From an uncultured Bacteroidales bacterium (lineage in GTDB: Bacteria > Bacteroidota > Bacteroidia > Bacteroidales > Paludibacteraceae): a stretch of 64,000 bases of DNA. The notes beneath the pieces were generated by a model that saw only the letters and a list, made by a program, of their open reading frames with translations, was not told the origin of the DNA and did not search any database. The stretch lies in the NCBI GenBank assembly GCA_900321005.1, contig ONUF01000015.1, positions 1,414 to 65,413 on the forward strand, written 5' to 3'. Of this stretch, positions 1 through 64,000 are shown in pieces (positions within the stretch are counted from its first letter, which is position 1; every line of letters starts with the position of its first letter). The position numbers were made by a program, and so were the translations under genes.

Positions 1-1570
1 TAATCTGCGTGAAGCGAGCCTGCGAAGCCAGAGTTACCTCATAGCTGGTTGCATTAACCGTAACTTCGGGATCCAAACCTCCATCTTTTCCACCGGTAGT
101 AGTGAACTCAATTTTCTCAATCGTTGCGCTTGCGGTAATGGAGAGCGAACCCTTCGCATAGCAACGGAGCGACTCGTCAGCGCAGTAACCCTTCGAGTAG
201 GTGAAGGTTACACCGCTCTTGGTAGCAGTAACCTCACTACCGGTGTTTGCCGTTCCTTGACCAATAAAGTCGTCACGTGTGAAGATGACCTCGCTGGTTT
301 CGCCGCCTTCGCCGCCTTCACCACCTTCGCCACCTTCGCCGCCTTCACCGCCTTCTGCTGCATTACCAGCACAAGTCAGCGTAATGGTCGAACCATTGTA
401 AGAAGTAGCATTTACTGTAAGGCCACCTTCAGCCTCGATAGTAACGGTACCGGATACAAGGTAATACGGGTCATAGTAACCTTCCTCTGCAGAAGGAACT
501 CCCAGATAGGACGGATAATCATATTCATCGTCACCACCCGGAGAAGCATAAAATGTACCCTCTGCCTTCGAATCCGTAATTTCATACGTGCCGGCAGGAA
601 TCGCGCCATCAAACGAAGACGCAACAAACAAGAGCGATGCCCACGAATCAGCGCTTTCTAAGTCAGCGGCATTACCGATAGTAACTAATACGGCGCCTTC
701 CGTAGTTGTGTAGTCCTCGTATGCAATGTAATCCAATGCCAAGTTAATAGTGGTTGCTTCCGGCTCATAATCATAGTTCAGATCTTCTTCGCCGCCTTCG
801 CCGCCTTCACCGCCGGCTTTCTCAAGGATCTCAACGGTACAGCCTGCTGCGAATTCAGGAGTTGTGTTGTACTTCGTCAGTTTACCGGTAACGGCTACTT
901 TGTCGCCTACTTCCGGAGCATTCTCTGCACTGGTGATAGTGCACTTGTAAGCCTCAAGTACTTTGCCACCGTCCTCGGTGTCAGCCATCCAGAAACTCAT
1001 ATTGCCCTTCGTAGCATCGTAAGCATAAGCGATCTCGGTTACAAAACCTTCAATCGTATACACTTTACCACCATTGTACTCCTCGTTGTTCTTCGAAACA
1101 GAGAGAGCAGCCGTAGCAGCCTCAGCGCAGTTCGTCGGGTCAGTCAGCGTTTCACCGCCTTCGCCGCCTTCACCGCCTTCACCGCCTTCGCCGCCGCCTT
1201 CGCCGTCGAAGAGAACTCTAATCTCAGTGAAACGTGCTTGAGAAGCCAAATCAGCTACAGAATAACTGGTTGCATTAACCGTAACTTCAGAATCCAAACC
1301 GCCGGTTTTTCCACCGGTAGTGGTGAACTGAATCTTGCTGATAGTCGCCGATGCCGTAATAGACAATGCACCGTGCGCATAGCAACGGAGAGATTCGTCA
1401 GCGCAATAGCCCTTCGAGTACGTGAAGGTCACGCCATCCTTGGTAGCTGTAACCTCACTACCGGAGTTCGCCGTTCCCTGACCGGCAAAATCCGCCGTTG
1501 TGAAGACTACGTCTGCCATCATGCTACCGGCAAAAAGCACGGCAGCGATTAAAGAGAAGAATTTTCTCAT
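1..1570 (-). CDS. Secreted repeat-containing surface protein, partial (3' end lies beyond the window start)
   Basis: Absent from the ORF track because there is no stop in the window. ATG at 1570 gives MRKFFSLIAAVLFAGSMMADVVFTTADF (signal peptide). I checked the frame open at several points down to nt 2. An ~95-aa N-terminal domain recurs near nt 1-290, and there are three (GGE)n linkers. Confidence 0.75.
   Translation of the reverse strand, partial: MRKFFSLIAAVLFAGSMMADVVFTTADFAGQGTANSGSEVTATKDGVTFTYSKGYCADESLRCYAHGALSITASATISKIQFTTTGGKTGGLDSEVTVNATSYSVADLASQARFTEIRVLFDGEGGGEGGEGGEGGEGGETLTDPTNCAEAATAALSVSKNNEEYNGGKVYTIEGFVTEIAYAYDATKGNMSFWMADTEDGGKVLEAYKCTITSAENAPEVGDKVAVTGKLTKYNTTPEFAAGCTVEILEKAGGEGGEGGEEDLNYDYEPEATTINLALDYIAYEDYTTTEGAVLVTIGNAADLESADSWASLLFVASSFDGAIPAGTYEITDSKAEGTFYASPGGDDEYDYPSYLGVPSAEEGYYDPYYLVSGTVTIEAEGGLTVNATSYNGSTITLTCAGNAAEGGEGGEGGEGGEGGEGGETSEVIFTRDDFIGQGTANTGSEVTATKSGVTFTYSKGYCADESLRCYAKGSLSITASATIEKIEFTTTGGKDGGLDPEVTVNATSYEVTLASQARFTQI
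298..356 (-). repeat. 9-nt-period GCC/TTC tract encoding a (GGE)n linker
   Basis: cgccgccttcgccgccttcaccaccttcgccaccttc..., read on the minus strand as GGEGGEGGE. Confidence 0.9.
788..823 (-). repeat. Second (GGE)n-coding tract
   Basis: ttcgccgccttcgccgccttcaccgcc, in the same frame of the same CDS. Confidence 0.9.
1151..1207 (-). repeat. Third (GGE)n-coding tract
   Basis: Translated codon by codon as FDGEGGGEGGEGGEGGEGGETLT. Confidence 0.9.
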
Positions 1571-1644
1571 GATTTTAAAATTTTAGTTAAACAAAAAGTT
1601 GGTTGTATATAAAGTTATAAACTTTAGTTTTCTCAAAAACCGAG

Positions 1645-1652
1645 CAAAATTA
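1645..1652 (-). promoter_or_regulatory. Candidate Bacteroidota -7 box (TAATTTTG on the minus strand)
   Basis: Forward caaaatta matches the reverse complement of TAnnTTTG, about 75 nt upstream of the ATG at 1570. Confidence 0.4.
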
Positions 1653-1703
1653 CTGCTTTTTTTTTAACTGACCAAATTTTTTGCTGTAAAACATAAAAAA
1701 AAG

Positions 1704-2687
1704 TCATTTTTTATGCGCCACTACAAAAAGTTGAACAGAATTAAAGAGATTTTGCCAAATAATATACGCTGCTGCTCCGAGTGCCGCAAGCGGATGAAGA
1801 TAAGTCTGCGCCATCCACACACCGAGGGAAGTGTTTTTCTGTCCGAATGCCTGTCCGGCGGTAATGGAAGAAACGCCTTCCATCGTCTTGGGCGCAGCCG
1901 CAGGATTGATGAGTACGTCCTGGTAGTCTCTGCCCTTACTCGGCGCCGGCAGATGATATCCGATCAGTTTACCCAAACCGAACTGCAGCAGGCACGCGAA
2001 GAAAGAGGCTACTAATAGAATTAGTATATTGGAGAGTTGGTCATAGAAATTCGCGATGACCGTTTCGGTCACGGTCGCGGTAAGAACGACGATGGAGCAG
2101 ACCCACAGATAGAAGGGGACGACGGCTATCGACGTTGGCAAGACAAATTCTTTTTTTGTCCTCCATTGATAGCTGATACGCAAGAGCCACGCGCCGAAGA
2201 AAGGTCCGAGCAACAGGGGCGAGATATGGCTAATGATCAAGGTAAAGGCGGGCCAGAAGGCCTTTTCCGCCAGCGGGTTGACGAGCGGGAAAAGCACCGG
2301 CACTACGATTGCCGTAGCAAAATTAGAGAGTAGTGTAAAGGTCGTCAGGTTTTGTATCGAGCCGCCGAGTTTACCGGCGATGATTGGTGCAGCGGTTGCC
2401 GTCGGCATCACAAAACACAACATCAGTCCTTGCGCCATAAAGCGACTACCCGTCAAGAGATAGGTGATAGCATACGCAGCCAGGCTGAGCGCGATCTGTA
2501 AAAAGAGTACCACCCAATGCCATTTATGCAACCGCAAATCCTTTGGATTGACCTTGCAGAACGTAAAGAAAAGCATGAAGAAGATGAGCCATGGAAGACT
2601 CGGCTTCAGCGGCAGAAAAATCTTATAGCCAAGGGCTCCGATAAGCATCGAGAGCCACAACGCATTACTATCAAAAAACTTACGCAT
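1704..2687 (-). CDS. Polytopic membrane transporter, SBF/BASS-like (bile acid:Na+ symporter superfamily)
   Basis: 327 aa with about 9-10 hydrophobic helices. The PTATAAPIIAGKLGGS segment resembles the SBF-like signature. Family assignment is from memory. Confidence 0.5.
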   Translation of the reverse strand: MRKFFDSNALWLSMLIGALGYKIFLPLKPSLPWLIFFMLFFTFCKVNPKDLRLHKWHWVVLFLQIALSLAAYAITYLLTGSRFMAQGLMLCFVMPTATAAPIIAGKLGGSIQNLTTFTLLSNFATAIVVPVLFPLVNPLAEKAFWPAFTLIISHISPLLLGPFFGAWLLRISYQWRTKKEFVLPTSIAVVPFYLWVCSIVVLTATVTETVIANFYDQLSNILILLVASFFACLLQFGLGKLIGYHLPAPSKGRDYQDVLINPAAAPKTMEGVSSITAGQAFGQKNTSLGVWMAQTYLHPLAALGAAAYIIWQNLFNSVQLFVVAHKK

Positions 2688-2697
2688 TTCTTTGTTC

Positions 2698-3693
2698 TTA
2701 CGACCAGTTTTCTACAATATAATCCATAATACGGAATACCTCTTCTACGGTTTCGGCGCGAAGCAGAGCGATGCGCGTCTGCTTGAAGTCCGACAAGCCT
2801 TTGAAGACAGGTGAAGCCGCAAAATGCCGCCGCGAATGGATGATGCCTTTGCGCTCGTCGTTACCGCACCAGGCGATAGAAGCGAGGACGTGCTCCTTGA
2901 GCACTGCGACTTTGTCGGCCATAGAGACCGGATATTCCGGATTTTCCGGATTACCTGGAGAGAGTGCTTCGCGCATCTCGGCGAAGAGCCAGGGAGCACC
3001 AAAGGTGGCGCGGCCGATCATAATAGCGTCCACACCGTAACGGTCGAAACACTCTTTCGCGCGCTCAGGCGTACACACATCTCCGTTCCCTATGATAGGG
3101 ATACGCATGCGCGGGTTGTTCTTCACTGCTCCGATGAGTGTCCAGTCCGCTTCGCCGCGGTACATCTGACTGCGGGTGCGACCGTGGATGGCGAGTTCGC
3201 GGATTCCAAGGTCTTGGAGGCGCTCAGCGAGATCCACGATGAAAGGCCTGCCGTCAGGCAAGTAAAGAGACGGTTCATCCCACCCGAGACGGGTCTTGAC
3301 GGTAACAGGCGTATGGACGGCGTTTACCACCGCGCGGGTGATGTCCAGCATCTTCGGCACATCTTTAAGCAAACCTGCGCCGGCTCCTTTGCCCGCGACT
3401 TTCTTCACCGGACAACCGAAATTAATGTCGATGAAGTCCGGGTGTGCCTGCTCAACGATGCGCGCGGCATCGGCCATGGCCTCCGGTTCACGGCCGTAGA
3501 TCTGGATAGCTACCGGTCGTTCGGCATCGTGGATGGTGAGTTTGCGCGTCGTAGAAGCGATATCCCGCACGAGGGCATCGGCATTGACAAATTCCGTATA
3601 GACGCGATCAGCGCCGTAGCGTTTGCACAACGCACGGAAAGCCGGATCGGTCACATCTTCCATCGGCGCGAGATATAAGGGATAGTCTCTCAT
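2698..3693 (-). CDS. dusB: tRNA-dihydrouridine synthase
   Basis: LAPMEDVTDPAFR, INFGCPVKKV and HGRTRSQMY motifs typical of the Dus family. Its start overlaps the upstream gene's stop (ATGA). Confidence 0.88.
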   Translation of the reverse strand: MRDYPLYLAPMEDVTDPAFRALCKRYGADRVYTEFVNADALVRDIASTTRKLTIHDAERPVAIQIYGREPEAMADAARIVEQAHPDFIDINFGCPVKKVAGKGAGAGLLKDVPKMLDITRAVVNAVHTPVTVKTRLGWDEPSLYLPDGRPFIVDLAERLQDLGIRELAIHGRTRSQMYRGEADWTLIGAVKNNPRMRIPIIGNGDVCTPERAKECFDRYGVDAIMIGRATFGAPWLFAEMREALSPGNPENPEYPVSMADKVAVLKEHVLASIAWCGNDERKGIIHSRRHFAASPVFKGLSDFKQTRIALLRAETVEEVFRIMDYIVENWS

Positions 3694-5591
3694 TTATTGA
3701 GCGTCGGATAGGAGATGCGATGATGGTTCATGGCGGTGATACGCGCCACAAAGACACGACGGATATCTTCGACATCCTTGAAACTGAGCGGTGTCTCAGC
3801 AAATTGTCCGTCGGCTATCTGGGCGTCGATCATCTGGTTGACTGCCTTCGCGATAGAAGATTCAGAATAGTCCTCGAGACTACGCGAACGCGCTTCGATA
3901 GCGTCGGCCATCATAAGAATAGCACCTTCTTTGGTCGAAGGTTTTGCACCCGGATAGCGGAAAAGCGATTCATCCACTTTCTCTTTCGGGTGCGCGTTGC
4001 AATAAGTGTTATAGAAATAGCGCACAAGGGACGTGCCGTGGTGGGTCGTGATGAAGTTGATGACCACTTCCGGCAGGTGGTTTCGGCGAGCGATTTTTTC
4101 TCCCTCAGAGACATGCGCGATGACCACTTGAGCGGCGTCACGCGGATCCATCTCAAGAAGCGGATTCTCTGCGCCGTTCTGATTCTCTACATAGTAGAGC
4201 GGGTCGGTCATTTTGCCTATGTCGTGGTAGAGTGCACCGGTTCGAACGAGCAGCGCATTCGCGCCGATGGTCTTGGCTGCTTCCGCCGCAAGGTTCGACA
4301 CCTGCATCGAGTGCTGGAAAGTACCGGGAGCTCGCTCCGCCAGCGTATGCAGCAATTCGGAATTGATATCCGTCAGTTCGACAAGGGTAATGGACGAGAT
4401 GAAGTGGAACAGTTTCTCGAACATGTAAATCAGGCCGTAGCAACCAACGGTCAGGAGTGCGCAGATGAAGAAATAGAGGTACATCCACGGATCAACGGCC
4501 AAGATTGCTCCCGTTTGCGCAAAGGTGATGGCTGTATAAGCGAGTGTCTGCGCGAGAAGTATCCACGCGGCCGTTTGAACGAGTTGTGCGCGGCGCGTCA
4601 TGTCACTCAGGGACGATACCGCAACCATACCTACCACGATTTGAATGAAGAAGAACTCTACCGGCGCAGGGATGACGATCGAAGTAATCAGAATGGTCGT
4701 AAAATGCAGGAAGAGGGCGGTGCGGGAGTCAAAGAACACGCGCGTTAATATAGGAACCCACGCGAAGGGGATGAGATATACCGTGAGATTAAACCGCAAC
4801 GCGAGGCAGGCCAGACCGATGACGATAAACATCTGCAGGCAGAAGAAGAGAATCGTCGATGTGGCGCGCAGATAAGCAATGCGGAAGACGTAAAGATAAA
4901 TGACAAACAGCAGCAGGAACAGGATCACCAGCATCGACTCACCGAGGATGGAGAGTGTGCGCTGTTTATTGCCCAGCGACTCATCATCATAGGCGCGGCG
5001 TAAAGACTGCAAAATCTGATAGGTTCGCTCCGTGACTATGTCGCCGTTGTCAATGATTTTCTCCCCTTTCTGGACCATGCCCTGGGTGGGCGAGACAGTA
5101 GCCAGCAGTTTGGCACGGAACTCCTCCGTCTTGGCGGTATCCAGCGCGAGGTTGATGGCGCAATCGTAGCCGAATTTCTTATGGGCCGTCATGGGCGTAT
5201 AGATCTCGGACACCGGATATTTATGCTGCTGGATGTCGATGCGGGTATAGCCTTCGGCTTGCAACCACTGCATCGTCTCAAGCGACACCACCTTCACGTC
5301 GCGCTGTACGCGCGGGATATATTTGAAGAAGGGCGCGAAGGTCGAGAGCAGTTGTTGCTGGTCTTTCTCGAGTTGCTCATCCGTCTTATAGATCGGGAAG
5401 TCAAAATCGGCCGTAAGCGTTGCGTAACCCCAGGGTTTGCCGAGTTCGTAATGATAGCGGAAGGAGTTGTTATACCGCGGGAACATCAACACGATGACGA
5501 CTGCCAACACTACGAAAATGCTCAGGCGAAAAACCGTCTGCACATTCTTGTGGGCAATTTGCTGTTTGAGATGGTTAAAATCGATTTTCAT
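3690..5591 (-). CDS. 7TM-receptor HD-domain (HDIG) phosphohydrolase, PgpH/YqfF-like
   Basis: 633 aa with an N-terminal extracellular region, seven TM helices and a C-terminal HD domain (LYHDIGK, TTHHG). Confidence 0.8.
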   Translation of the reverse strand: MKIDFNHLKQQIAHKNVQTVFRLSIFVVLAVVIVLMFPRYNNSFRYHYELGKPWGYATLTADFDFPIYKTDEQLEKDQQQLLSTFAPFFKYIPRVQRDVKVVSLETMQWLQAEGYTRIDIQQHKYPVSEIYTPMTAHKKFGYDCAINLALDTAKTEEFRAKLLATVSPTQGMVQKGEKIIDNGDIVTERTYQILQSLRRAYDDESLGNKQRTLSILGESMLVILFLLLFVIYLYVFRIAYLRATSTILFFCLQMFIVIGLACLALRFNLTVYLIPFAWVPILTRVFFDSRTALFLHFTTILITSIVIPAPVEFFFIQIVVGMVAVSSLSDMTRRAQLVQTAAWILLAQTLAYTAITFAQTGAILAVDPWMYLYFFICALLTVGCYGLIYMFEKLFHFISSITLVELTDINSELLHTLAERAPGTFQHSMQVSNLAAEAAKTIGANALLVRTGALYHDIGKMTDPLYYVENQNGAENPLLEMDPRDAAQVVIAHVSEGEKIARRNHLPEVVINFITTHHGTSLVRYFYNTYCNAHPKEKVDESLFRYPGAKPSTKEGAILMMADAIEARSRSLEDYSESSIAKAVNQMIDAQIADGQFAETPLSFKDVEDIRRVFVARITAMNHHRISYPTLNK

Positions 5592-6748
5592 TATCGTTTA
5601 TTCTTAAAAAAATCTTGTATGAGTTCACGGCATTCGGCCTCGAGCACACCTGCCGTAACAGTTGCTTTGGGATGGAAAGTACGCGGAGCGTAAGTAGTGT
5701 ATCCGCGTTTGGGGTCGGGCGCACCATAGACGATTCGGCTTATCTGCGCCCAGCCGATAGCGCCTGCGCACATGGGACACGGTTCGACGGTGACGTAGAG
5801 TGTCGCATCCGGGAGGTATTTGCCTCCGAGGGTCTCTGCAGCCGCTGTTATAGCTTGCATCTCTGCGTGCGCGGTAACGTCAGCGAGCGTCTCCGTGAGG
5901 TTATGACCGCGACCGATGATTTGGTTTTGGCTAACGATGACGCAGCCGATAGGTATCTCGTCTGCTGCAAGGGCTTTCTGAGCTTCGCTCAGAGCAAGGC
6001 GCATAAAGCGCTCATCATCCGAAGAAATCGGAGTATTCGGAGTATTCTGATTTTTCTGACAGAAGCGCGAGAGTTCTTCGGGGTGTTGCTCAAAATGGTT
6101 ACCGATGACGACGATGTCAGCGCCGGCATTATAGGCGGCGTTCATCACTTCGGGTGTGCGGATGCCTCCGCCGACGATGAGGGTGACGGAAGTAACTGCG
6201 CGCACTGCTTTGATAATCTCGGGCGAGACAGGTTGGATGGCTCCGGAACCTGCCTCCAAATAGATCGCTTTCTTACCCATCAGTTCTGCGGCGATACAGG
6301 TGTCCACTATTGTTTGAAGGTTTGAAGGCAGGAGAGGTTTAGTGCCCGTAACACGCATCGTGGAAGTCTCCACTCCACCGTCAATCAGGATGTACGCCGT
6401 TGGGACGAAATCCATAGAAACCGCATGTATGCGCCGCGCAGACTTAACTTGCTGATCCACAAGGAATTCAGGGTTGCGACCGGAGAGTAAAGAGAGGAAT
6501 AAAATGCCGTCTGCTTCCGTGGTAAATTGGGACGAATTTCCGGGAAAAAGAATGACGGGAATTGGAGATTGAAGATTGGAGATTGAAGATTTTAAATTTC
6601 TAACAAACTCCGTTGTATCGCCGCCGGTTGAACCACCAACAAAAAGGTAGTCGGGATGGCACTCGTCGGTAAAGGTAAGGCGCGAAAGGTCGGCCTTTTC
6701 CGGATCGAGCAATACGGCTAAACTTCTATGTTTGAGTGTCATTTCCAT
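5591..6748 (-). CDS. Fusion protein: GGGP/HepGP synthase (PcrB family) N-terminal domain plus tRNA adenosine(34) deaminase TadA C-terminal domain
   Basis: The N-terminal half has LDPEK, VGGSTGG, YLEAGSG and GGGIRT. The C-terminal half has MRLALSEAQKA, HAEMQAI and PCPMCAGA. It is a single open frame of 385 aa. Confidence 0.8.
   Translation of the reverse strand: MEMTLKHRSLAVLLDPEKADLSRLTFTDECHPDYLFVGGSTGGDTTEFVRNLKSSISNLQSPIPVILFPGNSSQFTTEADGILFLSLLSGRNPEFLVDQQVKSARRIHAVSMDFVPTAYILIDGGVETSTMRVTGTKPLLPSNLQTIVDTCIAAELMGKKAIYLEAGSGAIQPVSPEIIKAVRAVTSVTLIVGGGIRTPEVMNAAYNAGADIVVIGNHFEQHPEELSRFCQKNQNTPNTPISSDDERFMRLALSEAQKALAADEIPIGCVIVSQNQIIGRGHNLTETLADVTAHAEMQAITAAAETLGGKYLPDATLYVTVEPCPMCAGAIGWAQISRIVYGAPDPKRGYTTYAPRTFHPKATVTAGVLEAECRELIQDFFKNKR
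6029..6055 (-). repeat. 9-nt tandem repeat forming the inter-domain linker of the fusion (NTPNTP)
   Basis: cggagtatt cggagtatt ctgattttt. The coding strand reads aatactccg x2. Confidence 0.85.
6564..6591 (-). repeat. Heptamer array inside the GGGPS domain CDS
   Basis: ggagatt gaagatt ggagatt gaagatt. It encodes part of SSISNLQSPIP. Confidence 0.85.
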
Positions 6749-7314
6749 GCGAAAGTTTCTACCATGCGGATTACATCTTTTCTCAAGTAGTTATATACCG
6801 GAGCGAGGGAGTCGGCATTCGGCGGACAGTTGCAATAAACCGAAGCACGGAAAAAGTTTCTCGTGGAGTCGGTGATAAAGAACTGGCAGGAGGACGCGGT
6901 GTTTCCTTCGAGGTCGAAGAGCACGCCGTACACCTGCGCCTCGGGATGACTATATTCGCGTTCGGGAATCGCATTGGCAAAAGAGGCATTGCGATACACA
7001 AACTCCAGGGCATCATTGGTGAGTTCGCGCAAGTTATGCTGCACGGGTTTGTAGGAACAATGAATCGTGGCATCCAGCGCAGGGTAATAAATATTGATCC
7101 AATAGGGTTCGTCTGCGCGGGGTTGTACCTGCGCGTTTTGCGAGAGTGCGAAGGAGTACGGATAACGCGGATATAGGGCCGCGAAATCCGTGTATGCGGT
7201 GTCAGGCACCGTGATACGGTAATAGCCGTAAGGCTTGGGGGCGGTTGCCCGTCCGCACGAAACCATCGCCATAACAAGCAGCAAAACAGGTACTATTTTT
7301 TGTCCAAAGTGCAT
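6739..7314 (-). CDS. gldD: GldD-like gliding-motility/T9SS-associated lipoprotein
   Basis: I trimmed the start to MHFGQKIVPVLLLVMAMVSCG (lipoprotein signal). The C-terminal GNTASSCQFFITDS...PPNADSLAPV...VETFAWK matches remembered GldD signatures. Confidence 0.62.
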   Translation of the reverse strand: MHFGQKIVPVLLLVMAMVSCGRATAPKPYGYYRITVPDTAYTDFAALYPRYPYSFALSQNAQVQPRADEPYWINIYYPALDATIHCSYKPVQHNLRELTNDALEFVYRNASFANAIPEREYSHPEAQVYGVLFDLEGNTASSCQFFITDSTRNFFRASVYCNCPPNADSLAPVYNYLRKDVIRMVETFAWK

Positions 7315-7333
7315 TTTACTCCAAATTACGGCA

Positions 7334-7341
7334 CAAAGGTA
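7334..7341 (-). promoter_or_regulatory. -7 box TACCTTTG (minus strand) for the gldD operon
   Basis: Forward caaaggta lies about 20 nt upstream of the ATG at 7314. Confidence 0.55.
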
Positions 7342-7350
7342 GTAAAAAAA

Positions 7351-7385
7351 GGTGAAAGGAGAAAGGAGAAAGGAGAAAGGAGTGT
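7351..7385. repeat. Heptamer array GGAGAAA x5
   Basis: ggtgaaa ggagaaa ggagaaa ggagaaa ggagtgt, in the divergent intergenic region. Confidence 0.9.
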
Positions 7386-7457
7386 GATTTTTAGGATAAA
7401 AAAGCACTTTTTCTTAGAAAAACTTCGCGCGCGCTTGCATGAATAAAAAAAATGTTG

Positions 7458-7465
7458 TATATTTG
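7458..7465 (+). promoter_or_regulatory. -7 box TATATTTG
   Basis: Matches TAnnTTTG. It would give a leader of about 180 nt that contains the 11-nt repeat array. Confidence 0.4.
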
Positions 7466-7550
7466 CACGATTTTTGAAGTAGTGTGTCCGTGACAAAAAA
7501 TCAAAATCACGGGATAATATATATAATATATTATAGGGATTGGTAGGATA

Positions 7551-7616
7551 CGACATTACCCCGACATTACCCCGAGATTACCCCGTAACGATCCCGAGAC
7601 GACCCCGAGACGATAA
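7551..7616 (+). repeat. 11-nt tandem repeat x6 in the manC-like leader
   Basis: cgacattaccc cgacattaccc cgagattaccc cgtaacgatcc cgagacgaccc cgagacgataa. Confidence 0.9.
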
Positions 7617-7650
7617 GGTAAGTACCATCAAAAAACACAAAGCAGATAAT

Positions 7651-8853
7651 ATGGAGAACAAGAACAACAACAGCAACAATTATTGCGTGATTATGGCGGG
7701 CGGCGTAGGAAGTCGATTCTGGCCGTACAGTAGAGCAGATAAACCGAAGCAGTTTCTGGACTTCTTCGGCACAGGTCGCAGTTTGCTGCAGATGACCGTC
7801 GATCGTTTTCGTCCGATCGTTCCAATCGAGAACGTGTTTATCGTGACGAATGTGGCGTATAAGGAGTTGATTTTGCAACAGATTCCGGACCTGAGCGAGA
7901 AGCAGATATTGTGCGAGCCTGCGCGCCGGAATACGGCGCCTTGTATCGCGTACGCGACTGCTCATATACGCGCGCTATGCATCCAGCGAGCATACGGGTA
8001 CACGGAAGAGTACCAGGGATTTACGAAAGACGGAAAAGTCAAAGGCGGTCCTTCCAAATCCTCCCTTCCGAACTATCAGGACATAGACTGGAGCAAACCG
8101 GAAATGCGGGCCAATATTGTGGTGGCAGCAAGTGACCACTTGATCTTGGAAGAAGAGAAATTCCGTCAGGTGATTCTGAAGGCCTTTGATTTTGCGAGCA
8201 AGCACAAAGCGATTGCGACGCTTGGCATGTCCCCCACCCGTCCGGAGACCGGATACGGCTATATTCAGCGCCAGCCGGAAGCTTTTGCCGACGGGATTTA
8301 TCCGGTGAAGACCTTTACGGAGAAGCCGAACTTGGAGATGGCGAAGGTGTTCTTGGAGAGCGGCGATTTCCTTTGGAACAGCGGTATCTTTATCTGGAAC
8401 CTGCAGACCATCAGCGAGGCGTTCCGGTACTTATTACCGGAGGTAGCGGACCGTTTCCGCGAAGGGGAGTTGTTGATGGGCACGGACAAAGAGGAGAGTT
8501 TTATTGAGCAGATCTTCCCGAAATGCCCGAACATCTCCATTGACTACGGAATCATGGAGAAGGCAGATAATGTGTTTGTGCTGCCGAGCAGTTTCGGCTG
8601 GAGCGATCTCGGCACATGGGGCAGTTTGTATGAGTTGAGCGAGAAAGACGAGAACGGAAATGTGAGTCTGCACAGCGAGACGCATTATTATGACGCAGAA
8701 GGCAATATTGTGGTTCTCGAGCCGGGTAAAGTAGCGATCGTACAAGGCGTCAATGATATGATTATTGTGGAGGAAAGAGGCGCCCTATTAGTATGCAAGA
8801 AATCCGAAGAGCAACGAATCAAAGAATTTACAAACAATTTACTTAATACTTAA
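7651..8853 (+). CDS. Mannose-1-phosphate guanylyltransferase-like nucleotidyltransferase
   Basis: I trimmed the start to MENKNNNSNNYCVIMAGGVGSRFWP. KPKQFLDFFGTGRSLLQ and EPARRNTAPCIAYA are typical of Bacteroidota ManC-like enzymes. Confidence 0.8.
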   Translation: MENKNNNSNNYCVIMAGGVGSRFWPYSRADKPKQFLDFFGTGRSLLQMTVDRFRPIVPIENVFIVTNVAYKELILQQIPDLSEKQILCEPARRNTAPCIAYATAHIRALCIQRAYGYTEEYQGFTKDGKVKGGPSKSSLPNYQDIDWSKPEMRANIVVAASDHLILEEEKFRQVILKAFDFASKHKAIATLGMSPTRPETGYGYIQRQPEAFADGIYPVKTFTEKPNLEMAKVFLESGDFLWNSGIFIWNLQTISEAFRYLLPEVADRFREGELLMGTDKEESFIEQIFPKCPNISIDYGIMEKADNVFVLPSSFGWSDLGTWGSLYELSEKDENGNVSLHSETHYYDAEGNIVVLEPGKVAIVQGVNDMIIVEERGALLVCKKSEEQRIKEFTNNLLNT

Positions 8854-8860
8854 ACACATC

Positions 8861-10843
8861 ATGAGTTATCTTAATTTTGACAAGACGGTACTTGTTAACC
8901 TGGAGCGTTCGCTTCAGAAAGAGATGATTCGAACCAACCGTGCCGGCGTGTATAACTCGACCACTCTGGTCGATTGCAACACGCGTAAGTACCACGGCCA
9001 GTTGGTGATGCCGTTACCGCATATCAGCGACGAGAACTTCGTGTTACTCAGTTCGCTGGACGAGACGGTAATCCAGCACGGCGCAGAGTTCAACTTGGGT
9101 CTGCACGAGTACGGCGAGAATCATTTCAGTCCGAACGGACACAAGTACATCCGTGAGTTTGACTGCGACGTCATCTCCCGCACGACTTATCGCGTTGGAG
9201 CGATGGTTCTTCAGAAGGAGCGCATGTTGGTTAGTTTCGAGCCGCGCGTGCTTATTCGCTACACGCTTTTGGAGAGCGGCAGTCCGACGACGCTTCGTTT
9301 CCGCCCGTTCCTGGCATTCCGCTCGGTGAACGAGTTGACGCACGAGAATCCGCTGGCCAATGCCGACATGAACGATTGCGAGAACGGTCGTTTCAACCGC
9401 ATGTATCCGGGATTCCCGAATCTGTACATGCAGTTCAGCAAGGCGGTGGAGTATCACCATGACCCGCAGTGGTACAAGGACATCGAGTACCGCAAAGAGC
9501 GCGAGCGCGGCTATGCGTTCAAGGAGGATCTGTTGGTACCCGGTTATTTCGAGTTGCCGATGAAGAAAGGCGAGAGTATTATTTTCGCAGGCGGCGTGAC
9601 GGAGTGCAATACCGCACAGTTGAAGACCGTTTGGAAGAAAGAGCTGGAGCGTCGTATTCGCCGCGAGGACATGTTCTCGACCTTGAAGAACAGCGCAAGT
9701 CAGTTCTACAAACGCGAAGGCGACAAGTGCTACCTGCTGGCCGGCTTCCCGTGGTTTGGACCGGATGCCCGCACGACATTCTTCTCTGTCGCCAGTTGTA
9801 CGCTCGACATCGATCGTCCGGAATACTGGGACGCGATTGTCAACAAGACGGCTATCGAGGAGATTCTGAACTTCATGAACGGCCGTATCCACGACCTGAA
9901 GATGACGGGGATGGACGAACCGGACGTGCTGCTTTGGTTCATTCGTGCTTGCCAGAAATACGCACATAAATATACGGTTCGCGAGGCAGCCGATTTGTAC
10001 GGACAACTCTGTCTGGATATCATCAACTGGTATCGCAAACAGAACCATCCGCGGGCGAAACTGCATCAGAACGGTCTGCTGTGGGTCGATGGTACGCAAC
10101 GCCCGGCGACATGGATGAACGCGACGGAAAACGGATGGCCTATCACCCCGCGTACAGGTTATATCGTGGAGATCAACGCGCTGTGGTACAACGCGATGCG
10201 CTTCACGGCGGAGATGCTGCGCGAGATGGGTAAAGAGACGAGTGCCGATCTGATGGAATACCAAGCGGAGATAAGCAAAGACGCGTTTGTAAAGACATTC
10301 TGGAACGGATTGTATCTGAATGACTATGTCATTGACAACTACGAGAATCGCGAGGTTCGTCCGAACATGATTTGGGCAGTAGGTCTGCCGTACAGTCCGC
10401 TGGACCGCAAGCAGCAGAAGGCGGTAGTCGATATCTGTACGAAGGAGTTGCTGACGCCGAAGGGTCTGCGTTCGTTGAGTCCGAAGAGCGGCAACTACCG
10501 TCCGATGTACACGGGTACGATTACGCAGCAAGAGCGCGAGCGCGTGCTGCATAACGGCGTGGTATGGCCCTCGACTATTACAGCTTACTCGCGCGCATAC
10601 ATGAACATTTACAAATACAGCGGCGCGAGCTTCATGGAGCGTCTGTTGGTCGGTTTCGAAGCCGAGATGGACGAGTTGACGATCGGCACGCTGAATGAGT
10701 TCTACGACGGCAACCCGCCCTACAAGGGACACGGCGGTATGAGTAGTGCGGCGAGTGTGGCAGCGGTTATCAGCCTGTTGGATACCTTAAAGAAATACGA
10801 ACGCGAGCAGCAAGAGGCTCAAGAAAAGGAGGCACAATCATGA
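8861..10843 (+). CDS. Glycogen debranching enzyme (amylo-alpha-1,6-glucosidase family)
   Basis: 660 aa with an N-terminal GDE_N-like region and a C-terminal (alpha/alpha)6 region. It sits immediately upstream of the GT4 and GH57 genes. Confidence 0.75.
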   Translation: MSYLNFDKTVLVNLERSLQKEMIRTNRAGVYNSTTLVDCNTRKYHGQLVMPLPHISDENFVLLSSLDETVIQHGAEFNLGLHEYGENHFSPNGHKYIREFDCDVISRTTYRVGAMVLQKERMLVSFEPRVLIRYTLLESGSPTTLRFRPFLAFRSVNELTHENPLANADMNDCENGRFNRMYPGFPNLYMQFSKAVEYHHDPQWYKDIEYRKERERGYAFKEDLLVPGYFELPMKKGESIIFAGGVTECNTAQLKTVWKKELERRIRREDMFSTLKNSASQFYKREGDKCYLLAGFPWFGPDARTTFFSVASCTLDIDRPEYWDAIVNKTAIEEILNFMNGRIHDLKMTGMDEPDVLLWFIRACQKYAHKYTVREAADLYGQLCLDIINWYRKQNHPRAKLHQNGLLWVDGTQRPATWMNATENGWPITPRTGYIVEINALWYNAMRFTAEMLREMGKETSADLMEYQAEISKDAFVKTFWNGLYLNDYVIDNYENREVRPNMIWAVGLPYSPLDRKQQKAVVDICTKELLTPKGLRSLSPKSGNYRPMYTGTITQQERERVLHNGVVWPSTITAYSRAYMNIYKYSGASFMERLLVGFEAEMDELTIGTLNEFYDGNPPYKGHGGMSSAASVAAVISLLDTLKKYEREQQEAQEKEAQS

Positions 10844-12102
10844 AAGCGTTAATGTTCGGTTGGGAGTTTCCCCCTCATATTTTAGGCGGTCTGGGCACAG
10901 CGAGTTACGGATTGACTCGCGGCATGGCAGAGCAGCCTGACATGGATATCACTTTCGTCATTCCGAAGCCTTGGGGTGACGAGGATCAATCGTTCCTCCG
11001 CATCATTGGCGCGAACAGCGTACCTATTGTATGGAAGGACGTGAACTACGACTATGTCAAGTCGCGCATGGAAGGCAAGATGAGTCCGGAGGAGTTCTAT
11101 CATCTCCGCGACGGTATCCATTACGACTATCGTCGTATCGGAACAGACGACCTCGGATGCGTCGGTTTCTCGGGTCGTTATCCGGACAACCTGATCGAGG
11201 AGATCGGCAACTACGAAGCGGTAGCGAGTGTGCTGGCGCATAGTCTGGACTTCGATATCATTCACAGCCATGACTGGTTGACCTATCCGGCCGGCGTGTT
11301 TGCGAAACATATCAGCGGTAAGCCGCTGGTGATCCATGTGCACGCGACGGATTTCGACAGAAGTCGCGGCAACGTGAACCCGACGGTATATGCCATCGAG
11401 AAACGCGGCATGGACGAAGCGGACCACATCATATGCGTAAGTAACCTGACGCGTAACACGGTGATCGAGAAATACGGTCAGGACCCGCGCAAGGTAAGCA
11501 CGGTACACAATGCGGTGGAACCGTTGGCTCATCCGGAAGAGTTCACCAAGCCCCCGCGCAAAGACAAACTCGTTACATTCCTCGGCCGTATCACGATGCA
11601 GAAAGGTCCGGAGTACTTCGTAGAGGCCGCAGCACGTGTGCTGAGCAAGACGGACGGCGTTCGCTTTGTGATGGCCGGCAGCGGAGACAAGATGACGGAG
11701 ATGATTGACCTGGTAGCCAAACGCGGCATAGCGGACAAGTTCCACTTCCCCGGTTTCATGCGCGGTAAGCAGGTTCAGGAGATGCTCGCGATGAGCGACG
11801 TCTATATCATGCCGTCTGTGAGTGAGCCGTTCGGTATCAGTCCGCTGGAGGCAATGCAGGTTGGTTGTCCGTCGATCATCAGTCATCAGTCGGGTTGCGC
11901 AGAGATCCTGCAGCACGCGATTAAGACCGACTACTGGGACATCGACGCTATGGCCGACGCTATCTATGCGATTGTCAAGTACCCGGCGATGTACAAGAGT
12001 CTGCACGAACTCGGCATGGCGGAAGTCAACAATATCAAGTGGGCGGACGCTGGTCTTAAAGTGCGTCGGATTTATGATGGTGTCATAAATCACACACTTT
12101 AA
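10840..12102 (+). CDS. Glycosyltransferase family 4 (glycogen-synthase-like)
   Basis: MKALMFGWEFPPHILGGLGTASYGL N-terminus and a C-terminal E..G...LEAM motif. Its start overlaps the upstream stop (ATGA). Confidence 0.75.
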   Translation: MKALMFGWEFPPHILGGLGTASYGLTRGMAEQPDMDITFVIPKPWGDEDQSFLRIIGANSVPIVWKDVNYDYVKSRMEGKMSPEEFYHLRDGIHYDYRRIGTDDLGCVGFSGRYPDNLIEEIGNYEAVASVLAHSLDFDIIHSHDWLTYPAGVFAKHISGKPLVIHVHATDFDRSRGNVNPTVYAIEKRGMDEADHIICVSNLTRNTVIEKYGQDPRKVSTVHNAVEPLAHPEEFTKPPRKDKLVTFLGRITMQKGPEYFVEAAARVLSKTDGVRFVMAGSGDKMTEMIDLVAKRGIADKFHFPGFMRGKQVQEMLAMSDVYIMPSVSEPFGISPLEAMQVGCPSIISHQSGCAEILQHAIKTDYWDIDAMADAIYAIVKYPAMYKSLHELGMAEVNNIKWADAGLKVRRIYDGVINHTL

Positions 12103-12103
12103 G

Positions 12104-12138
12104 AATTGATAATTGATAATTTATAATTGATAATTTAA
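12104..12138 (+). repeat. Heptamer array AATTGAT x5 forming the GT4-GH57 spacer
   Basis: aattgat aattgat aatttat aattgat aatttaa. It begins 2 nt after the TAA stop and ends 8 nt before the ATG. Confidence 0.92.
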
Positions 12139-12145
12139 CAATATT

Positions 12146-13414
12146 ATGAAAAATATCTGTTTTTGCTTCCAGATGCATGTTCCCTACCGTCTGAAGCGCT
12201 ATCGTTTCTTTGAGATCGGTCATGATCATTACTACTACGATGACATGGCGACCGAAGAGCATGTTAACTGGTTGGTACAAACATCGTACCTGCCGTTGTG
12301 CAACACGATCAAGGACATGATCAACCTCAGTAAGGGTAAGTTCCACTGCGCTATCAGCGTCAGCGGCACGATGATCGAGATGTTCGAGCAGTTCAACCCC
12401 GAGATGATCGACATCCTCAAGGAGTTGGCGACCACCAAGGCTGTGGAGTTTCTCGCTACGCCGTACGCTTATTCGCTGGCTTCGGAGTATAACGAAGCGG
12501 AGTTTAAGAACCAGTTGAAGTTACAAAACAGCTTGTTGGAGTCCATCCTCGGCGTGAAAGCACAGACGGTTTGGAATACCGAGTTGTTGTACACCGACGA
12601 GGCGGCTTATGAATTGAACAAGATGGGTTACAAGACTATCCTGACGGAAGGCGCGAAACACATCATTAGTTGGAAGAGTCCGAACCATGTTTATCAGTCG
12701 GCCGGCGCTCCGAAGATGAAGGTATTGCTCCGCAACACCTCGCTGAGCGATGAGTTGAGTTTCCATTTCTCCGATCCGGGATGGGCTAATTTCCCGATTG
12801 ACGCAGAGAAATATGCGGATCAGTTAAAGGCATTGCCGGAGGAGGACGAGTTGATCAATATCTGGGTGGGCGCAGAGACCTTCGGTGTTCGCCAGAACGC
12901 CGGCACGGGTATCTTCGACTTCCTGAAAGCGTTGCCGTATTTTGCGCTGGAGCGCGAGATGGGTTTTGTAACGCCTGCTGAAGCGTCTAAGAAATTGGCG
13001 GCTAATGATGTACTCTCCAGTCCGTATCCTTTGACATGGAGCGGCGAGGCAAAAGACCTGAGTATCTACGCCGGAAACGACTTGCAGCAAGAGGCTATTC
13101 AGAAACTGTACGCCGTAGCAGAGCGTGTACATCTGTGCCAGGACAAGGCGCTGAAGACGAACTGGCTGCGTCTGCAGGATGTGAACTACCTGCATAACAT
13201 GAATCATATTGATCAGGGCGAGACGCAGTATGAGTCGGCTTACGATGCGTTCATCAATTACATGAACATCCTGTCCGACTTCCTGCAGAGCGTCGAGGAG
13301 CAATATCCGACAACGATTGAGAACGAAGAGTTGAACGAGCTGTTGAAAACCATCCGCAACCAAGAGGAGGAGATTCAACAGTTGCAAGAAAAACTCAAAA
13401 AGGCGAAAAAGTAA
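12146..13414 (+). CDS. Glycoside hydrolase family 57 (alpha-amylase / 4-alpha-glucanotransferase type)
   Basis: CFCFQMHVPYRLKRY N-terminus and length are typical of Bacteroidota GH57. Confidence 0.78.
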   Translation: MKNICFCFQMHVPYRLKRYRFFEIGHDHYYYDDMATEEHVNWLVQTSYLPLCNTIKDMINLSKGKFHCAISVSGTMIEMFEQFNPEMIDILKELATTKAVEFLATPYAYSLASEYNEAEFKNQLKLQNSLLESILGVKAQTVWNTELLYTDEAAYELNKMGYKTILTEGAKHIISWKSPNHVYQSAGAPKMKVLLRNTSLSDELSFHFSDPGWANFPIDAEKYADQLKALPEEDELINIWVGAETFGVRQNAGTGIFDFLKALPYFALEREMGFVTPAEASKKLAANDVLSSPYPLTWSGEAKDLSIYAGNDLQQEAIQKLYAVAERVHLCQDKALKTNWLRLQDVNYLHNMNHIDQGETQYESAYDAFINYMNILSDFLQSVEEQYPTTIENEELNELLKTIRNQEEEIQQLQEKLKKAKK

Positions 13415-13416
13415 AT

Positions 13417-15357
13417 TTGCGGAAACGGTTCGGTATAGTATTAGTACTGTTGGCAGCGACCCTTGTGGCCGCTGCCAAGCCGCCGCGTATAAAGACGGTA
13501 GTGCGCACTTGGCAAATGCCGTCGTTCAGTGCGGTAGCCGATACGATCCCGTTCCTCGACACCACGATGCTCAACTACCACGACATCGACATCCAACAGC
13601 GGTACTCGCTGAGCAGTGCGTTCAACGGCAACATCCTGGTGTCGCCTATCGAGTCGCGCGTGGTACAAGACCGGCTGACGACGATTGACGACCCGTTTGC
13701 GATCAGTCTGACGCCGTATGTCGTGACGCCGCAGCAACAGCGGTATTTCAATACCACCACGCCCTACTCGTCTATCGCGTATAAGAAAGGTTTTGTGACC
13801 GGACACGAAGAGAACGACCTTAGTTTTTTGTTCACCGGCAACTTGGGCCGCGAGACGAACTTAGGTGTAGAGATGGAGTATTTGAATTCGGTGGGTCATT
13901 ACGCGAACACGGCCGGAAAACTCTTCCGAGGAAGTGTATGGGGCAGCTACACGGGCGCGCACTACAGTATGCACGGTGCGTTCAGTTGGAGCAGTCTCAG
14001 TTCGTTCGACAACGGCGGACTGGAGAACGTAGAGGATCTGCGGAGCAGTCTGCGTGCGGAGGACCTGCCTGTTCGGTTGAATGCCATGACGGGTTACCGA
14101 TATTTGAGCGGGTATCTGCATAACCAGTATGCGATTACCAAAGAGCGCGAGTACCACGACTCGATCGAAGTGATTGAAGACGGTCAGCGTGTGAAACACG
14201 ACACGGTGAAAGTGGAATATATCCCGCTCATCACATTCAGTCATATCTTCGAGACCAATAATTCGAACAGGCGGTATGTGGAGCAGACTTCGAATCAGGG
14301 ATTTTATGAACATCTATACTACGACTCGCTCGCTACGGATGACCACACCGACGTGTTGACCATCCGGAATACCTTGGCGGTGACGTTCTGCGAAGCGTAT
14401 AACACGAAGTTGAAATTCGGCGCGACGGCCTTTGCGATGAACGAGTGTCAGCGGCACTTCTACGATCGCATCCCGGCCGACAGTCTCCATGAATACCGCT
14501 GGACGAACAACACGTTTGTGGGCGGGTCGATTCACAAGCACAGCGGTGCGAACGTGCATTATACGGTAGAGGGGCAAGTGTGTCTATTGGGTTATAAGAT
14601 CGGCGAGTTTGACGTGCACGGGAACTTAGAGACACGCTTTCGCGTAGGTGATACGACGCTGCTGGTGAGCGCGCGAGCGTATGCAAAGAGTGTGACGCCG
14701 AGTCCCTATTTGCAACACTTCCGCTCGAACCACGTGATATGGGACAACGCGTTCGGATTCACGTATCGGTTCCTTGGAGGCGCAACCGTCGCGTACCCGT
14801 ATAAATGGGTGAAGCCGCGAATTGACTTCAGTTTTGAGAATCAGACGAATCCGATCTATGTATCGGCTTCGGACTGGCAGCCGCGCCAGTTCCGCGGCAA
14901 CGTACAGATCATCACGGGCGATGTGGGGTTAGATATCACGACACCGTGGGTGAACTTGGAGAACCGCGCGGTGATTCAACATTCGACTAATGACAGTGTG
15001 ATGCCGGTTCCACTGGTCATTTTACAACACCGGCTATACTACCACGGCACGTGGTGGAAGGCGCTGGACGCGCAGATGGGTGTGGACGTACGCTATTTCA
15101 CGCGTTATCACGCGCCGGTATTGTGTCCCGAGACGGGTATGTTCGGTACACAAAGCAACACGAACGTAGGAAACTACCCTTGGATGAGTGCCTATGCGAG
15201 TTTTTATGTGAGGTCGATCCGCTTGCGGTTCTTCTTCCATTACCAGCATTTGAACCATCTGTTTATGAGGAATAACATTGACTATTTGGCTATGCCGGGT
15301 TACCCGACCAACCGCGACACGTTCCGCGCGGGCTTGGCATGGCACTTCTATAATTAG
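13417..15357 (+). CDS. Putative outer-membrane beta-barrel porin
   Basis: TTG start 3 nt after the GH57 stop. It has a signal peptide (RKRFGIVLVLLAATLVAAA), alternating aromatic-rich strands, and a C-terminal AGLAWHFYN. Confidence 0.45.
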   Translation: MRKRFGIVLVLLAATLVAAAKPPRIKTVVRTWQMPSFSAVADTIPFLDTTMLNYHDIDIQQRYSLSSAFNGNILVSPIESRVVQDRLTTIDDPFAISLTPYVVTPQQQRYFNTTTPYSSIAYKKGFVTGHEENDLSFLFTGNLGRETNLGVEMEYLNSVGHYANTAGKLFRGSVWGSYTGAHYSMHGAFSWSSLSSFDNGGLENVEDLRSSLRAEDLPVRLNAMTGYRYLSGYLHNQYAITKEREYHDSIEVIEDGQRVKHDTVKVEYIPLITFSHIFETNNSNRRYVEQTSNQGFYEHLYYDSLATDDHTDVLTIRNTLAVTFCEAYNTKLKFGATAFAMNECQRHFYDRIPADSLHEYRWTNNTFVGGSIHKHSGANVHYTVEGQVCLLGYKIGEFDVHGNLETRFRVGDTTLLVSARAYAKSVTPSPYLQHFRSNHVIWDNAFGFTYRFLGGATVAYPYKWVKPRIDFSFENQTNPIYVSASDWQPRQFRGNVQIITGDVGLDITTPWVNLENRAVIQHSTNDSVMPVPLVILQHRLYYHGTWWKALDAQMGVDVRYFTRYHAPVLCPETGMFGTQSNTNVGNYPWMSAYASFYVRSIRLRFFFHYQHLNHLFMRNNIDYLAMPGYPTNRDTFRAGLAWHFYN

Positions 15358-15376
15358 ACATTATTAAATACACAAT

Positions 15377-17662
15377 ATGCAAGTTACACAGCATCTAAAT
15401 CAGATTCTCGTTTATGCGCACGATGAGGCAGAGCGTCTATGGAGCGCCCATGTAGAGCCGGAACACCTGTTGCTGGCGATTATGCGTCTGGGAGAAGGCT
15501 CGGCGTATGAGATTTTGCTTCGCGCCTCTTTCCGACCGGAGGAGGCCAAAGCGCAGATTGAAGACGCTATTCGCGGTAAGCAGGGGACGATGGAGACGAT
15601 TGATCGGAGTGCACAGACGAACCGCATCCTTCGCATCGCGGAGGCGATTAGTCGTGAATATAAGTCCGAGCAGATCGGTTCGATTCATCTGTTGCTGGCT
15701 ATTATGCGCGAGCAGATCAACCGCGCCGCTTCGTACTTGGAGGAGATCTGGGGCATTAGTTATGTGCAGTTAGTCGATCTGTACGGTCAGCCGCACTATA
15801 GCGCCGACATCCCGACAGCGGGCAATAACCAGATGGGTGACCTCAATGAAGGGTCATGGCAACCGGAGCAACCGAAGCAGACGAAAGGCAAGAAGAATGC
15901 CACAACGGCTTTGGACAAGTACGGCCGCGACCTGACCAAACAGGCCGAGGAAGGGAAGTTGGATCCCGTCGTGGGACGCGAGGTAGAGATCGAGCGCGTG
16001 GTACAGATCCTGAGCAGAAGAAAGAAGAACAACCCGATTCTGATCGGTGAGCCGGGCGTGGGTAAGTCGGCTATCGTGGAAGGCTTGGCGCTGCGGATCA
16101 TTCATGACAAGACCGGCGCGCTGGTGGGTCGCCGCATCGTGACCTTGGATATTGCTTCGATGGTTGCCGGAACGACGTACCGCGGTCAGTTCGAAGAGCG
16201 CATGAAGCAGATCATCAACGAGTTGCTCGCGCACCCAGAGATTATTCTGTTTATCGACGAGATACACACGATCATCGGCGCAGGTAATGCGTCGGGTTCG
16301 TTGGACGCAGCCAATATCTTAAAGCCGGCATTGGCGCGCGGCGAGATACAATGTATCGGCGCAACGACGACGGCTGAGTTCGCGAAGTCGATTGAGAAAG
16401 ACGGAGCGCTGGAGCGCCGCTTCCAGAAAGTACAGGTTCGTCCGACGACGGGCGAAGAGACCTTGGATATCCTGCGCCGGTTGAGTGACCACTATGCGCA
16501 TTACCATAATGTCATTTATACGACGGAGGTGCTCAAGGCCTGCGTGGGTCTGAGCGAGCGGTATATTACCGACCGTGCGTTCCCGGACAAGGCGATCGAT
16601 GTGATGGACGAGGTAGGCGCACGCAGCCATGCGCGCCAGAAGGCGGCGGGCGAGAAAGAACTGCCGGCATACACGGTGACGACCGAAGATGTGGCGGGCG
16701 TAATCAGTATGATCTCCGGCGTACCCGTTCAGCGCGTAGCACGCGCCGAGAACAAACGCCTGCTGAGCATGGCCGAGACTTTGAAGCATAAGATCATCGG
16801 TCAGGACAAAGCGGTGGAGACGGTGGTGAAAGCTATCCAACGGAGTCGCTTGGGTCTGCGCGATCCGAAGCGTCCGATCGGTACCTTCTTCTTCCTCGGG
16901 CAGACCGGTGTCGGCAAAACCTATCTGGCACAATGTCTGGCAGAAGAGATGTTCGGCAGCAAAGACGCGATCATTCGTTTCGATATGTCCGAATACATGG
17001 AGAAGCACGCGGTGAGCCTGCTGGTAGGCGCGCCTCCGGGATACGTGGCGCACGAAGACGGCGGCAAGTTGACCGAAGCCGTGCGGAGAAAACCCTACTC
17101 GATCGTGCTTTTCGATGAGATAGAGAAAGCGCACCCCGATATCTTCAATATCTTGCTGCAAGTGCTGGACGAAGGCCGCTTGACCGACCGTCAGGGACAT
17201 ATCGTCGATTTCCGCAACACGATCATTGTGCTGACGAGTAATATCGGCACACGGCAATTACAGGAGTTCGGCGGCGGTGTCGGATTCAGCGCGGGCGAGA
17301 TGAATACGAAGGACAGCCAGAAGATGCTACTCAAGGCGCTGCAGAAACAGTTCCCGCCTGAGTTCGTGAACCGTATTGACAACGTAGTGACCTTCGAACC
17401 GCTGAGTCGCGAGACGATCGGCCAGATTGTGCGCATCGAGATCAGTATGCTGCAGAAACGACTCAAGAGCACGGGTCACCAGCTGAGTGTGAAGCCGGAA
17501 GTGATCGGACAACTGGTCGATAAGAGTTTTGACACGAAGAACGGTGCGCGGCCTGTGAAGCGGGCGGTACAGACTTATCTGGAAGACCCGCTGACGGAGA
17601 TTCTGCTTCGCAGACCTCATCAAAAACGAATAACAATCAAACAAATACAACAAAGCGTATGA
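15377..17662 (+). CDS. clpC: ATP-dependent Clp protease ATP-binding subunit (ClpC-like)
   Basis: Clp_N repeats and two AAA modules ([16 protein letters not shown]), with no long ClpB-type middle domain. Confidence 0.82.
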
Positions 17663-17973
17663 CAGTAGAAATTACAGACGCAAACATCAAGGATGTCGTT
17701 GCGTCAGGCAAACCCGTGGTAGTAGATTTCTGGGCGGGTTGGTGTGGCCCATGCAAGATGATGCTTCCTATTTTAGAAGAGCTCTCGAACGAATACGAAG
17801 GCCGCATCGTAGTAGGCAAACTGAATGTAGATGACAACCCCGACACCTGTGAAGAGTTCGGCATCATGAACATCCCGACGATGCTTTTCTTCCAGAACGG
17901 CGAGTTGGTCAATCGTCACGTAGGAGCTTGCAGAAAGCAAGATTTAGCACAGCTTTTTGACAGTTTACTGTAA
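17659..17973 (+). CDS. trxA: Thioredoxin
   Basis: WAGWCGPCK active site, 104 aa. Its ATG overlaps the clpC TGA (ATGA). Confidence 0.92.
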   Translation: MTVEITDANIKDVVASGKPVVVDFWAGWCGPCKMMLPILEELSNEYEGRIVVGKLNVDDNPDTCEEFGIMNIPTMLFFQNGELVNRHVGACRKQDLAQLFDSLL

Positions 17974-18034
17974 AAAAATGCAGGCAAAAAGCGACAAAAG
18001 TACGATTTTATTTGTATATTCCAAATATTTGTAG

Positions 18035-18042
18035 TACCTTTG
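18035..18042 (+). promoter_or_regulatory. -7 box TACCTTTG ahead of tRNA-Arg
   Basis: gtagTACCTTTGcgcgc, 17 nt before the tRNA 5' end, followed by a GCGCGC-TTTTT-GCGCGC palindrome. Confidence 0.6.
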
Positions 18043-18058
18043 CGCGCTTTTTGCGCGC

Positions 18059-18135
18059 GGTTCAGTAGCTCAGTTGGATAGAGCAACAGCCTTCTAAGCT
18101 GTGGGTCTCGGGTTCGAATCCCGACTGAATCACCA
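18059..18135 (+). tRNA. tRNA-Arg (anticodon TCT), CCA encoded
   Basis: I folded the cloverleaf by hand: acceptor GGTTCAG/CTGAATC, D arm GCTC-AGTTGGATA-GAGC, anticodon arm ACAGC-CTTCTAA-GCTGT, T arm TCGGG-TTCGAAT-CCCGA, then A-CCA. Confidence 0.93.
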
Positions 18136-18171
18136 CGCGCGAGCTGAGAAAAAACGTATATTATATAGTAT

Positions 18172-19032
18172 ATGCGCCAATTAAAAATTACAAAATCCAT
18201 CACCAACCGTGAGTCAGCGAGTCTGGACAAGTATCTGCAAGAGATCGGTCGCGAGGAGTTGATTTCGGTGGAAGAAGAAGTCGAACTGGCGAGTCGTATC
18301 CGTAATGGCGACCGCGCTGCATTGGAGAAGTTGACGAAGAGCAACCTGCGCTTCGTGGTATCTGTGGCGAAGCAGTACCAGAACCAAGGTCTGAGTCTGC
18401 CGGACTTAATCAACGAAGGAAACTTAGGTCTGATCAAAGCGGCTGAGAAATTCGATGAGACGCGTGGTTTCAAGTTTATCTCGTATGCCGTTTGGTGGAT
18501 TCGTCAATCGATCCTGCAGGCTTTGGCCGAGCAGAGTCGTATCGTTCGTCTTCCCTTGAACCAGGTTGGTTCGATGAACAAGATTAACAAAGCGTATCAG
18601 CGTTTTGAGCAAGAGCACGAGCGCAAGCCGAGTGCAGAAGAGTTAGCCGATATGCTGGATATCCCGGTGGACAAGATTGCGGATACCCTGAAGATGAGCG
18701 GTCGTCACGTGAGTGTCGATGCGCCGTTTGTAGAGGGTGAAGACAACAGTCTTATCGACGTGATGGTGAATGAAGATTCGCCGAACGCCGACCGCGGTCT
18801 TATCAACGAGTCGCTCTCCACGGAGATCAGCCGTGCGTTAGCTACGTTGACGCCGCGCGAAGCGGATATCCTGCGTAAGTTCTTCGGTATCGGGACTCCC
18901 GAGAAGACCTTGGAAGAGATCGGCGATGAACTGCATCTGACGCGTGAGCGTGTACGCCAGATCAAAGAGAAAGCGATCAAGAAACTAAATTCTGGTCAAC
19001 GCAGTCATATTCTGCAAACGTATCTGGGTTAA
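18172..19032 (+). CDS. rpoD: Primary RNA polymerase sigma factor (sigma-A/RpoD, short Bacteroidota form)
   Basis: 286 aa containing regions 1.2-4.2 ([31 protein letters not shown]). Confidence 0.9.
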
Positions 19033-19036
19033 AAGC

Positions 19037-19063
19037 AACGCCTCCTTTTCGGGAGGCGTTTTT
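19037..19063 (+). terminator. Rho-independent terminator of rpoD
   Basis: aacgcctcc-ttttc-gggaggcgtt stem-loop followed by ttt. Confidence 0.8.
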
Positions 19064-19095
19064 AGTAGTCAGTAGTCAGCTTTCAGTATTCAGTC
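19064..19095. repeat. Heptamer array AGTAGTC/AGTATTC x4.5
   Basis: agtagtc agtagtc agctttc agtattc agtc. It overlaps the stop codon of the convergent small gene. Confidence 0.85.
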
Positions 19096-19269
19096 AAAAA
19101 GTGTCGGCTGGTCGTTGTCGAGTTTCTTGAGGATGGCGCGCATCAGGGTCTCGCGGATGAGTCGGCTGCGGTTGGACACGCCGTACTTGTCGCAAAAGCG
19201 CTCCAGCGTTCGCTGTTCGCTTTCGTTGAGCAGAATGGAGATTCGATGTTCGCGGGGTTGCTTCTTCAT
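19090..19269 (-). CDS. Small ribbon-helix-helix-like protein (59 aa)
   Basis: Below the ORF-track size cutoff. Translated codon by codon as MKKQPREHRISILLNESEQRTLERFCDKYGVSNRSRLIRETLMRAILKKLDNDQPTLFD, a beta-strand plus two-helix pattern like CopG/Arc. Confidence 0.55.
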   Translation of the reverse strand: MKKQPREHRISILLNESEQRTLERFCDKYGVSNRSRLIRETLMRAILKKLDNDQPTLFD

Positions 19270-19279
19270 GTGCGCCGGG

Positions 19280-20017
19280 TTAGAACATGAACACGAGTTT
19301 GAGTTCCGGAGAAACGAGGTAACGGCCGGTATAATTGGTGAACGTATTGCCTTCGACGATTTCCGTAGCAGCTATTTTCGCTTGCTGGAACTGCGCGGAC
19401 GCCACCACCGCAAGGGCGGATTTCTCGTTGATCTGATAGCGATAACCGAAGTCGATGCTTGCGTACAGACCGCCTTTGTAGGTCTTGCTCAGGGCGATAC
19501 CGTAGCCGAGCGCCATGCCGAATACCGGCGCATGCTTTTGCTCAAGAAGCGGCAGACGAAGGGCGACTTGAACCGGCAGGAAGTTATATTTCTCTGCGCC
19601 GATGAACATACCATGGTATCCAAGTCCGGCGCCCAGGAAGAGATGGCGTTGCCCGATATGATGGCTACCGACGAGGAAGTCCACACTGAAACCGCCGCCT
19701 ACGGCGCTGTTCGGGATACACGCGGCTCCGCCGCCCAGTTCGAGCGAGACGGACACTTTCTTGGCGGTTTTGATCTCGTCTTTCTGCTCTTCTACCACTA
19801 CTTCTTCCTCCACGGGATCGACGGTCAGGATCTCCTGAATCTCCGCGCGCGGATATTGGAAACGCGCACCTTCGGCATTACGGAGAACCACTACTTCCTC
19901 GTTTTGGAAGAGGATGTCGCCTTTCACGCGTGCGCCTGTACGCAATATTAATGTTTCCGCGTGCGCGCATAGTGCGCATGATAGAATCAGGGCAATAATG
20001 GTGAGTCGTTTCTTCAT
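19280..20017 (-). CDS. Hypothetical outer-membrane beta-barrel protein
   Basis: Signal peptide MKKRLTIIALILSCALCAHA, Gly/aromatic-rich alternating strands, and a C-terminal KLVFMF. Confidence 0.5.
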   Translation of the reverse strand: MKKRLTIIALILSCALCAHAETLILRTGARVKGDILFQNEEVVVLRNAEGARFQYPRAEIQEILTVDPVEEEVVVEEQKDEIKTAKKVSVSLELGGGAACIPNSAVGGGFSVDFLVGSHHIGQRHLFLGAGLGYHGMFIGAEKYNFLPVQVALRLPLLEQKHAPVFGMALGYGIALSKTYKGGLYASIDFGYRYQINEKSALAVVASAQFQQAKIAATEIVEGNTFTNYTGRYLVSPELKLVFMF

Positions 20018-20080
20018 ATCTCAAACTTTTGCGCTGCAAAAGTACAACAATTTTTCGACATACGCAAATTTTCGCGCATT

Positions 20081-21433
20081 TTATACCATCTCAAAGTCAA
20101 TTTGGCTGCGATTTACATCCACGCGGATGACTTGCACAGTGACGGAATCGCCCAGGACGAAGTCTTCGGGGTGCTCGATAAGTTCCATGCGGATGAGTCC
20201 TTCGCAGCGGTTGTCATCCAGTTGTACGAAGAATCCGAAGTCCATGATACCGGTGATATGTCCGACGAATGTCTCGCCCAGATGATCAGCCATCCACATC
20301 GTCTGGAACTGCTTGATCGAGTCGCGTTCGGCTTGTGCCGCTTCCTGCTCGCAAGCCGAGCAATGTTCGCATTTTTCCTCCAGTTCCTCGCGGGTAAGGG
20401 AACAGGGTTTGCCGGTAAGGATGTACTTCTCCACGAGGCGGTGAACCATTAGGTCGGGGTAGCGGCGGATAGGCGAAGTGAAGTGGGTGTAATGCGTAAA
20501 AGCGAGACCGTAGTGACCGATGTTATAGGTCGAGTAAACAGCTTTGGCTTGCGCTCTAATTGTCAGTAAATCAATCGTTTGCTGCGGGATGCGTGAACCC
20601 AAGCGCTTCTTGAATTTCTTCAGTTCATCGAGTTTCTCGTTGTCGGGCAGGTCGTGCACACGATAGACGAACGGGCGGCCCGAACCGACAGCTTTGGCGA
20701 CCGTTTTGTTGGCGAGCAGCATGAACTCTTCGATCAGGTGGTGGGCTTCGTTGGGATGCTCAAAATAGATGTCGGTCGGATGACCGTGCTCGTCGAGGCG
20801 AAAACGCACCTCATCCTGCTCGATCGCAAGCGCTCCGTTGGCCAATCGCTCTGCGCGGAGTTTGGAAGCAAGGGCATTTAAGGTAAGGATGACGGTAGAT
20901 AGCGAATTCGGAATACTCGGATTATTCGGATTACTCGGCTTTATCATCTCTTGTACCTCGTCGTAGTTGAGGCGGGCATCGGAGCGGATGACCGTGCGAC
21001 ATATTTTATATTTAAGAACGCGCGCGTCCGCGTCCATGGTAAAGATGACGGACATGCAGAGTTTGTCTTCTCCGGGCCGCAGCGAACAGAGGTCGTTGCA
21101 CAGTTCTTCGGGCAGCATCGGTATGACGCGGTCCACGAGATAAGTAGAAGTGCCGCGGCGGTAGGCCTCGTCGTCGATCTTCGTGCCGGGTTTGACATAG
21201 TGCGAGACATCGGCGATATGGATGCCTATTTGGTATTGCTGATTGATGATTGATGATTGATGATTGTCATCTTCTTCGACCACAGCAAACGACAGGGCGT
21301 CGTCGAAGTCCTTGGCATCGGCGGGATCGATGGTAAAGGTGAAGATGTCGCGCATGTCACGCCGGCGGAGTATTTCTTGTTCGGATATCATGTTTTGTCT
21401 GATTTGTGAAGTAGGATTTCTGATTTCTGACAA
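20081..21433 (-). CDS. RNase II/R-family 3'-5' exoribonuclease, short form (RNB + S1 only)
   Basis: FTIDPADAKDFDDALS, HYGLAFTHYTHFTSPIRRYPDL and a C-terminal S1 (GHITGIMDFGFFVQL). At 450 aa it has no N-terminal cold-shock domains. Confidence 0.8.
   Translation of the reverse strand: MSEIRNPTSQIRQNMISEQEILRRRDMRDIFTFTIDPADAKDFDDALSFAVVEEDDNHQSSIINQQYQIGIHIADVSHYVKPGTKIDDEAYRRGTSTYLVDRVIPMLPEELCNDLCSLRPGEDKLCMSVIFTMDADARVLKYKICRTVIRSDARLNYDEVQEMIKPSNPNNPSIPNSLSTVILTLNALASKLRAERLANGALAIEQDEVRFRLDEHGHPTDIYFEHPNEAHHLIEEFMLLANKTVAKAVGSGRPFVYRVHDLPDNEKLDELKKFKKRLGSRIPQQTIDLLTIRAQAKAVYSTYNIGHYGLAFTHYTHFTSPIRRYPDLMVHRLVEKYILTGKPCSLTREELEEKCEHCSACEQEAAQAERDSIKQFQTMWMADHLGETFVGHITGIMDFGFFVQLDDNRCEGLIRMELIEHPEDFVLGDSVTVQVIRVDVNRSQIDFEMV
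20905..20938 (-). repeat. 9-nt tandem repeat inside the RNase CDS (PSNPNNPSIPN)
   Basis: aattcgg aatactcgg attattcgg attactcgg. Confidence 0.85.
21234..21268 (-). repeat. Heptamer array GATTGAT x4-5 inside the RNase CDS
   Basis: tattgct gattgat gattgat gattgat gattgtc. The coding strand ATCAATC has no stop in any frame and encodes DNHQSSIINQQ. Confidence 0.9.
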
Positions 21434-21503
21434 CTACAGTACACAAAATCATAAAATCGGGTGCAAAATTACCAAAATTCTTGCACATATGCAAAAAAAT
21501 GCG

Positions 21504-21511
21504 TACCTTTG
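21504..21511 (+). promoter_or_regulatory. -7 box TACCTTTG for glgP
   Basis: gcgTACCTTTGcgcgctttttt, 59 nt upstream of the ATG at 21570. Confidence 0.6.
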
Positions 21512-21569
21512 CGCGCTTTTTTGTGTGAAAAGCCTAAAAATAGAATAAAAATAACAAACAAAATATCTT

Positions 21570-24131
21570 ATGAAAATTAAAGTAAGTAATGTAAACCAGC
21601 CTACCTGGACGGAGTGCAACGTGCACGCTAATCTGCCGGTAGAGCTGAGCAAACTGCAAGAGATTGCATACAACCTTTGGTGGTGCTGGAACGGCGATGC
21701 AAAGGATCTTTTCCGCTACATCGACCTGGATGCATGGCACCGCGCCGGTTCTAACCCGATCGTGCTGATGAATACCATCAGTTATGACCGCATGGTAGAG
21801 CTCACCAAAGACGAGAAATTCATGAAGCAGCTGAACGAGACTTATGCCGAGTTCCGCGCCTACATGGACAAGCCGAAAGACAAGAAAAAACCGACGATTG
21901 CGTACTTCTCGATGGAGTACGGATTGACCCATATTCTGAAGATTTATTCGGGTGGTCTGGGTATCCTCGCCGGCGATTATATCAAAGAGGCTTCGGACTG
22001 CAACGTCGATATGACGGCTATCGGTTTCCTCTACCGTTACGGTTATTTCACCCAGACGCTGAGTCCGGAAGGCCAGCAGATCGCCAACTACGAGGCGCAG
22101 AACTTCAGCAACCTGCCTATCTCGCAGGTGAAAGAGGCGGACGGCTCGAACATGGTGATCGAGGTTCCGTATCCGGGTCGCACGGTGAAGGCTTACCTCT
22201 GGAAAGTAGCGGTAGGACGTATGAACCTGTATCTTTTAGATACAGACAACGAGTTGAACAGCGAGTGGGACCGCTCGATCACGCACCAGCTTTACGGCGG
22301 TGACAACGAGAACCGTCTCAAGCAAGAGATCCTGCTCGGTATCGGCGGTATGCTGGCACTGAAGAAACTCGGCATCAAGAAAGATGTATATCATTGCAAC
22401 GAGGGTCACGCAGCCTTGATGGGTCTGCAGCGCCTCGTGGATCTGGTTCAAGAAGGTCTGACCTTCAACCAGGCAAAAGAGGTGGTTCGCGCGAGCGGAC
22501 TCTACACCTGCCATACTCCGGTTCCCGCAGGTCACGACTATTTCGAGGAGGATATTTTCTACAAATACATGAGTGAATATGCCGGCAAACTCGGTATCGA
22601 ATGGCACGACTTGATCGGTCTGGGTCGTACGAATCCGGAGGACAACGGCGAGAAGTTCTCGATGTCCGTCTTCGCGCTCAATACCTGCCAAGAGGCAAAC
22701 GGCGTGAGCTGGTTGCACGGCGAGGTAAGCAAGAAGATGTTCGCGCCGGTATGGCCGGGATATTATCCCGAAGAGCTGCATGTAGATTATGTCACCAACG
22801 GCGTACACATGCCGACTTGGGCGGCTTCCGAGTGGAAGAATATCTACAAGAAATACCTGCCGAAAGAGTGGATCAACGACCAGTCGAATCTTGAGATGTG
22901 GAAGCCGTACGCAGATATTCCCGATGAGATCATCTGGAACGCGCGTATGAGCCTGAAGCGCAAGATGATGGATTATATCAAGGAGCAGTTCAAAGAGGAC
23001 TGGATGAAGAACCAGGGTGATCCGGGTCGTATCATTCAGGCGTTGAGCGAGATGAATCCTGCTCACCTGATCATCGGTTTCGGTCGCCGTTTCGCGACCT
23101 ACAAACGCGCTCACCTGCTGTTCACGGACCTCGAGCGTCTGGACAAGTTGGTGAACAACCCGAACTATCCGGTACAGTTCCTGTTCACCGGTAAGGCACA
23201 CCCCGCTGACGGCGGCGGTCAAGGCCTCATCAAGCGTATCATCGAGATCAGCCGTATGCCGCAGTTCCTCGGTAAGATCATCTTCCTCGAGAACTACGAT
23301 ATGCGTCTGGCGAAGCGTTTGATCTCCGGTGTGGATATCTGGCTGAACACCCCGACCCGTCCGTTGGAGGCATCGGGTACGTCGGGCGAGAAAGCGCAGA
23401 TGAACGGCGTGCTGAATTTCTCCGTCAAAGACGGTTGGTGGTACGAAGGATACGTAGAGAAAGCCGGTTGGTACCTGACCGAGAAGCGCACCTACGAGAA
23501 CCAAGCGCACCAGGATCAGCTGGACGCAGCAACGATCTATTCGCTGCTCGAGCGCGACATCATTCCGCTGTACTACGCAAAGAACAGCAAGGGCTACAGC
23601 CCCGAGTGGATTCAGTATATCAAGAACTCCGTAACGAAGATCACTCCGCGCTTCACGATGAAGCGAATGATCGACGATTATTTCGCAAAGTTCTACAACA
23701 AACTCGCGAAGCGTCACAACCTGCTGCAGGCAGACAACTTCAAGGTAGCGAAAGAGATCGCCGCTTGGAAGGAGAATATGGTGGATCACTGGGACGAGAT
23801 CGAGGTAGTGAAGGTAGAAGGACCGGGTGAGCTGCTCCAGAACCTGAATGTAGGTGACAAGTTCAAAGTATCCGTTGAATTGGATACCAAAGGCTTGAAC
23901 GACAAGGGTATCGGCGTAGAGCTCGTAGCCATCCGTACTTCGACCCACAACAACGACAAACTCTACGAAGTAGAGCCGCTGAAGTTGGTGAAGAGCGAAG
24001 GCAGCCATTTGTTCTTTGAGAACGTCTATCAGCTCGACTATGCCGGCGGTATGAAATTCGGACTGCGTATGTATCCGCAGAACGAGCTTCTCCCGCACCG
24101 CATGGACTTCTGCTACGTTCGCTGGATTTGA
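21570..24131 (+). CDS. glgP: Alpha-glucan (glycogen) phosphorylase, GT35
   Basis: 853 aa with a DUF3417-type N-terminus, GGLGILAGD and the TGKAHP...EASGTSGEKA pyridoxal-phosphate region. Confidence 0.88.
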   Translation: MKIKVSNVNQPTWTECNVHANLPVELSKLQEIAYNLWWCWNGDAKDLFRYIDLDAWHRAGSNPIVLMNTISYDRMVELTKDEKFMKQLNETYAEFRAYMDKPKDKKKPTIAYFSMEYGLTHILKIYSGGLGILAGDYIKEASDCNVDMTAIGFLYRYGYFTQTLSPEGQQIANYEAQNFSNLPISQVKEADGSNMVIEVPYPGRTVKAYLWKVAVGRMNLYLLDTDNELNSEWDRSITHQLYGGDNENRLKQEILLGIGGMLALKKLGIKKDVYHCNEGHAALMGLQRLVDLVQEGLTFNQAKEVVRASGLYTCHTPVPAGHDYFEEDIFYKYMSEYAGKLGIEWHDLIGLGRTNPEDNGEKFSMSVFALNTCQEANGVSWLHGEVSKKMFAPVWPGYYPEELHVDYVTNGVHMPTWAASEWKNIYKKYLPKEWINDQSNLEMWKPYADIPDEIIWNARMSLKRKMMDYIKEQFKEDWMKNQGDPGRIIQALSEMNPAHLIIGFGRRFATYKRAHLLFTDLERLDKLVNNPNYPVQFLFTGKAHPADGGGQGLIKRIIEISRMPQFLGKIIFLENYDMRLAKRLISGVDIWLNTPTRPLEASGTSGEKAQMNGVLNFSVKDGWWYEGYVEKAGWYLTEKRTYENQAHQDQLDAATIYSLLERDIIPLYYAKNSKGYSPEWIQYIKNSVTKITPRFTMKRMIDDYFAKFYNKLAKRHNLLQADNFKVAKEIAAWKENMVDHWDEIEVVKVEGPGELLQNLNVGDKFKVSVELDTKGLNDKGIGVELVAIRTSTHNNDKLYEVEPLKLVKSEGSHLFFENVYQLDYAGGMKFGLRMYPQNELLPHRMDFCYVRWI

Positions 24132-24132
24132 T

Positions 24133-24167
24133 AAGTAATCAGTGATCAGTAATCAGTAATCAGATTG
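24133..24167 (+). repeat. Heptamer array CAGTRAT x5 directly after the glgP stop
   Basis: aagtaat cagtgat cagtaat cagtaat cagattg. Confidence 0.92.
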
Positions 24168-24177
24168 CTGATTTCCA

Positions 24178-24212
24178 AGAGAGAGATTTTCGAAAGGGAG
24201 TCTCTCTTTTTT
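24178..24212 (+). terminator. Rho-independent terminator of glgP
   Basis: agagagaga...tctctct stem followed by tttttt. Confidence 0.7.
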
Positions 24213-24287
24213 ATGCGGTTTTGGTTGCAAAATGTAGAAAAATTATGTTTTTCTGCGGAAAAATTTGTGGGTACGAAATAATTTTTG

Positions 24288-24295
24288 TACCTTTG
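24288..24295 (+). promoter_or_regulatory. -7 box TACCTTTG for the HEPN/NTase pair
   Basis: ttttgTACCTTTGcgccc, 84 nt upstream of the ATG at 24379. Confidence 0.55.
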
Positions 24296-24378
24296 CGCCC
24301 AAATCTGTTGTGCGCACATATGTATGACGTGTATATACGTGTGTATGAGGGAGAAAAAAGAAAAGCAAGAAGTACATT

Positions 24379-24771
24379 ATGACTCAGGAAGAGAAAGTTA
24401 AATATTGGTTGGACATTGCCGAGTATGATTTAGAGACGGCGGAGGCGATGTATGTTACAAGACGATGGTTGTATGTGGCATTCATGTGTCACCAAGTGAT
24501 TGAAAAGACACTTAAGGCTTATTGGTCGGCGAAAAGAGAAGACATCCCTCCATATATTCACAACCATAAGCGCTTAGCAGAAGGATGTGGTTTGTATGAA
24601 TTATTGGACGAAGATCAAAAAGATTTTATTGACACCATCTCAACCTTTAACATCCAGGCGCGTTACCCGGAATATAAAGCCCAATTGGCGCAAGTACTGA
24701 CAGAATCAACATGTCGACACATCATAGATAAAACTAAAGAATTACAACAATGGATAAAGCAGAAGCTATAA
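24379..24771 (+). CDS. HEPN domain protein
   Basis: 130 aa, all-helical. AFMCHQVIEKTLKAYW and the C-terminal ARYPEY motif are typical of PF05168-type HEPN. Confidence 0.72.
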   Translation: MTQEEKVKYWLDIAEYDLETAEAMYVTRRWLYVAFMCHQVIEKTLKAYWSAKREDIPPYIHNHKRLAEGCGLYELLDEDQKDFIDTISTFNIQARYPEYKAQLAQVLTESTCRHIIDKTKELQQWIKQKL

Positions 24772-25049
24772 AACTGGTCAAGCAGTACAAGGAAGTTATT
24801 ATGCCGCGTTTCAACGATAAGGCGCGAGTGTACTTGTATGGCTCGTACAGCAAGGGGAATCAACGTCCAGAAAGCGACATTGATGTAGCCGTTGTTGTTC
24901 CGTCTGTTGGAGATAACTGGTTTGCCTATACAAAGGGGTTGTGGCGTGATGTAGATAAGGTAAGTTTGCTGATAGAACCGGTATTGCTTGAGGAGGCACA
25001 TCCGTCTCCGTTATATGACGATGTGATGCGAACAGGCATTGCCATTTGA
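24750..25049 (+). CDS. Minimal nucleotidyltransferase (MNT) domain protein
   Basis: LYGSYSKGNQRPESDIDVAVVV matches the GSxxxG...SDxD polymerase-beta NTase motif. It overlaps the HEPN gene by 22 nt. Confidence 0.75.
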   Translation: MDKAEAIKLVKQYKEVIMPRFNDKARVYLYGSYSKGNQRPESDIDVAVVVPSVGDNWFAYTKGLWRDVDKVSLLIEPVLLEEAHPSPLYDDVMRTGIAI

Positions 25050-25440
25050 CGGCGAAGAATAAGATAAAAAGAGAAGAGAGAGATGAGTGGGAGTTTGCCA
25101 CTTTGCCACTTTGCCACTTTGCCGAAGCAAATTTTTGAAAGTATCAAAGTATCAAAGTTTCACGACAAAAATTCAAAAAGAGCGACACAGCGACACTGCG
25201 ACACGGAGAAAATTCAAAAGAGATGAGACGTAGTTATTAGGATGAGATTAGGACGATATAAGGACTAAAGTCTAGGATTACCAGGTAAAAGGAAGGTAGT
25301 TGACAGGAGAATGAAAGGTAAATGACCTAAGGTAGACGGAAAGGGGACAACGAACCAATATCCAAGGAATAACGAACGAATAACTAACGGGCAGAAGCAC
25401 GGAGGAAGCAAAAAAAGACGGTTACAACTTGTGACCAACT
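25050..25440 (+). repeat. Purine-rich non-coding stretch built from a patchwork of short tandem repeats
   Basis: tttgccac x3.5 (25094-25125), agtatcaa x2, agcgacac x3, a repeated aaaattcaaaa(a)gag, and gatgaga-type units. The plus strand looks strongly A+G-rich by eye. Confidence 0.8.
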
Positions 25441-25458
25441 GAACGAATATAAACACCG

Positions 25459-25629
25459 ATGATTGCAGATGAGCAGAAGATGAATGAAATTATGGCATAC
25501 ATTGAGTACATCAAGTTGCGTCCCGTTCATCCGCAGATTACAATGGAAGAACTTGAAGCAAACGGCATGCCCTTAGATCAGGCTATGAACCAACTGCGCG
25601 AGAAGGCACGCAAATTCTATCAGGCATGA
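25459..25629 (+). CDS. Small helical protein (56 aa), candidate antitoxin of cassette 1
   Basis: Below the ORF-track cutoff. MIADEQKMNEIMAYIEYIKLRPVHPQITMEELEANGMPLDQAMNQLREKARKFYQA. Its stop overlaps the next ATG (GCATGA). Confidence 0.5.
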   Translation: MIADEQKMNEIMAYIEYIKLRPVHPQITMEELEANGMPLDQAMNQLREKARKFYQA

Positions 25630-25952
25630 AAGTATATATCGACAAGGTGGTATATCAAGTGCTAGATGAGTTCTACGACGCCAGCATGCGAAATCATATT
25701 ACTCTTGATTACCCAACGGTAATTGCTAAGATTGACAGACTGGAGCAAGCAATGTATGATTTTGCTTCCGAAGCGGACAAAGTGAATCATGTGCCTTATA
25801 GAAAAGATTGGCAGGCAGCAGGATATCGCGAGTTATACGTGGAGCATTTTCATTTTGCATACAAAGTATATAGCTTACCTACCGGCGAAACAGTACTCTA
25901 CTACCATGATGCCGTGCATGACACGCTAAACTATAACCCGGAAGATAAATAA
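25626..25952 (+). CDS. ParE/RelE-like toxin-fold protein (108 aa), cassette 1
   Basis: An N-terminal helical hairpin followed by YRELYVEHFHFAYKVYSLPTGETVLYYHDAVH, which fits the RelE/ParE beta-sheet pattern. It is a paralog of 34228-34548. Confidence 0.5.
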   Translation: MKVYIDKVVYQVLDEFYDASMRNHITLDYPTVIAKIDRLEQAMYDFASEADKVNHVPYRKDWQAAGYRELYVEHFHFAYKVYSLPTGETVLYYHDAVHDTLNYNPEDK

Positions 25953-25987
25953 CCTCAAAAAAGGAACAAGTGAAATAATTTATCTAT

Positions 25988-26040
25988 CGAGAATGGACCG
26001 AAGTTGGACCGAGAATGGACCGAAGTTAAATCGAGATTAA
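25988..26040 (+). repeat. 22-nt tandem repeat x2.4 upstream of the giant gene
   Basis: cgagaatggaccgaagttggac cgagaatggaccgaagttaaat cgagattaa. Confidence 0.9.
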
Positions 26041-26099
26041 CCCGTACATATCACGGAAAAACATTAACCAACGCAAATAATTAAATACAAAAAAATATT

Positions 26100-29000
26100 A
26101 TGAAAATTTTTAACTTAATCAAAAGGCTATGGACAGATAGCCATGAGAAACAATCACCGCAGCGGTTTGGACGGTATGCGGCAATGCTAATCATGCTCCT
26201 CACCCTCGGTGTCGGACAGATGTGGGCGAATGGAGACATTTATGGTTGTTGGTTCTCCTACTCCTATAGCGGAACAACAGGAGACAACAATGATTATAAC
26301 ACTTCCGGCGACAAAGACAAAGATTTAGGAACACTAACAGCCGATTTGATAGTAACATCCGTTTATCTTAAAATTTGGGATGATCAATCTGGCAGTCGCG
26401 CATGGACAAATGGTCAACTTTGTTATACTACGGACAATTGGGCTAACACCTCTTATGTCGGCAGCAATAATTGGACATTAGGAAGTAAGTCTGGAAATAA
26501 CTATCAATTAGAGAAAAGTAGCACAAGTTGGACACTCGCCAGCGCTACTGGCGCTTCTGGAAGTTATACTTTGAAATATTATTGGCAAGTATGGGGAGGT
26601 GGAGATAAATATCTTAATAATGGTGGTTCTAATTATTCTTTCACATACAAAGTTGCACCTCCGGCGGTTAGTGGATTCACAATCACACCTTCTGGTGAAG
26701 GCTATGTCAGCGGTTCTGGTACATCGGGAGACCCCTATATCATACACCGTTCTTCGGGTAATTTAACGCTTACAATTTCCGGATCTCAGGCACATACTGA
26801 TGCCAATTCAGTAGCAGAATATTCTGTAGATGGAGGCTCAACATGGTCTACATCCGTAGATTACGTTACTATCAACCGTGCTTTTGCTTCTACTACCGCC
26901 AAAAGCAAAACACTTAAAATGCGATATAAGAACTCAACTGCCAGTTTGACAGGTACAGAGAGCTCTTTTACAGCATATTATAAGTTAGAAGCAGGCTATA
27001 CTATTACTAAATGGGGAACTACAACCGGTGGTTCATACACCGTTCCTTCATCGGCCGGAGCTGTATCGGGTGGCACAGTAAGTGCAAGTCCAAGTACCGG
27101 TTATAATTTTGGTAGTTGGTCTGTAACATCTGGTTCCGGAACTTGGGAGAATAGTACATCAACTGCTAGCAATAAGTTTTACCCCACAAGTAATTCTACA
27201 TTAAAGGCCACCTTTACTGCCAAAAATTACACCGTTACGTTAGATAAAAACGATGGAGATTCGAATGGATCAATACGGACGACATATAATTCCACCTCGA
27301 CATCTTCTTTTACAGGTGCGTCACGTGTGGGCTACTCCTGCGACGGATATTTTACTGCATCTGATGGAGGAACCAAAATTATTAACGCGGATGGAACGTT
27401 AGTTAATGAAACCGTTTCCGGTTGGTTGAGTTCCGGTAAATGGGTAAAAAACGCAGCAACCATCACCCTTTATGCACATTGGATAGAAAATGCAACCAAT
27501 TATACGCTCCACTATACATACGGAACAGGTTTATCATCACTCTTTTCTTCAATAAGCGCAGTCAATTCCTCAGATGCATCTGCCATTAGCGACAATGCAT
27601 CATTGGTATCGGGAACAGGTGTCACCCTTACGGCCACACCTGCTACCCACTACAGATTTGATGGATGGTATAGTGCAGCAGGATGCGCAGCCAATACGCT
27701 GGTATCGACTAACAACCCTTATAGCTTCACCATGGATGACGACATCAATCTGTATGCTAAAGCAGTATTAATGACGACTACTATCACGCTTGATGCAAAC
27801 GGTGGTGCGGGTGGAACCTCGTCTGTTACAGCAACACATGGTAGTAACTCTTTATCTTCTTCCATTACCAAGCCGACCCGTACCGGTTATACTCTTTCTG
27901 GATGGTACACAGAGGAAAGCGGAGGAACACAAGTTATCTTGTCCTCCGGATATACTAAAGGAAGTGTTTCCGGCTACACAGATGCCAGCGGTAATTGGAC
28001 ATATACAGAAAGCACTCTTACGCTTTATGCTCACTGGACAGAGCAGAAAAAAACTCTTACACCGACGGTAAATTATAATGGAGGAGCGACTCCAAGTCCT
28101 GCATACACAGCGACATCAGCTAACACCGTCGGTGTTGCCACGACCACTGTACTGACGGCCTCAGAACCAAATGCAGAGCATTACACATTTGCAGGTTGGA
28201 CACTTACGAACCTGACAGTAACAAGTGGGAATGCTGCTACTGACCGCATTATTACGGTTAAGATAACCGATTATTCACAAGCTATTTCGGCTGTAGCAAA
28301 TTATACGGAGGTACTGACCAGCCGTTGGCACTTGGTGGGTGAGAGTTCTGACTTCCCTGATGGTTGGAATGTCAATTCGACCACGATGATGCAGAAAAAG
28401 ACAGGTCACTCGACAGAAGACGCTGTTTATTTTACGGTGGACGTAAACTCTACGGATGCTAAAGAATTCAAAATTGTGGATGACAATGGTGCAAGTGCTG
28501 ATATATGGTATGGCTATAGCAATGAAGCTCAGTACCAGCGCAATTGGACTAGCACAAACACTTATACCATATATAGTGGGTCTGGTAATGGTCAAAACTT
28601 AAAATATACTCCTACCGTAGTAGGTCCATATGAGTTTAAAGTTGACTATTCTGATGCAGACAATGTAGCTGTAACTGTTACATTCCCGACATCGTACACG
28701 CTGACCTATGACATCGGTACGGTAAAGGGTAACAACGGTAGTATTTCTACCAGCCCATCCACATCAAGCGGAAGTAAGGTACTAAGCGGCACTGATGTTA
28801 CTCTTACTGGTCCTGCTGCTGCAGCAGGTTATACCTGGAAAGGTTGGTACACGAACGCAGGCGGCACAACAGGTCACATTGAAGACGACACCCGCGCTAT
28901 CACGGTAACCATGAATGCCGACAAGACGCTGTATGCTTGCTATACGGAGAACAACTACACCGTTACTGTCAATGCAGGAGCTGGCGGTAGTGTAGCTTCC

Positions 29001-32000
29001 GGAAGCGTAACGGGTCATGTCAGCACGAAAGTAACGCTGCCAACGGCGACTCCTAGCACGGGCTATTACTTCACGGGTTGGGAAGTAACCAGCGGAACAG
29101 CAACACTGACTAGCGAGTCGAGCGCGAATGCAGCACAAATCAACGGCATGACAGCCGCTGTGACCGTGCGTGCGAACTTCGCTCCGATTTGGTATCTCAA
29201 GGGTGATTTCAACTCTTGGGGAGAAGGAAATCCGATTGCTCTGGCAAGTGCTACTTCCGGCTCTGTAACTTTGACTACTACGTCGGCTAAATTGTCGAAT
29301 AGCAAGTTTAAGATTTGGAACAAGCAAACAGACACCTATTACCAGAAAGCAAACCATGCTATTACCCGTGCAGCAAATACGGCGAGTGGTGGTTGGACAA
29401 ATGGCGGAACAAGCAACGACATGAAGTTCAACAGCGATGTCATCGGTGATTATATATTTGCTGTGACATTGTCATCCAACATTCCTTCCGCACTAACCGT
29501 CACCTATCCGGCGGCATATACCGTAACGTTCGGCATGGGTACTGGTGGTAGTACGATTACTGCAAGCACACCAAGTGCAGGTGGATCATTCACTTCGGGT
29601 GATTATGTGGCTTCCGGTGCTGATGTGACTTTCACTCAAACAGCTTCTTCAACCGGATACACCTTTACGGGTTGGTACACAACGAAGGATACGGGAGGTT
29701 CTGCTGTTACCGGCATGGGCGTTAGCGACAATGTATTAGAGAACGTCACGGCAAACAAAACCGTTTGGTCACGTTATACCGCTAACAATTATACCGTAAC
29801 GTTTGATAAGAACGGAGGAACAGTAACTCCATCTCCGACCAGCAAGAGTGTGACCTTCGGCTCGGCATATGGTGAATTACCCAGCGGAATGAAACACACA
29901 AGCAAGACCTTCGTAGGATGGTTCACAGAAAGCAGCGGCGGAACACTAGTTACTGCAGAAACTATAGTCAGCACGGCAAGTAACCACACGTTGTACGCAC
30001 AGTACGAGGATGTATACTCTGTGAACGTGGACTTCAAGTGTGGGGGTGCTAAAATCTATCCATCAACGGTTGTGAACGCTTCTCCGACCGCTTTGAGACC
30101 GACCATTACTGCGCCAGAGATCTTCGGTTATAGTTTCGTTAATTGGACCGGTGATGATGTTACTCCTGCAAGTGCGACAAGCGCGACAACAACTATTACA
30201 GCTACCGCAGCAACAACTATTACTGCAAACTATGCTGAAGTTCCAACGGTTTACTTCAAGAACAACCTTGAATGGGATTCCGTATTCGTATCGTTCGATA
30301 TTACGTGGACTACAGCCGGCGAAAAACAAGTGCCCAATAACAGCGGTAAGCCCTATTATGCTATGAAGCAAATTGGTACGACGGATATCTACTATTGCGA
30401 GATTCCGAGCACCTATACTGCCAGCAACTATGCAAGTTGGAGCGCAAATATTGCCTTCGACAACCAGAACTACAACCACAAGGCCACCACTACCCATACC
30501 GGAAATATGACGAGCTTCTACCAAGGCGAGTTCACCGGTCGTGGAGACTTTGACCCGAAAGCTACGTTGTTTATCCCATACAATGGCGATACCGAAGCAC
30601 GTAATGGCGGTACGTTCTACAAGACCGGTTGCTGGATGAAATATAACTCCACCGAATCAGGGTATCAACTGAATATGAATGAGTGGGTAACGGGAGAACA
30701 TGATGATCTGGCAACTCCAAATCTTACTGCTCCAACTGCAGGAGGATACGAGTTCTCTGCTACTGTTAACTTGTCAAATGCTGACTATAGTTATGGTTTC
30801 AAACTATACAAACAATATCAAAAGAACACAACGGATCTTTGGTACACCAATACCGGCACTATTAATGCCAGCACAGAGAGCTTGCCTTGGCATTTCTGGG
30901 CGGGTAGCACTATTACCGAAACTTCTCAACGTTGCGAATTACATACGGAGGCTGTCGGCGACTATAAGATCTCCGTTTCGTTTGCAACGGGTAGGCCGAT
31001 GGTAAATGTCGAGTATCCGACTCAGGTAGGCGATTGGCGTCTGGCTTACAACGACCGTATCGCATGGTCGGGCGACGCACATGCCGCAGATTGGTATATC
31101 TATTCACGCGTTATCAAAGCGAAAGCCGATGCAGAGGATCTCGTATCCTTCTACGTAAGCAAAGCTGTCGGCGCGAACGCGCATATCGAGTTGCAGAAAT
31201 GTACGGATATTAATCCTTCGACCGGCGCAGAGACATGGACCAAACAAGGTGACAATCTTGACCTCTCATCCATCACCGGAACCGGTATCTATAACTTCAA
31301 GGTTACGCAGAATGGAAGCAAAGTCGCTACCGCGGCTTATGATGGAGCTTATGAAGGCAACTTCTACATTCGCACCGATGCTTCGGATGGCGGATGGACG
31401 AACTACATCAGTTCAGGCAAGAACGTAATGACCTATTCGGAGTACGCAAAAGACTACAGCGGCTTCACGCACTACTATATGCGCTTCGTGGAGACCGGTA
31501 CGAACATCAAGTTTTGTATCGCCAACGACTATAGTCCGTGCCTCACGGAGTATTGTATAGACGATGACTATACAGGTGAGTATATCGAGGCTAAGGGCAA
31601 TGTACGCTACATGTGGGATCATCGCACGAATAAAGTCAGCCGCGCGTACATCAGCGGTTCTTCCGTAGTTTCCGACCGATTCCTCGTGCTGGAAGGAAAT
31701 ACCATGATTATGGCGGAAGACGGCACACCTCTGGCTATTGCTGGTCTGAATGCAAACGAGAAGAACTTTGCCGATGACCAGAACTGGATTTACGAAGCAA
31801 CTATTAAGGCAAAGCCAACAGCACGCGTTAAGTTGACTGCTAAGTTCAATAATCAGGTTCAGTACTTCAAGGGTTCAGAAGGTGCGTTTGCAGAAGGAAC
31901 AACTGTACAACTGATCGGCGGTACGGGTGATGACGCATACAAGATACGCGTTATCTATGATTTCAAGACCAACCGATTGGTAGGAGCTTGGCTGCCGGAT

Positions 32001-33479
32001 GATGAGACGGTGATTAGTAGCGATTGGCCGATAGATGCGGACATTATGGTGCTCCGTTATCACCAAGAAGGCGCGAAACAAATTAAGTTCTCCGGAAGCG
32101 GCGCATTGAGCGATGTGAAGACCGTATATGGAGCAATGCAGTTCAATAAATACCGTGTCAACAATAAAAGAGAAACTGCTCCACATGCCAACCTCGGATT
32201 GTCTAACTATGAGCGCGACTTGTACTGGATATCCTTCCCGTTTGAAGTGAAACTGAGTGACGTATTCGGTTTCGGAACCTACGGCAAGCACTGGATTATT
32301 GAGTACTACGACGGAAAGACTCGTGCTGCAAACGGCTTCTGGGCAGACAGCGATCCTAACTGGAAGTTCGTAACACCGAGTATGCGTAATAACGGCTACG
32401 TACTTAAAGCCAACCAAGGATATGTCCTTGCATTGGATCTGGATAATATGACCGAGGAGTCCGATGTCTGGGCTTATGGCACAGAGAATGTCTATCTGTA
32501 CTTCCCGTCGACGGCTCATGTAAGCGACATCGATGCGATGGACAGTAAGACGATTAGTATTGACCAAACAGGCTATGAGTGTACGATTAATCGTGGCACG
32601 CCGGATGGTGACCGTCGCGTAAAAGACAGTTACTGGCATGTGCTTGGCGTACCGAGTTATGCTAACGCAAGCCATGAAACGGCAAATGCATGGACAGGAA
32701 CAGTACCGAATATCGATCCGGATAACTGGACATCATCAGCTCCGTATATTTACGAGTGGGTTCCTTCAACCAACAAGTACACCGTTCATAGCAGTTCGTC
32801 AATGACATTCTTGCCGATGCATAGTTATTATGCTCAATATGCGCAAACGACTATCACTTGGACGAACATCAATGCAACTCCTGCGGCTTTGGTTGCACGT
32901 CGCAATGCGGCCCGCAAGAGCAATTATGAGTTCCGCATGGAAATGACTCTGGGCGATGAGGTAGCAGACCAGACCTTTGTTAGCTTCCGCGATGATGAAG
33001 CCGTTACGAATGAGTTTGACTTTAGCTACGACTTGAGTAAGATTACCAATGGTTCGTTTGCAAAGACTAACTGCATCTACACGCTGATTGGCTATGAGCG
33101 CGCTGCAGCTAACTGTTTGCCATTAGAAACAGAGGCAACCACTATCGTTCCTGTAGGCGTTAACATAGCGACCGCCGGCGAGTACACAATTGCTATCCCG
33201 AGCGGAACAAGCGGCGTAGGTGTGACACTGGTAGATAACGAGACGGGACTCCGCACCAACCTTGCGCTGGAGGATTACACCGTTGCGCTGGAGGCCGGCA
33301 CGCAAGACGACCGGTTCTACTTAGAGATCTCGCCGATCAAGCACGTCGCGACGGACATCGAGAATGTACAAAATGACGAAACCCAAAATGCAAAGGCACG
33401 CAAGGTTATCATCGATCAGAAGATGTACATCATCAAAGATGGTAGAGTATTTGACGCACAAGGTGCGAGAGTAAAATGA
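26100..33479 (+). CDS. Giant (2459 aa) cell-surface protein with Listeria-Bacteroides (InlB B-type) repeats, CBM-like modules and a possible T9SS-type C-terminal tail
   Basis: Signal/anchor AAMLIMLLTLGVGQMWA. At least 8 repeats of the form NYTVT(L/F)DKNGG...GY.F.GW(Y/F)T...GGT...LYA.W. WHLVGE/WYLKGDFNSWG modules. The C-terminus reads AGEYTIAIPS...VTLVDNETG...DRFYLEISP...KMYIIKDGRVFDAQGARVK. Confidence 0.8.
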   Translation: MKIFNLIKRLWTDSHEKQSPQRFGRYAAMLIMLLTLGVGQMWANGDIYGCWFSYSYSGTTGDNNDYNTSGDKDKDLGTLTADLIVTSVYLKIWDDQSGSRAWTNGQLCYTTDNWANTSYVGSNNWTLGSKSGNNYQLEKSSTSWTLASATGASGSYTLKYYWQVWGGGDKYLNNGGSNYSFTYKVAPPAVSGFTITPSGEGYVSGSGTSGDPYIIHRSSGNLTLTISGSQAHTDANSVAEYSVDGGSTWSTSVDYVTINRAFASTTAKSKTLKMRYKNSTASLTGTESSFTAYYKLEAGYTITKWGTTTGGSYTVPSSAGAVSGGTVSASPSTGYNFGSWSVTSGSGTWENSTSTASNKFYPTSNSTLKATFTAKNYTVTLDKNDGDSNGSIRTTYNSTSTSSFTGASRVGYSCDGYFTASDGGTKIINADGTLVNETVSGWLSSGKWVKNAATITLYAHWIENATNYTLHYTYGTGLSSLFSSISAVNSSDASAISDNASLVSGTGVTLTATPATHYRFDGWYSAAGCAANTLVSTNNPYSFTMDDDINLYAKAVLMTTTITLDANGGAGGTSSVTATHGSNSLSSSITKPTRTGYTLSGWYTEESGGTQVILSSGYTKGSVSGYTDASGNWTYTESTLTLYAHWTEQKKTLTPTVNYNGGATPSPAYTATSANTVGVATTTVLTASEPNAEHYTFAGWTLTNLTVTSGNAATDRIITVKITDYSQAISAVANYTEVLTSRWHLVGESSDFPDGWNVNSTTMMQKKTGHSTEDAVYFTVDVNSTDAKEFKIVDDNGASADIWYGYSNEAQYQRNWTSTNTYTIYSGSGNGQNLKYTPTVVGPYEFKVDYSDADNVAVTVTFPTSYTLTYDIGTVKGNNGSISTSPSTSSGSKVLSGTDVTLTGPAAAAGYTWKGWYTNAGGTTGHIEDDTRAITVTMNADKTLYACYTENNYTVTVNAGAGGSVASGSVTGHVSTKVTLPTATPSTGYYFTGWEVTSGTATLTSESSANAAQINGMTAAVTVRANFAPIWYLKGDFNSWGEGNPIALASATSGSVTLTTTSAKLSNSKFKIWNKQTDTYYQKANHAITRAANTASGGWTNGGTSNDMKFNSDVIGDYIFAVTLSSNIPSALTVTYPAAYTVTFGMGTGGSTITASTPSAGGSFTSGDYVASGADVTFTQTASSTGYTFTGWYTTKDTGGSAVTGMGVSDNVLENVTANKTVWSRYTANNYTVTFDKNGGTVTPSPTSKSVTFGSAYGELPSGMKHTSKTFVGWFTESSGGTLVTAETIVSTASNHTLYAQYEDVYSVNVDFKCGGAKIYPSTVVNASPTALRPTITAPEIFGYSFVNWTGDDVTPASATSATTTITATAATTITANYAEVPTVYFKNNLEWDSVFVSFDITWTTAGEKQVPNNSGKPYYAMKQIGTTDIYYCEIPSTYTASNYASWSANIAFDNQNYNHKATTTHTGNMTSFYQGEFTGRGDFDPKATLFIPYNGDTEARNGGTFYKTGCWMKYNSTESGYQLNMNEWVTGEHDDLATPNLTAPTAGGYEFSATVNLSNADYSYGFKLYKQYQKNTTDLWYTNTGTINASTESLPWHFWAGSTITETSQRCELHTEAVGDYKISVSFATGRPMVNVEYPTQVGDWRLAYNDRIAWSGDAHAADWYIYSRVIKAKADAEDLVSFYVSKAVGANAHIELQKCTDINPSTGAETWTKQGDNLDLSSITGTGIYNFKVTQNGSKVATAAYDGAYEGNFYIRTDASDGGWTNYISSGKNVMTYSEYAKDYSGFTHYYMRFVETGTNIKFCIANDYSPCLTEYCIDDDYTGEYIEAKGNVRYMWDHRTNKVSRAYISGSSVVSDRFLVLEGNTMIMAEDGTPLAIAGLNANEKNFADDQNWIYEATIKAKPTARVKLTAKFNNQVQYFKGSEGAFAEGTTVQLIGGTGDDAYKIRVIYDFKTNRLVGAWLPDDETVISSDWPIDADIMVLRYHQEGAKQIKFSGSGALSDVKTVYGAMQFNKYRVNNKRETAPHANLGLSNYERDLYWISFPFEVKLSDVFGFGTYGKHWIIEYYDGKTRAANGFWADSDPNWKFVTPSMRNNGYVLKANQGYVLALDLDNMTEESDVWAYGTENVYLYFPSTAHVSDIDAMDSKTISIDQTGYECTINRGTPDGDRRVKDSYWHVLGVPSYANASHETANAWTGTVPNIDPDNWTSSAPYIYEWVPSTNKYTVHSSSSMTFLPMHSYYAQYAQTTITWTNINATPAALVARRNAARKSNYEFRMEMTLGDEVADQTFVSFRDDEAVTNEFDFSYDLSKITNGSFAKTNCIYTLIGYERAAANCLPLETEATTIVPVGVNIATAGEYTIAIPSGTSGVGVTLVDNETGLRTNLALEDYTVALEAGTQDDRFYLEISPIKHVATDIENVQNDETQNAKARKVIIDQKMYIIKDGRVFDAQGARVK

Positions 33480-33493
33480 TGTATAAGGTATGA

Positions 33494-33525
33494 GTGAATT
33501 AGTGAATTAGAGAATTAGAGAAAGG
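33494..33525 (+). repeat. 8-nt tandem array GTGAATTA/GAGAATTA x4 forming the spacer before the 128-aa gene
   Basis: gtgaatta gtgaatta gagaatta gagaaagg, immediately followed by ATG. Confidence 0.9.
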
Positions 33526-33912
33526 ATGAAAGATATGAAAACGAAACTTTATATAAGCATTTTATTCTGCATCGTAGCAGCCAATACTTGGGCACAGACC
33601 TACCGGAACACCTATACTCCCAGCGAACCGCGGGAGTATGAGGTGATCCAGAGCCAGCAGATCATGAAAACCGGCGCGCATGACGGAACGATCTATGAGC
33701 CGTTCAGCAGCACTACTCCGTCCGAGCAGAGTGTTATAGGAGCGGCACAGACCACTTCCAACGGTCCTCACCGTGCTAAAAGGGATTTCGATACTCCGGG
33801 TGAGGAAAACCAATCCAACGAGTTCCCTCTCGGCGATGCGGCGCTGCCGTTGATGCTGTTCGCCGTTGCTTTTGGCGGGGTGATTGCCTTCCGCCGGAGA
33901 CGGGAGGCGTGA
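33526..33912 (+). CDS. Small secreted protein with a tripartite C-terminal sorting-signal-like tail
   Basis: Signal peptide KLYISILFCIVAANTWAQ and a low-complexity middle. The C-terminus FPLGDAALPLMLFAVAFGGVIAFRRRREA has motif, TM helix and Arg cluster, like PEP-CTERM or LPXTG-class signals. Confidence 0.6.
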   Translation: MKDMKTKLYISILFCIVAANTWAQTYRNTYTPSEPREYEVIQSQQIMKTGAHDGTIYEPFSSTTPSEQSVIGAAQTTSNGPHRAKRDFDTPGEENQSNEFPLGDAALPLMLFAVAFGGVIAFRRRREA

Positions 33913-33927
33913 TAACAGCAAACATAC

Positions 33928-33998
33928 CCGAATTATAGCCTGCAGCAATGCGGGCTATAGTTTTTTTGCGCAGCCAATTTGGTTTTAGTAAATAAACA
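33928..33998 (+). repeat. Direct repeat copy 1 (71 nt; includes the terminator)
   Basis: It differs from 34570-34641 at 2 substitutions plus one extra T in the T-tract. Confidence 0.9.
33934..33967 (+). terminator. Rho-independent terminator with a GNRA loop
   Basis: tatagcctgca-GCAA-tgcgggctata (11 bp including one G-U pair), then g and ttttttt. Confidence 0.8.
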
Positions 33999-34048
33999 AA
34001 AATACCAAAAATAATTATTGAACTCTTGCATATGTCAGAAAAAAGTTG

Positions 34049-34056
34049 TACTTTTG
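34049..34056 (+). promoter_or_regulatory. -7 box TACTTTTG for cassette 2
   Basis: gttgTACTTTTGcagc, 17 nt before the ATG at 34073. Confidence 0.55.
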
Positions 34057-34072
34057 CAGCGCAAAAGTTTAA

Positions 34073-34231
34073 ATGACAAAAAAACTGCCAATCATGGAAG
34101 CTGCATTAAAACAACCGATGAGCCAAGGAGGTTATGGAACAATCTCTGAGGAAAAATGGAACAGTCTGCATACCGTAGATGAACTGGATGCAACGTTGAA
34201 GGAGATCATCCACAACCATTTTCATGCATGA
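34073..34231 (+). CDS. Small protein (52 aa), candidate antitoxin of cassette 2
   Basis: Below the ORF-track cutoff. MTKKLPIMEAALKQPMSQGGYGTISEEKWNSLHTVDELDATLKEIIHNHFHA. It has the same GCATGA stop/start overlap as cassette 1. Confidence 0.5.
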   Translation: MTKKLPIMEAALKQPMSQGGYGTISEEKWNSLHTVDELDATLKEIIHNHFHA

Positions 34232-34548
34232 GAACATTGGAAGTGCGCATAGATGATGGAGTTTTCCTCGATTTAACTGAGTTTTACAAATTCAGTCTCC
34301 GGAAACATCCTGCGTTAGACGAAATTACGGTATTGAAGAAAGAGCAACGTCTTATCCAATCCTTAAAGGACTTAGGCAAATATGCTCTAACAGACAATAC
34401 GCCTGTGCGGCATATCCCTTGGATTCGAAAAGGATATAAAGATTATTATATCGAGGGTTTCCACTTCGGATATAAAATCGAGACTTTGCCCTCCGGCGAA
34501 CAAGTAGTAGTTGTATACGAAGCGCTCCACGAATTATTATTCGTATAA
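34228..34548 (+). CDS. ParE/RelE-like toxin-fold protein (106 aa), cassette 2
   Basis: YKDYYIEGFHFGYKIETLPSGEQVVVVYEALH aligns with YRELYVEHFHFAYKVYSLPTGETVLYYHDAVH of cassette 1. Confidence 0.5.
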   Translation: MRTLEVRIDDGVFLDLTEFYKFSLRKHPALDEITVLKKEQRLIQSLKDLGKYALTDNTPVRHIPWIRKGYKDYYIEGFHFGYKIETLPSGEQVVVVYEALHELLFV

Positions 34549-34569
34549 CGCACAACAAATAAGTAAAAA

Positions 34570-34641
34570 CCTAATTATAGCCTGCAGCGATGCGGGCTAT
34601 AGTTTTTTTTGCGCAGCCAATTTGGTTTTAGTAAATAAACA
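34570..34641 (+). repeat. Direct repeat copy 2 (72 nt; includes the terminator)
   Basis: Near-identical to 33928-33998. Together the two copies bracket cassette 2. Confidence 0.9.
34576..34610 (+). terminator. Rho-independent terminator with a GNRA loop (paralog)
   Basis: tatagcctgca-GCGA-tgcgggctata, then g and tttttttt. Confidence 0.8.
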
Positions 34642-34650
34642 TAGATAAAC

Positions 34651-34800
34651 TCCTCCGTATGAGTTAGCATGGTATACGGCCCACGCGGCCTTAGCATACT
34701 TGTCTACTAATACGCGCTCACAAGCGAGCTTGCAGCGCGGCTTACTAGCCAACTCCGCCGCACAAGAGTTGCGACATACCATACTACCTCATCCGTCGGC
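34651..34800. mobile_element. Hairpin-ended insertion element, copy A (150 bp), flanked by perfect GATAAAC direct repeats
   Basis: GATAAAC at 34644-34650 and again at 34801-34807. The roughly 30-nt termini tcctccgtatgagttagcatggtat / ataccatactacctcatccgtcgg are imperfectly complementary (about 21/30). The paralogous site at 33989-34020 lacks the insert. Confidence 0.6.
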
Positions 34801-34830
34801 GATAAACAAAAATAAAAATTATTTAAATCG

Positions 34831-34908
34831 AATTATTGAAATCGAATAATTATAAGTATAATAATTGAAGGCATAATTATTGAGATCGGATTATTCAAAT
34901 CGAATAAT
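34831..34908. promoter_or_regulatory. Array of AATTATTGA motifs including two perfect palindromes (candidate operator sites)
   Basis: aattatt-gaaatcg-aataatt (34831-34851) and attattc-aaatc-gaataat (34890-34908). Further AATTATTGA copies are at about 34874, about 34971 and 34012. Confidence 0.45.
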
Positions 34909-35019
34909 TGTAATTTAATTACGCTTGGAAGCGTAACGCTTAGAGGCGTAATAAGGACGAAAAATATGCAAAATTATTGAAATTTAATTATTTAATTTGC
35001 ATAATTCAAAAAAATGTAG

Positions 35020-35027
35020 TACCTTTG
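35020..35027 (+). promoter_or_regulatory. -7 box TACCTTTG for the ATPase gene
   Basis: gtagTACCTTTGcggg, 27 nt before the ATG at 35054. It lies inside the ORF-track N-terminal extension, which argues for the later start. Confidence 0.6.
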
Positions 35028-35053
35028 CGGGCAAAATAGAAAATATCTATACG

Positions 35054-36220
35054 ATGGATAAAATCACCAACCCATTTATCGTACAAGGCGACATCCCCGA
35101 GGCGTATTTCTGCGACCGCGAAAAGGAGACAGAGCATTTGATACGGTATATAACAAACGGCAATAATGTCGTTCTGTCTGCTCCGCGGCGCGTCGGGAAA
35201 AGCAAACTGATTGCACACTGCTTTGCACAACCGGAGATTAAAAAGCATTACTACACCATCTTCGTGGATATTCTGCAGACCAACAATCTGCAGGAGTTCA
35301 CATACGAATTGGGAAAAGCCGTGTTTGGAATTACCGGTTCTCTCGGCAGTAAGATGCTGAAGTTATTCGGGCAAACCGTTCACTCGCTACGTGGAGAATA
35401 TACGATAGACCCGATGACGAATCTGCCTAAATTCAGCATGGCTCTCGGGCATATCGAAAATCCGACATATACCATAGAGGAGGTGTTCGAGTTTCTCGAA
35501 AAAGCCGACAAACCATGTATTGTGGCGATTGACGAGTTTCAGCGCATAGCTCAATATCCGGAGAAGAATGTAGAGGCTATTCTGCGCACACATATCCAGC
35601 GTATGCGTAATTGCAACTTTATTTATGCCGGTTCTGAAAGACACCTATTGGGCCAGATGTTCTTAGACTATAACCGTCCCTTCTATCAGAGCTCGTCCAT
35701 GATGAACTTGGAAAAGATAGAGCGAAACAAATATAGCGCTTTTGCCGTCAAGCATTTTAATGAGTTCGGGAAGAGCATCACCGAAGAGAATGTCAACCGC
35801 GTATACGATTTATTCGACGGCAACACGTTCGCGATGCATAAAACGCTGAACGTAGCCTTCTCTATCACGCCGGAAGGGAACGAATGCGATCTACCTACCC
35901 TTCGCAAAGCGATAGAGAACATCTTGGGCGAAAGCGACCACGATTTTCGCGCCAGATTGATGCCTATGAGTTTGCCGCAAAAAGAAGTACTCTACGCGAT
36001 TGCACGCAGCGGCATTGCTACGCAGATTACCGGCGCTGATTTCTTAAAAAAGCACCATTTAGGTTCCTCCAGTTCTGTACAATCGGCGGTTCGCAAACTG
36101 CTGGCAGACGGATGGATTACAGAGTACTACAATGCTGATGGTAAGAAATGCTATCAGCTATACGACTATTTCCTGACCCTGTGGATTCAGCAGAATTACG
36201 GAAGAGGATACGAATTATAA
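35054..36220 (+). CDS. ATP-binding protein, Arch_ATPase (PF01637)/DUF234-like
   Basis: Start trimmed to MDKITNPFIVQG. Walker A SAPRRVGKS, Walker B IVAIDEFQ and a C-terminal winged-helix-like region. Confidence 0.7.
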   Translation: MDKITNPFIVQGDIPEAYFCDREKETEHLIRYITNGNNVVLSAPRRVGKSKLIAHCFAQPEIKKHYYTIFVDILQTNNLQEFTYELGKAVFGITGSLGSKMLKLFGQTVHSLRGEYTIDPMTNLPKFSMALGHIENPTYTIEEVFEFLEKADKPCIVAIDEFQRIAQYPEKNVEAILRTHIQRMRNCNFIYAGSERHLLGQMFLDYNRPFYQSSSMMNLEKIERNKYSAFAVKHFNEFGKSITEENVNRVYDLFDGNTFAMHKTLNVAFSITPEGNECDLPTLRKAIENILGESDHDFRARLMPMSLPQKEVLYAIARSGIATQITGADFLKKHHLGSSSSVQSAVRKLLADGWITEYYNADGKKCYQLYDYFLTLWIQQNYGRGYEL

Positions 36221-36253
36221 TTGATTATTGATGATTGATAATTGAAAATTAGT
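36219..36253 (+). repeat. Heptamer array AATTGAT-family x5 forming the ATPase-panD spacer
   Basis: aattgat tattgat gattgat aattgaa aattagt. It overlaps the TAA stop of the ATPase gene. Confidence 0.9.
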
Positions 36254-36260
36254 TAGCTCT

Positions 36261-36602
36261 ATGCTTTTGAATATACTGAAATCAAAGATTCACCGCGTAC
36301 AGGTGACAGAGGCGAACCTCGAGTATATCGGTTCCATCACGATCGACGAGGCACTCATGGAAGCGGCGAATATCGTTGCCGGCGAACGCGTGCAGGTAGT
36401 GGATAACACCAACGGTGCGCGGCTGGAGACATACGTGATAGCCGGCAAACGCGGGTCGGGGTGCATATGCATCAACGGCGCGGCGGCGCACTTAGTGCAC
36501 GTGGGCGACACGGTGATTATCATGGCGTACGCGATGATGACGCCGGAAGAAGCACGCTCGTTTAAGCCCGCGATTGTTTTTCCTGTGAATAATAAAATTT
36601 AA
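36261..36602 (+). CDS. panD: Aspartate 1-decarboxylase
   Basis: [29 protein letters not shown] (self-cleavage Gly-Ser site), 113 aa. Confidence 0.92.
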
Positions 36603-36624
36603 TGGTAAATAAACAAAGATAAAC

Positions 36625-36758
36625 ACTGCTTGCATTGGTTGTTTGCGCTTAACGCGCTGCGAGTGACCGCCCAGCCTGCCTACTTACAAGTAAACTTAAT
36701 GTAGTCCGTCAGGACGACCCCTCACCGCCAACGGCGGTAAACATCCAACGCCAGCAGC
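36625..36758. mobile_element. Hairpin-ended insertion element, copy B (134 bp)
   Basis: Flanked by GATAAAC (36618-36624) and GATAAAA (36759-36765). Termini are ctgcttgcattggttgttt / aaacatccaacgccagcag. Internal hairpins are gcgc-ttaac-gcgc, gtcc-gtca-ggac and accgcc-aa-cggcggt. Confidence 0.6.
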
Positions 36759-36867
36759 GATAAAAAGAAATAAATTATTCATCCGCGACGAATTTTATCT
36801 ATGTTTATCGCCGAAGTTGGCTATTAACTCGCAAGAGTGTTGAGCACAAAATCCACAGGACTGAATT

Positions 36868-38001
36868 ATGGCATTTTTTGAATTACATAGCGAGGCGAAG
36901 GGCGTCGGGCCGAGGGCGGGAGTGATACATACCGACCACGGCGATATCCTCACGCCGATATTTATGCCCGTCGGAACAGCCGGGACGGTGAAAGGTGTGC
37001 AGCGCAAGGAGTTGGAGGAAGACATCAAGGCGCAGATCATCCTCGGCAATACCTATCATCTCTTCCTGCGTCCGGGAACGGAGATCCTGCGTCAGACCGG
37101 CGGATTACACCGATTCGAAGGTTGGACACGGCCGATATTGACGGACTCGGGCGGTTTTCAGGTGTTCAGTCTGACGGATATCCGCAAGATGACCGAAGAG
37201 GGCGTACGGTTTAGCAGTCATATCGACGGCCGCAAACTGATGTTCACCCCGGAATCGGTGATGGACATCGAGCGCGAGATAGGCGCCGACATCATGATGG
37301 CTTTCGACGAGTGCTGTCCCGGCACGGCGGACAAGAAATACGCGAAAGACTCGATGGACCGCACGCACCGGTGGCTGGACCGCTGCATCGCGCGCTTCGA
37401 CGGTACGGACGATCTGTACGGCTACAAGCAACACCTGTTCCCGATTGTGCAGGGTTGCACCTATACCGACTTGCGGCAGGACGCGTGCAAGCGCTTGCGG
37501 GATCTGGACCGCGACGGCTATGCGATAGGCGGACTGGCGGTAGGTGAACCGACGGAAGTGATGTACGAGATGATCGAGGCGTGCAACGACATATTGCCGA
37601 CCGAAAAACCCCGTTATCTGATGGGCGTCGGGACACCGTGGAACATCCTCGAGGCGATCGAGCGCGGCGTGGATATGTTCGACTGCGTGATGCCGACCCG
37701 CAACGGCCGCAACGGAATGATTTTCACCTGGAACGGCGTGATGAATCTGCGCAACAAGAAATGGGAGGACGACTTCACGGAACTGGATCCGGCGGGCACG
37801 AGTTATGTCGATCACGCGTACACTCGCGCGTACGTTCGACATTTAATACACGCGCAGGAGATGTTAGGACTCGAAGTGCTGTCGATTCATAACCTCGCGT
37901 TCTATCTCGACCTCGTGACGCAGGCAAGGGAGCATATCCTCAAGGGCGATTACGAGAGCTGGATGCAAGGCGTGATGCCGGCGCTCATGACGCGGCTGTA
38001 G
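36868..38001 (+). CDS. tgt: Queuine tRNA-ribosyltransferase
   Basis: TPIFMPVGT, LTDSGGFQVFS, GLAVGE and MFDCVMPTRNGRNG motifs. Confidence 0.93.
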   Translation: MAFFELHSEAKGVGPRAGVIHTDHGDILTPIFMPVGTAGTVKGVQRKELEEDIKAQIILGNTYHLFLRPGTEILRQTGGLHRFEGWTRPILTDSGGFQVFSLTDIRKMTEEGVRFSSHIDGRKLMFTPESVMDIEREIGADIMMAFDECCPGTADKKYAKDSMDRTHRWLDRCIARFDGTDDLYGYKQHLFPIVQGCTYTDLRQDACKRLRDLDRDGYAIGGLAVGEPTEVMYEMIEACNDILPTEKPRYLMGVGTPWNILEAIERGVDMFDCVMPTRNGRNGMIFTWNGVMNLRNKKWEDDFTELDPAGTSYVDHAYTRAYVRHLIHAQEMLGLEVLSIHNLAFYLDLVTQAREHILKGDYESWMQGVMPALMTRL

Positions 38002-38032
38002 CTATTTTATGGTAAATAAAAAGAAATAAAAT

Positions 38033-38167
38033 CTGCTTGCATTGGCTGTTTGCGCTTGACGCGCTGCGAGTGCCGCACTCCACCGCGCCGTTTACAAATA
38101 TATTTGACACGTCTCGATAGAGCACGTCCCTCACCGCCAAAGGCGGTAAACATCCAACGCCAGCAGC
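38033..38167. mobile_element. Hairpin-ended insertion element, copy C (135 bp), same subfamily as B
   Basis: Its termini match B apart from one base in the 5' arm. The interior has diverged but keeps hairpins gcgc-ttgac-gcgc, ctc-gata-gag and accgcc-aaa-ggcggt. It is followed by GATAAAT. Confidence 0.6.
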
Positions 38168-38274
38168 GATAAATTTAAATAAAGCATTTCCTCTACAGGT
38201 TATTTGTTTAGCAGGAATTCTACTAAGGCACGCAAGCAGAAAGGTTACAATAAGTAAAAAATATCAATACTATT

Positions 38275-38715
38275 ATGGCATACACCCTTAAGCGCATAGC
38301 AGACACGCACCCGGAATGGGTAAATGAGTTAAAGCAGAAATGCTACGCCATCAATGGATGCTTATTAACAGTACACAATGATTTGGGACCGTTCCTAAAC
38401 GAATACATGTACCAAGATGCTTTACAAATCTTATTAGATGAGAAGCAAATCCCCTACCAACGAGAGTACTATTTTAGCATTGAGTACCGCGGTAAGAAAA
38501 TTGCGCATAAGCATTACGTGGATTTCTTAGTAGAAGACCAGATTATCGTAGAATGCAAGGCGGTAGAAAAATTATGCGTAGAGCATAGGCAGCAATTATG
38601 GAACTACATGCGGCTAACCGGGAAGACCATTGGTATCCTATATAATTTCGGTCCCGCCAAGCATCAGTCGGAGCACTACTATTTGGATAAGGATGGCACA
38701 ATGTACATGTTTTAA
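38275..38715 (+). CDS. GxxExxY protein (PD-(D/E)XK nuclease-like superfamily)
   Basis: 146 aa. YQREYYFSIEYRGKKI..HYVDFLVEDQIIVECKAV...GKTIGILYNFG fits the remembered TIGR04256 pattern. Confidence 0.7.
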   Translation: MAYTLKRIADTHPEWVNELKQKCYAINGCLLTVHNDLGPFLNEYMYQDALQILLDEKQIPYQREYYFSIEYRGKKIAHKHYVDFLVEDQIIVECKAVEKLCVEHRQQLWNYMRLTGKTIGILYNFGPAKHQSEHYYLDKDGTMYMF

Positions 38716-38744
38716 ATTTTAATGGTAAATAAAAATAGATAAAG

Positions 38745-38873
38745 TCCTTCGCCGGCAATATGCCTTAACAGGCCGTTCGCGTTCCACGCCATACCGCGCC
38801 CTTAAAAGTAAACTTTACGTGCCCGTTAGGGCATCGGACCGCACCTCCAAAGGAGGTAATTGCCGCCAAAGGC
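38745..38873. mobile_element. Hairpin-ended insertion element, copy D (129 bp)
   Basis: Flanked by GATAAAG (38738-38744) and GATAAAA (38874-38880). Termini are ccttcgccggcaat / attgccgccaaagg. Hairpins gcct-taac-aggc, gccc-gtta-gggc and acctcc-aaa-ggaggt covary with those of B and C. Confidence 0.55.
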
Positions 38874-39077
38874 GATAAAACTATAATAAATTATGGATGT
38901 GCGGTGTAGCCATTGGGCTACCGTCAAATGTATTTGTAAGGGTAGTCGTTGGGGATTCAGCGCAGAGGCTTGCATGAGCCTATGACAGAGCGGAAGAGTT
39001 TATTTAGGTTTATTTACATAAAAAAGAGAGGAGCGCCACGCGGCAAGGAGATACTTCTCCGACGAGCGGGAGGCAAA

Positions 39078-40157
39078 ATGCAAATGAAAAGACTCGACTG
39101 GTACATAATCAAGAAGTTTTTAGGTACGTTCTTTTTCTCGATCGTGCTGATATTGTCTATCGCTATCGTATTTGACATGACGGAGAAGATGGACGATTTC
39201 TTTGAGCACCAAGTGCCGCTCAAGGAGATTGTCTTCGATTATTACCTGCCGTTTATCCCGTATTACATGAATATGTTCAGTTCGCTGTTCATCTTCATCT
39301 CCGTCATCTTCTTCACCAGTAAGATGGCGGGAAATTCGGAGATTATCGCCATTCAAGCTGCCGGCGTGAGTTACCACCGGATGATGGTTCCCTACGCCAT
39401 TTCGGCGACGATACTTTTTGCTTTGGGCGTCTTTCTCGGAGGCTGGGTCATCCCGCGCAGCGCCGCGCGAATGCTCAATTTTACCGACAAATACGTGGAA
39501 CATTTCACGACGGAGAACGCCCGCAATATCCAGTTGGAAGTGGAGCCCGGTACGATTTTGTATATCGAGTCTTTCCAACGCCGCTCGGAGATCGGCTACC
39601 GCTGCTCGATCGAGTATTTCGAAGGCAAGACGCTCGTTTCGCGTCTGACGGCTGACCGCATCTATTACGATTCCTTGGAATACTGGCACCTTGACCATTA
39701 TACGCAGCGCACGTTTGTGGGGCTGCGAGAGAGTTTAGAGCGGGGTATGCGCAAGGATATCACGCTGCCGATCATTCCCGATGAGCTATTTATCACCGCG
39801 CAGCAGGCCCAACAGATGACCACGCCGGAATTGCGGCACTATATCAAGCGCCAGTTAGAGCGCGGCAGCGGCAACGTCAAACCCTTCGAAGTGGAATACC
39901 ACAAGCGTTGGGCGATGCCTTTGGGCGCATTTATCATGACGCTGCTCGGCGTGACGATGTCCAGCCGGCGCCAACGCGGCGGCATGGGAAAGAATCTGGG
40001 ACTCGGCATTGTGCTCACCGCCGGATATATCCTTTTCTCTACCGTAAGTACCACATTCTCAGTGAATAACGTCATGTCGCCTCTCATGGCGGCTTGGCTT
40101 CCGAACCTCGTATTCTTAGCGATTTCTATTCCGCTGTATATTCGCGCAAGTCGATAA
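39078..40157 (+). CDS. LptF/LptG-family (YjgP/YjgQ) LPS export permease
   Basis: Start trimmed to MQMKRLDWYIIKKFLGTFFFS. It has six TM segments around a periplasmic beta-jellyroll region. Confidence 0.78.
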   Translation: MQMKRLDWYIIKKFLGTFFFSIVLILSIAIVFDMTEKMDDFFEHQVPLKEIVFDYYLPFIPYYMNMFSSLFIFISVIFFTSKMAGNSEIIAIQAAGVSYHRMMVPYAISATILFALGVFLGGWVIPRSAARMLNFTDKYVEHFTTENARNIQLEVEPGTILYIESFQRRSEIGYRCSIEYFEGKTLVSRLTADRIYYDSLEYWHLDHYTQRTFVGLRESLERGMRKDITLPIIPDELFITAQQAQQMTTPELRHYIKRQLERGSGNVKPFEVEYHKRWAMPLGAFIMTLLGVTMSSRRQRGGMGKNLGLGIVLTAGYILFSTVSTTFSVNNVMSPLMAAWLPNLVFLAISIPLYIRASR

Positions 40158-40243
40158 AAATACAAATTGTCAACTCGATTGCACATTTTGTAGAAATTTG
40201 TCACTTTTCGGCGAATATATTTGCACATCTCCACGAAAGGCAG

Positions 40244-40251
40244 TACTTTTG
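40244..40251 (+). promoter_or_regulatory. -7 box TACTTTTG
   Basis: gcagTACTTTTGcgacg, about 110 nt upstream of the ATG at 40362. Confidence 0.45.
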
Positions 40252-40361
40252 CGACGTTTTTCGATGACACCTGCTCTCAAGGTACGCGAAGTGTCGCGGG
40301 ATGCCCACGCATTGGTGCGAACGAAAAACAGGTATTAGTCTTAAAAAGAAAGGAACTAACT

Positions 40362-40655
40362 ATGAAAACGTATTTGAGAAAAGTTAGTTATCTGTTGACA
40401 TTCTGCTGCCTGATGGCAGGCTTTACTTTCGCGGACGCCGCAAAAAACAATGATAATTTCACTGTTCGCTTCCGCGAGAACACGCTGGTAGTGACATCTG
40501 CAAAGATGGAAGAAGCACGCATCTACACGCTGCAGGGCAAGCTTCTCCAGAAAGAGCGTGGCAACTTCGTAGAATTCGAATTAGACCGTGGTACGTACCG
40601 CCTCTATGCGAAGGTCAACGGAGAAACCGTTTCCCGCAGAATTGAGTTGCGCTAA
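40362..40655 (+). CDS. 97-aa secreted protein consisting essentially of a signal peptide plus a T9SS-CTD-like beta domain
   Basis: Start trimmed to MKTYLRKVSYLLTFCCLMAGFTFADA. RIYTLQGKLLQKERGNFVEFELDRGTYRLYAKVNGETVSRRIEL resembles the Por_Secre_tail pattern. Confidence 0.5.
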   Translation: MKTYLRKVSYLLTFCCLMAGFTFADAAKNNDNFTVRFRENTLVVTSAKMEEARIYTLQGKLLQKERGNFVEFELDRGTYRLYAKVNGETVSRRIELR

Positions 40656-40663
40656 ACCCAAAG

Positions 40664-40689
40664 AGAGCCCTTGCGGCTCTTTTTTTTTA
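40664..40689 (+). terminator. Rho-independent terminator
   Basis: agagcc-cttgc-ggctct followed by ttttttttt. Confidence 0.8.
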
Positions 40690-40698
40690 TGTTAAATT

Positions 40699-40868
40699 TT
40701 GTAGTAACTTCGGCACGCCCCTTCCCCTACGGGGTGGGTTCCCTCCGAAGTTACGTTCGCACTTTCGTGCAAACTACAAGCTTTTAAGCAAACAAAAACA
40801 CGCTTGTGCAAGCACAGACTACTTTTTTTACTTAAAAACTTGCAAATTTGAAAAAATTGTAGTAACTT
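40699..40868. other. 146-bp hairpin-rich segment flanked by 12-bp direct repeats TTGTAGTAACTT, inside the ddl promoter region
   Basis: Direct repeats at 40699-40710 and 40857-40868. Inside are gtaacttcgg...ccgaagttac (10 bp, 40704-40754), gcac-tttc-gtgc and gcttg-tg-caagc. Confidence 0.4.
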
Positions 40869-40870
40869 TG
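40863..40870 (+). promoter_or_regulatory. -7 box TAACTTTG for ddl
   Basis: It lies in the second copy of the 12-bp repeat. The first copy reads TAACTTCG, which is off consensus. Confidence 0.5.
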
Positions 40871-40897
40871 CAGCCAAATTGGATTATAAGGCGAAAA

Positions 40898-41866
40898 ATG
40901 AGAAGAAATATAGCCATTATTGCCGGCGGAGACAGCAGCGAACATGAGGTGTCGCTTCGTTCGGCGGCAGGTATCTATTCCTTTATGGACAAGGAGCGCT
41001 ACGATTGCACGATCGTGGTGTTTGACGGTAAGAATTGGCACACCGAAGCCGGTGAGCCGATCGATAAGAACGATTTTTCTTTTACGCGCGGGGGCGTGAA
41101 GCACACCTTCGATTTCGCGTACATCACGATACACGGTACGCCGGGCGAGAACGGCATTCTGCAGGGATACCTCGACATGATCGGCATGCCTTACTCCTGC
41201 TGCGGAGTCTTGGCCGCAGCGCTGACGTTCAACAAGTACGCCTGCAACCACTACCTGTCGTATTTCGGATTCCATATCGCGAACAGCATGATGCTGCGTA
41301 AGGGGCAGAAGTTGCCCAACGCGCCGAAGATTGCGGAGACCTTAGGTCTGCCCTGTTTCATCAAATCGAACGTGGGCGGTTCGAGTTTCGGTTGCACGAA
41401 AGTGAAGACCGTCGAAGAGGTCTATCCCGCTATCGAGCGCGCGTTCCAAGAAGGCGACGAGGTGATCTGCGAGTCGTTTATGCAAGGCACGGAGGTGACC
41501 TGCGGCGTCTATAAGACGAAGGACAAAGCGGTGGCTTTCCCCATCACGGAGGTCGTCACGCACAACGAGTTCTTCGACTATAACGCGAAGTACAAAGGCG
41601 AGGTCGATGAGATCACACCGGCGCGTATTCCGGATGCGGTGCGCGACAAAATCCAAGCCGAGACACTGCGTCTGTACGACATCATCGGCGCACAGGGCAT
41701 CATCCGCGTGGATTGGATTATTACGGGTGACAAGATCAACCTCCTTGAAGTGAATACGACGCCGGGAATGACACCGACGAGTTTTATTCCGCAGCAAGTA
41801 AGAGCCGCGGGGCTCGACATAAAGGACGTGCTAACGGATATTATCGAAAACAAGTTTTCGAATTGA
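40898..41866 (+). CDS. ddl: D-alanine--D-alanine ligase
   Basis: Start trimmed to MRRNIAIIAGGDSSEHEVSLRSA, followed by an ATP-grasp region (GGSSFG, EVNTTPGMT). Confidence 0.9.
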   Translation: MRRNIAIIAGGDSSEHEVSLRSAAGIYSFMDKERYDCTIVVFDGKNWHTEAGEPIDKNDFSFTRGGVKHTFDFAYITIHGTPGENGILQGYLDMIGMPYSCCGVLAAALTFNKYACNHYLSYFGFHIANSMMLRKGQKLPNAPKIAETLGLPCFIKSNVGGSSFGCTKVKTVEEVYPAIERAFQEGDEVICESFMQGTEVTCGVYKTKDKAVAFPITEVVTHNEFFDYNAKYKGEVDEITPARIPDAVRDKIQAETLRLYDIIGAQGIIRVDWIITGDKINLLEVNTTPGMTPTSFIPQQVRAAGLDIKDVLTDIIENKFSN

Positions 41867-41895
41867 TAATTGATGATTGATAATTGATGATTGAT
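41861..41895 (+). repeat. Heptamer array AATTGAT/GATTGAT x5 containing both the ddl stop and the next gene's start
   Basis: aattgat aattgat gattgat aattgat gattgat. TGA is at 41864-41866 and ATG at 41887. Confidence 0.92.
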
Positions 41896-42855
41896 ATTAT
41901 CAAGGAAATAGAGAATCTGGATTGGAGCAAGGAGCCGAAGGGGCTGTATGAACCGATTGCGTACACCTTGGCTTCCGGCGGGAAGCGTTTGCGTCCCACC
42001 CTCGCCCTGATTGCGGCGGAGGTGATTATGAACGAAGGTCTGCTGAACGGCGATGCGATAGAACATACCGTACCGGCGGCGTTGGCGCTGGAGATTTTCC
42101 ATAACTTCACGCTGCTGCACGACGATGTGATGGACCGCGCAGCGGTTCGCCGCGGAAGACCGACCGTGCACGTAAAATGGAATGACAACACCGCGATCCT
42201 TTCCGGCGACCAGATGCTCATCGAGGCCTATAAGCAATTGGCGCAAGTGCCGGCAGACAAGTTACCGCAAGTGCTGAGATGGTTCAACGAGATGGCGACG
42301 GGAATATGCGAGGGGCAGCAGTATGACGTGGATTTCGAGCACCAGCGCCAAGTAAGCATCGAGGACTACATGATGATGATTGAGAAGAAGACCTCCGTGC
42401 TGATTGCCAATGCGCTGCGGACGGGCGGATATATCGCCGGTGCGAACCCTGCGCAACAGGAAGCGCTCTACCAATACGGCCTGCATATCGGTTTGGCGTT
42501 CCAGATCCAAGACGATATATTGGATGTGTACGGTGACCCGAAGACTTTCGGCAAAGCTATCGGCGGCGATATCTGCTGCAACAAAAAGACCATCCTGTTG
42601 CTCACGGCGCTGGAGCAGGCCGACGATCAGACGAAAGCCGAGTTGCAGCAGTGGCTCGATGTTTCCGACCGCGATGCGGAGAAGATTGCCACCGTGACGG
42701 AGCTGTACAACCGCTTGGGAGTACGCGAACGCGTAGAAGAAGTGATGGAGCAACATACCGCTCTGGCGCTCGCGCAACTCGATAAGTTGCCGCAGAACGC
42801 CGCTTGCGAGAAGTTGCGTACGCTCGCCGAGCGGCTCGTCACGCGAAAGAGTTAA
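41887..42855 (+). CDS. Polyprenyl diphosphate synthase (trans-IPPS family)
   Basis: FHNFTLLHDDVMD and FQIQDDILD aspartate-rich motifs. I prefer the ATG at 41887 over the TTG at 41884. Confidence 0.85.
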   Translation: MIDIIKEIENLDWSKEPKGLYEPIAYTLASGGKRLRPTLALIAAEVIMNEGLLNGDAIEHTVPAALALEIFHNFTLLHDDVMDRAAVRRGRPTVHVKWNDNTAILSGDQMLIEAYKQLAQVPADKLPQVLRWFNEMATGICEGQQYDVDFEHQRQVSIEDYMMMIEKKTSVLIANALRTGGYIAGANPAQQEALYQYGLHIGLAFQIQDDILDVYGDPKTFGKAIGGDICCNKKTILLLTALEQADDQTKAELQQWLDVSDRDAEKIATVTELYNRLGVRERVEEVMEQHTALALAQLDKLPQNAACEKLRTLAERLVTRKS

Positions 42856-42882
42856 AGAATTAAAGATTAAAGAATTAAAGAT
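42853..42882 (+). repeat. 7/8-nt array TAAAGAAT/TAAAGAT x4 forming the whole spacer
   Basis: taaagaat taaagat taaagaat taaagat, then ATG. The first unit holds the TAA stop. Confidence 0.9.
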
Positions 42883-43650
42883 ATGCCTTACCGTCGATTA
42901 CCAAACACGGACCAAGCACGACTCCATGCGCTGCAGAACGCTATCCAGCGCGCGCAGACGGCGGACTTCACCGAGCAGGTGATTCCGTACAAAGTGCTGA
43001 GTGAAGCACAGCGGTTCCTCGTCTCGTTCGAGAACACCGTGATGCAGTCGAAAGACAACTACACCTCGACCGTCAATGCGAACAAGCAGTACCGTCATAT
43101 CGTGCAGAATGCGCGTATGTACATCTCGCATTTCATCCAGGTGCTCAACCTCGCTGTCATTCGCGGAGAGATCAAGAAAGAGCAGAAGTTGCTGTACGGC
43201 TTAGACCCTCACCAGCATGTCGTACCGGATTTGTCCACAGAGGAGTACTTGCTCGAATGGGGAAAGAAGATCATCGAGGGCGAACAGAAACGTATGGCCA
43301 ACGGTGGTTTCCCGATCTACAACCCCGCCATCAACAAGGTGAAGGTGCATTACGACATCTTCTGCGAGCACCAGCGTCAGCACACTTTCCATGTGCAGAA
43401 CACGGAGCGCGTGCACGGCGACTTGGAGCCGCTGCGTGCACAGGCGGACGCGATTATCCTGAACATGTGGAACCTCATTGAGGATTTCTATAAAGACCTA
43501 TTGCCCTACGCGAAGTTGATGAAATGCCAGTTATACGGCGTAATATACTATTACCGCAAGGGCGAAAGAAAACTTACGGCCGAGAGCGACCGTAAGTTAC
43601 AGGAGATACGGGACAGTCAACCGACTATCCAATGGTCTGTTGAGGAGTGA
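42883..43650 (+). CDS. Hypothetical protein (255 aa)
   Basis: Clean ORF with coding-like composition. I recognise no motif. Confidence 0.5.
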   Translation: MPYRRLPNTDQARLHALQNAIQRAQTADFTEQVIPYKVLSEAQRFLVSFENTVMQSKDNYTSTVNANKQYRHIVQNARMYISHFIQVLNLAVIRGEIKKEQKLLYGLDPHQHVVPDLSTEEYLLEWGKKIIEGEQKRMANGGFPIYNPAINKVKVHYDIFCEHQRQHTFHVQNTERVHGDLEPLRAQADAIILNMWNLIEDFYKDLLPYAKLMKCQLYGVIYYYRKGERKLTAESDRKLQEIRDSQPTIQWSVEE

Positions 43651-44227
43651 TGACGCGATGCACGTTATGATCGCGGAAGAGATGCGGGATGTCGTGTTTC
43701 TTTAACTGGAACGCATAGCAGATACCGAATTTCTTCACTCCCGGGTGCTTACGAAGGAACTTATCGTAATACCCGCCGCCGCGACCGATACGGTGACAAT
43801 GGTGATCAAACACCACGCCGGGGACAAGCATCAAGTCGATAGGACCTTTCCAAGTCGGCGTCTGGGGTTCGGGAACGCCCAAACGACCCTTACGCATCAT
43901 GTCCTCGCCGTCATAGGGACGGACCTCTATCGAATAACGATGGGTGACAGGGAAAAGGAAAGTTTTTTGATCCTGATACTTGGCGAGCAGCGGACGAAGG
44001 TCCACCTCGTTATGCACAGGGTAATAGATGAGCACCGTTTGGGCATCGCGGAAAGCAGCCATCTGCTCAATCTGCGCACAGATACGCGCAGAGTCCGCAG
44101 CGACATCCTCGGGCGACAACATACGACGACGCTGCTCCACAATAGCGCGAAGCGCGGCCTGCTCGCGACGGATTCGCACCCACGGAAGCCAGGACTTGAT
44201 GTCATGTATTTGAGAGTCGAACAACAT
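43625..44227 (-). CDS. 5-formyltetrahydrofolate cyclo-ligase
   Basis: LIYYPVHNEVDLRPLL and DLMLVPGVVFDHHCHRIGRGGGYYDKFL. Its 3' end overlaps the convergent gene by 26 nt. Confidence 0.82.
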   Translation of the reverse strand: MLFDSQIHDIKSWLPWVRIRREQAALRAIVEQRRRMLSPEDVAADSARICAQIEQMAAFRDAQTVLIYYPVHNEVDLRPLLAKYQDQKTFLFPVTHRYSIEVRPYDGEDMMRKGRLGVPEPQTPTWKGPIDLMLVPGVVFDHHCHRIGRGGGYYDKFLRKHPGVKKFGICYAFQLKKHDIPHLFRDHNVHRVITPQQTIG

Positions 44228-44262
44228 GTGTAATGTGTAATGTGTAATGTGTAATGTTTAGT
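44228..44262. repeat. Heptamer array GTGTAAT x4 plus GTTTAGT
   Basis: It starts at the nucleotide next to the minus-strand start codon (cat 44225-44227). It belongs to the same family as 52139-52166. Confidence 0.92.
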
Positions 44263-44267
44263 GGTTT

Positions 44268-44275
44268 TACCTTTG
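44268..44275 (+). promoter_or_regulatory. -7 box TACCTTTG
   Basis: ggtttTACCTTTGcgggtgcaaagg, 30 nt before the ATG at 44305. Confidence 0.55.
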
Positions 44276-44304
44276 CGGGTGCAAAGGTACAAAAAAAAAT
44301 TGAT

Positions 44305-45645
44305 ATGCGCAAATATTTCTATATATTATTGTCGATTTTTCTCGTGAGCCTCACCGGTTGCGAGGGCGGAGGCAGTGCTTCGGTTCCTTCATCCGTAGCC
44401 AAACTGAGTGTGTTCTACTTCGCGGCGAATGATTCGAATCCGGGTTTGGCGGAGGCGGTCTTCACGATTGAGGAGCGCCTGGACACGGGTTTGGTTTGGA
44501 ACAAAGACTCGATGCTTTTCGGTACGCGTTTGGACAGCGTCGTGCCCAAGTTCTCCTTCGCGGCTACGCCGAGTGCGGCCTACCTGCATATGAAGGACAC
44601 GTTCATCGCGCTCTCGGGTTACGACACGCTGGATTTCAACGTAAGGCCTATCTACCTCACGATTCGTTCCGGCGACCGCTCGACTATCAAAACCTATGAG
44701 ATACGCGCGACCGTGCATCAGGCGGATCCGGACCTCTATACATGGGATGTCCTCACGCCGCAGATATACGAGGTTGAAGACAGCGAGCAGAAAGTAGTGG
44801 AGTTAGACGACAGCTTCGTGCTCATCAAGTCCAACGGTTTTGCGCTGCGCGCGTACCAGTCCGAAGACGGAGCCGAATGGCTCGACCTCGGTAGCCCCAC
44901 CGGTCTGCCGGCCGGCACGAAGGTACGCCAGATGATCAGCGACGGCAAAACACTGTACTACGGTCAGGACAACAAGATATACACCAGTACGGATGCCGTC
45001 ACATGGACTGCGCATACCGTGAACTATCCCGTCGTGACGATGCTGATGTACTGGAACAACCTGATTTGGGCATTAGTAGAAAACAACGGTTATGAGTTGG
45101 CATGGTGGGAGGACGAGGCATTAGCGCTGAGCGGCATGCGTCCGCAAGGCTCGTTCCCCGTAAGCGATTTCGGTACGGTGGTGTTTCAGAGTGCGAGCCT
45201 GCGCGAACGCGCGATGATCATCGGCGGCTATGCCGACAACGGCGAGTCGCTTAACACGCGCTGGAACTTCGAGTACTCGACCCATCCTATGCCGAAGGGC
45301 GAATACCGCATGGAGGAGTTCTCGATTGACCGACCGAAGTTCACCCGTCTGACCGGCATCTCCGTCATCTGGTACAACAACCGGTTGATGATGTTCGGCG
45401 GCGTGGATGAGAAGATGAGTTATCTCGGCCGCGAGATCCTGATCTCCGAGGACGAGGGCCTCAACTGGACGAAAGCCGACTCGACGAAGAACCAGTTGCC
45501 GGAAGTGTATCGCGCAAGGCAGAAACAGACGGCTATCGTGCGCGGCAACTACATCTACCTCTTCGGAGGACAGGATGCGGACATCTCCTATAGCGATGTC
45601 TATCGGGGATATCTGAACTCCATCGGATGGAATTCAAACAATTAA
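44305..45645 (+). CDS. Hypothetical lipoprotein with a C-terminal Kelch/beta-propeller-like region
   Basis: Start trimmed to MRKYFYILLSIFLVSLTGCEGG (lipobox). Later repeats resemble IIGGY...W and LFGGQD. Confidence 0.5.
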   Translation: MRKYFYILLSIFLVSLTGCEGGGSASVPSSVAKLSVFYFAANDSNPGLAEAVFTIEERLDTGLVWNKDSMLFGTRLDSVVPKFSFAATPSAAYLHMKDTFIALSGYDTLDFNVRPIYLTIRSGDRSTIKTYEIRATVHQADPDLYTWDVLTPQIYEVEDSEQKVVELDDSFVLIKSNGFALRAYQSEDGAEWLDLGSPTGLPAGTKVRQMISDGKTLYYGQDNKIYTSTDAVTWTAHTVNYPVVTMLMYWNNLIWALVENNGYELAWWEDEALALSGMRPQGSFPVSDFGTVVFQSASLRERAMIIGGYADNGESLNTRWNFEYSTHPMPKGEYRMEEFSIDRPKFTRLTGISVIWYNNRLMMFGGVDEKMSYLGREILISEDEGLNWTKADSTKNQLPEVYRARQKQTAIVRGNYIYLFGGQDADISYSDVYRGYLNSIGWNSNN

Positions 45646-45661
45646 CTAAAATATTACTATT

Positions 45662-46912
45662 ATGACTATCAAAGATTTCCAATTCGCCGGCAAGAAGGCG
45701 ATTGTACGTGTCGATTTCAATGTGCCTCTGGATGAGAACGGTCACATTACCGACGACACCCGTATCCGCGGTGCATTACCCACTCTCAAGCACATTCTCG
45801 ACGAGGGCGGCGCACTGATCATCATGAGCCACATGGGCAAACCGAAAGGTAAAGTACAGGCTAAGTACAGCCTCAGCCAGATTGTAGATGCAGTAGCTGC
45901 TGCGCTCGGTCGTCCCGTTCAGTTCGCCGAGGACTGCGCAAAGGCTCAGGACCAGGCTGCTGCTTTGAAACCGGGTGAGGTATTGCTGCTGGAGAACCTG
46001 CGTTTCTATCCGGAAGAGGAAGGCAAACCCGTAGGTATCGAGAAAGAAGATCCGGCTTACGAGCCCGCCAAGAAAGAGATGAAAGCGCGTCAGAAAGAGT
46101 TCGCGAAAGTGCTCGCTTCGTACGCAGACTGCTACGTGATGGACGCTTTCGGTACAGCGCACCGCAAACATGCTTCGACGGCTGTCATCGCGGATTATTT
46201 CGATGCAGACCACAAGATGCTCGGTTTCCTGATGGAGAAAGAGGTTGCTGCTGTGGATGCTGTGCTCGGCGACATCAAGCGCCCGTTCGTAGCCATCATG
46301 GGTGGATCGAAAGTAAGTTCGAAGATCGGTATCATCGAGAACCTGCTCGGCAAGGTGGACAAACTGATTCTCTGCGGCGGTATGACCTATACGTTCGCGA
46401 AAGCGCACGGCGGCGAGATCGGCGGTTCGATCGTAGAGCTCGACAAACTCGATGTAGCGCTGGGCGTAGAGGAGTTGGCGAAGAAGAACGGCGTAGAGCT
46501 CGTGCTCGCTCCGGATGCTATCTGCGCTGACAGCTTCAGTAATGACGCTAACCAGAAGATCTTCCCGTCGAACGCTATTCCTGAGGGTTGGGAAGGTCTG
46601 GATGCCGGTCCCAAGGCACAGGAGAACTTCCGCAACGCCATCAAGGGCGCCAAGACCATTCTATGGAACGGCCCTGCAGGTGTATTCGAGTTCGATAATT
46701 TCTGCGGCGGTAGCCGTGCTATCGGCGAGGCAATCGCAGAGGCTACGAAGAACGGCGCTTTCTCGCTCATCGGCGGTGGCGACTCCGTAGCATGCGTGAA
46801 CAAATTCGGTCTGGCAGACCAAGTATCGTATATCTCTACCGGCGGCGGTGCACTGCTCGAGGCTATCGAAGGCAAAGTGCTCCCGGGTGTTGCAGCAATT
46901 AAAGGAGAGTAA
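45662..46912 (+). CDS. pgk: Phosphoglycerate kinase
   Basis: [19 protein letters not shown] and GGGDSVA motifs, 416 aa. Confidence 0.95.
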
Positions 46913-46915
46913 ATT

Positions 46916-47341
46916 ATGGACGTAGTAGGTAAGATTATTCAGGTATTGCCGGCACAGGAAGGTATCGGCAAAAACGGCAATCCGTGGAAGGTACAGCCGT
47001 ACGTATTGGAGACGCTGGATCAATATCCCCGCAAGGTACATTTCGAGGTGTTTGGCGAGGACCGTATCAAGCAGAATCCGTGCGATGTAGATCAGTTAGT
47101 AACCGTCAGTTTCGATATCGAGAGCCGTGAGTTCAACGGCCGTTGGTACACCTCTATCCGCGCTTGGCGTATCCAGCAGGGCGATATGACGCAAGCCGTT
47201 CCGGGCGCAGCGCCTGCTGTAGCACCCGTAGCGGCTCCGCAACCTGCGGCAGCTCCTGCAGCTCCTGTAGAGGCTGCTCCGGTGAATATGGATCCGTTTG
47301 ACGCTTCGGCCGGCGAAGGCACGAGTGACCTGCCCTTCTGA
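46916..47341 (+). CDS. DUF3127-like small OB-type protein with an Ala/Pro-rich tail
   Basis: GNPWKVQPYVLETLDQYPRKVHFEVFGED...VSFDIESREFNGRWYTSIRAWRI matches the remembered DUF3127 pattern. Confidence 0.55.
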   Translation: MDVVGKIIQVLPAQEGIGKNGNPWKVQPYVLETLDQYPRKVHFEVFGEDRIKQNPCDVDQLVTVSFDIESREFNGRWYTSIRAWRIQQGDMTQAVPGAAPAVAPVAAPQPAAAPAAPVEAAPVNMDPFDASAGEGTSDLPF

Positions 47342-48300
47342 TGCGTAAGTGGCTACTCATAGTATTAGCTATCATCCTGTTAGCGGTGGGCACAGTGATA
47401 TGCGCCTACCGCTGGCAGGCATGGTTCGTCACACCCGCTGAACCCGCTTGGACGGGGGACACGTTGCAAGACGTATTCCAGACACCGGACTCGACGAACG
47501 ACAGCATTGAGACCATCTTGGTGCTCGGCGATATCCACAGCCGTCTCACGCGTGCGGACTATGACCTGTTGGCAGCGCGCGTGCCGGATGCAGACCTCGT
47601 GATGCAGGTCGGCGACTGGATGGACCGCGGACAGGAGTATTACCGTCAATTGTTGCTGCGCGAGTGGACGAACAGCGCGTTGAACGGTCTGCCCGTCATT
47701 GCGTGCCCGGGAAACCACGAGTACACCAAAGGTGTACATAAGCACTTGTCAGAGGCCTGGAGCGAGACGTTCCGTCATCCGAATAACGGGCCGGTAGGAG
47801 TGCCGGGCGCCAGTTACTGGCTCGACATCCCGCGGATGCGCGTCATCGTGATTGATACCAACCCCTTGTCGCATGTCGTGTATCTGACGCGTACGCTGAC
47901 ATGGTTACGCGAAGCGATGTACAGCGCCGGCGACCGCGCCGTGGTGGTGATGATGCACCATCCGGTATTGTCTGCCGCCAAAGGTCGCGCGAACCCCGCT
48001 ATCTACAGCACATTCCGCTATGCGCTGAGTCAAGCCGACCTGGTGATCGCGGGACATGATCATTTCTATGCCCGCCGCACGCCCTTCGTGATGCTCAATA
48101 CTGCCGGCAAGGCCAAGAAACAGAAGACCAAACTGCATGCCGAGGTATGCGACAGCGTAGCGGTGTACGGGGTACTCAGTATTCAGCGGTCAGCAATCAG
48201 TGATCAGCGATCAGCAATCAGTGATCAGCCGTTAGTATTCAGCATTCATCGCATGAGCGACGGCGTCGCTATCGATACCATCTATGTTAAGCACGACTGA
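47341..48300 (+). CDS. Calcineurin-like metallophosphoesterase
   Basis: GDIHS, GDWMDRG, GNHEY, MHHP and GHDHF motifs. There is an N-terminal TM anchor. Confidence 0.8.
   Translation: MRKWLLIVLAIILLAVGTVICAYRWQAWFVTPAEPAWTGDTLQDVFQTPDSTNDSIETILVLGDIHSRLTRADYDLLAARVPDADLVMQVGDWMDRGQEYYRQLLLREWTNSALNGLPVIACPGNHEYTKGVHKHLSEAWSETFRHPNNGPVGVPGASYWLDIPRMRVIVIDTNPLSHVVYLTRTLTWLREAMYSAGDRAVVVMMHHPVLSAAKGRANPAIYSTFRYALSQADLVIAGHDHFYARRTPFVMLNTAGKAKKQKTKLHAEVCDSVAVYGVLSIQRSAISDQRSAISDQPLVFSIHRMSDGVAIDTIYVKHD
48181..48250 (+). repeat. In-frame heptamer array (about 10 units, RATCAGY family) inside the phosphoesterase CDS
   Basis: attcagc ggtcagc aatcagt gatcagc gatcagc aatcagt gatcagc cgttagt attcagc attcatc. 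It encodes IQRSAISDQRSAISDQPLVFSIH. Confidence 0.92.
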
Positions 48301-48856
48301 TGCGATAGTGCTGTCGCTTCAGCCGCATTCGGATAAAGCGCACGTGCTGCACGCCTATACGCGTACGGGCGGGCGCGTTAATTATATAGTGTACGGATTA
48401 GGGCGCAAACACGCTATCGGGATGTACACGCCGTTCACGCTGCTGCAGATCACCGCAGACATGACACCCTCCAAACCGCCGACGCTCAAAGAGGCGGTAT
48501 CTCTAAGCACAAATTCACTAAACATTAATCCTTATAAAAACGCTATCGCGCTGTTCCTGAGCGAAGTGCTCTACCACGTACTGCGCCATCCGATGACCGA
48601 CGAGCCGATGTTCGACTTCATCGCGCAGGCCGTAAAGGACTTGGACCGGTGCGAAGAACCGCAGAATTTTCATTTGCAGTTTTTGATCGGGCTGGCGGCT
48701 AAGTTGGGTTTTGCAATGGAGAACGAACCCGTTTTGCCGCAAACGCGTAAGGAGCGGCAGCAACAGTTACGGGCACTCTGCACGTATTTTGAGGAACACG
48801 TCGAAACATGGGAAGCACCCCGTTCCTTGGATATTTTAATGGAGGTTTTTGACTAA
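48284..48856 (+). CDS. recO: DNA repair protein RecO (short)
   Basis: N-terminal OB-fold pattern TDAIVLSLQPHSDKAHVLHAYTRTGGRVNYIVYG. At 190 aa it is shorter than typical RecO. Confidence 0.55.
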   Translation: MLSTTDAIVLSLQPHSDKAHVLHAYTRTGGRVNYIVYGLGRKHAIGMYTPFTLLQITADMTPSKPPTLKEAVSLSTNSLNINPYKNAIALFLSEVLYHVLRHPMTDEPMFDFIAQAVKDLDRCEEPQNFHLQFLIGLAAKLGFAMENEPVLPQTRKERQQQLRALCTYFEEHVETWEAPRSLDILMEVFD

Positions 48857-48914
48857 AAACGCCCACAAAAGTAAAAAAAGTGCGAAAAAATTTGGTCATG
48901 TCAGAAAAAAGCAG

Positions 48915-48922
48915 TACTTTTG
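48915..48922 (+). promoter_or_regulatory. -7 box TACTTTTG for rpmH
   Basis: gcagTACTTTTGcagg, 57 nt before the ATG at 48979. Confidence 0.55.
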
Positions 48923-48978
48923 CAGGCTTTTTGACGTATAAACCCGTCTTTGCGAAAAGACATAAATAAAATAAGACA

Positions 48979-49137
48979 ATGAAACGTACATTCCAACCTT
49001 CCCAACGTAAGCGTCGTAACAAACACGGCTTCCTGGAGAGAATGACTACCGCTAACGGTCGTCGTGTATTGGCTGCACGCCGCGCTAAAGGTCGTAAGAA
49101 ACTGACCGTAGCTGACGAAGGACGCCACAAATTTTAA
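48979..49137 (+). CDS. rpmH: 50S ribosomal protein L34
   Basis: Below the ORF-track cutoff. [52 protein letters not shown]. Confidence 0.93.
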
Positions 49138-49472
49138 TGGAGTCAACTAGACAACACAAGATCGCTCGTCTGATTCAAAAGGACATGAGCGACATTCTTT
49201 TACGGTACGCGCGCACTTTGCATGGGACATTGATTTCCGTGAGCGAGGTGCGCGTGTCGCCTGATCTCTCTATTGCGCATATCTATCTGTCTATCTTTCC
49301 GCAGGACAAGGTAGCTCAGACGATGACGCTTATTGAGGAGAACACGCATCGCTTTCGCGGTGAACTCGGCACGCTTGAGCGCCATCAATTGCGTATTATT
49401 CCGGAAATAGTCTTCCATTTGGACGAGACGATTGACCGAATGGAGCGCATTGATGAGTTGCTCCATGCCTAA
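49137..49472 (+). CDS. rbfA: Ribosome-binding factor A
   Basis: RQHKIARLIQKDMSDIL...VSEVRVSPDLSIAHIYLSIF. Its start overlaps the rpmH stop (TAATG). Confidence 0.85.
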   Translation: MESTRQHKIARLIQKDMSDILLRYARTLHGTLISVSEVRVSPDLSIAHIYLSIFPQDKVAQTMTLIEENTHRFRGELGTLERHQLRIIPEIVFHLDETIDRMERIDELLHA

Positions 49473-50679
49473 TTTAGAATCCCATATTGCCTGGCGGTAC
49501 CTTTTCTCGAAGAAAGGGCATAACGCCATCAACATCGTCTCCGGCATCAGCGCGGCGGCAGTTGCTGTCGTGACGGCGGCGATGATTTCAGTATTATCCG
49601 TGATGAACGGATTCGGCACGCTGGTGGAGCACATGTTCTCGGAGTTCGATCCGGTGCTATTGGTCGTTCCGACCGAAGGAGCCACCTTACGCACCGACAC
49701 CGCGCCGATTATTTCTTTATACGCGCGCGAGGACATCGAGGCTATCTCCATGCAACTGGAGCAGACCGCGCTTATTCGCTACAAGGACCATCAGACGCCG
49801 GCGCGCGTGATGGGTGTGGACAGTCTGTTTACGCAAACCGCGCATATCGACTCGATCATTTCCGACGGTTTCTATTCGGTATGGGACGGCGCTTTCGACC
49901 GCGTGACGATGGGTAGAGGTCTGGCGGCTCAGATAGGTATGAACGCGCATTTCACGGGGGCGTTACACCTCTATGCGCCGCAGCGCACGGGACGCATCAA
50001 CATGATGCGACCGGACTTGAGTTTGAACCACGAGCATGCCTTCATCGCCGGCACGTTTGCCGTGAACCAGGTCGAATATGACGACCAGTTACTCCTTGTC
50101 TCCCTACCCCTCGCACAACGGCTCTTCGACTATGACGAGTTTACGGCAAGTGCACTGCGAATAGCAATCAGTAATCAGCAATCAGTAATCAGCAAATCTG
50201 AAATCTCTAAGATTTTAGGGCCCGGTTACAAAGTTTTGGATCGCTATGAGCAGCAGGCGAGTTTCTTCAATATCTTGCGCATTGAGAAACTGCTGACGAT
50301 CTTGTTACTCGTCTTCATCTTGCTGATTGCGAGCTTTAATATTATCGGTTCGCTCTCGATGCTGATTATCGACAAGCGCGAAGACATACAGATTCTTTCG
50401 CACTTAGGCGCAGACGAAGCGACGATTCGCCGTGTGTTCCTGCTCGAAGGATGGTTTATCTCTTCGCTGGGTGCATTGATAGGACTTATCGCCGGCGTGC
50501 TGCTGTGCCTCGGTCAGCAACATTTCGGTTGGTTGAAATTAGGCAGCGGCGCGGAGTACGTGATCTCCGCCTATCCGGTACAGGTACAGGTGCTCGACAT
50601 CGTGCTGGTAGCCGCGATTGTACTGGCGTTGGGTTTCGCCGCCGCTCTTTATCCCTCCCGCAAAATACAAATCCAATGA
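49465..50679 (+). CDS. FtsX/MacB-type permease, LolE-like
   Basis: I prefer the start MPNLESHIAWRYLFSKK. It has four TM segments, a periplasmic domain and a C-terminal FtsX region. Confidence 0.75.
   Translation: MPNLESHIAWRYLFSKKGHNAINIVSGISAAAVAVVTAAMISVLSVMNGFGTLVEHMFSEFDPVLLVVPTEGATLRTDTAPIISLYAREDIEAISMQLEQTALIRYKDHQTPARVMGVDSLFTQTAHIDSIISDGFYSVWDGAFDRVTMGRGLAAQIGMNAHFTGALHLYAPQRTGRINMMRPDLSLNHEHAFIAGTFAVNQVEYDDQLLLVSLPLAQRLFDYDEFTASALRIAISNQQSVISKSEISKILGPGYKVLDRYEQQASFFNILRIEKLLTILLLVFILLIASFNIIGSLSMLIIDKREDIQILSHLGADEATIRRVFLLEGWFISSLGALIGLIAGVLLCLGQQHFGWLKLGSGAEYVISAYPVQVQVLDIVLVAAIVLALGFAAALYPSRKIQIQ
50163..50204 (+). repeat. In-frame heptamer array (6 units) inside the LolE-like CDS
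   Basis: agcaatc agtaatc agcaatc agtaatc agcaaat ctgaaat. It encodes AISNQQSVISKSEIS. Confidence 0.92.
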
Positions 50680-51248
50680 GAAAAGCACTATATATCGGAT
50701 TACTTGGATTGTTCGGCATACTCGGGTTGAGTTCTTGCCGGAAATCGACGTCGATCACCTATCGCACCATGCCAAAGGAGTATGTGTTGGCATGGGAAGA
50801 GATCTACGGGCATGCCTATGACTCCGTGCCGTATCCCGTGGTTGCGCTGGATCTGTACTCCAAGGGGCTGGAACTCGATGCCGACCACCACATGCGGGGT
50901 ACGGGCTATAACCTCTATATCTCCGATATCTTTGTGCCGGTAAGCTACGGCGAGGACACCTTGCGTCTCGTAGCCGGCAAGTATCATAGCGAGCGCACGG
51001 CGCAACCATTCACTTTCCTGCCCGGCAAGAGTTGGGACGGTCAACCGACGGGTATGTACGTGCTGTATGTGGAGAACGGCAAGTTACAAACGATTCAGAT
51101 GCTGGATTCCGGCTATATCGTGGTCAAAGATACGACATCCATGTTCAAAGACATCGAGTTCACGCTCTATTATAAAAACTCGTACGGTTCGCGGGCTACC
51201 TACAAGCCGCATTTTCAAGGATACCTTCGCCCGTGGGAAAAACGATAA
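50676..51248 (+). CDS. Hypothetical lipoprotein (190 aa)
   Basis: Start trimmed to MRKALYIGLLGLFGILGLSSCRKS (lipobox). It overlaps the upstream stop (ATGA). Confidence 0.55.
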   Translation: MRKALYIGLLGLFGILGLSSCRKSTSITYRTMPKEYVLAWEEIYGHAYDSVPYPVVALDLYSKGLELDADHHMRGTGYNLYISDIFVPVSYGEDTLRLVAGKYHSERTAQPFTFLPGKSWDGQPTGMYVLYVENGKLQTIQMLDSGYIVVKDTTSMFKDIEFTLYYKNSYGSRATYKPHFQGYLRPWEKR

Positions 51249-52144
51249 CATCGGATGCAGAGCTTCGGCGCGAGTACCATACGTGGTTGCGTCTGGAGCG
51301 CGGTTATTCACCGAACACCATCGAGGGCTACGAGATGGACCTCGACAAGCTGCGTGCGTACGGCGAGGAGCATCACGTGGATATCGTGCACATGAGTTTT
51401 GACGAGTTACAAGAGTGCATCTTTACGCTCTTCAAAGATGTTCGTTCCGAAGGAACACAGGCCCGTATTCTCGCGGGTATACACTCGTGGTTTCGCTTTC
51501 TGCTGTACAAAGACTATATTGACCAAGACCCTTCGGAACTGTTGGAAGGGCCGCGTAAGTCCAAACACCTGCCGACGGTGCTCTCGCTGGATGAGGTGAA
51601 CCGGATGATGGCGGCGATCGACCTGAGCAGCAACGAAGGTCACCGCAACCGCGCGATGATGGAGATGCTCTACGGCAGCGGTCTGCGCGTGAGCGAGTTG
51701 GTCAATCTGCAGTTGAGTAAGATATACCTTCACGAACATTACATGCTGATAGAGGGCAAGGGCTCGAAACAACGCCTTGTGCCGCTCTCGCCGGTAGCCG
51801 AAGAATGGTTCGGGTACTGGATGCAGGAACGTGCGACCTGGCCGCTCAAGCCCGAGTCGAAGGATATCGCGTTTGTCAACCGTTACGGTAGGCCGATGAC
51901 GCGGGCGATGGTCTTTACTATCGTACGTAAGCTCTGCGCCGAGGCAGGTATTACCAAGACGGTGAGTCCGCATACGCTGCGTCACTCTTTCGCAACCCAC
52001 CTGCTGCAGAACGGCGCCGACCTACGCGTGATACAGCAACTGCTGGGACACGAAGACCTGGCGACTACCGAGATATACACGCATATTGATGTCCAAGACC
52101 TGAGAAAAGCCATACTTCAATGTCATCCGGCGAATAAAGTGTAA
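51233..52144 (+). CDS. xerD: Site-specific tyrosine recombinase XerD
   Basis: GTG start. LERGYSPNTIEGY and HTLRHSFATHLLQNGADLRVIQQLLGHEDLATTEIYTH. It is embedded among core genes. Confidence 0.85.
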   Translation: MGKTITSDAELRREYHTWLRLERGYSPNTIEGYEMDLDKLRAYGEEHHVDIVHMSFDELQECIFTLFKDVRSEGTQARILAGIHSWFRFLLYKDYIDQDPSELLEGPRKSKHLPTVLSLDEVNRMMAAIDLSSNEGHRNRAMMEMLYGSGLRVSELVNLQLSKIYLHEHYMLIEGKGSKQRLVPLSPVAEEWFGYWMQERATWPLKPESKDIAFVNRYGRPMTRAMVFTIVRKLCAEAGITKTVSPHTLRHSFATHLLQNGADLRVIQQLLGHEDLATTEIYTHIDVQDLRKAILQCHPANKV

Positions 52145-52166
52145 TGTGTAAGGTGTAGTGTTTAGA
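52139..52166 (+). repeat. Heptamer array of the GTGTAAT family containing the xerD stop and the next gene's GTG start
   Basis: gtgtaat gtgtaag gtgtagt gtttaga. TAA is at 52142-52144 and GTG at 52158. Confidence 0.9.
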
Positions 52167-54509
52167 CGTTTTTTCATATTGTTGCTGCTGATTCTCTCAC
52201 TGCCTGTCATGGCCGTGGAGACGATTATCGTCGGCGAGATCGTCGATGAGGTGACGGGCGAGGCGATACCGAATGTGAATATCCATTTCCGGGGCACGAA
52301 GATCGGTACGACCTCTGACGAGCACGGCAACTACATGCTGCGCGTGGATATGAGCGCGAAGAGTCAGTTGGTTTTCTCCGCCGTCGGCTATTATACCCAG
52401 CGCTTCGATGTGGAACCCGGCGTGATGGCGGGACTGCAAGTGGCGATGCGGGAGAAGACCGCCACGCTGACGGAGATCGTCGTATCGCCGAATGAGAACC
52501 CCGCCTTAGCGATTTTACGCCAGGTACGGGAGCACCGCGACGCGAACGACCGCACCCAGCATCCGGAGAACGGTATGGTAGCGCAGCGCGAGCAGACGCT
52601 CTATGTCTCGCATATCACCCGCCGGCACTTGCGCCGCGCGCTATGGAAGAGTCTGCAGGCCGGTATGATTGCGCAGGAGGACTCGACGTATATCCTGCCG
52701 CTCTACCGCGAGACGCAGTCTTTCCGCCTTGCGGGACAGGAGATGATTCCCGCCAATGACCAGCGCACGCAGGCACTCATCCTCTCCGAGACAGACTATT
52801 CGGCATTGCTCGGCGGCGAAGGCAACCTTAACTTTTACGCACCGTCTGTCAGCCTCATGGGCCACGCTTTCCTCTCTCCTCTCGCCGCCGGCGGAAATCT
52901 GTATTATAGGTATTATATAGATGAGCAGTCAGTAATCAGTGATCAGTCTTCAGCGGTACGCATCACCTTCCGCACCAGAAATCCGTTCTACGCGACGTTT
53001 AACGGCGAGATGGTCATTGATACCGCGACGTATGCGTTACGCGCGCTGAAGGCCTATGTGCCGCCGGAGGTGGCCGTCAATTACGTGAATGACATTCATG
53101 TCGCGCAGACCCTCACGCCTGACGGCTTTATCGCCGAAGAGACGATCTCGGCGCTGCTCGATTTCACGGTCAAGAGCGAGAAAGCCGGCTCGGTCTTTCC
53201 GTCGGTACTATTGACGACGAGGCTGAAGAATGATGCAGCGAAGCTGCCTAATGATACGAGTCAAGACTCGTCTAATGATGAGCCAAAGGCTCTGAATGAT
53301 GATGCCGACTCCGCTTTTGCGGCGCTGGACAGTCTGCCGATTATGCGCGCGGCGAAGTTCTTCGCGACGATTGCTACGACGGGATATATTCCGACGGGTA
53401 CGCCGGTCGATATCGGTCATGTAGAGGAGATCTTGCAGGTCAACCAGCACGAGACGGTGCATGTCGGTTTGCCGTTCCGCACGAACGAGAAACTGTCGAA
53501 GGTCGTGTCGTTAGAGGCTTCGGTGGGGTACGGATTCAAAGACCGCTCGTTCAAAGGTATGGGGCGCGTGTCCGTGAACCTGCCGACGGAAAGGAAGAAC
53601 ATCCTGCAGTTTGAGTACAACGACCATTACGTATGGTCGGAGGTGGATGATTTCGACCGGATGCTACGGGAGAACTCCATGGGTTGGGGCAATTTCGACT
53701 TCACGGCGTACGCTTTTCAGGCGCTATATAGAGATCCTCTCTGCGTCAATACGGCTATTCGCCAGCGGCAGTTCCAGTTCCATTGGTTTGCCGACTGGAT
53801 TCATCAGATGGACACCCGTAGCGGTGCACCGATGAGTATAGAGAGTCATTTCTTTGCCCGCGCGGGTTGGCAGGCGGATTATGCCTATCAGTCGGCGCAT
53901 GCGATCGCGCGTCTCAGTTGGGGCGAGCGCAAGTACGACGGGTATTTCATGCGCCGCTACGCCTATTCGTCCCGTTATCCGGTGCTGTACGTAGGCGCAG
54001 AAGCCGGGCACTGGTCCGATGCCGAACATTCGAAGATCTACCTGCATCTGCGGGCGATGTTGACGCAGCACGCGAACCTCGGCATGGGCGGTACGCTGAC
54101 GTATGCTTTCCAGACGGGTATCATCCTGGGCCAAGTGCCGACGACGCTCTTATGGCAGGCGAATGCGAACCAGGGCTATGCGTATGATCCCTATCGCTTC
54201 ACGTTTTTGCACGGCAACCAACTGTTGGCGAACCGCTATGTGGCGCTGCAGACCGAATGGAACGGCATGGGCATCTTGTTCAACATGATTCCCGGCGTGC
54301 GCTGGTTGCATCTGCGCGAGTTAGTAGAAGCCAAGATCGCCTACGGGTCGAGAGGCTCGACACCCGAACTGCCATCCGGTAGCCTTCTTTATTCGGAAGT
54401 CGGAGTTGGTATCGGCAATATATTACGTATCTGCGATCTCTATTCTATTTGGTCTATTACGCCGAATGTTCAGTGGGGACTTCGCTTCCGGATTCACTTA
54501 GGGTTGTAG
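52158..54509 (+). CDS. Carboxypeptidase-regulatory-like domain plus DUF5686-type outer-membrane protein
   Basis: A signal peptide followed by IVGEIVDEVTGEAIPNVNIHFRGTKIGTTSDEHGNYML (CarboxypepD_reg). The remainder is large and beta-rich. Confidence 0.6.
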   Translation: MFRRFFILLLLILSLPVMAVETIIVGEIVDEVTGEAIPNVNIHFRGTKIGTTSDEHGNYMLRVDMSAKSQLVFSAVGYYTQRFDVEPGVMAGLQVAMREKTATLTEIVVSPNENPALAILRQVREHRDANDRTQHPENGMVAQREQTLYVSHITRRHLRRALWKSLQAGMIAQEDSTYILPLYRETQSFRLAGQEMIPANDQRTQALILSETDYSALLGGEGNLNFYAPSVSLMGHAFLSPLAAGGNLYYRYYIDEQSVISDQSSAVRITFRTRNPFYATFNGEMVIDTATYALRALKAYVPPEVAVNYVNDIHVAQTLTPDGFIAEETISALLDFTVKSEKAGSVFPSVLLTTRLKNDAAKLPNDTSQDSSNDEPKALNDDADSAFAALDSLPIMRAAKFFATIATTGYIPTGTPVDIGHVEEILQVNQHETVHVGLPFRTNEKLSKVVSLEASVGYGFKDRSFKGMGRVSVNLPTERKNILQFEYNDHYVWSEVDDFDRMLRENSMGWGNFDFTAYAFQALYRDPLCVNTAIRQRQFQFHWFADWIHQMDTRSGAPMSIESHFFARAGWQADYAYQSAHAIARLSWGERKYDGYFMRRYAYSSRYPVLYVGAEAGHWSDAEHSKIYLHLRAMLTQHANLGMGGTLTYAFQTGIILGQVPTTLLWQANANQGYAYDPYRFTFLHGNQLLANRYVALQTEWNGMGILFNMIPGVRWLHLRELVEAKIAYGSRGSTPELPSGSLLYSEVGVGIGNILRICDLYSIWSITPNVQWGLRFRIHLGL
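52923..52957 (+). repeat. In-frame heptamer array (5 units) inside the DUF5686-like CDS
   Basis: gagcagt cagtaat cagtgat cagtctt cagcggt. It encodes EQSVISDQSSAV. Confidence 0.9.
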
Positions 54510-54513
54510 AAAT

Positions 54514-54555
54514 AATAGATAATAGATAATAGATAATAGTTAATAGATAATAGTT
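54514..54555 (+). repeat. Heptamer array AATAGAT/AATAGTT x6 after the stop codon
   Basis: aatagat aatagat aatagat aatagtt aatagat aatagtt. Confidence 0.92.
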
Positions 54556-54562
54556 AAAAAAG

Positions 54563-54590
54563 AAGAGGACCTCTTGCGAGATCCTCTTTC
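54563..54590. terminator. Bidirectional terminator between convergent genes
   Basis: gaggacctc-ttgc-gagatcctc stem (one mismatch), with an A-run upstream and a T-run downstream. Confidence 0.7.
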
Positions 54591-54607
54591 TTTTATCAGC
54601 AGTTCGA

Positions 54608-56140
54608 TTAATAAACTACCTGAACGTTTTTCAACATCTTCTTTGCCGGACGCTTAACAGTTGCCTTACGTGCAGGAATCGATTGCTTAGCGTTGCGTTT
54701 AGCAATCTTAGCAGGAGCACCTGCTGCCTCACTCGGCACGAAGCCCAACTGATCCCAAGCCATTGTGATGTCATAATCCTCTTCGTCATCCGGATTCTCA
54801 TACAGAACGGCGAAACCGACTCCCTCGGTAGCTTCAGAGAGTACAAGCGTACCATCCTCTGCCGGCTCAAAATCAATCGTGATCGAACCAAGTATGCTAT
54901 AGCCCGAGTTCAGAGCATAGAACGTAGTCTTATAGGTTACGCCACCTTTCTCCACAGGAGTACCACGACTTGGATAGATATTGAGTCTGTGATCCTCCTC
55001 GTTGAAGACGCCGTAAACAACCGGAACATCCGGGTGAATACCTTCGATGGTATAGTATTGACCATCCGCATCTTCGTTCGTAGCAATAACCACTTCAGCC
55101 TCTGCTGCGCCACCGGTATTGAGATCTCTTCCTTGGAGTTTCCAGTTACCTACGTAGGTATTTACGTCAGCGTCTACCGCTTCACCACCTTCTTCTTGGT
55201 CTGCCAAGTAAGCAGCCTTGCTCAGATAGAATACGAAGTTAGCCTGAACGCCATAGATCTTACCTCCAGCACCGAAGAGCATGGTATTATCCTGTGCATC
55301 AAAGACAATCTTACCATTTTCTTTCTCGTAGCGGCCATAGGTACCTGCGGCGCCCGTTCCGCGAGCGTAGTCAACGAAGCACTGGTTGGTATAGTCACCC
55401 CATCCAATACCCAAATAGGTATAGAGATCCGGGAAGCGAACTTCACCGTCCGGCGAGATGTTGAGCACGAAGTTATAGTCTTGCGATTCATCTACATCGC
55501 CTTCCTCCGTCCACGGGTTACCGTCAAAGACACCGTCTTCATCAGGATCGCCGCTTTTAAAGCTTGCATACGGGTTGATCATACGGAAGCGCATTGAACC
55601 ATCAGGATTCTCAGCAGTCTGGAACTCTACAAACCATGCGTTAACACCCATGCTGAATGCCGGGCCGACAGTCTGCTCAAGGAATATACCCCATGCAGGT
55701 TCAGACCACAACTCAAGCGTAACCGTATATTCAAAGGTATTAAGTCCGGACAGATAAGGGCTAACCTTATTTTCGGGAACTGCCAATTTGAACGTATAGG
55801 TGCTATCCGCTTGACCGGCAGCGAAGGTCACTTTATGAGCAACCTCTCTATCGCCCGGAGCGAAGATGAACACCGGATCGATTACGAATACCGGATGCGC
55901 CTCAACTACGGTTACCTTAATCGTATCTGCCTTGTCGAGATTGCAGGAACGATGCAGTGCTACGATGGTCTCCAGCGGATCCTTCGCCAAGTTCAACTTA
56001 AGAACTTCACCACCGCTAGTGAACGATACTGCCAACGGAGAATCCTCCGGGGACGGTTCGCGCTCTACATTCTTCTCGCAAGCCGTGAAAGTGAACACGG
56101 CTGCTGCGAGAATGAGCAAATATTTACTAATCTTTTTCAT
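54608..56140 (-). CDS. Surface lipoprotein of the SusC/D locus (SusE/F-position, function unknown)
   Basis: Lipobox LAAAVFTFTAC. 510 aa, beta-rich, and immediately downstream of the SusD-like gene. Confidence 0.55.
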   Translation of the reverse strand: MKKISKYLLILAAAVFTFTACEKNVEREPSPEDSPLAVSFTSGGEVLKLNLAKDPLETIVALHRSCNLDKADTIKVTVVEAHPVFVIDPVFIFAPGDREVAHKVTFAAGQADSTYTFKLAVPENKVSPYLSGLNTFEYTVTLELWSEPAWGIFLEQTVGPAFSMGVNAWFVEFQTAENPDGSMRFRMINPYASFKSGDPDEDGVFDGNPWTEEGDVDESQDYNFVLNISPDGEVRFPDLYTYLGIGWGDYTNQCFVDYARGTGAAGTYGRYEKENGKIVFDAQDNTMLFGAGGKIYGVQANFVFYLSKAAYLADQEEGGEAVDADVNTYVGNWKLQGRDLNTGGAAEAEVVIATNEDADGQYYTIEGIHPDVPVVYGVFNEEDHRLNIYPSRGTPVEKGGVTYKTTFYALNSGYSILGSITIDFEPAEDGTLVLSEATEGVGFAVLYENPDDEEDYDITMAWDQLGFVPSEAAGAPAKIAKRNAKQSIPARKATVKRPAKKMLKNVQVVY

Positions 56141-56159
56141 AATTTTTCCTTTCTTTAGG

Positions 56160-57827
56160 TTAATCCGTTACACCATCCTTCAAGTCGGCGCCATTACCAC
56201 CTTTAGGCTGGACACCGCCTTCGTTTTGCACAATACCGGAGTTACCATTCAACTCAGTTTGGTCAAAGCGCATCAGCAACCACGGATCATCAGCAGAGAG
56301 GTTGAAACGATAATCCTCCGGCACATTCGAGTCTTTACCCGGACGGAAGCGAACGATGTTCTTGCCCAGACGCATCTTGTCTGCCATAGCGAAGCCTTCG
56401 CCCCAGAGTTCGATACGACGTTGGAGCCAAATCTCGTCCTCGATATCCAAACCGTTTGCTACAGCAGAGTAATTCGGATCACGATAGGTCTTCACGAAGT
56501 TCTCCAAGATGGTCTTAGCGGCAGCACGGTCACCTGCTTTCGCAATACCCTCCGCCTTGATAAGAATCATCTCTTCTGCACGCATCAAGCACCAGTCACC
56601 GTCATTGTACGGAGAACCGACACCGGAGCGTTGACCGAACTTCACGTTCGCATACGGATACATCGGCTCCTTCACATCAGCGATCTTAGCCTTTGCAATT
56701 GCCTGTCCCTCATAGACGGTTCCGGTCGCATCATCCGTCCAAGTCAGACCTTCCAGATACGGAGATTCCATCTTCTCGTTCAACCACCAAGCCTTACGTA
56801 CGTCCGTAGCCGGAATCTTATCGTAAAGCAAGTTATTGATAGAGCGGTATATAGCGGTACCGGCCGTATATCCATGTCCGGAGAACGAACCTAACTGGGA
56901 AGGCCAAGAAGCATAAGCAGTACCGGCCGTTGATGACGGAATCAAAGCAGCCCAGAGCCAACTATGCTCACCGCCGTTGTTATTGGCATCGTTGAAGCCC
57001 GGTTGGGTCAACTCAGAGAGCAGATACGGTGTGTAGCCTACGAGTGCCGAATCGGCATCCGCAGCTGCCGCTGCCCATTTCTCCATGTACAGATTAGCAC
57101 GAGCACGCAGACCGAACGCCACCTGACGGTCGATAACACCTTTGTTATCGCGTTTGAAACCTTTAAGGTCGGCAATCGCGTCATTAAGGTCAGTGAGGAT
57201 GTACTCATACATCTTATTCATCGGTGCACGCGGGTTGTTCAGCGGGTCAATAGGCGTCTTTTCATCTGCCATAATAGGCACAGTCGGTTTATCTTCGTTT
57301 CCTACGTACTTAAATTGGTAATAGGGAACCAGATTGAGGTATGCAAATGCACGGATAGCTTTCGCCTGACCGCGTTTTGCTTTCAACTCCGGATTGTCCG
57401 TATCGGTCGGTATGGAGGCGATTACCTCTCGCGTCGCATAGATGATGTTGTAAATCAAACCGCTACGCATACGCGGGTTGGCATAACTCGGCGTACGATC
57501 ACTATACTCGCTGGCAACAGAGAACCAGTCATAGTCGCTAAGAGGAGTTACCATATCTCCTGAGTTCAAATCGAGACTCATACAGATGGCAGGATAAGCC
57601 GCATCATCAGCTCGGCCTTGTCCAGTACCAAAGTATGCATACGGCGTACCCAACTTTGCATACATACCGGTTACGGACGAGTTGATACGCTCAGGAATAG
57701 CCTCTACTGCCTGGGCAATCTGCAACTCAGATTGCGTGCTTCCCTGATACTCCGTGGTAAGGTAATTATCACAAGCGCAGAATGCTATCGCACTCAATGC
57801 ACTTAATAATATATATTTCGTTTTCAT
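56160..57827 (-). CDS. SusD/RagB-family nutrient-binding outer-membrane lipoprotein
   Basis: Lipobox SAIAFCAC, TPR-like helical composition, 555 aa, and directly downstream of SusC. Confidence 0.85.
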   Translation of the reverse strand: MKTKYILLSALSAIAFCACDNYLTTEYQGSTQSELQIAQAVEAIPERINSSVTGMYAKLGTPYAYFGTGQGRADDAAYPAICMSLDLNSGDMVTPLSDYDWFSVASEYSDRTPSYANPRMRSGLIYNIIYATREVIASIPTDTDNPELKAKRGQAKAIRAFAYLNLVPYYQFKYVGNEDKPTVPIMADEKTPIDPLNNPRAPMNKMYEYILTDLNDAIADLKGFKRDNKGVIDRQVAFGLRARANLYMEKWAAAAADADSALVGYTPYLLSELTQPGFNDANNNGGEHSWLWAALIPSSTAGTAYASWPSQLGSFSGHGYTAGTAIYRSINNLLYDKIPATDVRKAWWLNEKMESPYLEGLTWTDDATGTVYEGQAIAKAKIADVKEPMYPYANVKFGQRSGVGSPYNDGDWCLMRAEEMILIKAEGIAKAGDRAAAKTILENFVKTYRDPNYSAVANGLDIEDEIWLQRRIELWGEGFAMADKMRLGKNIVRFRPGKDSNVPEDYRFNLSADDPWLLMRFDQTELNGNSGIVQNEGGVQPKGGNGADLKDGVTD

Positions 57828-57848
57828 ATCTTTACTGATTTTGATAGA

Positions 57849-60800
57849 TTAGAACGTAATGGAAATACCACCGGACAGCGTACGCAACTGGCTATACACA
57901 TAGCTACCAGATGATGTAGCGCCATTGAGACCTCTCAACGTAGAGTTCTGGCTCTGACGCGGATCGAATCCCTTACGAGGGCTCCACAATGCGAGGTTAT
58001 CGCCCTGGAAGTAGATACGAACTTTCTCAATCTGTGCTTTCTTAGTCCATTTCTTCGGCAGCGTGTAACCCAGCGTGATGTTATTCAAGCTCAGGTAATC
58101 GTTGCTTACGAGCCAACGATCACAGGTCTGCTGACTGTAGTCATCGGTCGAGCAGAGACGAGGCACATTGGTATTGGTGTTCTCCGGCGTCCACGCATTG
58201 AGGATATCCATGTGCCAAGCATGACCCAGTTGGTTACCTGCATGCATCAACTCCAGATAGGAACCATCGTACGCCTTACCGCCGAATTGGTATGCACAAG
58301 AGATACTCAGGTCAATACCGTACGCCTTGAAGGTCGTACCGAAACCACCGTAGCACTTGACAGCCAAGTCGCCAACATCAGCAAACTTTGCACTCTCATA
58401 GTTGGTCGTCGTAGCCCAAGTCGATTGGTCGTAGTTACCGGCAGCTCTCTCCGCATCCGGATCCACATAATACAATGCCATACCATTGGTCTTATCCACG
58501 CCGGCAAACATCGGCATGTAACCCTCAACGAGCGATCCGCCCTCTTTGAAGATAGACGTATTCCTCTTCAGACCATTCTCTTTATAGGCATCCGGCAAAG
58601 CAACTACTTTTGTCTTGATATAAGTCAAGTTGAAGTTAACCTCCCACTCGATGTTACGCGTCTTAACGAGTACGCCGTAGAGCTCAACCTCCAAACCGTT
58701 GTTGGTCACCGCACCTACGTTCTGACGAAGGCTGGAGAAACCAGCCGAAGCCGGCATCGTAATAGAGAACAACATGTCATTGTTCGTACGGTTGAAGTAC
58801 TCTGCGCTACCGCCGAGACGGTTTTTCAGGAAGTCAAACTCCAAACCTACGTTGCTCAGCATCTGCTTCTCCCAAGTCAGCTCAGGATTACCCTTCGAAC
58901 TCAACACCTTCGAGAATTCGCCGGTCTCTGCATTGTAAGAAATCTTATAGAGGTCCAGATACGGGAGATCACCAATCTGGTCGTTACCCTGGGTACCCCA
59001 TGATGCTTTGAGCTTCAACTCGTCAAGCCAGTCTGCACTGTCCATGAAACCTTCGCGGTTGATCAACCATGCTACACCGACCGAACCGAAGTGACCCCAA
59101 CGTTTCTTCGGAGCGAAGTTGGACGAACCCTCAAAACGATAGGTGGCATTGAGGAAGTAACGATCCATCAAGTCATATTGAACACGTGCGAACAAACCTG
59201 CAGTCTTGAAATCAAAAGTGTGTGACCCTACTCGACTGGATGCCGGTTCCTCGCCGTACGCATTGTCCAATTCAGGAATGAACGGGTTGAATAAGATTTC
59301 GTTCTGTCCGCTAAGAGTTTGCGTGCGATACCAATACTCTTCCCAACCGAGCAACACTTCGAGGTTATGCTCTTGCGCAAAACGGCGCTTATAGCTGATC
59401 AAATACTGCTGATCGAGCGAGAATACGCGTTGATGGCCTACTGCCACGATACCCTTGAAGGATGTTCCGGTTCCGTAGAACGGGTTGGTCAGTTCATTAC
59501 CACGAACGTTGATAGCCGTCGGACTTACGCGAGCAGTAACATTCAAACCCTCCACCGGAGTAACCGTCAAATACATGCTTCCTTGGAAATTATCCATAAT
59601 GGATTGGTCCTTGTCGATCTTCAGACTCAACGCAGGGTTACCCTTCGGCGCAGCACCCGGGCGTTTCTGGTTGGTATTGCTACCGGTATCATACACCGTG
59701 TAACCCAGATTATCTACCACCTTTTGACCATTGGCATCACGCACAAAGAACGGATAAATCGGAGCCATCATATCCATGGTCCAGAACACGTTACCCGAAC
59801 TTCCCCAGTCATCTGCAGTTTGACCGGAAGGGCTCTTGGTGTTGGTGTGTGCGTACGAGAACGAACCTCCTACCTTCAACCATTTCTTTACCTGGCTGTC
59901 GATACGTCCACGGATCGTAAAGCGCTCGAAGGAGCTACCGTCGATAATACCCGGGTCGTTCAAATAACCGGCAGAAAGGAAGTACTGCGTGTCTGCGTTA
60001 CCGCCGTTGACACTGATGTTGTACTCATGACGCAGGTTATGCTCATTCAGCGAATTGGCTACCCAGTTATCCGGGGTGTAGTAATACTGACCATCGTTGT
60101 AACCCAGCGTTGCGTGCGGGTTCAACTTGAAGTTCGTACCTACGATACGCTCACCGACAGGGATGGTGTACACATTGTAACCCACACCGCCATTCTCACT
60201 GAAAATAGTCTGGTCTGCATACGCATGAGCCTCTGCAACGGATTTACCGGCATAGATTCGAGAATTGTAGAGCGCACGGTACGCGGTCTCCATGTACATG
60301 CCCGGATCCGTCATCGTGTTGTAAGAAGGAACGGCACGCTGGTTAGTACCCCACTTCGCATCTACGTTTACCTCGAACTTCGTGTTCGTACTACCGCTCT
60401 TCGTGGTAATCAATACAACACCGTTCGCACCACGAGCACCGTAGATAGCCGTAGCGGCAGCATCCTTCAATACCGTAATCGAGGCGATATCATAACTACT
60501 AATCGTGTTGATTTCACCCTCAAACGGCGCACCGTCTACAATGTACAGAGGGGCTGTACCACCGTTGATAGAACCTGTACCACGGATACGGATGCTTGCG
60601 CCCGAACCCGGCTGACCGGAACTATTAACAACCTGAACACCCGCCATCTTACCTTGCAGTGCGTTCGTTACGTTCGCTTGAGCCTGGTTGGTCAGGTCAT
60701 CACCTTTCACCTCTTTAGCCGAACCAACGAACTGTGCACGAGTCGCAGTACCATAACCGATAACCATGACTTCGTCCAACACCTCCGTGTCTTCCGACAG

Positions 60801-61073
60801 ATTAATAACTACTCCGTCCTTCGCTGCTACTTCTTGAGTAGACATACCGATGAACGAAACAACCAGTACAGAATTCGGGCCTACCGAAAGGGAGAACTTA
60901 CCGTCGATGTCGGTAATCGTACCTTTCGAAGTACCCTTCACCTGAACAGATGCACCGATGATCGGCTCGTCATCTGCAGCGTTTCGGACGGTACCTGAAA
61001 TTGTTTGGCTCTGAGCCAATACCTGTCCGAAAGCAATGAAGCAAACGGACAATACGAGTAAGAATTTCTTCAT
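57849..61073 (-). CDS. SusC/RagA-family TonB-dependent outer-membrane transporter
   Basis: CarboxypepD_reg N-terminus (ISGTVRNAADDEPIIGASVQVKGT), TonB box DEVMVIGYGT, plug plus 22-strand barrel length, and a C-terminal GGISITF. Confidence 0.9.
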   Translation of the reverse strand: MKKFLLVLSVCFIAFGQVLAQSQTISGTVRNAADDEPIIGASVQVKGTSKGTITDIDGKFSLSVGPNSVLVVSFIGMSTQEVAAKDGVVINLSEDTEVLDEVMVIGYGTATRAQFVGSAKEVKGDDLTNQAQANVTNALQGKMAGVQVVNSSGQPGSGASIRIRGTGSINGGTAPLYIVDGAPFEGEINTISSYDIASITVLKDAAATAIYGARGANGVVLITTKSGSTNTKFEVNVDAKWGTNQRAVPSYNTMTDPGMYMETAYRALYNSRIYAGKSVAEAHAYADQTIFSENGGVGYNVYTIPVGERIVGTNFKLNPHATLGYNDGQYYYTPDNWVANSLNEHNLRHEYNISVNGGNADTQYFLSAGYLNDPGIIDGSSFERFTIRGRIDSQVKKWLKVGGSFSYAHTNTKSPSGQTADDWGSSGNVFWTMDMMAPIYPFFVRDANGQKVVDNLGYTVYDTGSNTNQKRPGAAPKGNPALSLKIDKDQSIMDNFQGSMYLTVTPVEGLNVTARVSPTAINVRGNELTNPFYGTGTSFKGIVAVGHQRVFSLDQQYLISYKRRFAQEHNLEVLLGWEEYWYRTQTLSGQNEILFNPFIPELDNAYGEEPASSRVGSHTFDFKTAGLFARVQYDLMDRYFLNATYRFEGSSNFAPKKRWGHFGSVGVAWLINREGFMDSADWLDELKLKASWGTQGNDQIGDLPYLDLYKISYNAETGEFSKVLSSKGNPELTWEKQMLSNVGLEFDFLKNRLGGSAEYFNRTNNDMLFSITMPASAGFSSLRQNVGAVTNNGLEVELYGVLVKTRNIEWEVNFNLTYIKTKVVALPDAYKENGLKRNTSIFKEGGSLVEGYMPMFAGVDKTNGMALYYVDPDAERAAGNYDQSTWATTTNYESAKFADVGDLAVKCYGGFGTTFKAYGIDLSISCAYQFGGKAYDGSYLELMHAGNQLGHAWHMDILNAWTPENTNTNVPRLCSTDDYSQQTCDRWLVSNDYLSLNNITLGYTLPKKWTKKAQIEKVRIYFQGDNLALWSPRKGFDPRQSQNSTLRGLNGATSSGSYVYSQLRTLSGGISITF

Positions 61074-61125
61074 ACCTTAAACTGTTTGTTATACATAAAT
61101 AATTCCACCCAAAGGGAATTTGCGG

Positions 61126-61133
61126 CAAAAGTA
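61126..61133 (-). promoter_or_regulatory. -7 box TACTTTTG (minus strand) for the SusC operon
   Basis: Forward caaaagta lies 53 nt upstream of the ATG at 61073. Confidence 0.55.
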
Positions 61134-61292
61134 CTACTTTTTTTTCATTTACACAACATTTCTGTCATCTTTTTCCCAAAAAAAGAATAATTTTGTAATT
61201 TTTGTAAAGTAGAGTTTGCAAAAATGGCATTTTTCGCACGTATATGCGCGTGTTTTGTGCACGTGAGTGGGGGCGAAAGAAATTAGGATATT

Positions 61293-61664
61293 TTATAAAT
61301 CCAACTCACTTGGGTGTTTGACATCACGCACGAACTCTAATTCGTGGGATTCCATGGTTTCTCTGGTACAGCAGTAACAACGCCGGTTGTAGCGGACGAT
61401 GACAAGAGGAATGTGCAATTCGTGCATGTCGTCTTGTTCCCATCCGTTGAGAAATTTGGGTTGCGGGTTCGCGTTTTTCTGGATGGCATAGTATGGGTTA
61501 AAGTCCACAAACTCACCCAAGCTTTTCTTTTCAGCGATGGTTCGATAGATAAGGTCTTGGCGTTTGGGCGGGATCGCGTCCCACATTTTTTCGCAAGTGT
61601 GTTTGAGGCCTTCGTACTCTTTATTCACTTGCAGAAGTGCCCATAAATCATTAAAAGTAGTCAT
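61293..61664 (-). CDS. Hypothetical protein (123 aa)
   Basis: Clean ORF with its own promoter-like box. I recognise no motif. It has a Cys pair (RRCYCCTRE). Confidence 0.45.
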   Translation of the reverse strand: MTTFNDLWALLQVNKEYEGLKHTCEKMWDAIPPKRQDLIYRTIAEKKSLGEFVDFNPYYAIQKNANPQPKFLNGWEQDDMHELHIPLVIVRYNRRCYCCTRETMESHELEFVRDVKHPSELDL

Positions 61665-61739
61665 AAAATAACTAATAAAAATAATTTAAATTTTATTTTT
61701 TATTATTTACGCGCGAGCGCATCGAATCAATTTTCGACA

Positions 61740-61747
61740 CAAAGATA
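61740..61747 (-). promoter_or_regulatory. -7 box TATCTTTG (minus strand)
   Basis: Forward caaagata lies about 76 nt upstream of the ATG at 61664. Confidence 0.45.
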
Positions 61748-61804
61748 AGGCGATAGTGAACAATGTGTTCCTTTTAATACAAAAAATGGCCTTTTCTTTT
61801 TGTG

Positions 61805-62000
61805 CTCGAGTGGTTGTCGGGATGTTCTAGGGAGTAAGCCAGGACCATCACGGGATCATGTCCCGATGACGGGCCAATGAACTCCCGTGCTGTTCGTGTT
61901 TACTTCTCGGTCGGCTTGGGCTCCCCGCCCGCCTTCCCTTTTCAAAGTGCCAAGTCAAGGCACTTCTCCAGGTCCCGTGATGGTACTGTTGTTCGAACGG
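61805..62000. ncRNA. Candidate structured RNA (GC-rich island in an AT-rich 560-nt intergenic region); class and strand unknown
   Basis: A perfect 12-bp long-range pairing accatcacggga (61843-61854) / tcccgtgatggt (61971-61982). Local helices are gggagt/actccc, gtgcc-aagtcaa-ggcac and ggga-tcatg-tccc. There is no credible ORF. Confidence 0.3.
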
Positions 62001-62173
62001 TTTATGGACAATATAACACGCAATTTCTTTAGGTTCCCTTTTTATTTCTGTTATATATACGTAGTATATATAAGAAAAATGATTTTTTTGTAAATGCAGT
62101 AGATTTGGTCGCAAAAACAGATGAAGCTTACCGGCTGCCAAGTGGACAACCGCCTATGTCCGAGCTCCACAAA

Positions 62174-62200
62174 ACAAAAAAAAGAGACCCGAAGGTCTCT
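62174..62200 (-). terminator. Rho-independent terminator of the aspS-like gene
   Basis: The minus strand reads agagacc-ttcg-ggtctct followed by tttttttt. Confidence 0.8.
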
Positions 62201-62224
62201 GATTTCTATAGTCCATTCTACGTG

Positions 62225-63601
62225 TTACGGAGCGACGCGGTTGATGTCGCGGGGGAACATAGAGCATTCCTTGACGTTGGCGATGCCGAGGAAGCAAGCC
62301 GTGATACGCTCGAGGCCGATGGCGAAGCCGCCGTGAGGAGGCATGCCGTTCTTGAAGGTATCGAGGTAGAAATGGAACGCATCGGGGTTCATGCCACGAC
62401 GGAGCATCTTCTCGCGGTAGTCCGCTTCCTTATGGATACGCTGGCCGCCGGAGGTGATCTCGAGACCTCTCATGAGGAGGTCGAAGCTCAATGTCAGACT
62501 CGGGTCATCGGGGTCGTCCATCGCATAGAAAGCGCGGTGCTCGGACGGGAAATGGGTCACGAAGACGAAGTCGCTTCCGTATTTGTCATATGCATATTTG
62601 CAAATTGCCCTTTCTTCCTCCGGAGCCAAGTCGTCTTCACCGCGGTGGTCCGCTTCGCAGAGCTTGTTCTCAAAGAGGATCTCGTGAACCTCGCTGAGTT
62701 TCCATGCCGGTACCTGCTCGGGCAATACGGGGTTCACCGCATTGAGGAGCTGGAGCTCGTGTGCACAGTCGCGTTCTACGACGGCGATGATATGGCGGAG
62801 CAGAGCAGCCTCGAGGGTCATGACATCTTCCTGACCTTTGATGAAGCCCATCTCGACATCGAGGGAGATGTACTCATTGAGGTGACGGGAGGTAGCATGT
62901 TTCTCTGCGCGGTAGGCGGGCGCGATCTCGAAGACGCGCTCATAAACGCCGACGCCGATCTGCTTATAGAACTGCGGCGATTGCGCGAGGTACACCTGCT
63001 TGCCGAAATAATCCATCTTGAAGACGTTCGCACCGCCTTCTGCTCCTTCGGAGACGATCTTCGGGGTGAAGATCTGGGTGAAGCCGTTGGCGCTCAGGAA
63101 CTCGCCGAAAGCACGTGCGATAGTCGATTGTACCTTGAGGATTGCCATATCGCGCGGGTTGCGGAGAGTGACCTGACGGTTGTCGAACTTATAGCGCAAC
63201 AGTGTCTCTTCGTCACCGAATTTGAGGGCGTTCATGTCCACTACCTCAGCGGTTGTCGGGCGGCTCAATACACGAACCTCGGACACAGCGATCTCAATGG
63301 TGTTGTAGAACGCTGCAGGGTCTTTGATCTTCGCCTCGTTGACCGTACCGGTGAGGGTGATGGCCATCTCACGACACAAGTCGTTCATAGCAATGGCTTC
63401 TCCGTTCTCATTAAAGAACTTCGAATTCTCATTGCTGACAACGGCTTGGAGCAAACCACGCGATTTGCGGAGGACGATGAAGCCGCCCCACTTGGTGACG
63501 CGGACGTTATGGATCATACCGCAGACAGTAACAGACTCGCCAACTTTAGCGTTGGCGAGGTCCGTTACGTTAGCGTTATGCTGATTTACGTTTAAAAACA
63601 T
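62225..63601 (-). CDS. aspS: Class IIb aminoacyl-tRNA synthetase of the archaeal/eukaryotic AspRS type (aspartate--tRNA ligase, possibly non-discriminating)
   Basis: 458 aa with an N-terminal OB anticodon-binding domain. FTPKIVSEGAEGGANVF, LAQSPQFYKQ, YRAEKHATSRHLNEYISLDVEM and GGFAIGLERI motifs. Confidence 0.72.
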   Translation of the reverse strand: MFLNVNQHNANVTDLANAKVGESVTVCGMIHNVRVTKWGGFIVLRKSRGLLQAVVSNENSKFFNENGEAIAMNDLCREMAITLTGTVNEAKIKDPAAFYNTIEIAVSEVRVLSRPTTAEVVDMNALKFGDEETLLRYKFDNRQVTLRNPRDMAILKVQSTIARAFGEFLSANGFTQIFTPKIVSEGAEGGANVFKMDYFGKQVYLAQSPQFYKQIGVGVYERVFEIAPAYRAEKHATSRHLNEYISLDVEMGFIKGQEDVMTLEAALLRHIIAVVERDCAHELQLLNAVNPVLPEQVPAWKLSEVHEILFENKLCEADHRGEDDLAPEEERAICKYAYDKYGSDFVFVTHFPSEHRAFYAMDDPDDPSLTLSFDLLMRGLEITSGGQRIHKEADYREKMLRRGMNPDAFHFYLDTFKNGMPPHGGFAIGLERITACFLGIANVKECSMFPRDINRVAP

Positions 63602-63652
63602 AAATGTTTAAAAGTTTAGAGTGCTTCGCACGTTTATTGTGCTAACGCACGT

Positions 63653-64000
63653 TTATTCAGCTGCTTTCTCTTCTGCTGCGGGAGCTTCGGGAGCGGGCTC
63701 AGCAACTACCTGTGCTTCCTCAACGGCCTCTTTAACGGCTTTCTTGCCGGCGCGGCGGGTAGCTTTCTTGGTAGATTTCTTAGACTGACTCAGCATGTTC
63801 TCGTTGTAATCTACGAGTTCGATGATCGCCATCTCAGCAGCGTCGCCGAGACGGAAACCGGTGCGGAGGATACGGGTGTAACCACCGGGACGGTTAGCGA
63901 TCTTCTCACCTACGTTCTGGAAGAGTTCGGTAACGACCTCTTTCTGCTTGAGGAGGGAGAAAGCCAGACGGCGGTTGTTCATGTTATCCTCTTTGGCACG
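63653..64000 (-). CDS. rplQ: 50S ribosomal protein L17, partial (5' end beyond the window end)
   Basis: [33 protein letters not shown] is the conserved L17 core. The Met at 63982 is internal and the frame stays open to the window edge. The C-terminal tail is Lys/Ala/Glu-rich. Confidence 0.85.

Follow-up and report, generated by a model that had tools for sequence, protein, structure and literature searches.

Nature of the glgP-panD interval

The genes glgP and panD of a rumen Paludibacteraceae genome are separated by an interval of 12 kb that varies between strains and carries a very large secreted protein next to a very small one, amid toxin-antitoxin (TA)-type genes. What is this interval, and what joins its parts? 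An earlier sequence-only reading took it for a horizontally acquired surface-structure island, held in place by two bracketing, paralogous addiction cassettes. Within the window (the whole 64,000-nucleotide stretch of DNA analysed), every element listed by that reading was found at or very near the position it gave (Table 1). The account that we favor, with modest confidence, is a different one: the interval is a hotspot where cassettes vary from strain to strain, and at its centre lies a two-gene unit particular to this lineage, the giant and the mini-protein, for which we propose roles below. The pair itself is real, lineage-specific and uncharacterised, and it sits in a cassette hotspot.

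Table 1. Features of the glgP-panD interval and its right-hand border (window coordinates; all on the + strand)
Feature	Coordinates	Strand	Remarks
HEPN-domain protein, 130 aa	24379..24771	+	PF05168 E 4e-22
Minimal nucleotidyltransferase (MNT), 99 aa	24750..25049	+	PF01909 E 5e-10; PF18765 E 3e-9
Purine-rich non-coding spacer	25050..25458	+	67% purine; 8-11-nt tandem repeats
Cassette 1 small partner, 56 aa	25459..25629	+	antitoxin candidate; 4-nt overlap with 108-aa gene
Cassette 1 ParE/RelE-fold protein, 108 aa	25626..25952	+	toxin candidate, by fold only
Giant, 2459 aa	26100-33479	+	Flg_new, Flg_new_2, TIGR02543
Giant aa 1-43, extended signal peptide	26100..26228	+	basic n-region, then LLTLGVGQMWA
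Giant hypervariable N-terminal half	26229..29909	+	unassigned ~250 aa, InlB-type B-repeats, 2 WxLxG CBM-like modules
Giant conserved C-terminal module, aa 1385-2459	30252..33476	+	predicted tandem all-beta starch-binding-type domains
Giant aa 2301-2423, RemA/RemZ pre-CTD-like domain	33000..33368	+	family profile vs 8gl6_D
Giant aa 2424-2459, linker and ~25-aa C-terminal tag	33369..33476	+	RKVIIDQKMYIIKDGRVFDAQGARVK
Mini-protein, 128 aa	33526..33912	+	signal peptide, ectodomain, PLGDA, transmembrane segment, RRRREA
Terminator hairpin and following box, left copy of ~80-nt direct repeat	33928..34004	+	95% identical to 34570-34647
Cassette 2 small partner, 52 aa	34073..34231	+	antitoxin candidate; 4-nt overlap with 106-aa gene
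Cassette 2 ParE/RelE-fold paralogue, 106 aa	34228..34548	+	39% identity to 108-aa protein
Right copy of direct repeat	34570..34647	+	14-bp-stem intrinsic terminator at 34573-34604
Structured intergenic repeat, ~173 nt	34628..34800	+	conserved end boxes, closing stem, internal hairpins
ATPase_2-family ATPase, 388 aa	35055..36220	+	C-terminal wHTH; PF01637 E 6e-15
panD	36261..36602	+	TIGR00223 E 3e-48; PF02261 E 2e-50

Variation among relatives and composition

Comparison of synteny bears out the accessory character of the interval, as glgP directly abuts panD-tgt in the species-level relatives L023 (5-nt gap), L024 and L078. Strains with 96-99.8% identical flanks differ in cassette content. Among relatives, the HEPN gene is found in L001-4 and is variable elsewhere, the cassette 2 paralogue is present in L005/6 and absent from L001-4, ORF6N and Abi_2 genes occupy the cassette 1 slot of L005, and the ATPase gene is present in L001-6 and absent from L012/13. 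In L052, a representative of the same species, cassette 1 stands beside a completely different giant allele. Many species have the giant-mini pair at this glgP-panD site, and L044 carries a deletion relic of it. TA-type cassettes also recur beside family giants in unrelated contexts (L020, L101, L102); they comprise the same 74+108-aa module as well as HEPN/MNT, PIN and YoeB.

The giant gene had been described as A/T-rich, and the numbers agree: GC is 0.38-0.49 across the island against ~0.52 in the flanks, and GC3 is 0.457 for the giant (0.39 in its hypervariable half) and 0.41-0.47 for the TA genes (HEPN, 0.42), against 0.59-0.76 for core genes. The mini gene, with a GC3 of 0.62, is near-native. 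Giants are low in GC3 (0.36-0.52) in every relative examined; being a trait of the whole family, low GC3 is no mark of recent import.

We therefore regard an acquired island stabilised by bracketing addiction modules as unlikely. It would account for the low GC and GC3, the empty sites in some species, the recurrence of TA modules beside giants and the paralogy of the 108-aa and 106-aa proteins. However, the two cassettes vary independently of each other among strains with nearly identical flanks, and the present data already indicate that cassettes are gained and lost independently of giant alleles, so the fixed bracket falls. The occupation of one site in many species, the relic, the family-wide GC3 and the near-native GC3 of the mini gene together argue against recent import, and the interval showed no integrase, transposase or tRNA boundary. 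The accessory, variable character of the region and its TA-type cassettes are parts of the original description that stand.

Cassettes and their boundaries

Both members of the proposed HEPN/MNT pair are confirmed by HMM searches, and their genes overlap by 22 nt; the HEPN protein is the toxin-type half, and the MNT protein also matches the MntA model NF047752 under that model's cut-off (E 9e-9). The HEPN gene is preceded at 24288-24295 by a promoter box of Bacteroidetes type, TACCTTTG, and the ATPase gene has the same box at 35020-35027. The patchwork of purine-rich repeats noted downstream of the pair is likewise genuine: its purine content attains the window maximum (window mean 52.5%, sd 3.6), and an Rfam search returned no match. 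Identity of this spacer is 98% with L001 and 91% with L005 despite a different adjoining cassette; by its conservation, it reads as a conserved slot boundary.

HMM searches for ParE/RelE with the 108-aa and 106-aa proteins gave no match, so the assignment to that family finds its support in the predicted structure of the 108-aa protein. Its AF2 (AlphaFold) model (pLDDT 91.6) has a beta-alpha-alpha-beta3 topology, and the top 11 Foldseek matches in the PDB are all ParE/RelE toxins (probability 1.0, TM 0.5-0.76). On this model, the protein has a ParE/RelE fold and is a putative toxin; its family comprises 61 clusters, every one annotated hypothetical. The 106-aa protein aligns along the whole family alignment and is clearly related to it (E 1e-24), but between the 56-aa and 52-aa partners no similarity could be detected, and the paralogy claimed for the cassettes thus extends to the larger proteins and not to the smaller ones. 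The 56-aa ORF is a shortened copy of a 74-aa partner known in relatives: a 70-nt deletion relative to L001 took its first 18 codons, while the operator-like palindrome GTTACAActTGTgAC upstream is still kept. The 52-aa partner is kept in L005/6.

Cassette 2 is bracketed by the copies of the ~80-nt direct repeat, and in L001 and L005 the terminator hairpin of the left copy closes every inserted cassette. What had been listed as one hairpin element is in fact this duplicated 14-bp-stem terminator and a separate structured repeat of ~173 nt, with compensatory changes at 21 of 27 pairs (6 copies) and further copies at 36602-36785, 38009-38195 and 38722-38890. The Arch_ATPase half of the label given to the ATPase holds, whereas an HMM search found no DUF234; its C-terminus has a weak MarR-like wHTH (MarR_2, E 4e-3). 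The ORF opens with TTG at 34997, and the start is likely the ATG at 35055. The core gene panD is the right-hand limit of the variable interval.

The giant protein

The B-repeats were described as numbering at least 8, and 8 GYxFxGW-type signatures are present; Flg_new matches 7 stretches (E 6e-36), Flg_new_2 matches 6 (E 7e-24) and TIGR02543 matches with E 2e-16. Matches to Flg_new and Flg_new_2 are limited to aa ~300-1385. The CBM-like modules reported earlier are represented by WxLxG...W modules at two places, aa 743 and aa 1031. This N-terminal half is swapped wholesale between strains. In a blastn comparison with L001-4, positions 26229-29909 are unalignable, 29910-33967 are 98.4% identical, and both flanks of the variable stretch are 98% identical; L052, of the same species, has a different allele. 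The DNA of the signal peptide is 89-92% conserved even where the downstream sequence cannot be aligned.

The C-terminal 1075 aa, by contrast the most conserved part of the giant, belong to a family of 98 clusters found exclusively in Paludibacteraceae, and as a single sequence this module matched nothing in Pfam, NCBIfam or the PDB. Its AF2 model (pLDDT 78) retrieved SusF (E 1.3e-8), Sca5 X25-2, SusE, the AmyP SBD and an amylase CBM in Foldseek; these matches are local, and global TM scores for the multi-domain model are low. As modeled, the module resembles SusE/SusF- and X25-like starch-binding-type sandwiches. CBM26 is found in paralogues of the giant, one of which goes by the name 'starch-binding protein'.

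How might such a protein leave the cell? One possibility is a canonical T9SS arrangement of cargo plus accessory, comparable to SprB with SprF/PorP, in which the giant would end in a divergent C-terminal domain (CTD) and the mini-protein would be the carrier or anchor. The family profile does align the penultimate domain of the giant with residues 1237-1359 of 1436 in 8gl6_D (E 1.4e-10), a region that precedes the CTD, as the CTD of that protein is the final ~77 aa alone (PMC10994853). Moreover, the C-terminal tag RKVIIDQKMYIIKDGRVFDAQGARVK recurs in related genomes on many secreted proteins that are otherwise unrelated, and one T9SS component (T9SS_plug_1st) was seen in a related MAG. However, the T9SS tail model TIGR04183, which the sequence-only reading had put forward for checking, did not match the giant, nor did TIGR04131 or PF18962, with E values up to 10 and with the isolated C-terminus included; the tag itself is recognised by no NCBIfam or Pfam model. 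Together with the differences in build described at the end, this leaves a canonical T9SS pair doubtful.

The mini-protein and its pairing with the giant

The 128-aa protein carries the signal peptide, motif, transmembrane segment and arginine-rich tail ascribed to it. Judged from its sequence, the family consists of bitopic proteins of about 125 aa with a cleavable signal peptide, a Px-G-[DE]-[AP] motif and a basic tail. Family HMM searches gave no match, and a profile search recovered 722 clusters. The ectodomain is of low complexity, with a conserved motif, GT-I-Y-E-P-F-x3-P-S-E, in the alignment.

The earlier description left the pairing unnamed and proposed a check of co-occurrence. Across ~23 independent genomic contexts, the mini-protein is encoded just downstream of a giant, just upstream of it or as an N-terminal fusion to it. 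It lies 45-145 nt downstream in L001-16, L019, L020, L025, L038 and L052, upstream in L026, L032, L034, L040, L045 and L046, and in one ORF with the giant in L021, L022, L041 and L050; among the best 150 representative matches of the mini profile, 9 are N-terminal fusions (1464-2144 aa). The exception is L017, where all that accompanies a CBM26-type giant is a mini-like gene of 252 aa, located 1.4 kb upstream and separated from it by another gene. By gene order, giant and mini-protein form what appears to be an obligate pair, the constant core of the locus, from which L017 deviates.

At the fusion junction, which reads TM-RQYKRK...MKNSTxKFIATLALLCTLGVGQMWA, the signal-peptide segment of the giant directly follows the transmembrane segment of the mini-protein. 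The basic tail thus runs straight into the signal peptide, which would make the two membrane segments neighbours within the inner membrane. The fusions may be cleaved by signal peptidase, and would then be no more informative than adjacency; alternatively, they may be read-through gene calls having an internal start.

The same junction bears on the idea that the tail is a true C-terminal sorting signal, cleaved by a dedicated enzyme resembling an exosortase, rhombosortase or sortase, after which the ectodomain would pass to the giant or to a polymer on the surface. Conservation of the three-part tail is strong (in a set of 141 short members, GEP precedes the transmembrane segment in 47 and GDA in 42), and it resembles the MYXO-, PEFG-, PEP- and IPTL-CTERM models at sub-threshold level. 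Yet all these matches fall under the curated cut-offs and cover chiefly the transmembrane segment and the Arg cluster, so the tail passes no sorting-signal model and that label is lost; it occurs on one protein family rather than on many unrelated cargoes, and no sortase-type gene was seen in ~25 neighbourhoods. Being internal in the fusions and continuing into the giant's signal peptide, the tail fits a plain membrane anchor, and we consider a sorting signal quite improbable.

A giant secreted protein followed within 47 nt by a small ORF, in TA/Abi-rich surroundings, might suggest a polymorphic toxin or contact-dependent effector whose immunity protein is encoded by the small downstream gene; this reading is scarcely credible and already largely refuted, since the N-terminal half is the variable one and the conserved C-terminus is CBM/Ig-like, the mini-protein is conserved across giant alleles, exported, membrane-anchored and sometimes upstream of or fused to the giant's N-terminus, and HMM searches found no toxin domain.

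Proposed roles and comparison with known systems

In the cassette hotspot that we favor, the giant, a Sec-exported, all-beta, multi-domain protein, would be displayed at the cell surface, where it may bind alpha-glucan or plant glycans, its variable N-terminal half setting ligand or antigen specificity. Passage through the outer membrane would follow a T9SS-related or other route, with the C-terminal tag as a possible guide. The fusions suggest that the ectodomains of both proteins lie in the periplasm, and the mini-protein most likely serves its giant as a dedicated partner in export, holding or anchoring, acting stoichiometrically. Its ectodomain looks disordered, so it is synteny and fusion that point to a chaperone or anchor role. 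The surrounding genes (HEPN-MNT, the two ParE/RelE-fold toxin-like genes with their small partners, the ATPase_2 gene and a PDDEXK_3 gene) would be interchangeable selfish or defence-type cassettes, delimited by the repeated terminator hairpins and the structured repeat. In many genomes such cassettes accumulate next to giants of this kind; they may have a stabilising side effect on the locus but lie outside its function.

Among known systems, the giant can be set beside RemA/RemZ, a T9SS gliding adhesin whose pre-CTD domain is homologous to its aa 2301-2423. Beyond that domain the builds diverge: in a T9SS CTD, at least 58 aa form a 7-strand sandwich (PMC11285876), whereas the tail of the giant has ~36 aa and three strands. 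SprF/PorP, in turn, is of the barrel type, whereas the mini-protein is a single-pass protein.

Gene content and composition of the glgP-panD interval

The locus combines elements of known kinds, namely a B-repeat surface protein with CBM-type domains (the giant), a HEPN-MNT pair and modules with a predicted ParE/RelE fold. Our ORF map and translations reproduced the gene list of the sequence-only reading, which had described the interval as a horizontally acquired island bracketed by paralogous addiction-like cassettes. The HEPN/MNT pair in that list was borne out by PF05168 and PF01909, and the two genes, both above Pfam thresholds, overlap by 22 nt. The gene listed as an Arch_ATPase/DUF234 ATPase passes PF01637 and has an additional MarR_2 match (E 4e-3), but DUF234 gave no match at E up to 0.1.

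GC content is 0.38-0.49 inside the interval compared to ~0.52 outside. GC3 is 0.41-0.47 in the toxin-antitoxin (TA)-type genes, 0.457 in the giant, 0.62 in the 128-aa mini-protein gene and 0.59-0.76 in core genes, in agreement with the impression that the giant is richer in A/T than the flanking core genes. However, the giants of all relatives have a GC3 of 0.36-0.52, with adjoining core genes at 0.62-0.75. Low GC3 thus belongs to the family as a whole and does not mark recent import here, and a reading of recent horizontal transfer from GC3 was dropped.

The purine content of the non-coding stretch at 25050-25458 (67%) is the maximum of the window (mean 52.5%, sd 3.6), and the stretch is made up of short tandem repeats. 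Many short intergenic spacers throughout the window are filled by tandem repeats with units of 7-8 nt and 3 to 7 copies, with the unit AATTGAT present in three separate spacers; the purine-rich patchwork is a string of such repeats, which look like a genome-wide habit rather than an island-specific feature. The window also contains a glycogen debranching enzyme gene (GDE_N + GDE_C, 8861-10843) ~11 kb upstream of glgP, and a SusC/SusD-like pair with a 510-aa gene lacking assignment (54608-61073, minus strand), which gives context for alpha-glucan metabolism.

Features of the interval, of neighboring repeats and of tag-bearing loci (window coordinates unless a locus, L, is named; the minus strand is marked (-))
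Feature	Position	Evidence
glgP	21570-24131	ORF map
HEPN	24379-24771	PF05168, E 4e-22, 79 bits (cut-off 22)
MNT	24750-25049	PF01909, E 5e-10, 40 bits (cut-off 21)
Purine-rich non-coding stretch, ~400 nt	25050-25458	composition
Cassette 1: 56-aa ORF + 108-aa ORF, 4-nt overlap	25459-25952	ORF map
Giant, 2459 aa	26100-33479	Flg_new, Flg_new_2, TIGR02543
Giant tag	giant aa 2434-2459, window 33399-33476	tag consensus
Mini-protein, 128 aa	33526-33912	ORF map
Cassette 2: 52-aa ORF + 106-aa ORF, 4-nt overlap	34073-34548	ORF map
ATPase gene	between cassette 2 and panD	PF01637, E 6e-15, 56 bits (cut-off 33.2)
panD	36261-36602	TIGR00223, E 3e-48
tgt	after panD	ORF map
~175-nt repeat copies	34628-34800; 36602-36785; 38009-38195; 38722-38890	end boxes, fold
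~175-nt repeat, partial copy	38960-39017 (-)	
Intergenic 7-8-nt tandem repeats	7348, 12104, 21235, 24134, 33496, 36213, 41861, 42846, 44226, 54512	
Further 7-8-nt tandem repeats	6561, 48183, 50166	
Other tag-bearing loci	L005 10401-12140; L023 15709-18741 (-); L024; L035; L042; L057; L059; L075; L085	

Domain structure of the giant

The B-repeat nature of the giant was confirmed by Flg_new (seven stretches, E 6e-36, 122.8 bits against a cut-off of 27), Flg_new_2 (six stretches, E 7e-24, 84 bits) and TIGR02543 (E 2e-16, 60 bits), and its ~65-70-aa repeat units pass the PF09479, PF18998 and TIGR02543 thresholds that define the B-repeat family. In a chunk-wise scan all B-repeats fell between ~aa 300 and aa 1385, while aa 44-300 and aa 1385-2459 received no domain assignment; WxLxG...W modules occur twice, at aa 743 and aa 1031. 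The last 1075 aa (aa 1385-2459, hereafter the C-module) belong to a family of at least 98 clusters, found in Paludibacteraceae only, with variable N-terminal parts (Flg_new, Flg_new_2, CBM26 or PF22058), and one member bears the NCBI name 'starch-binding protein'.

Searched as a single sequence, the C-module had no match among PDB sequences. An AlphaFold model built on 40 sequences (pLDDT 78) is all-beta and multi-domain, and its best Foldseek match was SusF (4fe9, E 1.3e-8, probability 1.0), with Sca5 X25-2, SusE, the AmyP SBD and an amylase CBM among the other matches (probability 0.85-0.97). In this model the C-module resembles the binding domains of SusE/SusF-like and CBM starch-binding proteins in structure. 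The N-terminal lipidation and PUL context of SusE/SusF are not found: the signal peptide of the giant has no lipobox Cys, for which reason we dropped the giant as a lipoprotein, and no SusC/D genes adjoin it in the window or in the loci retrieved with mini-protein homologues.

By sequence, the family profile finds one solved protein, the RemA/RemZ chain 8gl6_D, in which residues 1237-1359 of 1436 match the penultimate domain of the giant (aa 2301-2423, E 1.4e-10). The secretion signal of this T9SS substrate is only the C-terminal CTD that follows the matched region (PMC10994853), and a T9SS CTD forms a sandwich of seven strands with a minimum of ~58 residues (PMC11285876). In the giant ~36 residues remain after the RemA-like domain, ending RKVIIDQKMYIIKDGRVFDAQGARVK. 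A possible T9SS tail recognizable by TIGR04183 was not found, as neither the type A models (TIGR04183, PF18962) nor the type B model (TIGR04131) matched the whole giant (E up to 0.1) or, searched alone, its last 55 or last 184 residues (E up to 10). One T9SS_plug_1st gene is present in a related MAG. Modeling and profile searches together place the giant near SusE/F and X25 in predicted fold and near RemA in one domain.

Obligate pairing with the mini-protein

The mini-protein consists, in order, of a signal peptide, a low-complexity ectodomain, PLGDA, a hydrophobic segment and RRRREA, and its ectodomain contains one highly conserved motif, GT-I-Y-E-P-F-x3-P-S-E. It has no Pfam, NCBIfam or PADLOC match, and an exact look-up of its sequence returned no record. 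Its description as a sorting-signal protein holds for the motif-transmembrane-Arg layout but not for any curated model: C-terminal sorting-signal models gave generic sub-threshold matches, mostly over the transmembrane segment and Arg cluster; the window tail scored 15.3 bits at best, and the PLGEPW-variant tail of a family member 18.5 bits (cut-offs 20-25). By these models the tail does not count among the PEP-CTERM, MYXO-CTERM, PEFG-CTERM and LPXTG-type signals. It was observed on the mini family alone, fusions included, and no sortase-like gene was present in the neighborhoods.

Mini homologues ranging from 97% to 38% identity led to contexts in which, without exception, a Flg_new giant of 1700-2660 aa ends 45-145 nt upstream. 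Two giants that are more distant are each followed directly by a mini ORF missed in gene calling. HMMs of the mini-protein and the C-module were then run against every ORF in 100 loci. In 12 distinct contexts the giant is followed by the mini gene, and in 6 it is preceded by it (for example glgP, mini, giant, panD in L034), while L021, L022, L041 and L050 encode the mini-protein and a shortened giant in one ORF. Co-occurrence of the two families, a check suggested by the sequence-only reading, thus took the form of adjacency or fusion throughout the survey; the partial exception is L017, with a 252-aa mini-like gene 1.4 kb upstream of its giant.

A profile search of 1.84 billion representatives recovered 722 mini clusters, and among the best 150 of these, 9 are proteins of 1464-2144 aa with the mini-protein as their N-terminus. 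The fusion junction reads TM-RQYKRK...MKNSTxKFIATLALLCTLGVGQMWA, from which it follows that the basic tail of the mini-protein runs on into the giant's own signal peptide. Under the positive-inside rule the basic loop would be cytoplasmic and both ectodomains periplasmic, a topology that the fusion proteins make open to direct test. We infer that the mini-protein probably works one-to-one with its giant at the inner membrane, where it might act in export, holding or anchoring. A polymorphic toxin with its immunity protein was considered and dropped, as the wrong end of the giant is variable and the mini-protein is exported. In the literature on Paludibacteraceae starch binding and T9SS, and on the Listeria-Bacteroides repeat with starch, no description of the pair was found.

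A C-terminal tag shared with unrelated secreted proteins

The ~25-aa C-terminal end of the giant is common to many unrelated secreted proteins in related genomes, with the consensus K-x-[IL]-x-[DN]-G-x-L-x-I-x-R-[DN]-G-K-x-Y-x3-G-x2-V; the giant of the window has DQ in place of DG. This end is frequently preceded by a disordered linker, and its bearers are signal-peptide proteins of Paludibacteraceae. NCBIfam did not recognize it on eight other proteins that carry it, and there is no Pfam model either. Because the same tail recurs on unrelated secreted proteins and escapes NCBIfam, we regard it as a shared, unmodeled C-terminal tag, which may be a sorting or anchoring signal. The obligate giant-mini pairing, the fusions and the short shared tag occur in no library or paper that we found.

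One tag bearer is a secreted Y_phosphatase3 protein of ~580 aa that often adjoins the mini gene. Its gene is situated directly downstream of the mini gene in L005 (10482-12143), L007, L014 (7487-9265) and L019 (10795-12537), recurring there in several lineages, and is absent from the window. It may belong to the giant-mini unit as a facultative third component.

Variation of the locus among strains and species

We compared the window with L001-4, contigs whose flanks are 96-99.8% identical to it. The B-repeat half of the giant (26229-29909) cannot be aligned, 29910-33967 is 98.4% identical, and two segments are missing from L001-4: 33968-34813, containing cassette 2, and 37952-39084, containing a PDDEXK_3 gene. 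The N-terminal 1270 aa of the giant are wholly different (window 26229-29909 vs L001 3330-6383), both sides are ~98% identical, and the break points are sharp, one where the signal peptide ends and one within a B-repeat. Such sharp breaks between ~98%-identical flanks argue for allelic replacement, and the alignment indicates that the N-terminal half of the giant has probably been exchanged by recombination.

Contigs L005/6 contain cassette 2 and the Y_phosphatase3 gene, and ORF6N and Abi_2 occupy the cassette 1 slot between the same conserved spacers. L052, which represents the same species in GTDB, has a 98%-identical glgP and an intact cassette 1, accompanied by an extra 70+102-aa gene pair, a different giant allele of 1262 aa and a mini-protein with 58% identity. 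The PDDEXK_3 nuclease-family gene (PF13366, E 2e-32; 38275-38715) is inserted between tgt and lptF/G, flanked by two structured-repeat copies; L005/6 share it and L001-4 lack it.

Among 80 species-level relatives the giant-mini pair occupies the glgP-panD site in many, and the panD block is inverted in others. glgP abuts panD-tgt in L023 (5-nt gap), L024 and L078. The L044 spacer, at 660 nt, still encodes pieces of the mini motifs and of the giant's tail; positions 5207-5868 contain the mini motif fragment VYQPFNNTAPSEY, PIGEPW with a transmembrane segment, and the giant tail MLIDGVLYIVRDDKIYDCRGVLVH. To judge from these remnants, the spacer is a deletion scar of the pair. TA-type genes are again found directly upstream of giants elsewhere, among them the same 74+108-aa module as in cassette 1 of relatives (L101, L102), HEPN/MNT and PIN (L020, L102), YoeB (L102), AAA_15 with DUF4435 (L007) and, in other loci, Bro-N, Fic and RhuM. 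Same-family giants also occur at unrelated loci (L009, L017, L019, L020), and a functional link to glgP was dropped on that ground.

These comparisons document TA cassette turnover beside large surface-protein genes at base-pair resolution and lend partial support to the proposed island. Empty glgP-panD sites and the exchange of cassettes between strains favor an accessory element, but the pair resides at this site in many species. A fixed bracket of paralogous cassettes is contradicted by the absence of cassette 2 from L001-4 and the presence of ORF6N and Abi_2 in the cassette 1 slot of L005/6, and recent import by the low GC3 of giants throughout the relatives.

Toxin-like cassettes and structured repeats

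Paralogy of the 108-aa and 106-aa proteins is borne out by 39% identity (E 1e-24), but comparison of their 56-aa and 52-aa upstream partners found no similarity, so that the proposed paralogy of the cassettes applies to the larger proteins only. None of the four proteins has a Pfam, NCBIfam or PADLOC match (E up to 0.1-1), the 108-aa protein found no PDB sequence (phmmer, E up to 10), and no signal emerged when the toxin-like family was compared by hhalign with hand-entered sequences of RK2 ParE and E. coli RelE. Relatives of the 108-aa protein fall into 61 clusters, which consist of unnamed proteins encoded in metagenome bins of Paludibacteraceae.

An AlphaFold (AF2) model of the 108-aa protein, built on a 26-sequence alignment (pLDDT 91.6), starts with a beta strand, which is followed by two long helices, one short helix and three further strands, the beta-alpha-alpha-beta-beta-beta order of the ParE/RelE fold. 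Foldseek against the PDB placed ParE, RelE or PfiT toxins at all of ranks 1-11 (probability 1.0, TM up to 0.76, E 3e-3 to 4e-2), with the next matches at E >0.5. Given the confident model and the all-toxin ranks, the ParE/RelE fold predicted for the 108-aa protein holds. The ParE/RelE-like label therefore stands for fold but not for sequence-level membership, as both the 108-aa and 106-aa proteins are missed by the superfamily HMMs (PF05016 and related). In relatives the partner of the 108-aa protein is conserved and 74 aa long; a 70-nt deletion in the window (25400-25470 vs L001 1880-2020) strips its start and first 18 codons, leaving the 56-aa ORF and the operator-like palindrome upstream. 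This deletion may unbalance or inactivate the cassette 1 module.

Cassette 2 is bracketed by a ~80-nt direct repeat (33928-34004 and 34570-34647, 95% identical) that contains a terminator with a 14-bp stem, and this hairpin also stands at the end of the mini gene in L001 and of both the phosphatase gene and cassette 2 in L005. A second repeat, of ~175 nt, has conserved end boxes (GTAAATAAAnnnAnATAAA, 6 matches vs 0.01 expected) around a variable, base-paired interior. The 'hairpin element' of the sequence-only reading corresponds to the copy at 34628-34800, but the ~80-nt terminator repeat is a separate element. Five ~175-nt copies lie inside 5 kb after successive genes (cassette 2, panD, tgt, PDDEXK_3), flanking the inserted PDDEXK_3 gene. 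The folded repeats show a closing stem and internal hairpins, with compensatory changes in 21/27 pairs of a six-copy alignment. A search of 104 loci for the end-box motif turned up six copies in each of L005 and L006, a single one in L045 and none elsewhere, L001-4 included. Rfam gave no match over 20-40 kb at E up to 1.

Comparison with known systems

Paludibacteraceae are abundant uncultured degraders of plant fibre and starch in rumen and hindgut. A joint reading of the locus, which we advance tentatively and consider unlikely to hold as a whole, is an undescribed two-partner surface-display system of Paludibacteraceae in which the mini-protein and the extended signal peptide of the giant would pair in the inner membrane. 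The bitopic mini-protein would be needed to export or tether the giants, allele-swapping glycan-binding proteins that would traverse the outer membrane by the new short C-terminal tag with no classical T9SS CTD, and the ~175-nt structured repeats might be attC-like recombination sites that shuffle TA cassettes. The giant family (at least 98 giant and 722 mini clusters) has swappable binding halves, a conserved stalk of predicted starch-binding type, an unmodeled tag and an obligate membrane partner, and points to lineage-specific surface display by a route that belongs to neither the PUL/lipoprotein nor the classical T9SS-CTD paradigm. The cassettes add a predicted ParE/RelE-fold family that current HMM libraries overlook. 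Because the defining HMM tests fail, these proteins do not qualify as T9SS type A/B cargo, a PEP-CTERM-type substrate or Pfam ParE members.

Similar to ParDE/RelBE type II TA systems, each window cassette has a small upstream gene overlapping a ~105-aa gene by 4 nt, and cassette 1 has a predicted beta-alpha-alpha-beta3 fold with top structural matches that are all ParE/RelE toxins and an operator-like palindrome upstream. Unlike those systems, the proteins lack HMM, PDB-sequence and hhalign similarity, and the partners are mutually unrelated and in no known antitoxin family. The HEPN-MNT pair shares the overlapping HEPN and minimal nucleotidyltransferase genes, both above Pfam thresholds, of type VII systems but has HEPN first, and its MNT scores below the MntA equivalog cut-off.

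The ~175-nt elements, in a comparison that rests on 6 copies only, are like integron attC sites (CALIN arrays) or REP/MITE-type repeats in their conserved end boxes, base-paired variable interior and position after successive genes flanking inserted cassettes, including a TA cassette. In contrast to attC sites, they were found with no integrase, some copies come after the housekeeping genes panD and tgt, and their end boxes do not appear to match the attC consensus. The mini-protein resembles PEP-CTERM/MYXO-CTERM proteins in its signal peptide and in the short motif, transmembrane segment and Arg cluster at its extreme C-terminus, but its tail scores under every curated cut-off, was seen on a single protein family, had no processing enzyme found near its gene and is internal in the fusion proteins.

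With RemA/RemZ and SprB, T9SS cargo of Flavobacterium johnsoniae, the giant shares the type of a very large repetitive surface adhesin of Bacteroidota, and its penultimate domain is homologous to the pre-CTD domain of RemA. The gene beside the giant recalls the layout in which sprF adjoins sprB. The giant differs from this cargo in having no detected type A or type B CTD and a tail half the CTD length, and its partner is a 125-aa bitopic protein rather than a PorP/SprF barrel. With SusE/SusF of Bacteroides and X25/CBM26 of Ruminococcus bromii Sca5 and amylases, the C-module shares a predicted string of beta-sandwich domains, its best structural matches (SusF, SusE, Sca5 X25-2 and AmyP SBD) and paralogues that carry CBM26, but no sequence-level similarity. 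As with SusE/SusF, the host is a gut or rumen Bacteroidales. Unlike SusE/SusF, the giant is no lipoprotein, since no Cys follows its signal peptide, and it lies in no PUL; it is five times larger, carries InlB B-repeats, and has its own C-terminal tag and an obligate mini-protein partner.

Follow-up and report, generated by a model that had tools for sequence, protein, structure and literature searches.

Structured modules between panD, tgt and lptF/G

The window, a 64,000-nt stretch of contig ONUF01000015.1 from an uncultured Paludibacteraceae bacterium, carries a cluster of non-coding modules. A preliminary description had claimed four copies, A–D. All of these are present, and so are two further copies, E and B'. 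Module A (34620..34818, core 34651-34800, minus strand) is a singlet of the long type, with a core of ~150 nt and both flank motifs. Module B (36594..36776, core 36625-36758, minus strand), of the short type, lies directly 3' of panD, the last codons and stop codon of which are supplied by the 3' flank of the module. Its decayed head-to-head partner B' (36792..36870, plus strand; nhmmer E 5e-5, covariance model 23 bits) retains the 5' flank TTTATCTATGTTTATCGC, the 5' arm of the closing stem P1 and hairpin H1, and lacks the 3' part. In the related loci L089 and L111, full-length copies have a 5' half homologous to the sequence of B'. A trailer-like CATCCGCGACGAA is kept in the spacer between B and B' of the window.

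Module C (38001..38185, core 38033-38167, minus strand, short type) follows tgt and is the upstream module of a gene encoding a GxxExxY nuclease (38275..38715, plus strand). P1, H1 and H3 of this copy are common to B but H2 is different, which makes C a mosaic. Nine nucleotides separate the stop codon of the nuclease gene from the start of the 3' flank of module D (38714..38891, core 38745-38873, minus strand, short type). The order of gene, 4 nt and minus-strand module seen at D is also found in L111, L139, L183-190 and L185. Head-to-head with D lies module E (~38895-39017, plus strand; covariance model 48.4 bits, E 1.6e-5; nhmmer E 5.5e-15), which is 5'-truncated within H1 and directs its 3' flank toward the start of lptF/G.

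A large family that keeps its fold

A covariance model was trained on 13 short-type copies, namely B, C and D of the window and ten from other genomes. With their flanks, A–D scored 76-154 bits (E 1e-9 to 1e-22): B reached 153.7, C 148.5 and D 148.7 bits, and A, which was outside the training set, 76 bits (E 6e-10). Scanned with this model, 541 kb of DNA from related rumen Bacteroidales and Paludibacteraceae yielded 147 copies, of which 143 are distinct; for 407 kb of metagenome loci the count was 132. Strict flank patterns gave matches only in genomes and metagenomes of rumen Bacteroidales and Paludibacteraceae, and Rfam held no match to the module. The modules are a large, previously undescribed family, ~170 nt long with flanks included, in which the fold is kept while the sequence drifts.

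This fold is a four-way junction, with three hairpins inside a long closing stem, P1. Across the 143 distinct copies, changes on both sides were present in 46 of 46 modelled base pairs. The covariation score of 0.565 compares with 0.08-0.13 for slid partners and was reached by none of 500 shuffles. The earlier proposal of conserved structure with variable sequence and compensatory stem changes is therefore borne out, as is the retained complementarity of the termini; covariation is seen in the terminal stem and in the internal hairpins.

The folding strand is the minus strand of the window, with G-U pairs outnumbering A-C mismatches 591 to 139. In 141 of 141 copies this sense strand was the more stable one, with RNA and DNA parameters alike; for module A the folding energies were −67 kcal/mol on the minus strand and −49 on the plus strand. 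The minus strand is the strand under selection. Among the loops on the sense strand are the tetraloops UUCG in H1 and CUUG and CUCG in H2. H1 and H3 also have the triloops GAA and AAA, which are classic stable loops of DNA hairpins.

The stable strand of the window modules is antisense to the adjoining genes. This bears on the idea that the structures serve the host as cis-regulatory or terminator elements, such as 3' UTR stabilisers or leaders, and resemble each other by shared function rather than by mobility. Their great stability, their position flush with stop or start codons and the placement of A–D 3' of gene ends would suit such a role. However, outside the window the rule that each copy follows a gene end, as first described, fails: the module end that faces gene ends here adjoins start and stop codons equally often elsewhere. 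Family members lie in either orientation to their neighbours, the flanking genes are functionally unrelated, and the same genes lack modules in close relatives. Doublets, arrays and truncated copies are moreover typical of repeats and not of dedicated regulators. Together with the antisense orientation, these observations make a host-regulatory origin very improbable.

Direct flank motifs and a core-less site

Each module lies between two direct-orientation copies of the motif TTTAT-N-T-NNN-TTTAT. In the window, GTAAATAAA was observed six times against 0.61 expected. On the sense strand the order is 5' TTTATYTNTGTTTAT-YGC, P1 with the three hairpins, and G-TTTATYTNNNTTTAT-TTAC 3'. The flank motif of ~15-19 nt, which includes GATAAA(C), is conserved in every family member and every genome, and within a copy the variable positions of one flank showed no correlation with those of the other. 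GATAAAC, initially read as a target-site duplication, is therefore part of a fixed motif and not a duplication of the usual kind. The two flanks are not equally conserved; the T and G of TNTG in the 5' flank are kept in 110 and 97 of 126 copies, and their equivalents in the 3' flank in 56 and 51.

An apparent unoccupied site had been noted at 33989-34020. At 33977..34023 (minus strand), a paralogue of the site of copy A, the flank halves are indeed fused (GGTATTTTTGTTTAT joined to TTAC), and the whole covariance model matched over only 47 nt, as flank plus flank. An identical core-less site is present in the orthologous locus L089. In L106 a similar module lies 3' of element copies.

The toxin-antitoxin pair, the ATPase and GxxExxY are accessory genes that vary between strains in this region, and could be taken as cassettes of an integron-like array with the modules as its attC-like sites. 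Such sites keep structure while varying in sequence, and the better folding of one strand recalls attC bottom strands. The ends of the modules, however, are direct and not inverted, which largely refutes this proposal, and RYYYAAC/GTTRRRY cores are lacking. The four-way junction stands against a single hairpin, and both gene orientations, head-to-head doublets and tandem arrays occur, so that no orientation to genes is fixed. The housekeeping genes panD, tgt and lptF/G lie between copies, and a scan of ten neighbouring ORFs found no integrase. We consider an integron-like array highly unlikely, and the attC resemblance raised in the preliminary description is not sustained.

Linkage of the modules to a GxxExxY nuclease gene

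The GxxExxY gene encodes a 146-aa PD-(D/E)XK nuclease (PDDEXK_3; PF13366 E 1.7e-32, TIGR04256 E 1.1e-32) in which D83, E93 and K95 (D..ExK) are invariant. Its AlphaFold model (pLDDT 92) has a Cas4/RecB/lambda-exonuclease-like fold, with Cas4 SSO0001, lambda exonuclease and RecE as the closest structures. Judged by these residues and the model, the nuclease looks active. To our knowledge, no hydrolytic PD-(D/E)XK enzyme acts as a transposase on its own.

All 58 homologous copies of the gene are flanked by modules; one was found within 120 nt upstream in 54 and downstream in 42, an apparent linkage that is inflated because the element-centred loci were chosen for their modules. The 58 copies form eight flank-homology clusters (at least 9 contexts), and some were found via the protein alone. 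Only such gene-centred look-ups, which cover five contexts, are unbiased. In them a module lay 6-22 nt upstream of every GxxExxY gene (P0112/P0107 at glgP, P0016 at panD/tgt, P0057 in a capsule locus and P0007 at APH/CBM9), and in four of the five contexts also 3' of it. Three distant GxxExxY genes from Prevotella, Treponema and Bernardetia (33-44% identity) were without such modules; the link holds only for the present subfamily. No gene except GxxExxY shows a consistent link with the modules, and no other gene was found between head-to-head modules. The earlier statement that the window has no transposase is literally correct, but the nuclease gene in the cluster is the constant companion of the family. 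The preliminary description had used this gene as a landmark only, and had missed its link to the modules as well as the functional strand and the fifth and sixth copies.

Adjacent modules were arranged head-to-head in 28 pairs and in tandem in 8, and tail-to-tail pairs were absent (0). Doublet spacers retain remnants of the GxxExxY leader (TTTTTCAACGC..GTGT) and trailer (TGATCCGCAAYGA). The arms of a single unit often come from different sequence subfamilies, in which they differ from true terminal inverted repeats.

These arrangements help to weigh the possibility that the modules are multi-copy genes for a small structured RNA, which would itself be the functional product, whether as an antisense RNA, a regulator or a companion of the nuclease, dispersal being secondary. 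Transcription would start from a −7 box of the Bacteroidetes type within the 5' flank (TATCTTTG, TATTTTTG, TATCTATG; consensus TAnnTTTG) and end at P1 followed by the U-rich 3' flank. The strand-specific fold with its many G-U pairs, the RNA-typical tetraloops UUCG (H1) and CUUG and CUCG (H2), the better conservation of T and G of TNTG in the 5' flank than in the 3' flank and the U-rich tract 3' of P1 all favour this account. Genuine promoters of this genome read TACTTTTG or TACCTTTG, and the UUCG and CUUG loops with the TAnnTTTG-like box suit RNA at least as well as single-stranded DNA. On the other hand, no conserved −33 element lies upstream, most copies have TNATG and not TTTG, the triloops GAA and AAA of H1 and H3 are of the DNA type, and the Rfam search was negative. 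RNA genes also leave the repeat of the same 15-mer in the 3' flank unexplained, and account neither for the missing tail-to-tail pairs against head-to-head pairs with gene remnants nor for core swaps between identical flanks. We regard this account as unlikely, though less so than the other alternatives.

Variation between related strains

In the locus L126 (~91% identity to the window), B, C, D, E and the GxxExxY gene are all missing. L111 is without B, and the position of E is occupied there by a full-length copy that differs from E in its core but agrees with it in the 3' flank. The panD-tgt spacer of both is without module B, and panD ends in ..NNCV before the stop codon as against ..NNKI in the window; orthologues of module A are present in both (92-93% identity). 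In L089 and L183 the unit lies between panD and tgt; L185 has two units. Recent duplication is seen where copies 93-98% identical occupy different sites of the same contig. The identity of duplicated copies extends from at or near the 5' flank to the 3' flank or somewhat past it. Since empty and filled alleles differ across the whole spacer, exact insertion joints are unreadable, and gene conversion or ordinary inter-strain recombination could be behind part of the polymorphism. Presence/absence variation between related genomes was found, GATAAA(C) being a fixed motif rather than a duplication.

Strain-variable presence and near-identical copies at different sites, together with multi-copy intergenic occurrence and terminal complementarity, would also be expected of ordinary MITEs of a DDE or HUH insertion sequence encoded elsewhere, with GxxExxY as a passenger between two copies. 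However, terminal stems within the same genome differ and yet stay complementary, which a sequence-reading transposase would forbid; the initial view that these are not MITEs recognized by their inverted-repeat sequence agrees with this. The flanks are a fixed direct-orientation motif instead of variable duplications, and the one-strand bias is unexpected of double-stranded inverted repeats. No transposase adjoins any of ~260 copies in 700 kb, whereas GxxExxY is flanked in every context, and the doublet spacers descend from its leader and trailer. Ordinary MITEs are accordingly an improbable explanation.

Discussion

A repeat family that keeps its fold and the GxxExxY gene that accompanies it together look like a new compact selfish element. 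We give about even chances to the modules being the non-coding repeats of such a system, the sole gene of which would be the 146-aa PD-(D/E)XK nuclease. Its full unit would consist of a minus-strand module, the nuclease gene and a plus-strand module, the 5' flank of each module being turned toward the gene and its 3' flank away from it. Doublets in head-to-head order would be units after gene loss, and singlets and truncated copies further derivatives, the singlets still being open to duplication. Modules would spread and be exchanged both inside one intergenic spacer and from one spacer to another, where they end flush with the start or stop codons of host genes. We infer that the GxxExxY protein acts on the modules, which would be handled as a folded single strand, either ssDNA or RNA, and recognized by shape and the TTTAT-N5-TTTAT flank motif rather than by stem sequence. 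Breaks made by the nuclease might then initiate copying or exchange.

The findings are best read as a system that resembles REPIN/RAYT or IS/MITE but uses a different nuclease. REPIN/RAYT systems comprise extragenic repeats that fold as single strands and flank a small dedicated gene, with hairpins kept by compensatory change; inverted doublets are characteristic and singlets derived (PMC3337134). The modules share all of these traits: they are extragenic, fold single-stranded, form inverted doublets, flank a small gene and keep their hairpins by compensatory change. The REP/BIME comparison of the preliminary description holds only as an analogy, for the doublets and the flanked gene, and not for size or enzyme. 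The module unit of 125-155 nt with four helices is 4-5 times larger than a REP/BIME unit, REP being a 20-40-nt palindrome. Modules lack a GTAG or CGTC head, their conserved part being the direct-repeat flank motif, and many sequence subfamilies coexist within one genome. Their gene encodes a PD-(D/E)XK GxxExxY protein and has a strain-variable position, whereas RAYT is an HUH/Y1 enzyme.

As in insertion sequences and their MITEs, inverted non-coding ends stand on either side of a gene, doublets without the gene but with leader and trailer remnants resemble internal deletions, and copy number and position vary between strains. In contrast, the module ends are ~170 nt long and conserved by fold and not by sequence, the two ends of a unit may belong to different subfamilies, one strand is favoured, and neither a variable target duplication nor a known transposase fold is present. 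IS200/IS605 elements and PATEs ('peel and paste') likewise carry structures on one strand with hairpins near both ends, and TTTAT at both module junctions recalls the way IS200/IS605 elements insert, without duplication, 3' of a fixed penta-nucleotide. The modules differ in lacking an HUH TnpA, in ends that pair mutually over 15-30 bp, in two dissimilar inner hairpins and in flank conservation over 15-19 nt. With attC sites they share the proposed recognition by folded single-strand shape and variability in length and sequence, but not the fold, inverted core sites, integrase or fixed cassette orientation. Finally, as with TnpB/IscB and omega RNA, a small nuclease gene adjoins a ~150-nt structured non-coding module that ends at the element boundary, pointing outward into flanking DNA. 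GxxExxY, however, is a 146-aa PD-(D/E)XK protein and not RuvC-like, and its module lies upstream and divergent, with no evidence of a guide segment or transcription.

Modules within and outside the window

The four hairpin-ended copies of the preliminary description, A (34651-34800), B (36625-36758), C (38033-38167) and D (38745-38873), are present at those positions and can be aligned with one another, with conserved flanks. On the plus strand (T)GGTAAATAAA-NANA-(G/A)ATAAA lies before each copy and GCGATAAA-N3-4-AATAAA after it; GTAAATAAA occurs 6 times in the window against 0.61 expected. Folded with RNA parameters, the minus strands of A, B, C and D reached −67, −61, −66 and −58 kcal/mol and the plus strands −49, −44, −48 and −46 kcal/mol, respectively. 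Since the minus strand was much more stable in all four copies, we describe the element on that strand and name it the sense strand.

In sense orientation a module starts with the 5' flank, TTTATYTNTGTTTAT-YGC, followed by P1, a long imperfect closing stem of 15-30 bp; a hairpin H1 (5-6 bp, 3-4-nt loop); a long hairpin H2 in the centre, whose apical part is conserved (for example AAGTTTACTT or AAGCTCGCTT); and a short hairpin H3, after which come the 3' arm of P1 and the 3' flank, G-TTTATYTNNNTTTAT-TTAC. P1, H1, H2 and H3 together form a four-way junction. Cores fall into two size classes of ∼125-140 nt (B, C and D among them) and ∼150 nt (A among them), and range from 122 to 152 nt across the family, with one of 172 nt. 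Because B and C have P1, H1 and H3 in common but differ in H2, they are mosaics. Two plus-strand copies had been missed. Copy E (model match 38845-39025, retained ∼38895-39017), cut short within H1, is arranged head-to-head with D, the 5' flanks facing each other; the decayed copy B' (36792-36870) lies head-to-head with B. A mini-ORF, ATGGTAAATAAANNNAGATAA (MVNK..*), on the antisense strand of B, C and D was rejected as a family feature because its ATG is present in only 31 of 126 copies.

An early look-up with panD had matched solely one 2-kb contig identical to the window. Searching one genome per species with the flank pattern matched 99 stretches. Those with a strongly folding core of normal GC content all came from Bacteroidales or Paludibacteraceae metagenome-assembled genomes, mostly of rumen origin, and the remainder were chance matches in AT-rich genomes. 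A stricter two-flank pattern matched 72 metagenome contigs, and no viral contig matched the strict pattern. A covariance model trained on 13 short-type copies recovered 31 copies at E<1e-7 from the window and genome loci together, and 132 from 407 kb of metagenome loci. Rfam yielded no match at the gathering score and only chance-level matches at E<=10, and we found no account of the family in Rfam or in the literature searched. Whichever mechanism applies, the modules are a well-supported, uncatalogued structured element overlooked by present annotation pipelines. The original observation thus holds on a far larger scale than noted; its interpretation was right only in part.

Flanks and the core-less site

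GATAAA(C), seen on both sides of the copies and proposed to be a target-site duplication, proved to be a piece of a conserved flank motif: one 15-mer, directly repeated, makes up both flanks. This motif is identical everywhere and does not depend on the insertion site, and its variable positions are uncorrelated within a copy (1.50 matches versus 1.71 in shuffled pairs), contrary to the proposed duplication.

At 33977-34023, where an unoccupied site had been proposed, the covariance model matches flank plus flank, the two halves being joined at (G)TTTAT. Fused flanks lacking a core are therefore real, and would be the expected product of a deletion between direct repeats, or a never-filled site. 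The sequence TTATTTTTGGTATTTTTG(T/A)TTTATTT (sense; 33988-34012) of this site also follows two near-identical copies at 436-613 and 3419-3595 of a related locus, L106, and may be a module in its own right. Given this parallel, we do not accept the site as a plain empty target.

The neighbourhood holds further features. A small, toxin-antitoxin-like two-gene pair (34073-34548) is bracketed by two direct copies (33925-33997 and 34567-34640) of a ∼75-bp piece made up of a terminator hairpin and GTAAATAAAC. Among related loci, a different, RelE-like pair occupies this site in L089, and neither L111 nor L126 has a pair there. A paralogue of a 106-aa protein (38% identity) is located at 25617-25928. 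In the AT-rich stretch 34815-34990, between copy A and an ATPase_2 gene, AATTATTGA / ATCGAATAATT motifs are iterated and small TTACGCTTGGAAGCGTAA-type hairpins occur; the stretch is conserved in L126 and L111. The ATPase_2 gene itself (PF01637; 35054-36220) is missing from the otherwise syntenic L126, marking it as another accessory insertion in the region. Upstream of lptF/G (39025-39078) there is a conserved leader, gagaggagcgccacgcggcaaggagatacttctccgacgagcgggagg, with a small hairpin and no Rfam match, which also occurs in L111 and, directly after the nuclease gene, in L085. This leader may be cis-regulatory.

Covariation and strand preference

That structure is kept while sequence varies, as first described, was borne out by two alignments, both fitted to the model and hence biased toward structure. 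Among 30 copies, 42 of 46 pairs showed double-sided changes, with a covariation score of 0.58 compared with 0.09-0.15 for slid partners. With 147 copies (143 distinct) all 46 pairs covaried, and the score of 0.565 (slid partners, 0.08-0.13) was reached by none of 500 shuffles. Independent minimum-energy folds of single copies gave the same architecture.

Paired cells of the sense strand contain 591 G-U against 139 A-C combinations, and this strand was the more stable in 141/141 copies with RNA and DNA parameters alike. Such a strong bias indicates that selection acts on one particular strand in single-stranded form. One way to account for it would be that the modules are structured RNA genes. 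The 5' flank is close to the Bacteroidetes −7 box TAnnTTTG, and the T and G of its TNTG are present in 110 and 97 of 126 copies, respectively, compared with 56 and 51 at the same positions of the 3' flank; no conserved −33 promoter element was found upstream of the 5' flank. Loop types are ambivalent: UUCG, CUUG and CUCG are typical of RNA, whereas the GAA and AAA triloops are of the DNA type, being classic stable DNA hairpin loops. We consider RNA genes an unlikely explanation.

Orientation to neighbouring genes is mixed across the family. The 3' flank may be turned toward a stop codon (the convergent arrangement of A-D) or toward a start codon (co-directional, as in E). This speaks against a role as 3' UTR or terminator, and against the logic of a fixed-orientation cassette. 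Among neighbouring copies separated by at most 100 nt, 28 pairs were head-to-head, 8 tandem and none tail-to-tail. The related locus L107 holds a tandem array of four modules (3987-4712, minus strand), two of them identical and copied together with their 32-nt spacer, a pattern suggestive of slippage or unequal exchange between the flank motifs.

Modules accompany a GxxExxY nuclease gene

The gene between C and D (38275-38715) encodes a 146-aa GxxExxY protein matching PF13366 (PDDEXK_3) with 112.6 bits (cut-off 22) and TIGR04256 with 112.8 bits (cut-off 35). Residues D83, E93 and K95 of its D..ExK motif are invariant in 22 homologues. The protein has no sequence match in the PDB. A fold search with its AlphaFold model (pLDDT 92) placed Cas4 SSO0001, lambda exonuclease and RecE nearest, at TM scores of ∼0.4-0.5, a similarity of a generic kind, and on this model the protein is predicted to be a minimal RecB/Cas4-type nuclease. 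Kinship with junction resolvases was considered and is unsupported, as the Holliday-junction resolvase RecU ranked 12th with a probability of only 0.16. PADLOC gave no match, the PHROG 'endonuclease' match was weak and tblastn against phage records found nothing. According to the single review found to cover the family, its function is unknown (PMC3424549).

In loci chosen for their modules, every GxxExxY homologue adjoins modules, mostly on both sides. To escape this selection bias we fetched contigs through the protein alone, for which there are 807 homologues at E<=1e-10, the named ones being 'GxxExxY protein [Paludibacteraceae bacterium]' or 'GxxExxY protein'. The genes thus retrieved lay after glgP (P0112 and P0107), in the panD-tgt spacer (P0016), in a capsule locus between a NusG-like gene and an epimerase (P0057) and between an APH gene and a CBM9 gene (P0007). 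In all of them the ATG is preceded, at a distance of 6-22 nt, by a module whose 5' flank points to the gene, and in 4/5 contexts a further module follows the stop codon. Altogether, 58 gene copies form 8 flanking-homology clusters and at least 9 insertion contexts; 54 of the gene copies have a module within 120 nt upstream and 42 within 120 nt downstream.

GxxExxY was the only gene found between head-to-head modules. Adjacent pairs that enclose no gene (doublets) retain in their spacers the leader (TTTTTCAACGC..GTGT) and trailer (TGATCCGCAAYGA) of the nuclease gene, the B/B' spacer of the window, CATCCGCGACGAA, among them. Doublets therefore look like module / GxxExxY / module units that have lost the gene.

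Distant GxxExxY genes of Prevotella nigrescens, Treponema saccharophilum and Bernardetia had neither modules nor unusually structured flanks. The partnership is thus established solely for the Paludibacteraceae subfamily, and its extension to the whole GxxExxY family was rejected. These three genes (L213, L214 and L215) sit tightly wedged among co-oriented host genes, the gap measuring 10-58 nt on one side at least, and a habit of small ORFs slipping into operons may be general to the family.

Turnover between related strains

Comparison of orthologous loci revealed presence/absence polymorphism. L126 (∼91% identity to the window) has A but lacks B, C, the nuclease gene, D and E, and 35 nt left over from a long-type H3 persist in its panD-tgt spacer. 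L111 (∼92%) is without B and carries, at the position of E, a full-length module with another core and the same 3' flank. In more distant loci (L089, L120, L130 and L183-192; ∼80%) a unit is situated between panD and tgt. L185 has two module / GxxExxY / module units (2821-5840), the first in the panD-tgt spacer and the second in the tgt-lptF/G spacer, and the modules following the gene in both are 93% identical. Where B is present, the last codons and stop of panD come from the module flank (..NNKI*); otherwise the protein ends in ..NNCV*.

Copies 93-98% identical also occur at different sites of one contig. Their identity starts at or near the 5' flank and stops at or shortly past the TTTAC of the 3' flank, extending to the host ATG in L130 and ∼65 nt further in L106. 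These limits show single modules to be units of duplication or conversion.

A proposed repeat-plus-nuclease system and its known counterparts

The evidence is best read as a repeat-plus-nuclease system operating in the manner of REPIN/RAYT or IS/MITE pairs without belonging to either family. In it, a small gene is bracketed by inverted, folding non-coding modules, and doublets and singlets that lack the gene disperse through intergenic DNA. We infer two further points: the modules would be targets of the nuclease, and the form handled would be a folded single strand, either RNA or ssDNA. Recognition would have to tolerate free change of stem sequence, and the nuclease would read shape plus a short flank motif. 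Going further, we tentatively propose, as a possibility somewhat short of even, that module / GxxExxY / module is an autonomous mobile element of a new class, in which a PD-(D/E)XK enzyme mobilises or maintains four-way-junction repeats, recognised as folded single strands through their shape and flank motif. In a more extreme version, drawn by analogy, outward-pointing module RNA would work with the nuclease as omega RNAs do with TnpB/IscB.

If the repeat-plus-nuclease reading is correct, rumen Bacteroidales possess a parallel to REPIN/RAYT and IS/MITE systems that uses another enzyme superfamily and shape recognition, and at least one branch of the large GxxExxY/PDDEXK_3 family gains its first biological role. 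It would also explain the fast turnover of intergenic spacers, including rewritten gene ends (the panD C-terminus and the lptF/G start), and the >140 covarying sequences would be a natural sample of a new four-helix fold. The link to this nuclease family makes the modules worth pursuing.

Of the likenesses suggested initially, attC is ruled out by end orientation and fold. Integron attC sites have inverted RYYYAAC/GTTRRRY cores that pair, whereas modules carry the same motif at both ends in direct orientation (TTTAT..TTTAT; GATAAA on the plus strand) and lack GTTRRRY. An attC site is a single imperfect hairpin in fixed orientation after a cassette ORF; the module is a four-way junction found in both orientations, in doublets and in arrays. 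No recombinase was present among ten ORFs scanned around the cluster.

The suggested resemblance to REP/BIME fails for the repeat itself: REP/REPIN sequences are imperfect palindromes of 20-40 nt with a conserved GTAG/CGTC head, whereas modules have four-helix cores without such a head. The organization does recall REPIN-RAYT, in that inverted doublets predominate (28 against 0 tail-to-tail) and the gene is flanked by repeats in every context. RAYT, however, is an HUH/Y1 transposase, whereas the partner here is a PF13366/TIGR04256 protein with a D..ExK motif and a Cas4/RecB-like predicted fold.

The earlier doubt about a single-transposase MITE was justified. MITEs of conventional insertion sequences have sequence-conserved terminal inverted repeats, whereas the P1 arms of A, B/C and D are unlike in sequence, as are those of the wider family, yet remain complementary. 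Conventional MITEs also show an insertion-site-dependent target duplication in place of a fixed flank motif. They resemble the modules in originating from a gene-carrying element by internal deletion, as doublet spacers hold the nuclease leader and trailer. With IS200/IS605 elements and their PATEs, TTTAT before both junctions is compatible with their rule of duplication-free insertion 3' of a fixed 4-5-nt target, the exact joints being unreadable; no TnpA was seen in ∼700 kb of loci. What sets the modules apart from both REPIN/RAYT and IS/MITE pairs is a four-helix unit of 125-155 nt, a conserved motif in direct repeat and a PD-(D/E)XK enzyme.

Follow-up and report, generated by a model that had tools for sequence, protein, structure and literature searches.

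Tandem heptamers are familiar from the cyanobacteria Calothrix and Nostoc, where they are known as STRR repeats (cited also in PMC4692102). Among the long simple sequence repeats (LSSRs) of prokaryotes, which have units of 5–11 nt, heptanucleotides are the commonest class in bacteria and are explained by slippage, according to the work of Mrazek, Guo and Shah (2007) as represented in two later papers (PMC4679880, PMC4692102). The sole published idea on the preference for 7 that we found in such secondary accounts invokes the footprint of the polymerase, a hypothesis credited to Mrazek et al. (2007), and in the two later papers the 7-nt preference of bacterial slippage stands without a tested explanation. 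Direct repeats of TAACTGA occur in marine Beggiatoaceae, some Cyanobacteria and five Bacteroidetes including Paludibacter propionicigenes (MacGregor 2015, PMC4679880), and have been discussed as a candidate translational element, stops in all frames included (PMC4679880). Heptamers of the types GGGAATC and GGGGA(T/C)T are described from Xanthomonas and Nostoc (Rehm et al. 2015, PMC4692102), and an ATCTTTC tract lies upstream of hmw1A and hmw2A in Haemophilus influenzae (PMC12721329, PMC2651432). Our search for literature on heptamer repeats in Bacteroidales found no paper.

The DNA examined here (the window, 64 kb in its entirety) comes from a rumen Paludibacteraceae (Bacteroidales) genome. 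It was compared with near-strains (93–97.6% identity, assembled contigs from different samples) and with 80 loci from related species (1.34 Mb). Arrays were detected with TRF and the chance level was taken from dinucleotide-preserving shuffles; a second, independent count of exact runs of at least 2.5 copies in the window and relatives was set against local-composition shuffles. The arrays resemble LSSRs, as these are portrayed in the two later papers, in their short head-to-tail units, predominant period of 7 and presumed slippage, in being mostly intergenic where the unit is not a multiple of three, and in a sporadic phylogenetic distribution with length and sequence differing between close relatives. 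Unlike LSSRs as portrayed there, they are very dense (~3 per 10 kb), they comprise many units per genome rather than one dominant unit, their seeding on stop and start codons is documented, and they frequently occupy protein loops in frame, in 21-nt steps. With the STRR and GGGAATC heptamers they share intergenic arrays distributed genome-wide, found at the same gene pairs in related strains with extensive variation in length and sequence; those heptamers are G- or C-rich, few per genome and have G-quadruplex potential, whereas the present arrays are A/T-rich, diverse and unstructured. The arrays behave as members of a class of repeats known from bacteria before, and reveal no new regulatory device. 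An earlier note on this DNA, which knew of no described function for them, is outdated on this point, since heptanucleotide repeats are a described class and the near-identical TAACTGA repeats have been discussed as a candidate translational element (PMC4679880).

The focal locus is the junction between two genes transcribed in the same direction:

41861 to 41896, + strand: focal array of AATTGAT and GATTGAT units, 5.1 copies (TRF), forming the entire spacer from ddl to the polyprenyl synthase gene
40898 to 41866, + strand: D-Ala-D-Ala ligase gene ddl (Pfam Dala_Dala_lig_N/C), start inferred from orthologue alignment
41887 to 42855, + strand: polyprenyl synthetase gene (Pfam polyprenyl_synt)

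The array reads AATTGAT twice, then GATTGAT, AATTGAT, GATTGAT and a final A, and TRF scores it with period 7 and also as a perfect 14-mer of 2.5 copies. The ddl stop TGA (41864–41866) lies inside unit 1 and the synthase ATG (41887–41889) straddles units 4 and 5, so the 20-nt spacer is entirely array and, as had been claimed from the letters alone, a single array holds both the upstream stop and the downstream start. This synthase start is conserved (ATG ATT GAT ATT encodes M-I-D-I, as in orthologues); the opening codons ATG ATT GAT agree with the repeat unit, and orthologous starts read atgatcgat. The seed of the array is the last bases of ddl, tcgAATTGA.

The 7-base tandem arrays are genuine and exceed chance by a wide margin. 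TRF reports ~15 period-7 and 5 period-8 arrays in the window, where at least 10 non-redundant period-7 arrays of three or more copies compare with 0.07 per dinucleotide shuffle. Exact runs give 141 for period 7 against 0.4 expected, with 29, 12, 9 and 10 runs for periods 6, 8, 9 and 11, respectively. In the 80 relatives, period 7 accounts for 270 of ~440 arrays, followed by periods 8 (42), 11 (34), 9 (24) and 6 (21). Head-to-tail units of 5–11 nt are present beyond chance, as in LSSRs. Of periods 6, 7 and 9, only 6 and 9 preserve the reading frame, yet period 7 outnumbers both, which points to mutational input and not to selection. Exact (AATTGAT)4 is found on more than 120 metagenome contigs with a GC content of 21–60%, and these hold 111 additional period-7 arrays with other units, period 7 again being dominant. 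On unrelated metagenome contigs it makes up 191 of ~290 arrays, and the LSSR property of period 7 as predominant unit length is thereby found in relatives and metagenome contigs alike. Between sister species, array density at syntenic loci ranges from 0 to 8.6 per 10 kb. An assembly artefact was rejected because the same arrays are seen again in assemblies made independently from different samples.

All 11 loci listed in the earlier note were recovered by TRF, those at 7348, 12104, 19064, 24134, 36213, 41861, 44226, 52135 and 54512 with period 7 and those at 33496 and 42846 with period 8 or mixed 7/8. Besides the focal array, the arrays outside genes are the following:

12104 to 12135, + strand: AATTGAT, 4.6 copies, in the 43-nt spacer from a GT4/GT5 glycosyltransferase gene to a GH57 gene
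36213 to 36250, + strand: AATTGAT family, 5.6 copies, overlapping the stop TAA of an ATPase gene (36218–36220) and ending 10 nt short of the panD ATG
42846 to 42882, + strand: mixed 8/7-nt AAAGA(A)TT, 4.6 copies, from the synthase tail and stop through to the next ATG (42883)
44226 to 44257, + strand: perfect ATGTGTA, 4.6 copies, filling the divergent 26-nt spacer between 5-FTHF cyclo-ligase (−) and DUF6242 (+) genes
52135 to 52161, + strand: TAATGTG type, 3.9 copies, spanning the stop of an xerD-like recombinase gene (52142–52144) and the GTG start of a DUF5686 gene (52158)
54512 to 54557, + strand: ATAATAG, 6.6 copies, between convergent 3' ends
24134 to 24163, + strand: AGTAATC, 4.3 copies, directly after the glucan phosphorylase stop and 5' of a terminator-like hairpin
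19064 to 19094, + strand: degenerate AGTAGTC, 4.4 copies, after the terminator hairpin of a sigma-70 gene and between convergent 3' ends
33496 to 33522, + strand: 8-nt array GAATTAGA, 3.4 copies, between the gene for a 2459-aa repeat protein and the following ORF
7348 to 7382, + strand: AAAGGAG, 5 copies, in the divergent spacer upstream of gldD (−)
25094 to 25204, + strand: three 8-nt arrays TTTGCCAC, AAAGTATC and AGCGACAC (TRF), in non-coding DNA of a variable island

The recombinase stop and the next GTG both lie inside the 52135 array, again as described before. Further arrays are read as protein:

6561 to 6591, − strand: heptamer with sense units AATCTTC/AATCTCC, encoding ..SSISNLQSPI.. 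within a PcrB-like domain
21235 to 21266, − strand: heptamer with sense unit CAATCAT, 4.6 copies, encoding NHQSSIINQQ in the RNB nuclease loop between the DDAL and HIADV motifs
48176 to 48229, + strand: TCAGYRR with a 21-nt super-period, 2.6 copies, encoding QRSAISD QRSAISD in a metallophosphoesterase tail
50163 to 50195, + strand: AATCAGT/AATCAGC, encoding AISNQQSVIS in an FtsX-like permease
52929 to 52947, + strand: short TCAGTAA array, 2.7 copies, in the DUF5686 gene

About 67% of arrays fall within the ~8% of sequence outside greedy ORFs, crude gene calls that place an error on the class counts, and units that are not multiples of three are concentrated outside coding sequence, as in LSSRs. 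Stop/start junctions are not the sole sites of arrays: divergent spacers are occupied as often as co-directional ones (16% and 15%, respectively), and further arrays lie between convergent genes, past a terminator and in a 3' UTR. The description of intercistronic spacers consisting wholly of array is correct for ddl, but arrays are also found within ORFs and in convergent and divergent spacers. Roughly one-third are intragenic, as stop-free in-frame insertions that include some in loops of Ddl and of an RNB nuclease; the unit inserted in the Ddl loops differs from species to species.

Among near-strains, spacer arrays gain or lose copies in steps of 7 nt and one coding array differs by exactly 21 nt, the whole-unit change between close relatives that characterizes LSSRs. 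The 42846 array has three alleles, the 54512 array measures 32, 46, 53 or 60 nt with ATAATTG variants, the 24134 array 30, 44 or 51 nt, the 44226 array 32 nt or, in L082 and L087, 39 nt, and the first 8-mer array at 25094 14, 22 or 30 nt. Within the metallophosphoesterase gene, 33-nt and 54-nt alleles of the 48176 array differ by exactly 21 nt (three units, 7 aa), giving proteins of 312 and 319 aa. Length is constant at 12104 in 7 near-strains and at 21235, and the 36213 array is identical in L081. The candidate reading of slipped-strand tracts, with copy number differing between strains, is thereby supported at several loci.

Whole arrays are also present, absent or replaced between strains. 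The focal array occurs only in the window and L086, a 33-nt non-repeat spacer occupying the junction in L083, L085, L088 and L090. Likewise, the window has the 19064 array in common with L092 alone, and in six strains 9–10 nt stand in its place. Conversely, near-strains carry GATTGAT at 3.6 or 4.6 copies (25 or 32 nt) at a junction that is array-free in the window. A TAATTGA/TTATTGC array replaces the 44226 array in 8 strains, and L090 has a 22-nt tract with unit CTAACAG at the 54512 locus. L083 and L090 share a different array at the 52135 locus, GTTTAGT, copied from the downstream start region GTG TTT AGA. Turnover is also seen across species at the orthologous ddl junction, which ranges from an ATGA overlap, found in many species, to a 178-nt spacer, with units AGGTGAA, TAATTGR, AAATTGA, AAATTAA, GGAATAA, CGAATTAG, CCATCAG, TCGTTRG, AATCGTA and others depending on the species. 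Here units match the tail of the gene with its own stop: tails gAATTGA, gAATTAA and GGAATAA accompany units AAATTGA, AAATTAA and GGAATAA, the tail CGAATTAG in relatives accompanies an identical unit, and the window reads tcgAATTGAT. Whole-array gain, loss and replacement, with units copied from the gene tail and stop or from the start region, support a further suggestion in the earlier note, that the arrays are footprints of a repeat-generating process.

We put at about three in four the probability that the arrays are slippage-generated heptanucleotide simple sequence repeats (microsatellites), filtered by selection, and we infer that the molecular event is replication or repair slippage. Arrays would be made and resized by strand misalignment during DNA synthesis, the mutational input of this lineage being heavily biased to a 7-nt register. 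Compact gene boundaries leave few non-coding bases, and short proto-repeats among these would act as seeds; they would come either from the last bases and stop of the upstream gene or, on the downstream side, from an A-rich start context or the opening codons, and an overlapping or very short junction could be stretched to a 20–60 nt spacer composed entirely of repeat. Selection would purge harmful arrays. Any non-coding DNA would tolerate them, at 3' ends provided that the unit carries a stop, as it does when copied from a stop codon, and within genes only stop-free units in permissive loops and tails would persist, in 21-nt (7-residue) steps. If so, they offer a simple route from overlapping (ATGA-coupled) to separated cistrons, and show how loops of essential enzymes, Ddl and the RNB nuclease among them, may acquire 7-residue repeats. 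For annotation, they explain unstable spacers, gene tails and start codons in an abundant rumen lineage, as well as over-extension of starts by ORF callers and shadow ORFs through stop-free strands.

Some observations count against slippage. The ddl junction is occupied by arrays in ~40% of species, compared with ~15% for the average junction, and this excess could mean a favoured site rather than neutrality. At the DUF6242/pgk junction, the array-free allele has no visible proto-repeat for the array allele. Nor does pure local seeding obviously explain why units recur within a genome: 28 of 810 within-genome array pairs share unit and strand, where composition predicts 1–2 and the between-genome rate ~9, and RATTGAT occupies at least 6–7 loci with unrelated flanks in this species. 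The recurrence of unit families had been noticed before and stands.

Stop codons bear on a different proposal, that the arrays are selected as all-frame translational insulators, a stop in a 7-nt unit closing three frames and ending read-through or frameshifted translation. The frame arithmetic behind it is right, and stop content is strand-specific as had been asserted, with sense stops in 115 and antisense stops in 57 of 148 arrays between co-directional genes. The sense excess over composition is significant overall (115 observed, 100 ± 4.4 expected), but it arises because arrays overlapping the native stop, 66 of 72 with sense stops, include one by construction. Arrays beginning after the upstream stop have sense stops in 49 of 76 cases (44.6 ± 3.2 expected, P = 0.11), and those beginning >10 nt past it in 25 of 45 (23.1 expected). 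Deep in ORFs sense stops are depleted (14 of 94, 39.7 expected), and antisense stops are at the expected level in every array class. Arrays lie moreover at convergent 3' ends, past terminators, in divergent spacers and within ORFs, and some intergenic units, AAAGGAG at 7348 for one, lack stop triplets on both strands. An ATGA overlap serves the same ddl junction in many species, and periods 4, 5, 8 and 10 would be equally good barriers, yet they are not enriched. The insulator proposal fails on the stop-codon test, and we give it hardly any credence. The stops look like a by-product and not a designed translational barrier; under slippage, stop richness and strand asymmetry would follow from seeding, the selective filter and the A-rich composition of the sense strand, with no selection for a barrier needed.

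The TAACTGA repeats suggest by analogy another function, in which the arrays, especially those of TAATTGA, would act as cis-acting RNA or DNA platforms, either binding sites or unstructured pads that promote or regulate Shine-Dalgarno-independent initiation, as was proposed for the repeats of Beggiatoaceae. The two have features in common: both are A/T-rich heptamers with TAA and TGA in 2–6 copies, intergenic, often just 5' of starts and without predicted RNA structure, with forward stops that limit ORF overlap and a reverse strand that can be translated, as LSVISYQ there and SVISNQ-type peptides here (PMC4679880). TAATTGA and TTACTGA in the window are single-base neighbours of TAACTGA, AGTAATC is one base from its complement, and L096 carries exact (TCAGTTA)3, which is TAACTGA on the opposite strand, at the 24134 locus. 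The recurring RATTGAT arrays are mostly forward and 0–37 nt from start codons, those at 12104, 36213 and 41861 lying a few nt upstream of starts, and to these points may be added the above-chance recurrence of units within genomes and the report of TAACTGA repeats from P. propionicigenes (PMC4679880).

Against such a platform, however, one heptamer dominates the TAACTGA system and related ones are rarely repeated (PMC4679880), while here there are dozens of units, 130 among 283 arrays, different ones at a single orthologous junction, and no clear rule of orientation or position. Arrays at housekeeping genes come and go between strains of one species, and other arrays are found within ORFs, in 3' UTRs and where genes converge. 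Metagenomic (AATTGAT)n arrays are forward in 19 cases, reverse in 12, convergent in 9 and antisense in ORFs in 9. Exact TAACTGA tandems were absent from the window and the 80 loci, and among the 148 arrays between co-directional genes of the relatives, which fall into 72 unit classes, 8 are within one mismatch of TAACTGA, barely above the 3 expected; membership in the TAACTGA system was rejected on this unit test. A search for unusual RNA folds at six junctions found ordinary folding energies throughout (z-scores −0.84 to +1.49), and an Rfam search of the window at gathering scores had tRNA-Arg (18059–18132) as its sole hit, the arrays matching no family. The unstructured initiation platform suggested earlier is not upheld, and we regard a function of this kind as improbable.

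Variable copy number among near-strains raises the further idea, also by analogy, that the arrays are contingency loci whose copy number would tune promoter spacing, 5' UTR length or intercistronic coupling. Its model is the hmw tract, whose 7-nt unit likewise varies in number through slippage and which, transcribed in the 5' UTR, shows that a heptamer tract can modulate expression (PMC12721329, PMC2651432) in a graded manner (PMC12721329). Arrays do lie in divergent promoter regions (7348, 44226) or hold start codons (41861, 52135). The hmw tract, however, is confined to one dedicated locus and has 11 or more repeats, a G-rich partner arm, RNase III processing and an adhesin target, unlike the arrays here, which are short (4–7 copies), lack a hairpin partner in the window and adjoin housekeeping genes. 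A placement like that of hmw, from promoter to start or within the ORF of a gene for a surface or variable function, was not found: the arrays adjoin ddl, panD, pgk and the genes for polyprenyl synthase, glycogen enzymes and a recombinase. Those that vary most (54512, 24134) are situated 3' of genes. We consider such tuning quite unlikely. Individual arrays may nonetheless have functional side-effects.

Recurrence of units within a genome, together with the array allele lacking a visible local seed, could instead reflect copy-and-paste or recombination (MITE/REP-like elements, gene conversion) that spreads a heptamer among loci. Relatives do hold multi-copy palindromic elements of 118–140 nt with inverted heptamer-array arms, which are 94–100% identical between species whose flanking genes are 67–90% identical. 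Yet no array in the window has an inverted partner, the flanks of five RATTGAT arrays share only the repeat, many units are demonstrably copied from the neighbouring gene end, and lengths change by single units. Without inverted arms or shared flanks, a palindromic or MITE origin of the window arrays was rejected, and dispersal of any such kind appears very improbable.

Rather than being plain slippage noise, the arrays might stem from a specific process or factor that works in a 7-nt register, such as a variant of the replisome or of repair, or a protein that recognises heptamers. It would be common to scattered lineages (Paludibacteraceae, Beggiatoaceae, Cyanobacteria), favour TAANTGA-like units, vary in activity between sister species, actively reshape gene boundaries and insert 7-residue repeats in essential proteins. 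We hold this to be possible but unlikely; if it is true, comparative genomics on the many rumen genomes of the clade could locate what determines the preference for 7. In either case, hundreds of assembled genomes of the clade with very different array densities provide material on why slippage prefers 7 nt.

Exact-protein look-ups added little, that with Ddl finding no match and that with panD a single identical copy, which is uninformative. L154 carries two separate arrays with 6 kb between them.

The array at 41861-41896 lies between a D-Ala-D-Ala ligase (ddl) ORF upstream and a polyprenyl synthetase ORF downstream (both by Pfam) and consists of AATTGAT (units 1, 2 and 4) and GATTGAT (units 3 and 5) followed by a single A; TRF describes it as period 7 with 5.1 copies or, alternatively, as a perfect 14-mer with 2.5 copies. 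Because the ddl stop TGA (41864-41866) falls within unit 1 and the synthase start ATG (41887-41889; ATG ATT GAT ATT, M-I-D-I, conserved in orthologues) spans units 4 and 5, the 20-nt spacer is wholly repeat. Read directly, the array also contains a 4-codon mini-ORF that starts at ATG 41873 and ends at TGA 41885-41887, its stop sharing bases with the synthase ATG (TGATG), a by-product of the array.

TRF recovered every repeat locus listed in the earlier note and several more. Non-redundant period-7 arrays with at least three copies number 10 or more in the window, whereas a dinucleotide-preserving shuffle gives 0.07 on average. A Ddl protein scan, keeping one genome per species, yielded 80 related loci (1.34 Mb; Ddl identity 71-97%), nearly all from rumen or gut "Paludibacteraceae/Bacteroidales" MAGs. 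There TRF returned 270 arrays of period 7 and 42, 34, 24 and 21 of periods 8, 11, 9 and 6, while exact runs of at least 2.5 copies numbered 141 for period 7 (0.4 in shuffles) and 29, 12, 9, 10 and 7 for periods 6, 8, 9, 11 and 5. Species differed in density, between 0 and 8.6 arrays per 10 kb. Since periods 6 and 9 keep the reading frame and 7 does not, the excess of period 7 suggests biased mutational input rather than selection on frames. The best-supported reading, to which we give roughly three chances in four, is that slippage would generate these heptanucleotide microsatellites, gene-boundary sequence would seed them and selection would filter them.

Across the 80 species the ddl-synthase junction extends from an ATGA overlap or 1 nt (~25 species) up to 178 nt, and ~30 carry heptamer or octamer arrays of many different units. 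Repeatedly the unit is that species' own ddl 3' end, stop codon included:
ddl tail and stop gAATTGA, array unit AAATTGA
ddl tail and stop gAATTAA, array unit AAATTAA
ddl tail and stop GGAATAA, array unit GGAATAA
ddl tail and stop CGAATTAG, array unit CGAATTAG
ddl tail and stop tcgAATTGAT (window), array unit AATTGAT
At another junction, in two near-strains (L083, L090), a GTTTAGT array derives from the start region GTG TTT AGA of the downstream gene. Such sequence correspondences show that units are seeded locally, through tandem duplication of gene-end or gene-start sequence, and this seeding accounts for the presence of both stop and start inside arrays.

Exact-protein look-ups with RbfA and thioredoxin gave 17 near-strain contigs; these come from independent samples and share 93-97.6% identity with the window. 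Arrays (named by window start) compare among them as follows:
54512: 32, 46, 53 or 60 nt; another unit in L090
24134: 30, 44 or 51 nt
44226: 32 or 39 nt, or another array in its place
25094 (8-mer): 14, 22 or 30 nt
48176 (coding): 33 or 54 nt, exactly three units; 312 versus 319 aa
19064: found in 2 of 8 sequences (window, L092)
DUF6242/pgk junction: perfect GATTGAT, 4.6 copies in three strains (L083:4487-4518, L085:4466-4497, L090:4487-4518) and 3.6 in one (L089:4391-4415); no array in the window (equivalent 45640-45661)
The array at 41861 itself occurs only in the window and L086, with a non-repeat 33-nt spacer in four strains instead. The GATTGAT array, followed by an A8 run, changes the DUF6242 C-terminal tail (..GWGED-stop versus ..GWNSNN-stop), and no obvious proto-repeat is visible in the array-free allele. 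The interrupted array 12104 and the coding array 21235 are invariant in length. Whole-unit length steps, including the 21-nt step in a coding array, favour the slipped-strand and repeat-generating origins among the candidates first proposed, and the pattern is that of slipping microsatellites which are rapidly gained, lost and replaced. As the same arrays recur in contigs from independent samples, assembly artefact is excluded. The 2459-aa protein at 26100-33479 (+), with Listeria-Bacteroides repeat (Flg_new) domains, is also hypervariable in length (2239-2644 aa in near-strains).

Arrays had been described as intercistronic stop/start elements, a placement that proved too narrow, as they also occupy ORFs and convergent, divergent and 3' UTR positions. 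The window has five inside ORFs:
6561-6591, PcrB-like domain, peptide ..SSISNLQSPI..
21235-21266, RNB nuclease, loop between DDAL and HIADV motifs, peptide NHQSSIINQQ
48176-48229, metallophosphoesterase tail, peptide QRSAISD QRSAISD
50163-50195, FtsX-like permease
52929-52947, DUF5686 protein
Outside ORFs:
19064 and 54512, between convergent 3' ends
7348 and 44226, divergent spacers
24134, 3' UTR, after a stop codon and ahead of a terminator-like hairpin
Of the 283 period-7 arrays in the enlarged set, 94 are located deep in long ORFs. By crude greedy ORF calls, about two thirds of arrays fall in the ~8% of sequence outside ORFs, and arrays occupy 15% of co-directional, 16% of divergent and 5% of apparent convergent junctions. 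In Ddl, arrays are inserted in frame at two places in loops (~10160-10190 and ~10870-10940 in L008, L016, L017, L022, L012, L026, L030, L032 and others; L082/L087:338-376 in near-strains), with units differing by species: AATGGAR encodes PNGEWKMENGKW, AATGGAC encodes PNGQWTMDNGQW, and GGGTTAC, ACAAAGG and ACAATGT also occur. The insertion points follow DGKNW.. and VDWIITG in this essential gene, and presence varies even among genomes ~93% identical to the window. A 385-aa ORF at 5591-6748 (-) joins a PcrB-family domain (residues 11-225) to a TadA-like cytidine/adenosine deaminase domain (243-385) through a linker encoded by a 9-nt repeat (NTPNTP; TRF 6028-6047), and may be a gene fusion made by repeat expansion over a former junction.

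The reported strand asymmetry of stops holds: among arrays between co-directional genes the cyclic unit contains a stop triplet on the sense strand in 115 of 148 and on the antisense strand in 57 of 148. Sense stops occur in 66 of 72 arrays overlapping the native upstream stop (by construction), in 49 of 76 starting after it (44.6 +/- 3.2 expected, P = 0.11), in 25 of 45 starting >10 nt after it (23.1 expected) and in 14 of 94 deep in ORFs (39.7 expected, a depletion); antisense counts are as expected in all classes. The post-stop arrays thus lend no support to an all-frame translational insulator. Stop richness and asymmetry follow from stop-codon seeding, an A-rich sense strand (A 0.40, T 0.30) and purifying selection inside genes, and selection for an all-frame barrier is not needed to account for stop content. 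RNA folds of six junctions gave z-scores of -0.84 to +1.49, no window array has an inverted partner, and Rfam matched only tRNA in the window.

Recurrence of unit families at many loci is real and only partly explained: 28 of 810 within-genome array pairs share unit and strand, where 1-2 would be expected from composition and ~9 from the rate seen at non-syntenic sites between genomes. In this species RATTGAT (R, A or G) occurs at 12104, 36213, 41861, 21235 (antisense to the gene), the pgk junction and variants of 54512 and 44226, sites with nothing in common in their flanks, and RATCAGY (Y, C or T) at 24134, 48176, 50163 and 52929. Exact (AATTGAT)4 was found in at least 120 public metagenome contigs (GC 21-60%). 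Among the matches listed, it lies between co-directional genes (19 forward, 12 reverse), at convergent (9) and divergent (6) sites, and within ORFs (9) only in the stop-free orientation; 111 other period-7 arrays (2.5 per 10 kb) accompany it. With contexts mixed and period 7 again dominant, heptamer arrays are general and not bound to gene orientation.

As relayed in PMC4679880 and PMC4692102, Mrazek et al. 2007 found heptanucleotides to be the most abundant class of long simple sequence repeats in prokaryotes and suggested polymerase-related slippage. Intergenic DNA of Xanthomonas and Nostoc is enriched in heptamers, which vary extensively in length and sequence among close relatives (Rehm et al. 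2015, PMC4692102). TAACTGA repeats, whose forward orientation gives stops in all frames, precede start codons in Beggiatoaceae, Cyanobacteria and five Bacteroidetes, including Paludibacter propionicigenes, and Bacteroidetes spacers hold other heptamer repeats as well (MacGregor 2015, PMC4679880). TAATTGA and TTACTGA are its single-base neighbours here; exact TAACTGA tandems are absent apart from (TCAGTTA)3 in one strain, and near-matches in relatives (8 versus 3 expected) barely exceed expectation. In H. influenzae hmw an ATCTTTC tract grades expression via a dedicated 5' UTR hairpin (PMC12721329). The slippage-microsatellite explanation being best supported, the window arrays belong to this known class, prokaryotic heptanucleotide SSRs; our literature search found no paper on heptamer repeats in Bacteroidales. 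The analysis upholds the original repeat observation and widens it.

Some relatives have, as their ddl/synthase spacer, a palindromic element of 118-140 nt with inverted heptamer arrays as arms (fold z-scores -4.0 and -5.2), 94-100% identical between species whose flanking genes share only 67-90%, with whole or partial copies at other loci. It resembles a REP/MITE-like or structured-RNA element made of heptamers:
L011:11098-11215, L042:11018-11135, L050:11045-11163
L017:11054-11193, L036:11072-11203, L064:1547-1676 and 3444-3560

Period 11 is the lineage's second excess (38 exact runs versus 0.2 expected). Frame-preserving period-9 repeats are present in the window, yet much rarer than heptamers, and their position inside an ORF marks them as coding tri-peptide repeats. 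The loci of both kinds, and further window regions, are:
7551-7614, 11-nt arrays CGACATTACCC then ACCCCGAGACG, leader of a glgC-like nucleotidyltransferase gene (ATG 7653), with a Bacteroidetes-type TAnnTTTG motif upstream of the arrays (TATATTTG, part of the run TTGTATATTTGCACG near 7460)
299-355, 787-814 and 1151-1205, period-9 repeats TTCGCCGCC, TTCACCGCC, inside the long minus-strand ORF 2-1570
24200-26100, low-GC (42%) island with HEPN (24379-24771) and probable nucleotidyltransferase antitoxin genes, three 8-nt and several 11-nt arrays; gene content varies among near-strains (ParE/YoeB, Abi_2, ORF6N, DUF2683)
33913-34227, 34549-34996 and 19952-20080, intergenic regions sharing 45-78 nt segments (89-94% identity), a dispersed repeat family also in L011, L012, L036 and L050
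34817-34914, degenerate 14-nt (2 x 7) array, ~7 copies
1571-1703, ~50 nt that match, with 85-90% identity, intergenic sequence at a non-syntenic position (~18.0-18.8 kb) of 9 or more related loci; the segment may represent a conserved module such as a small RNA, promoter or terminator
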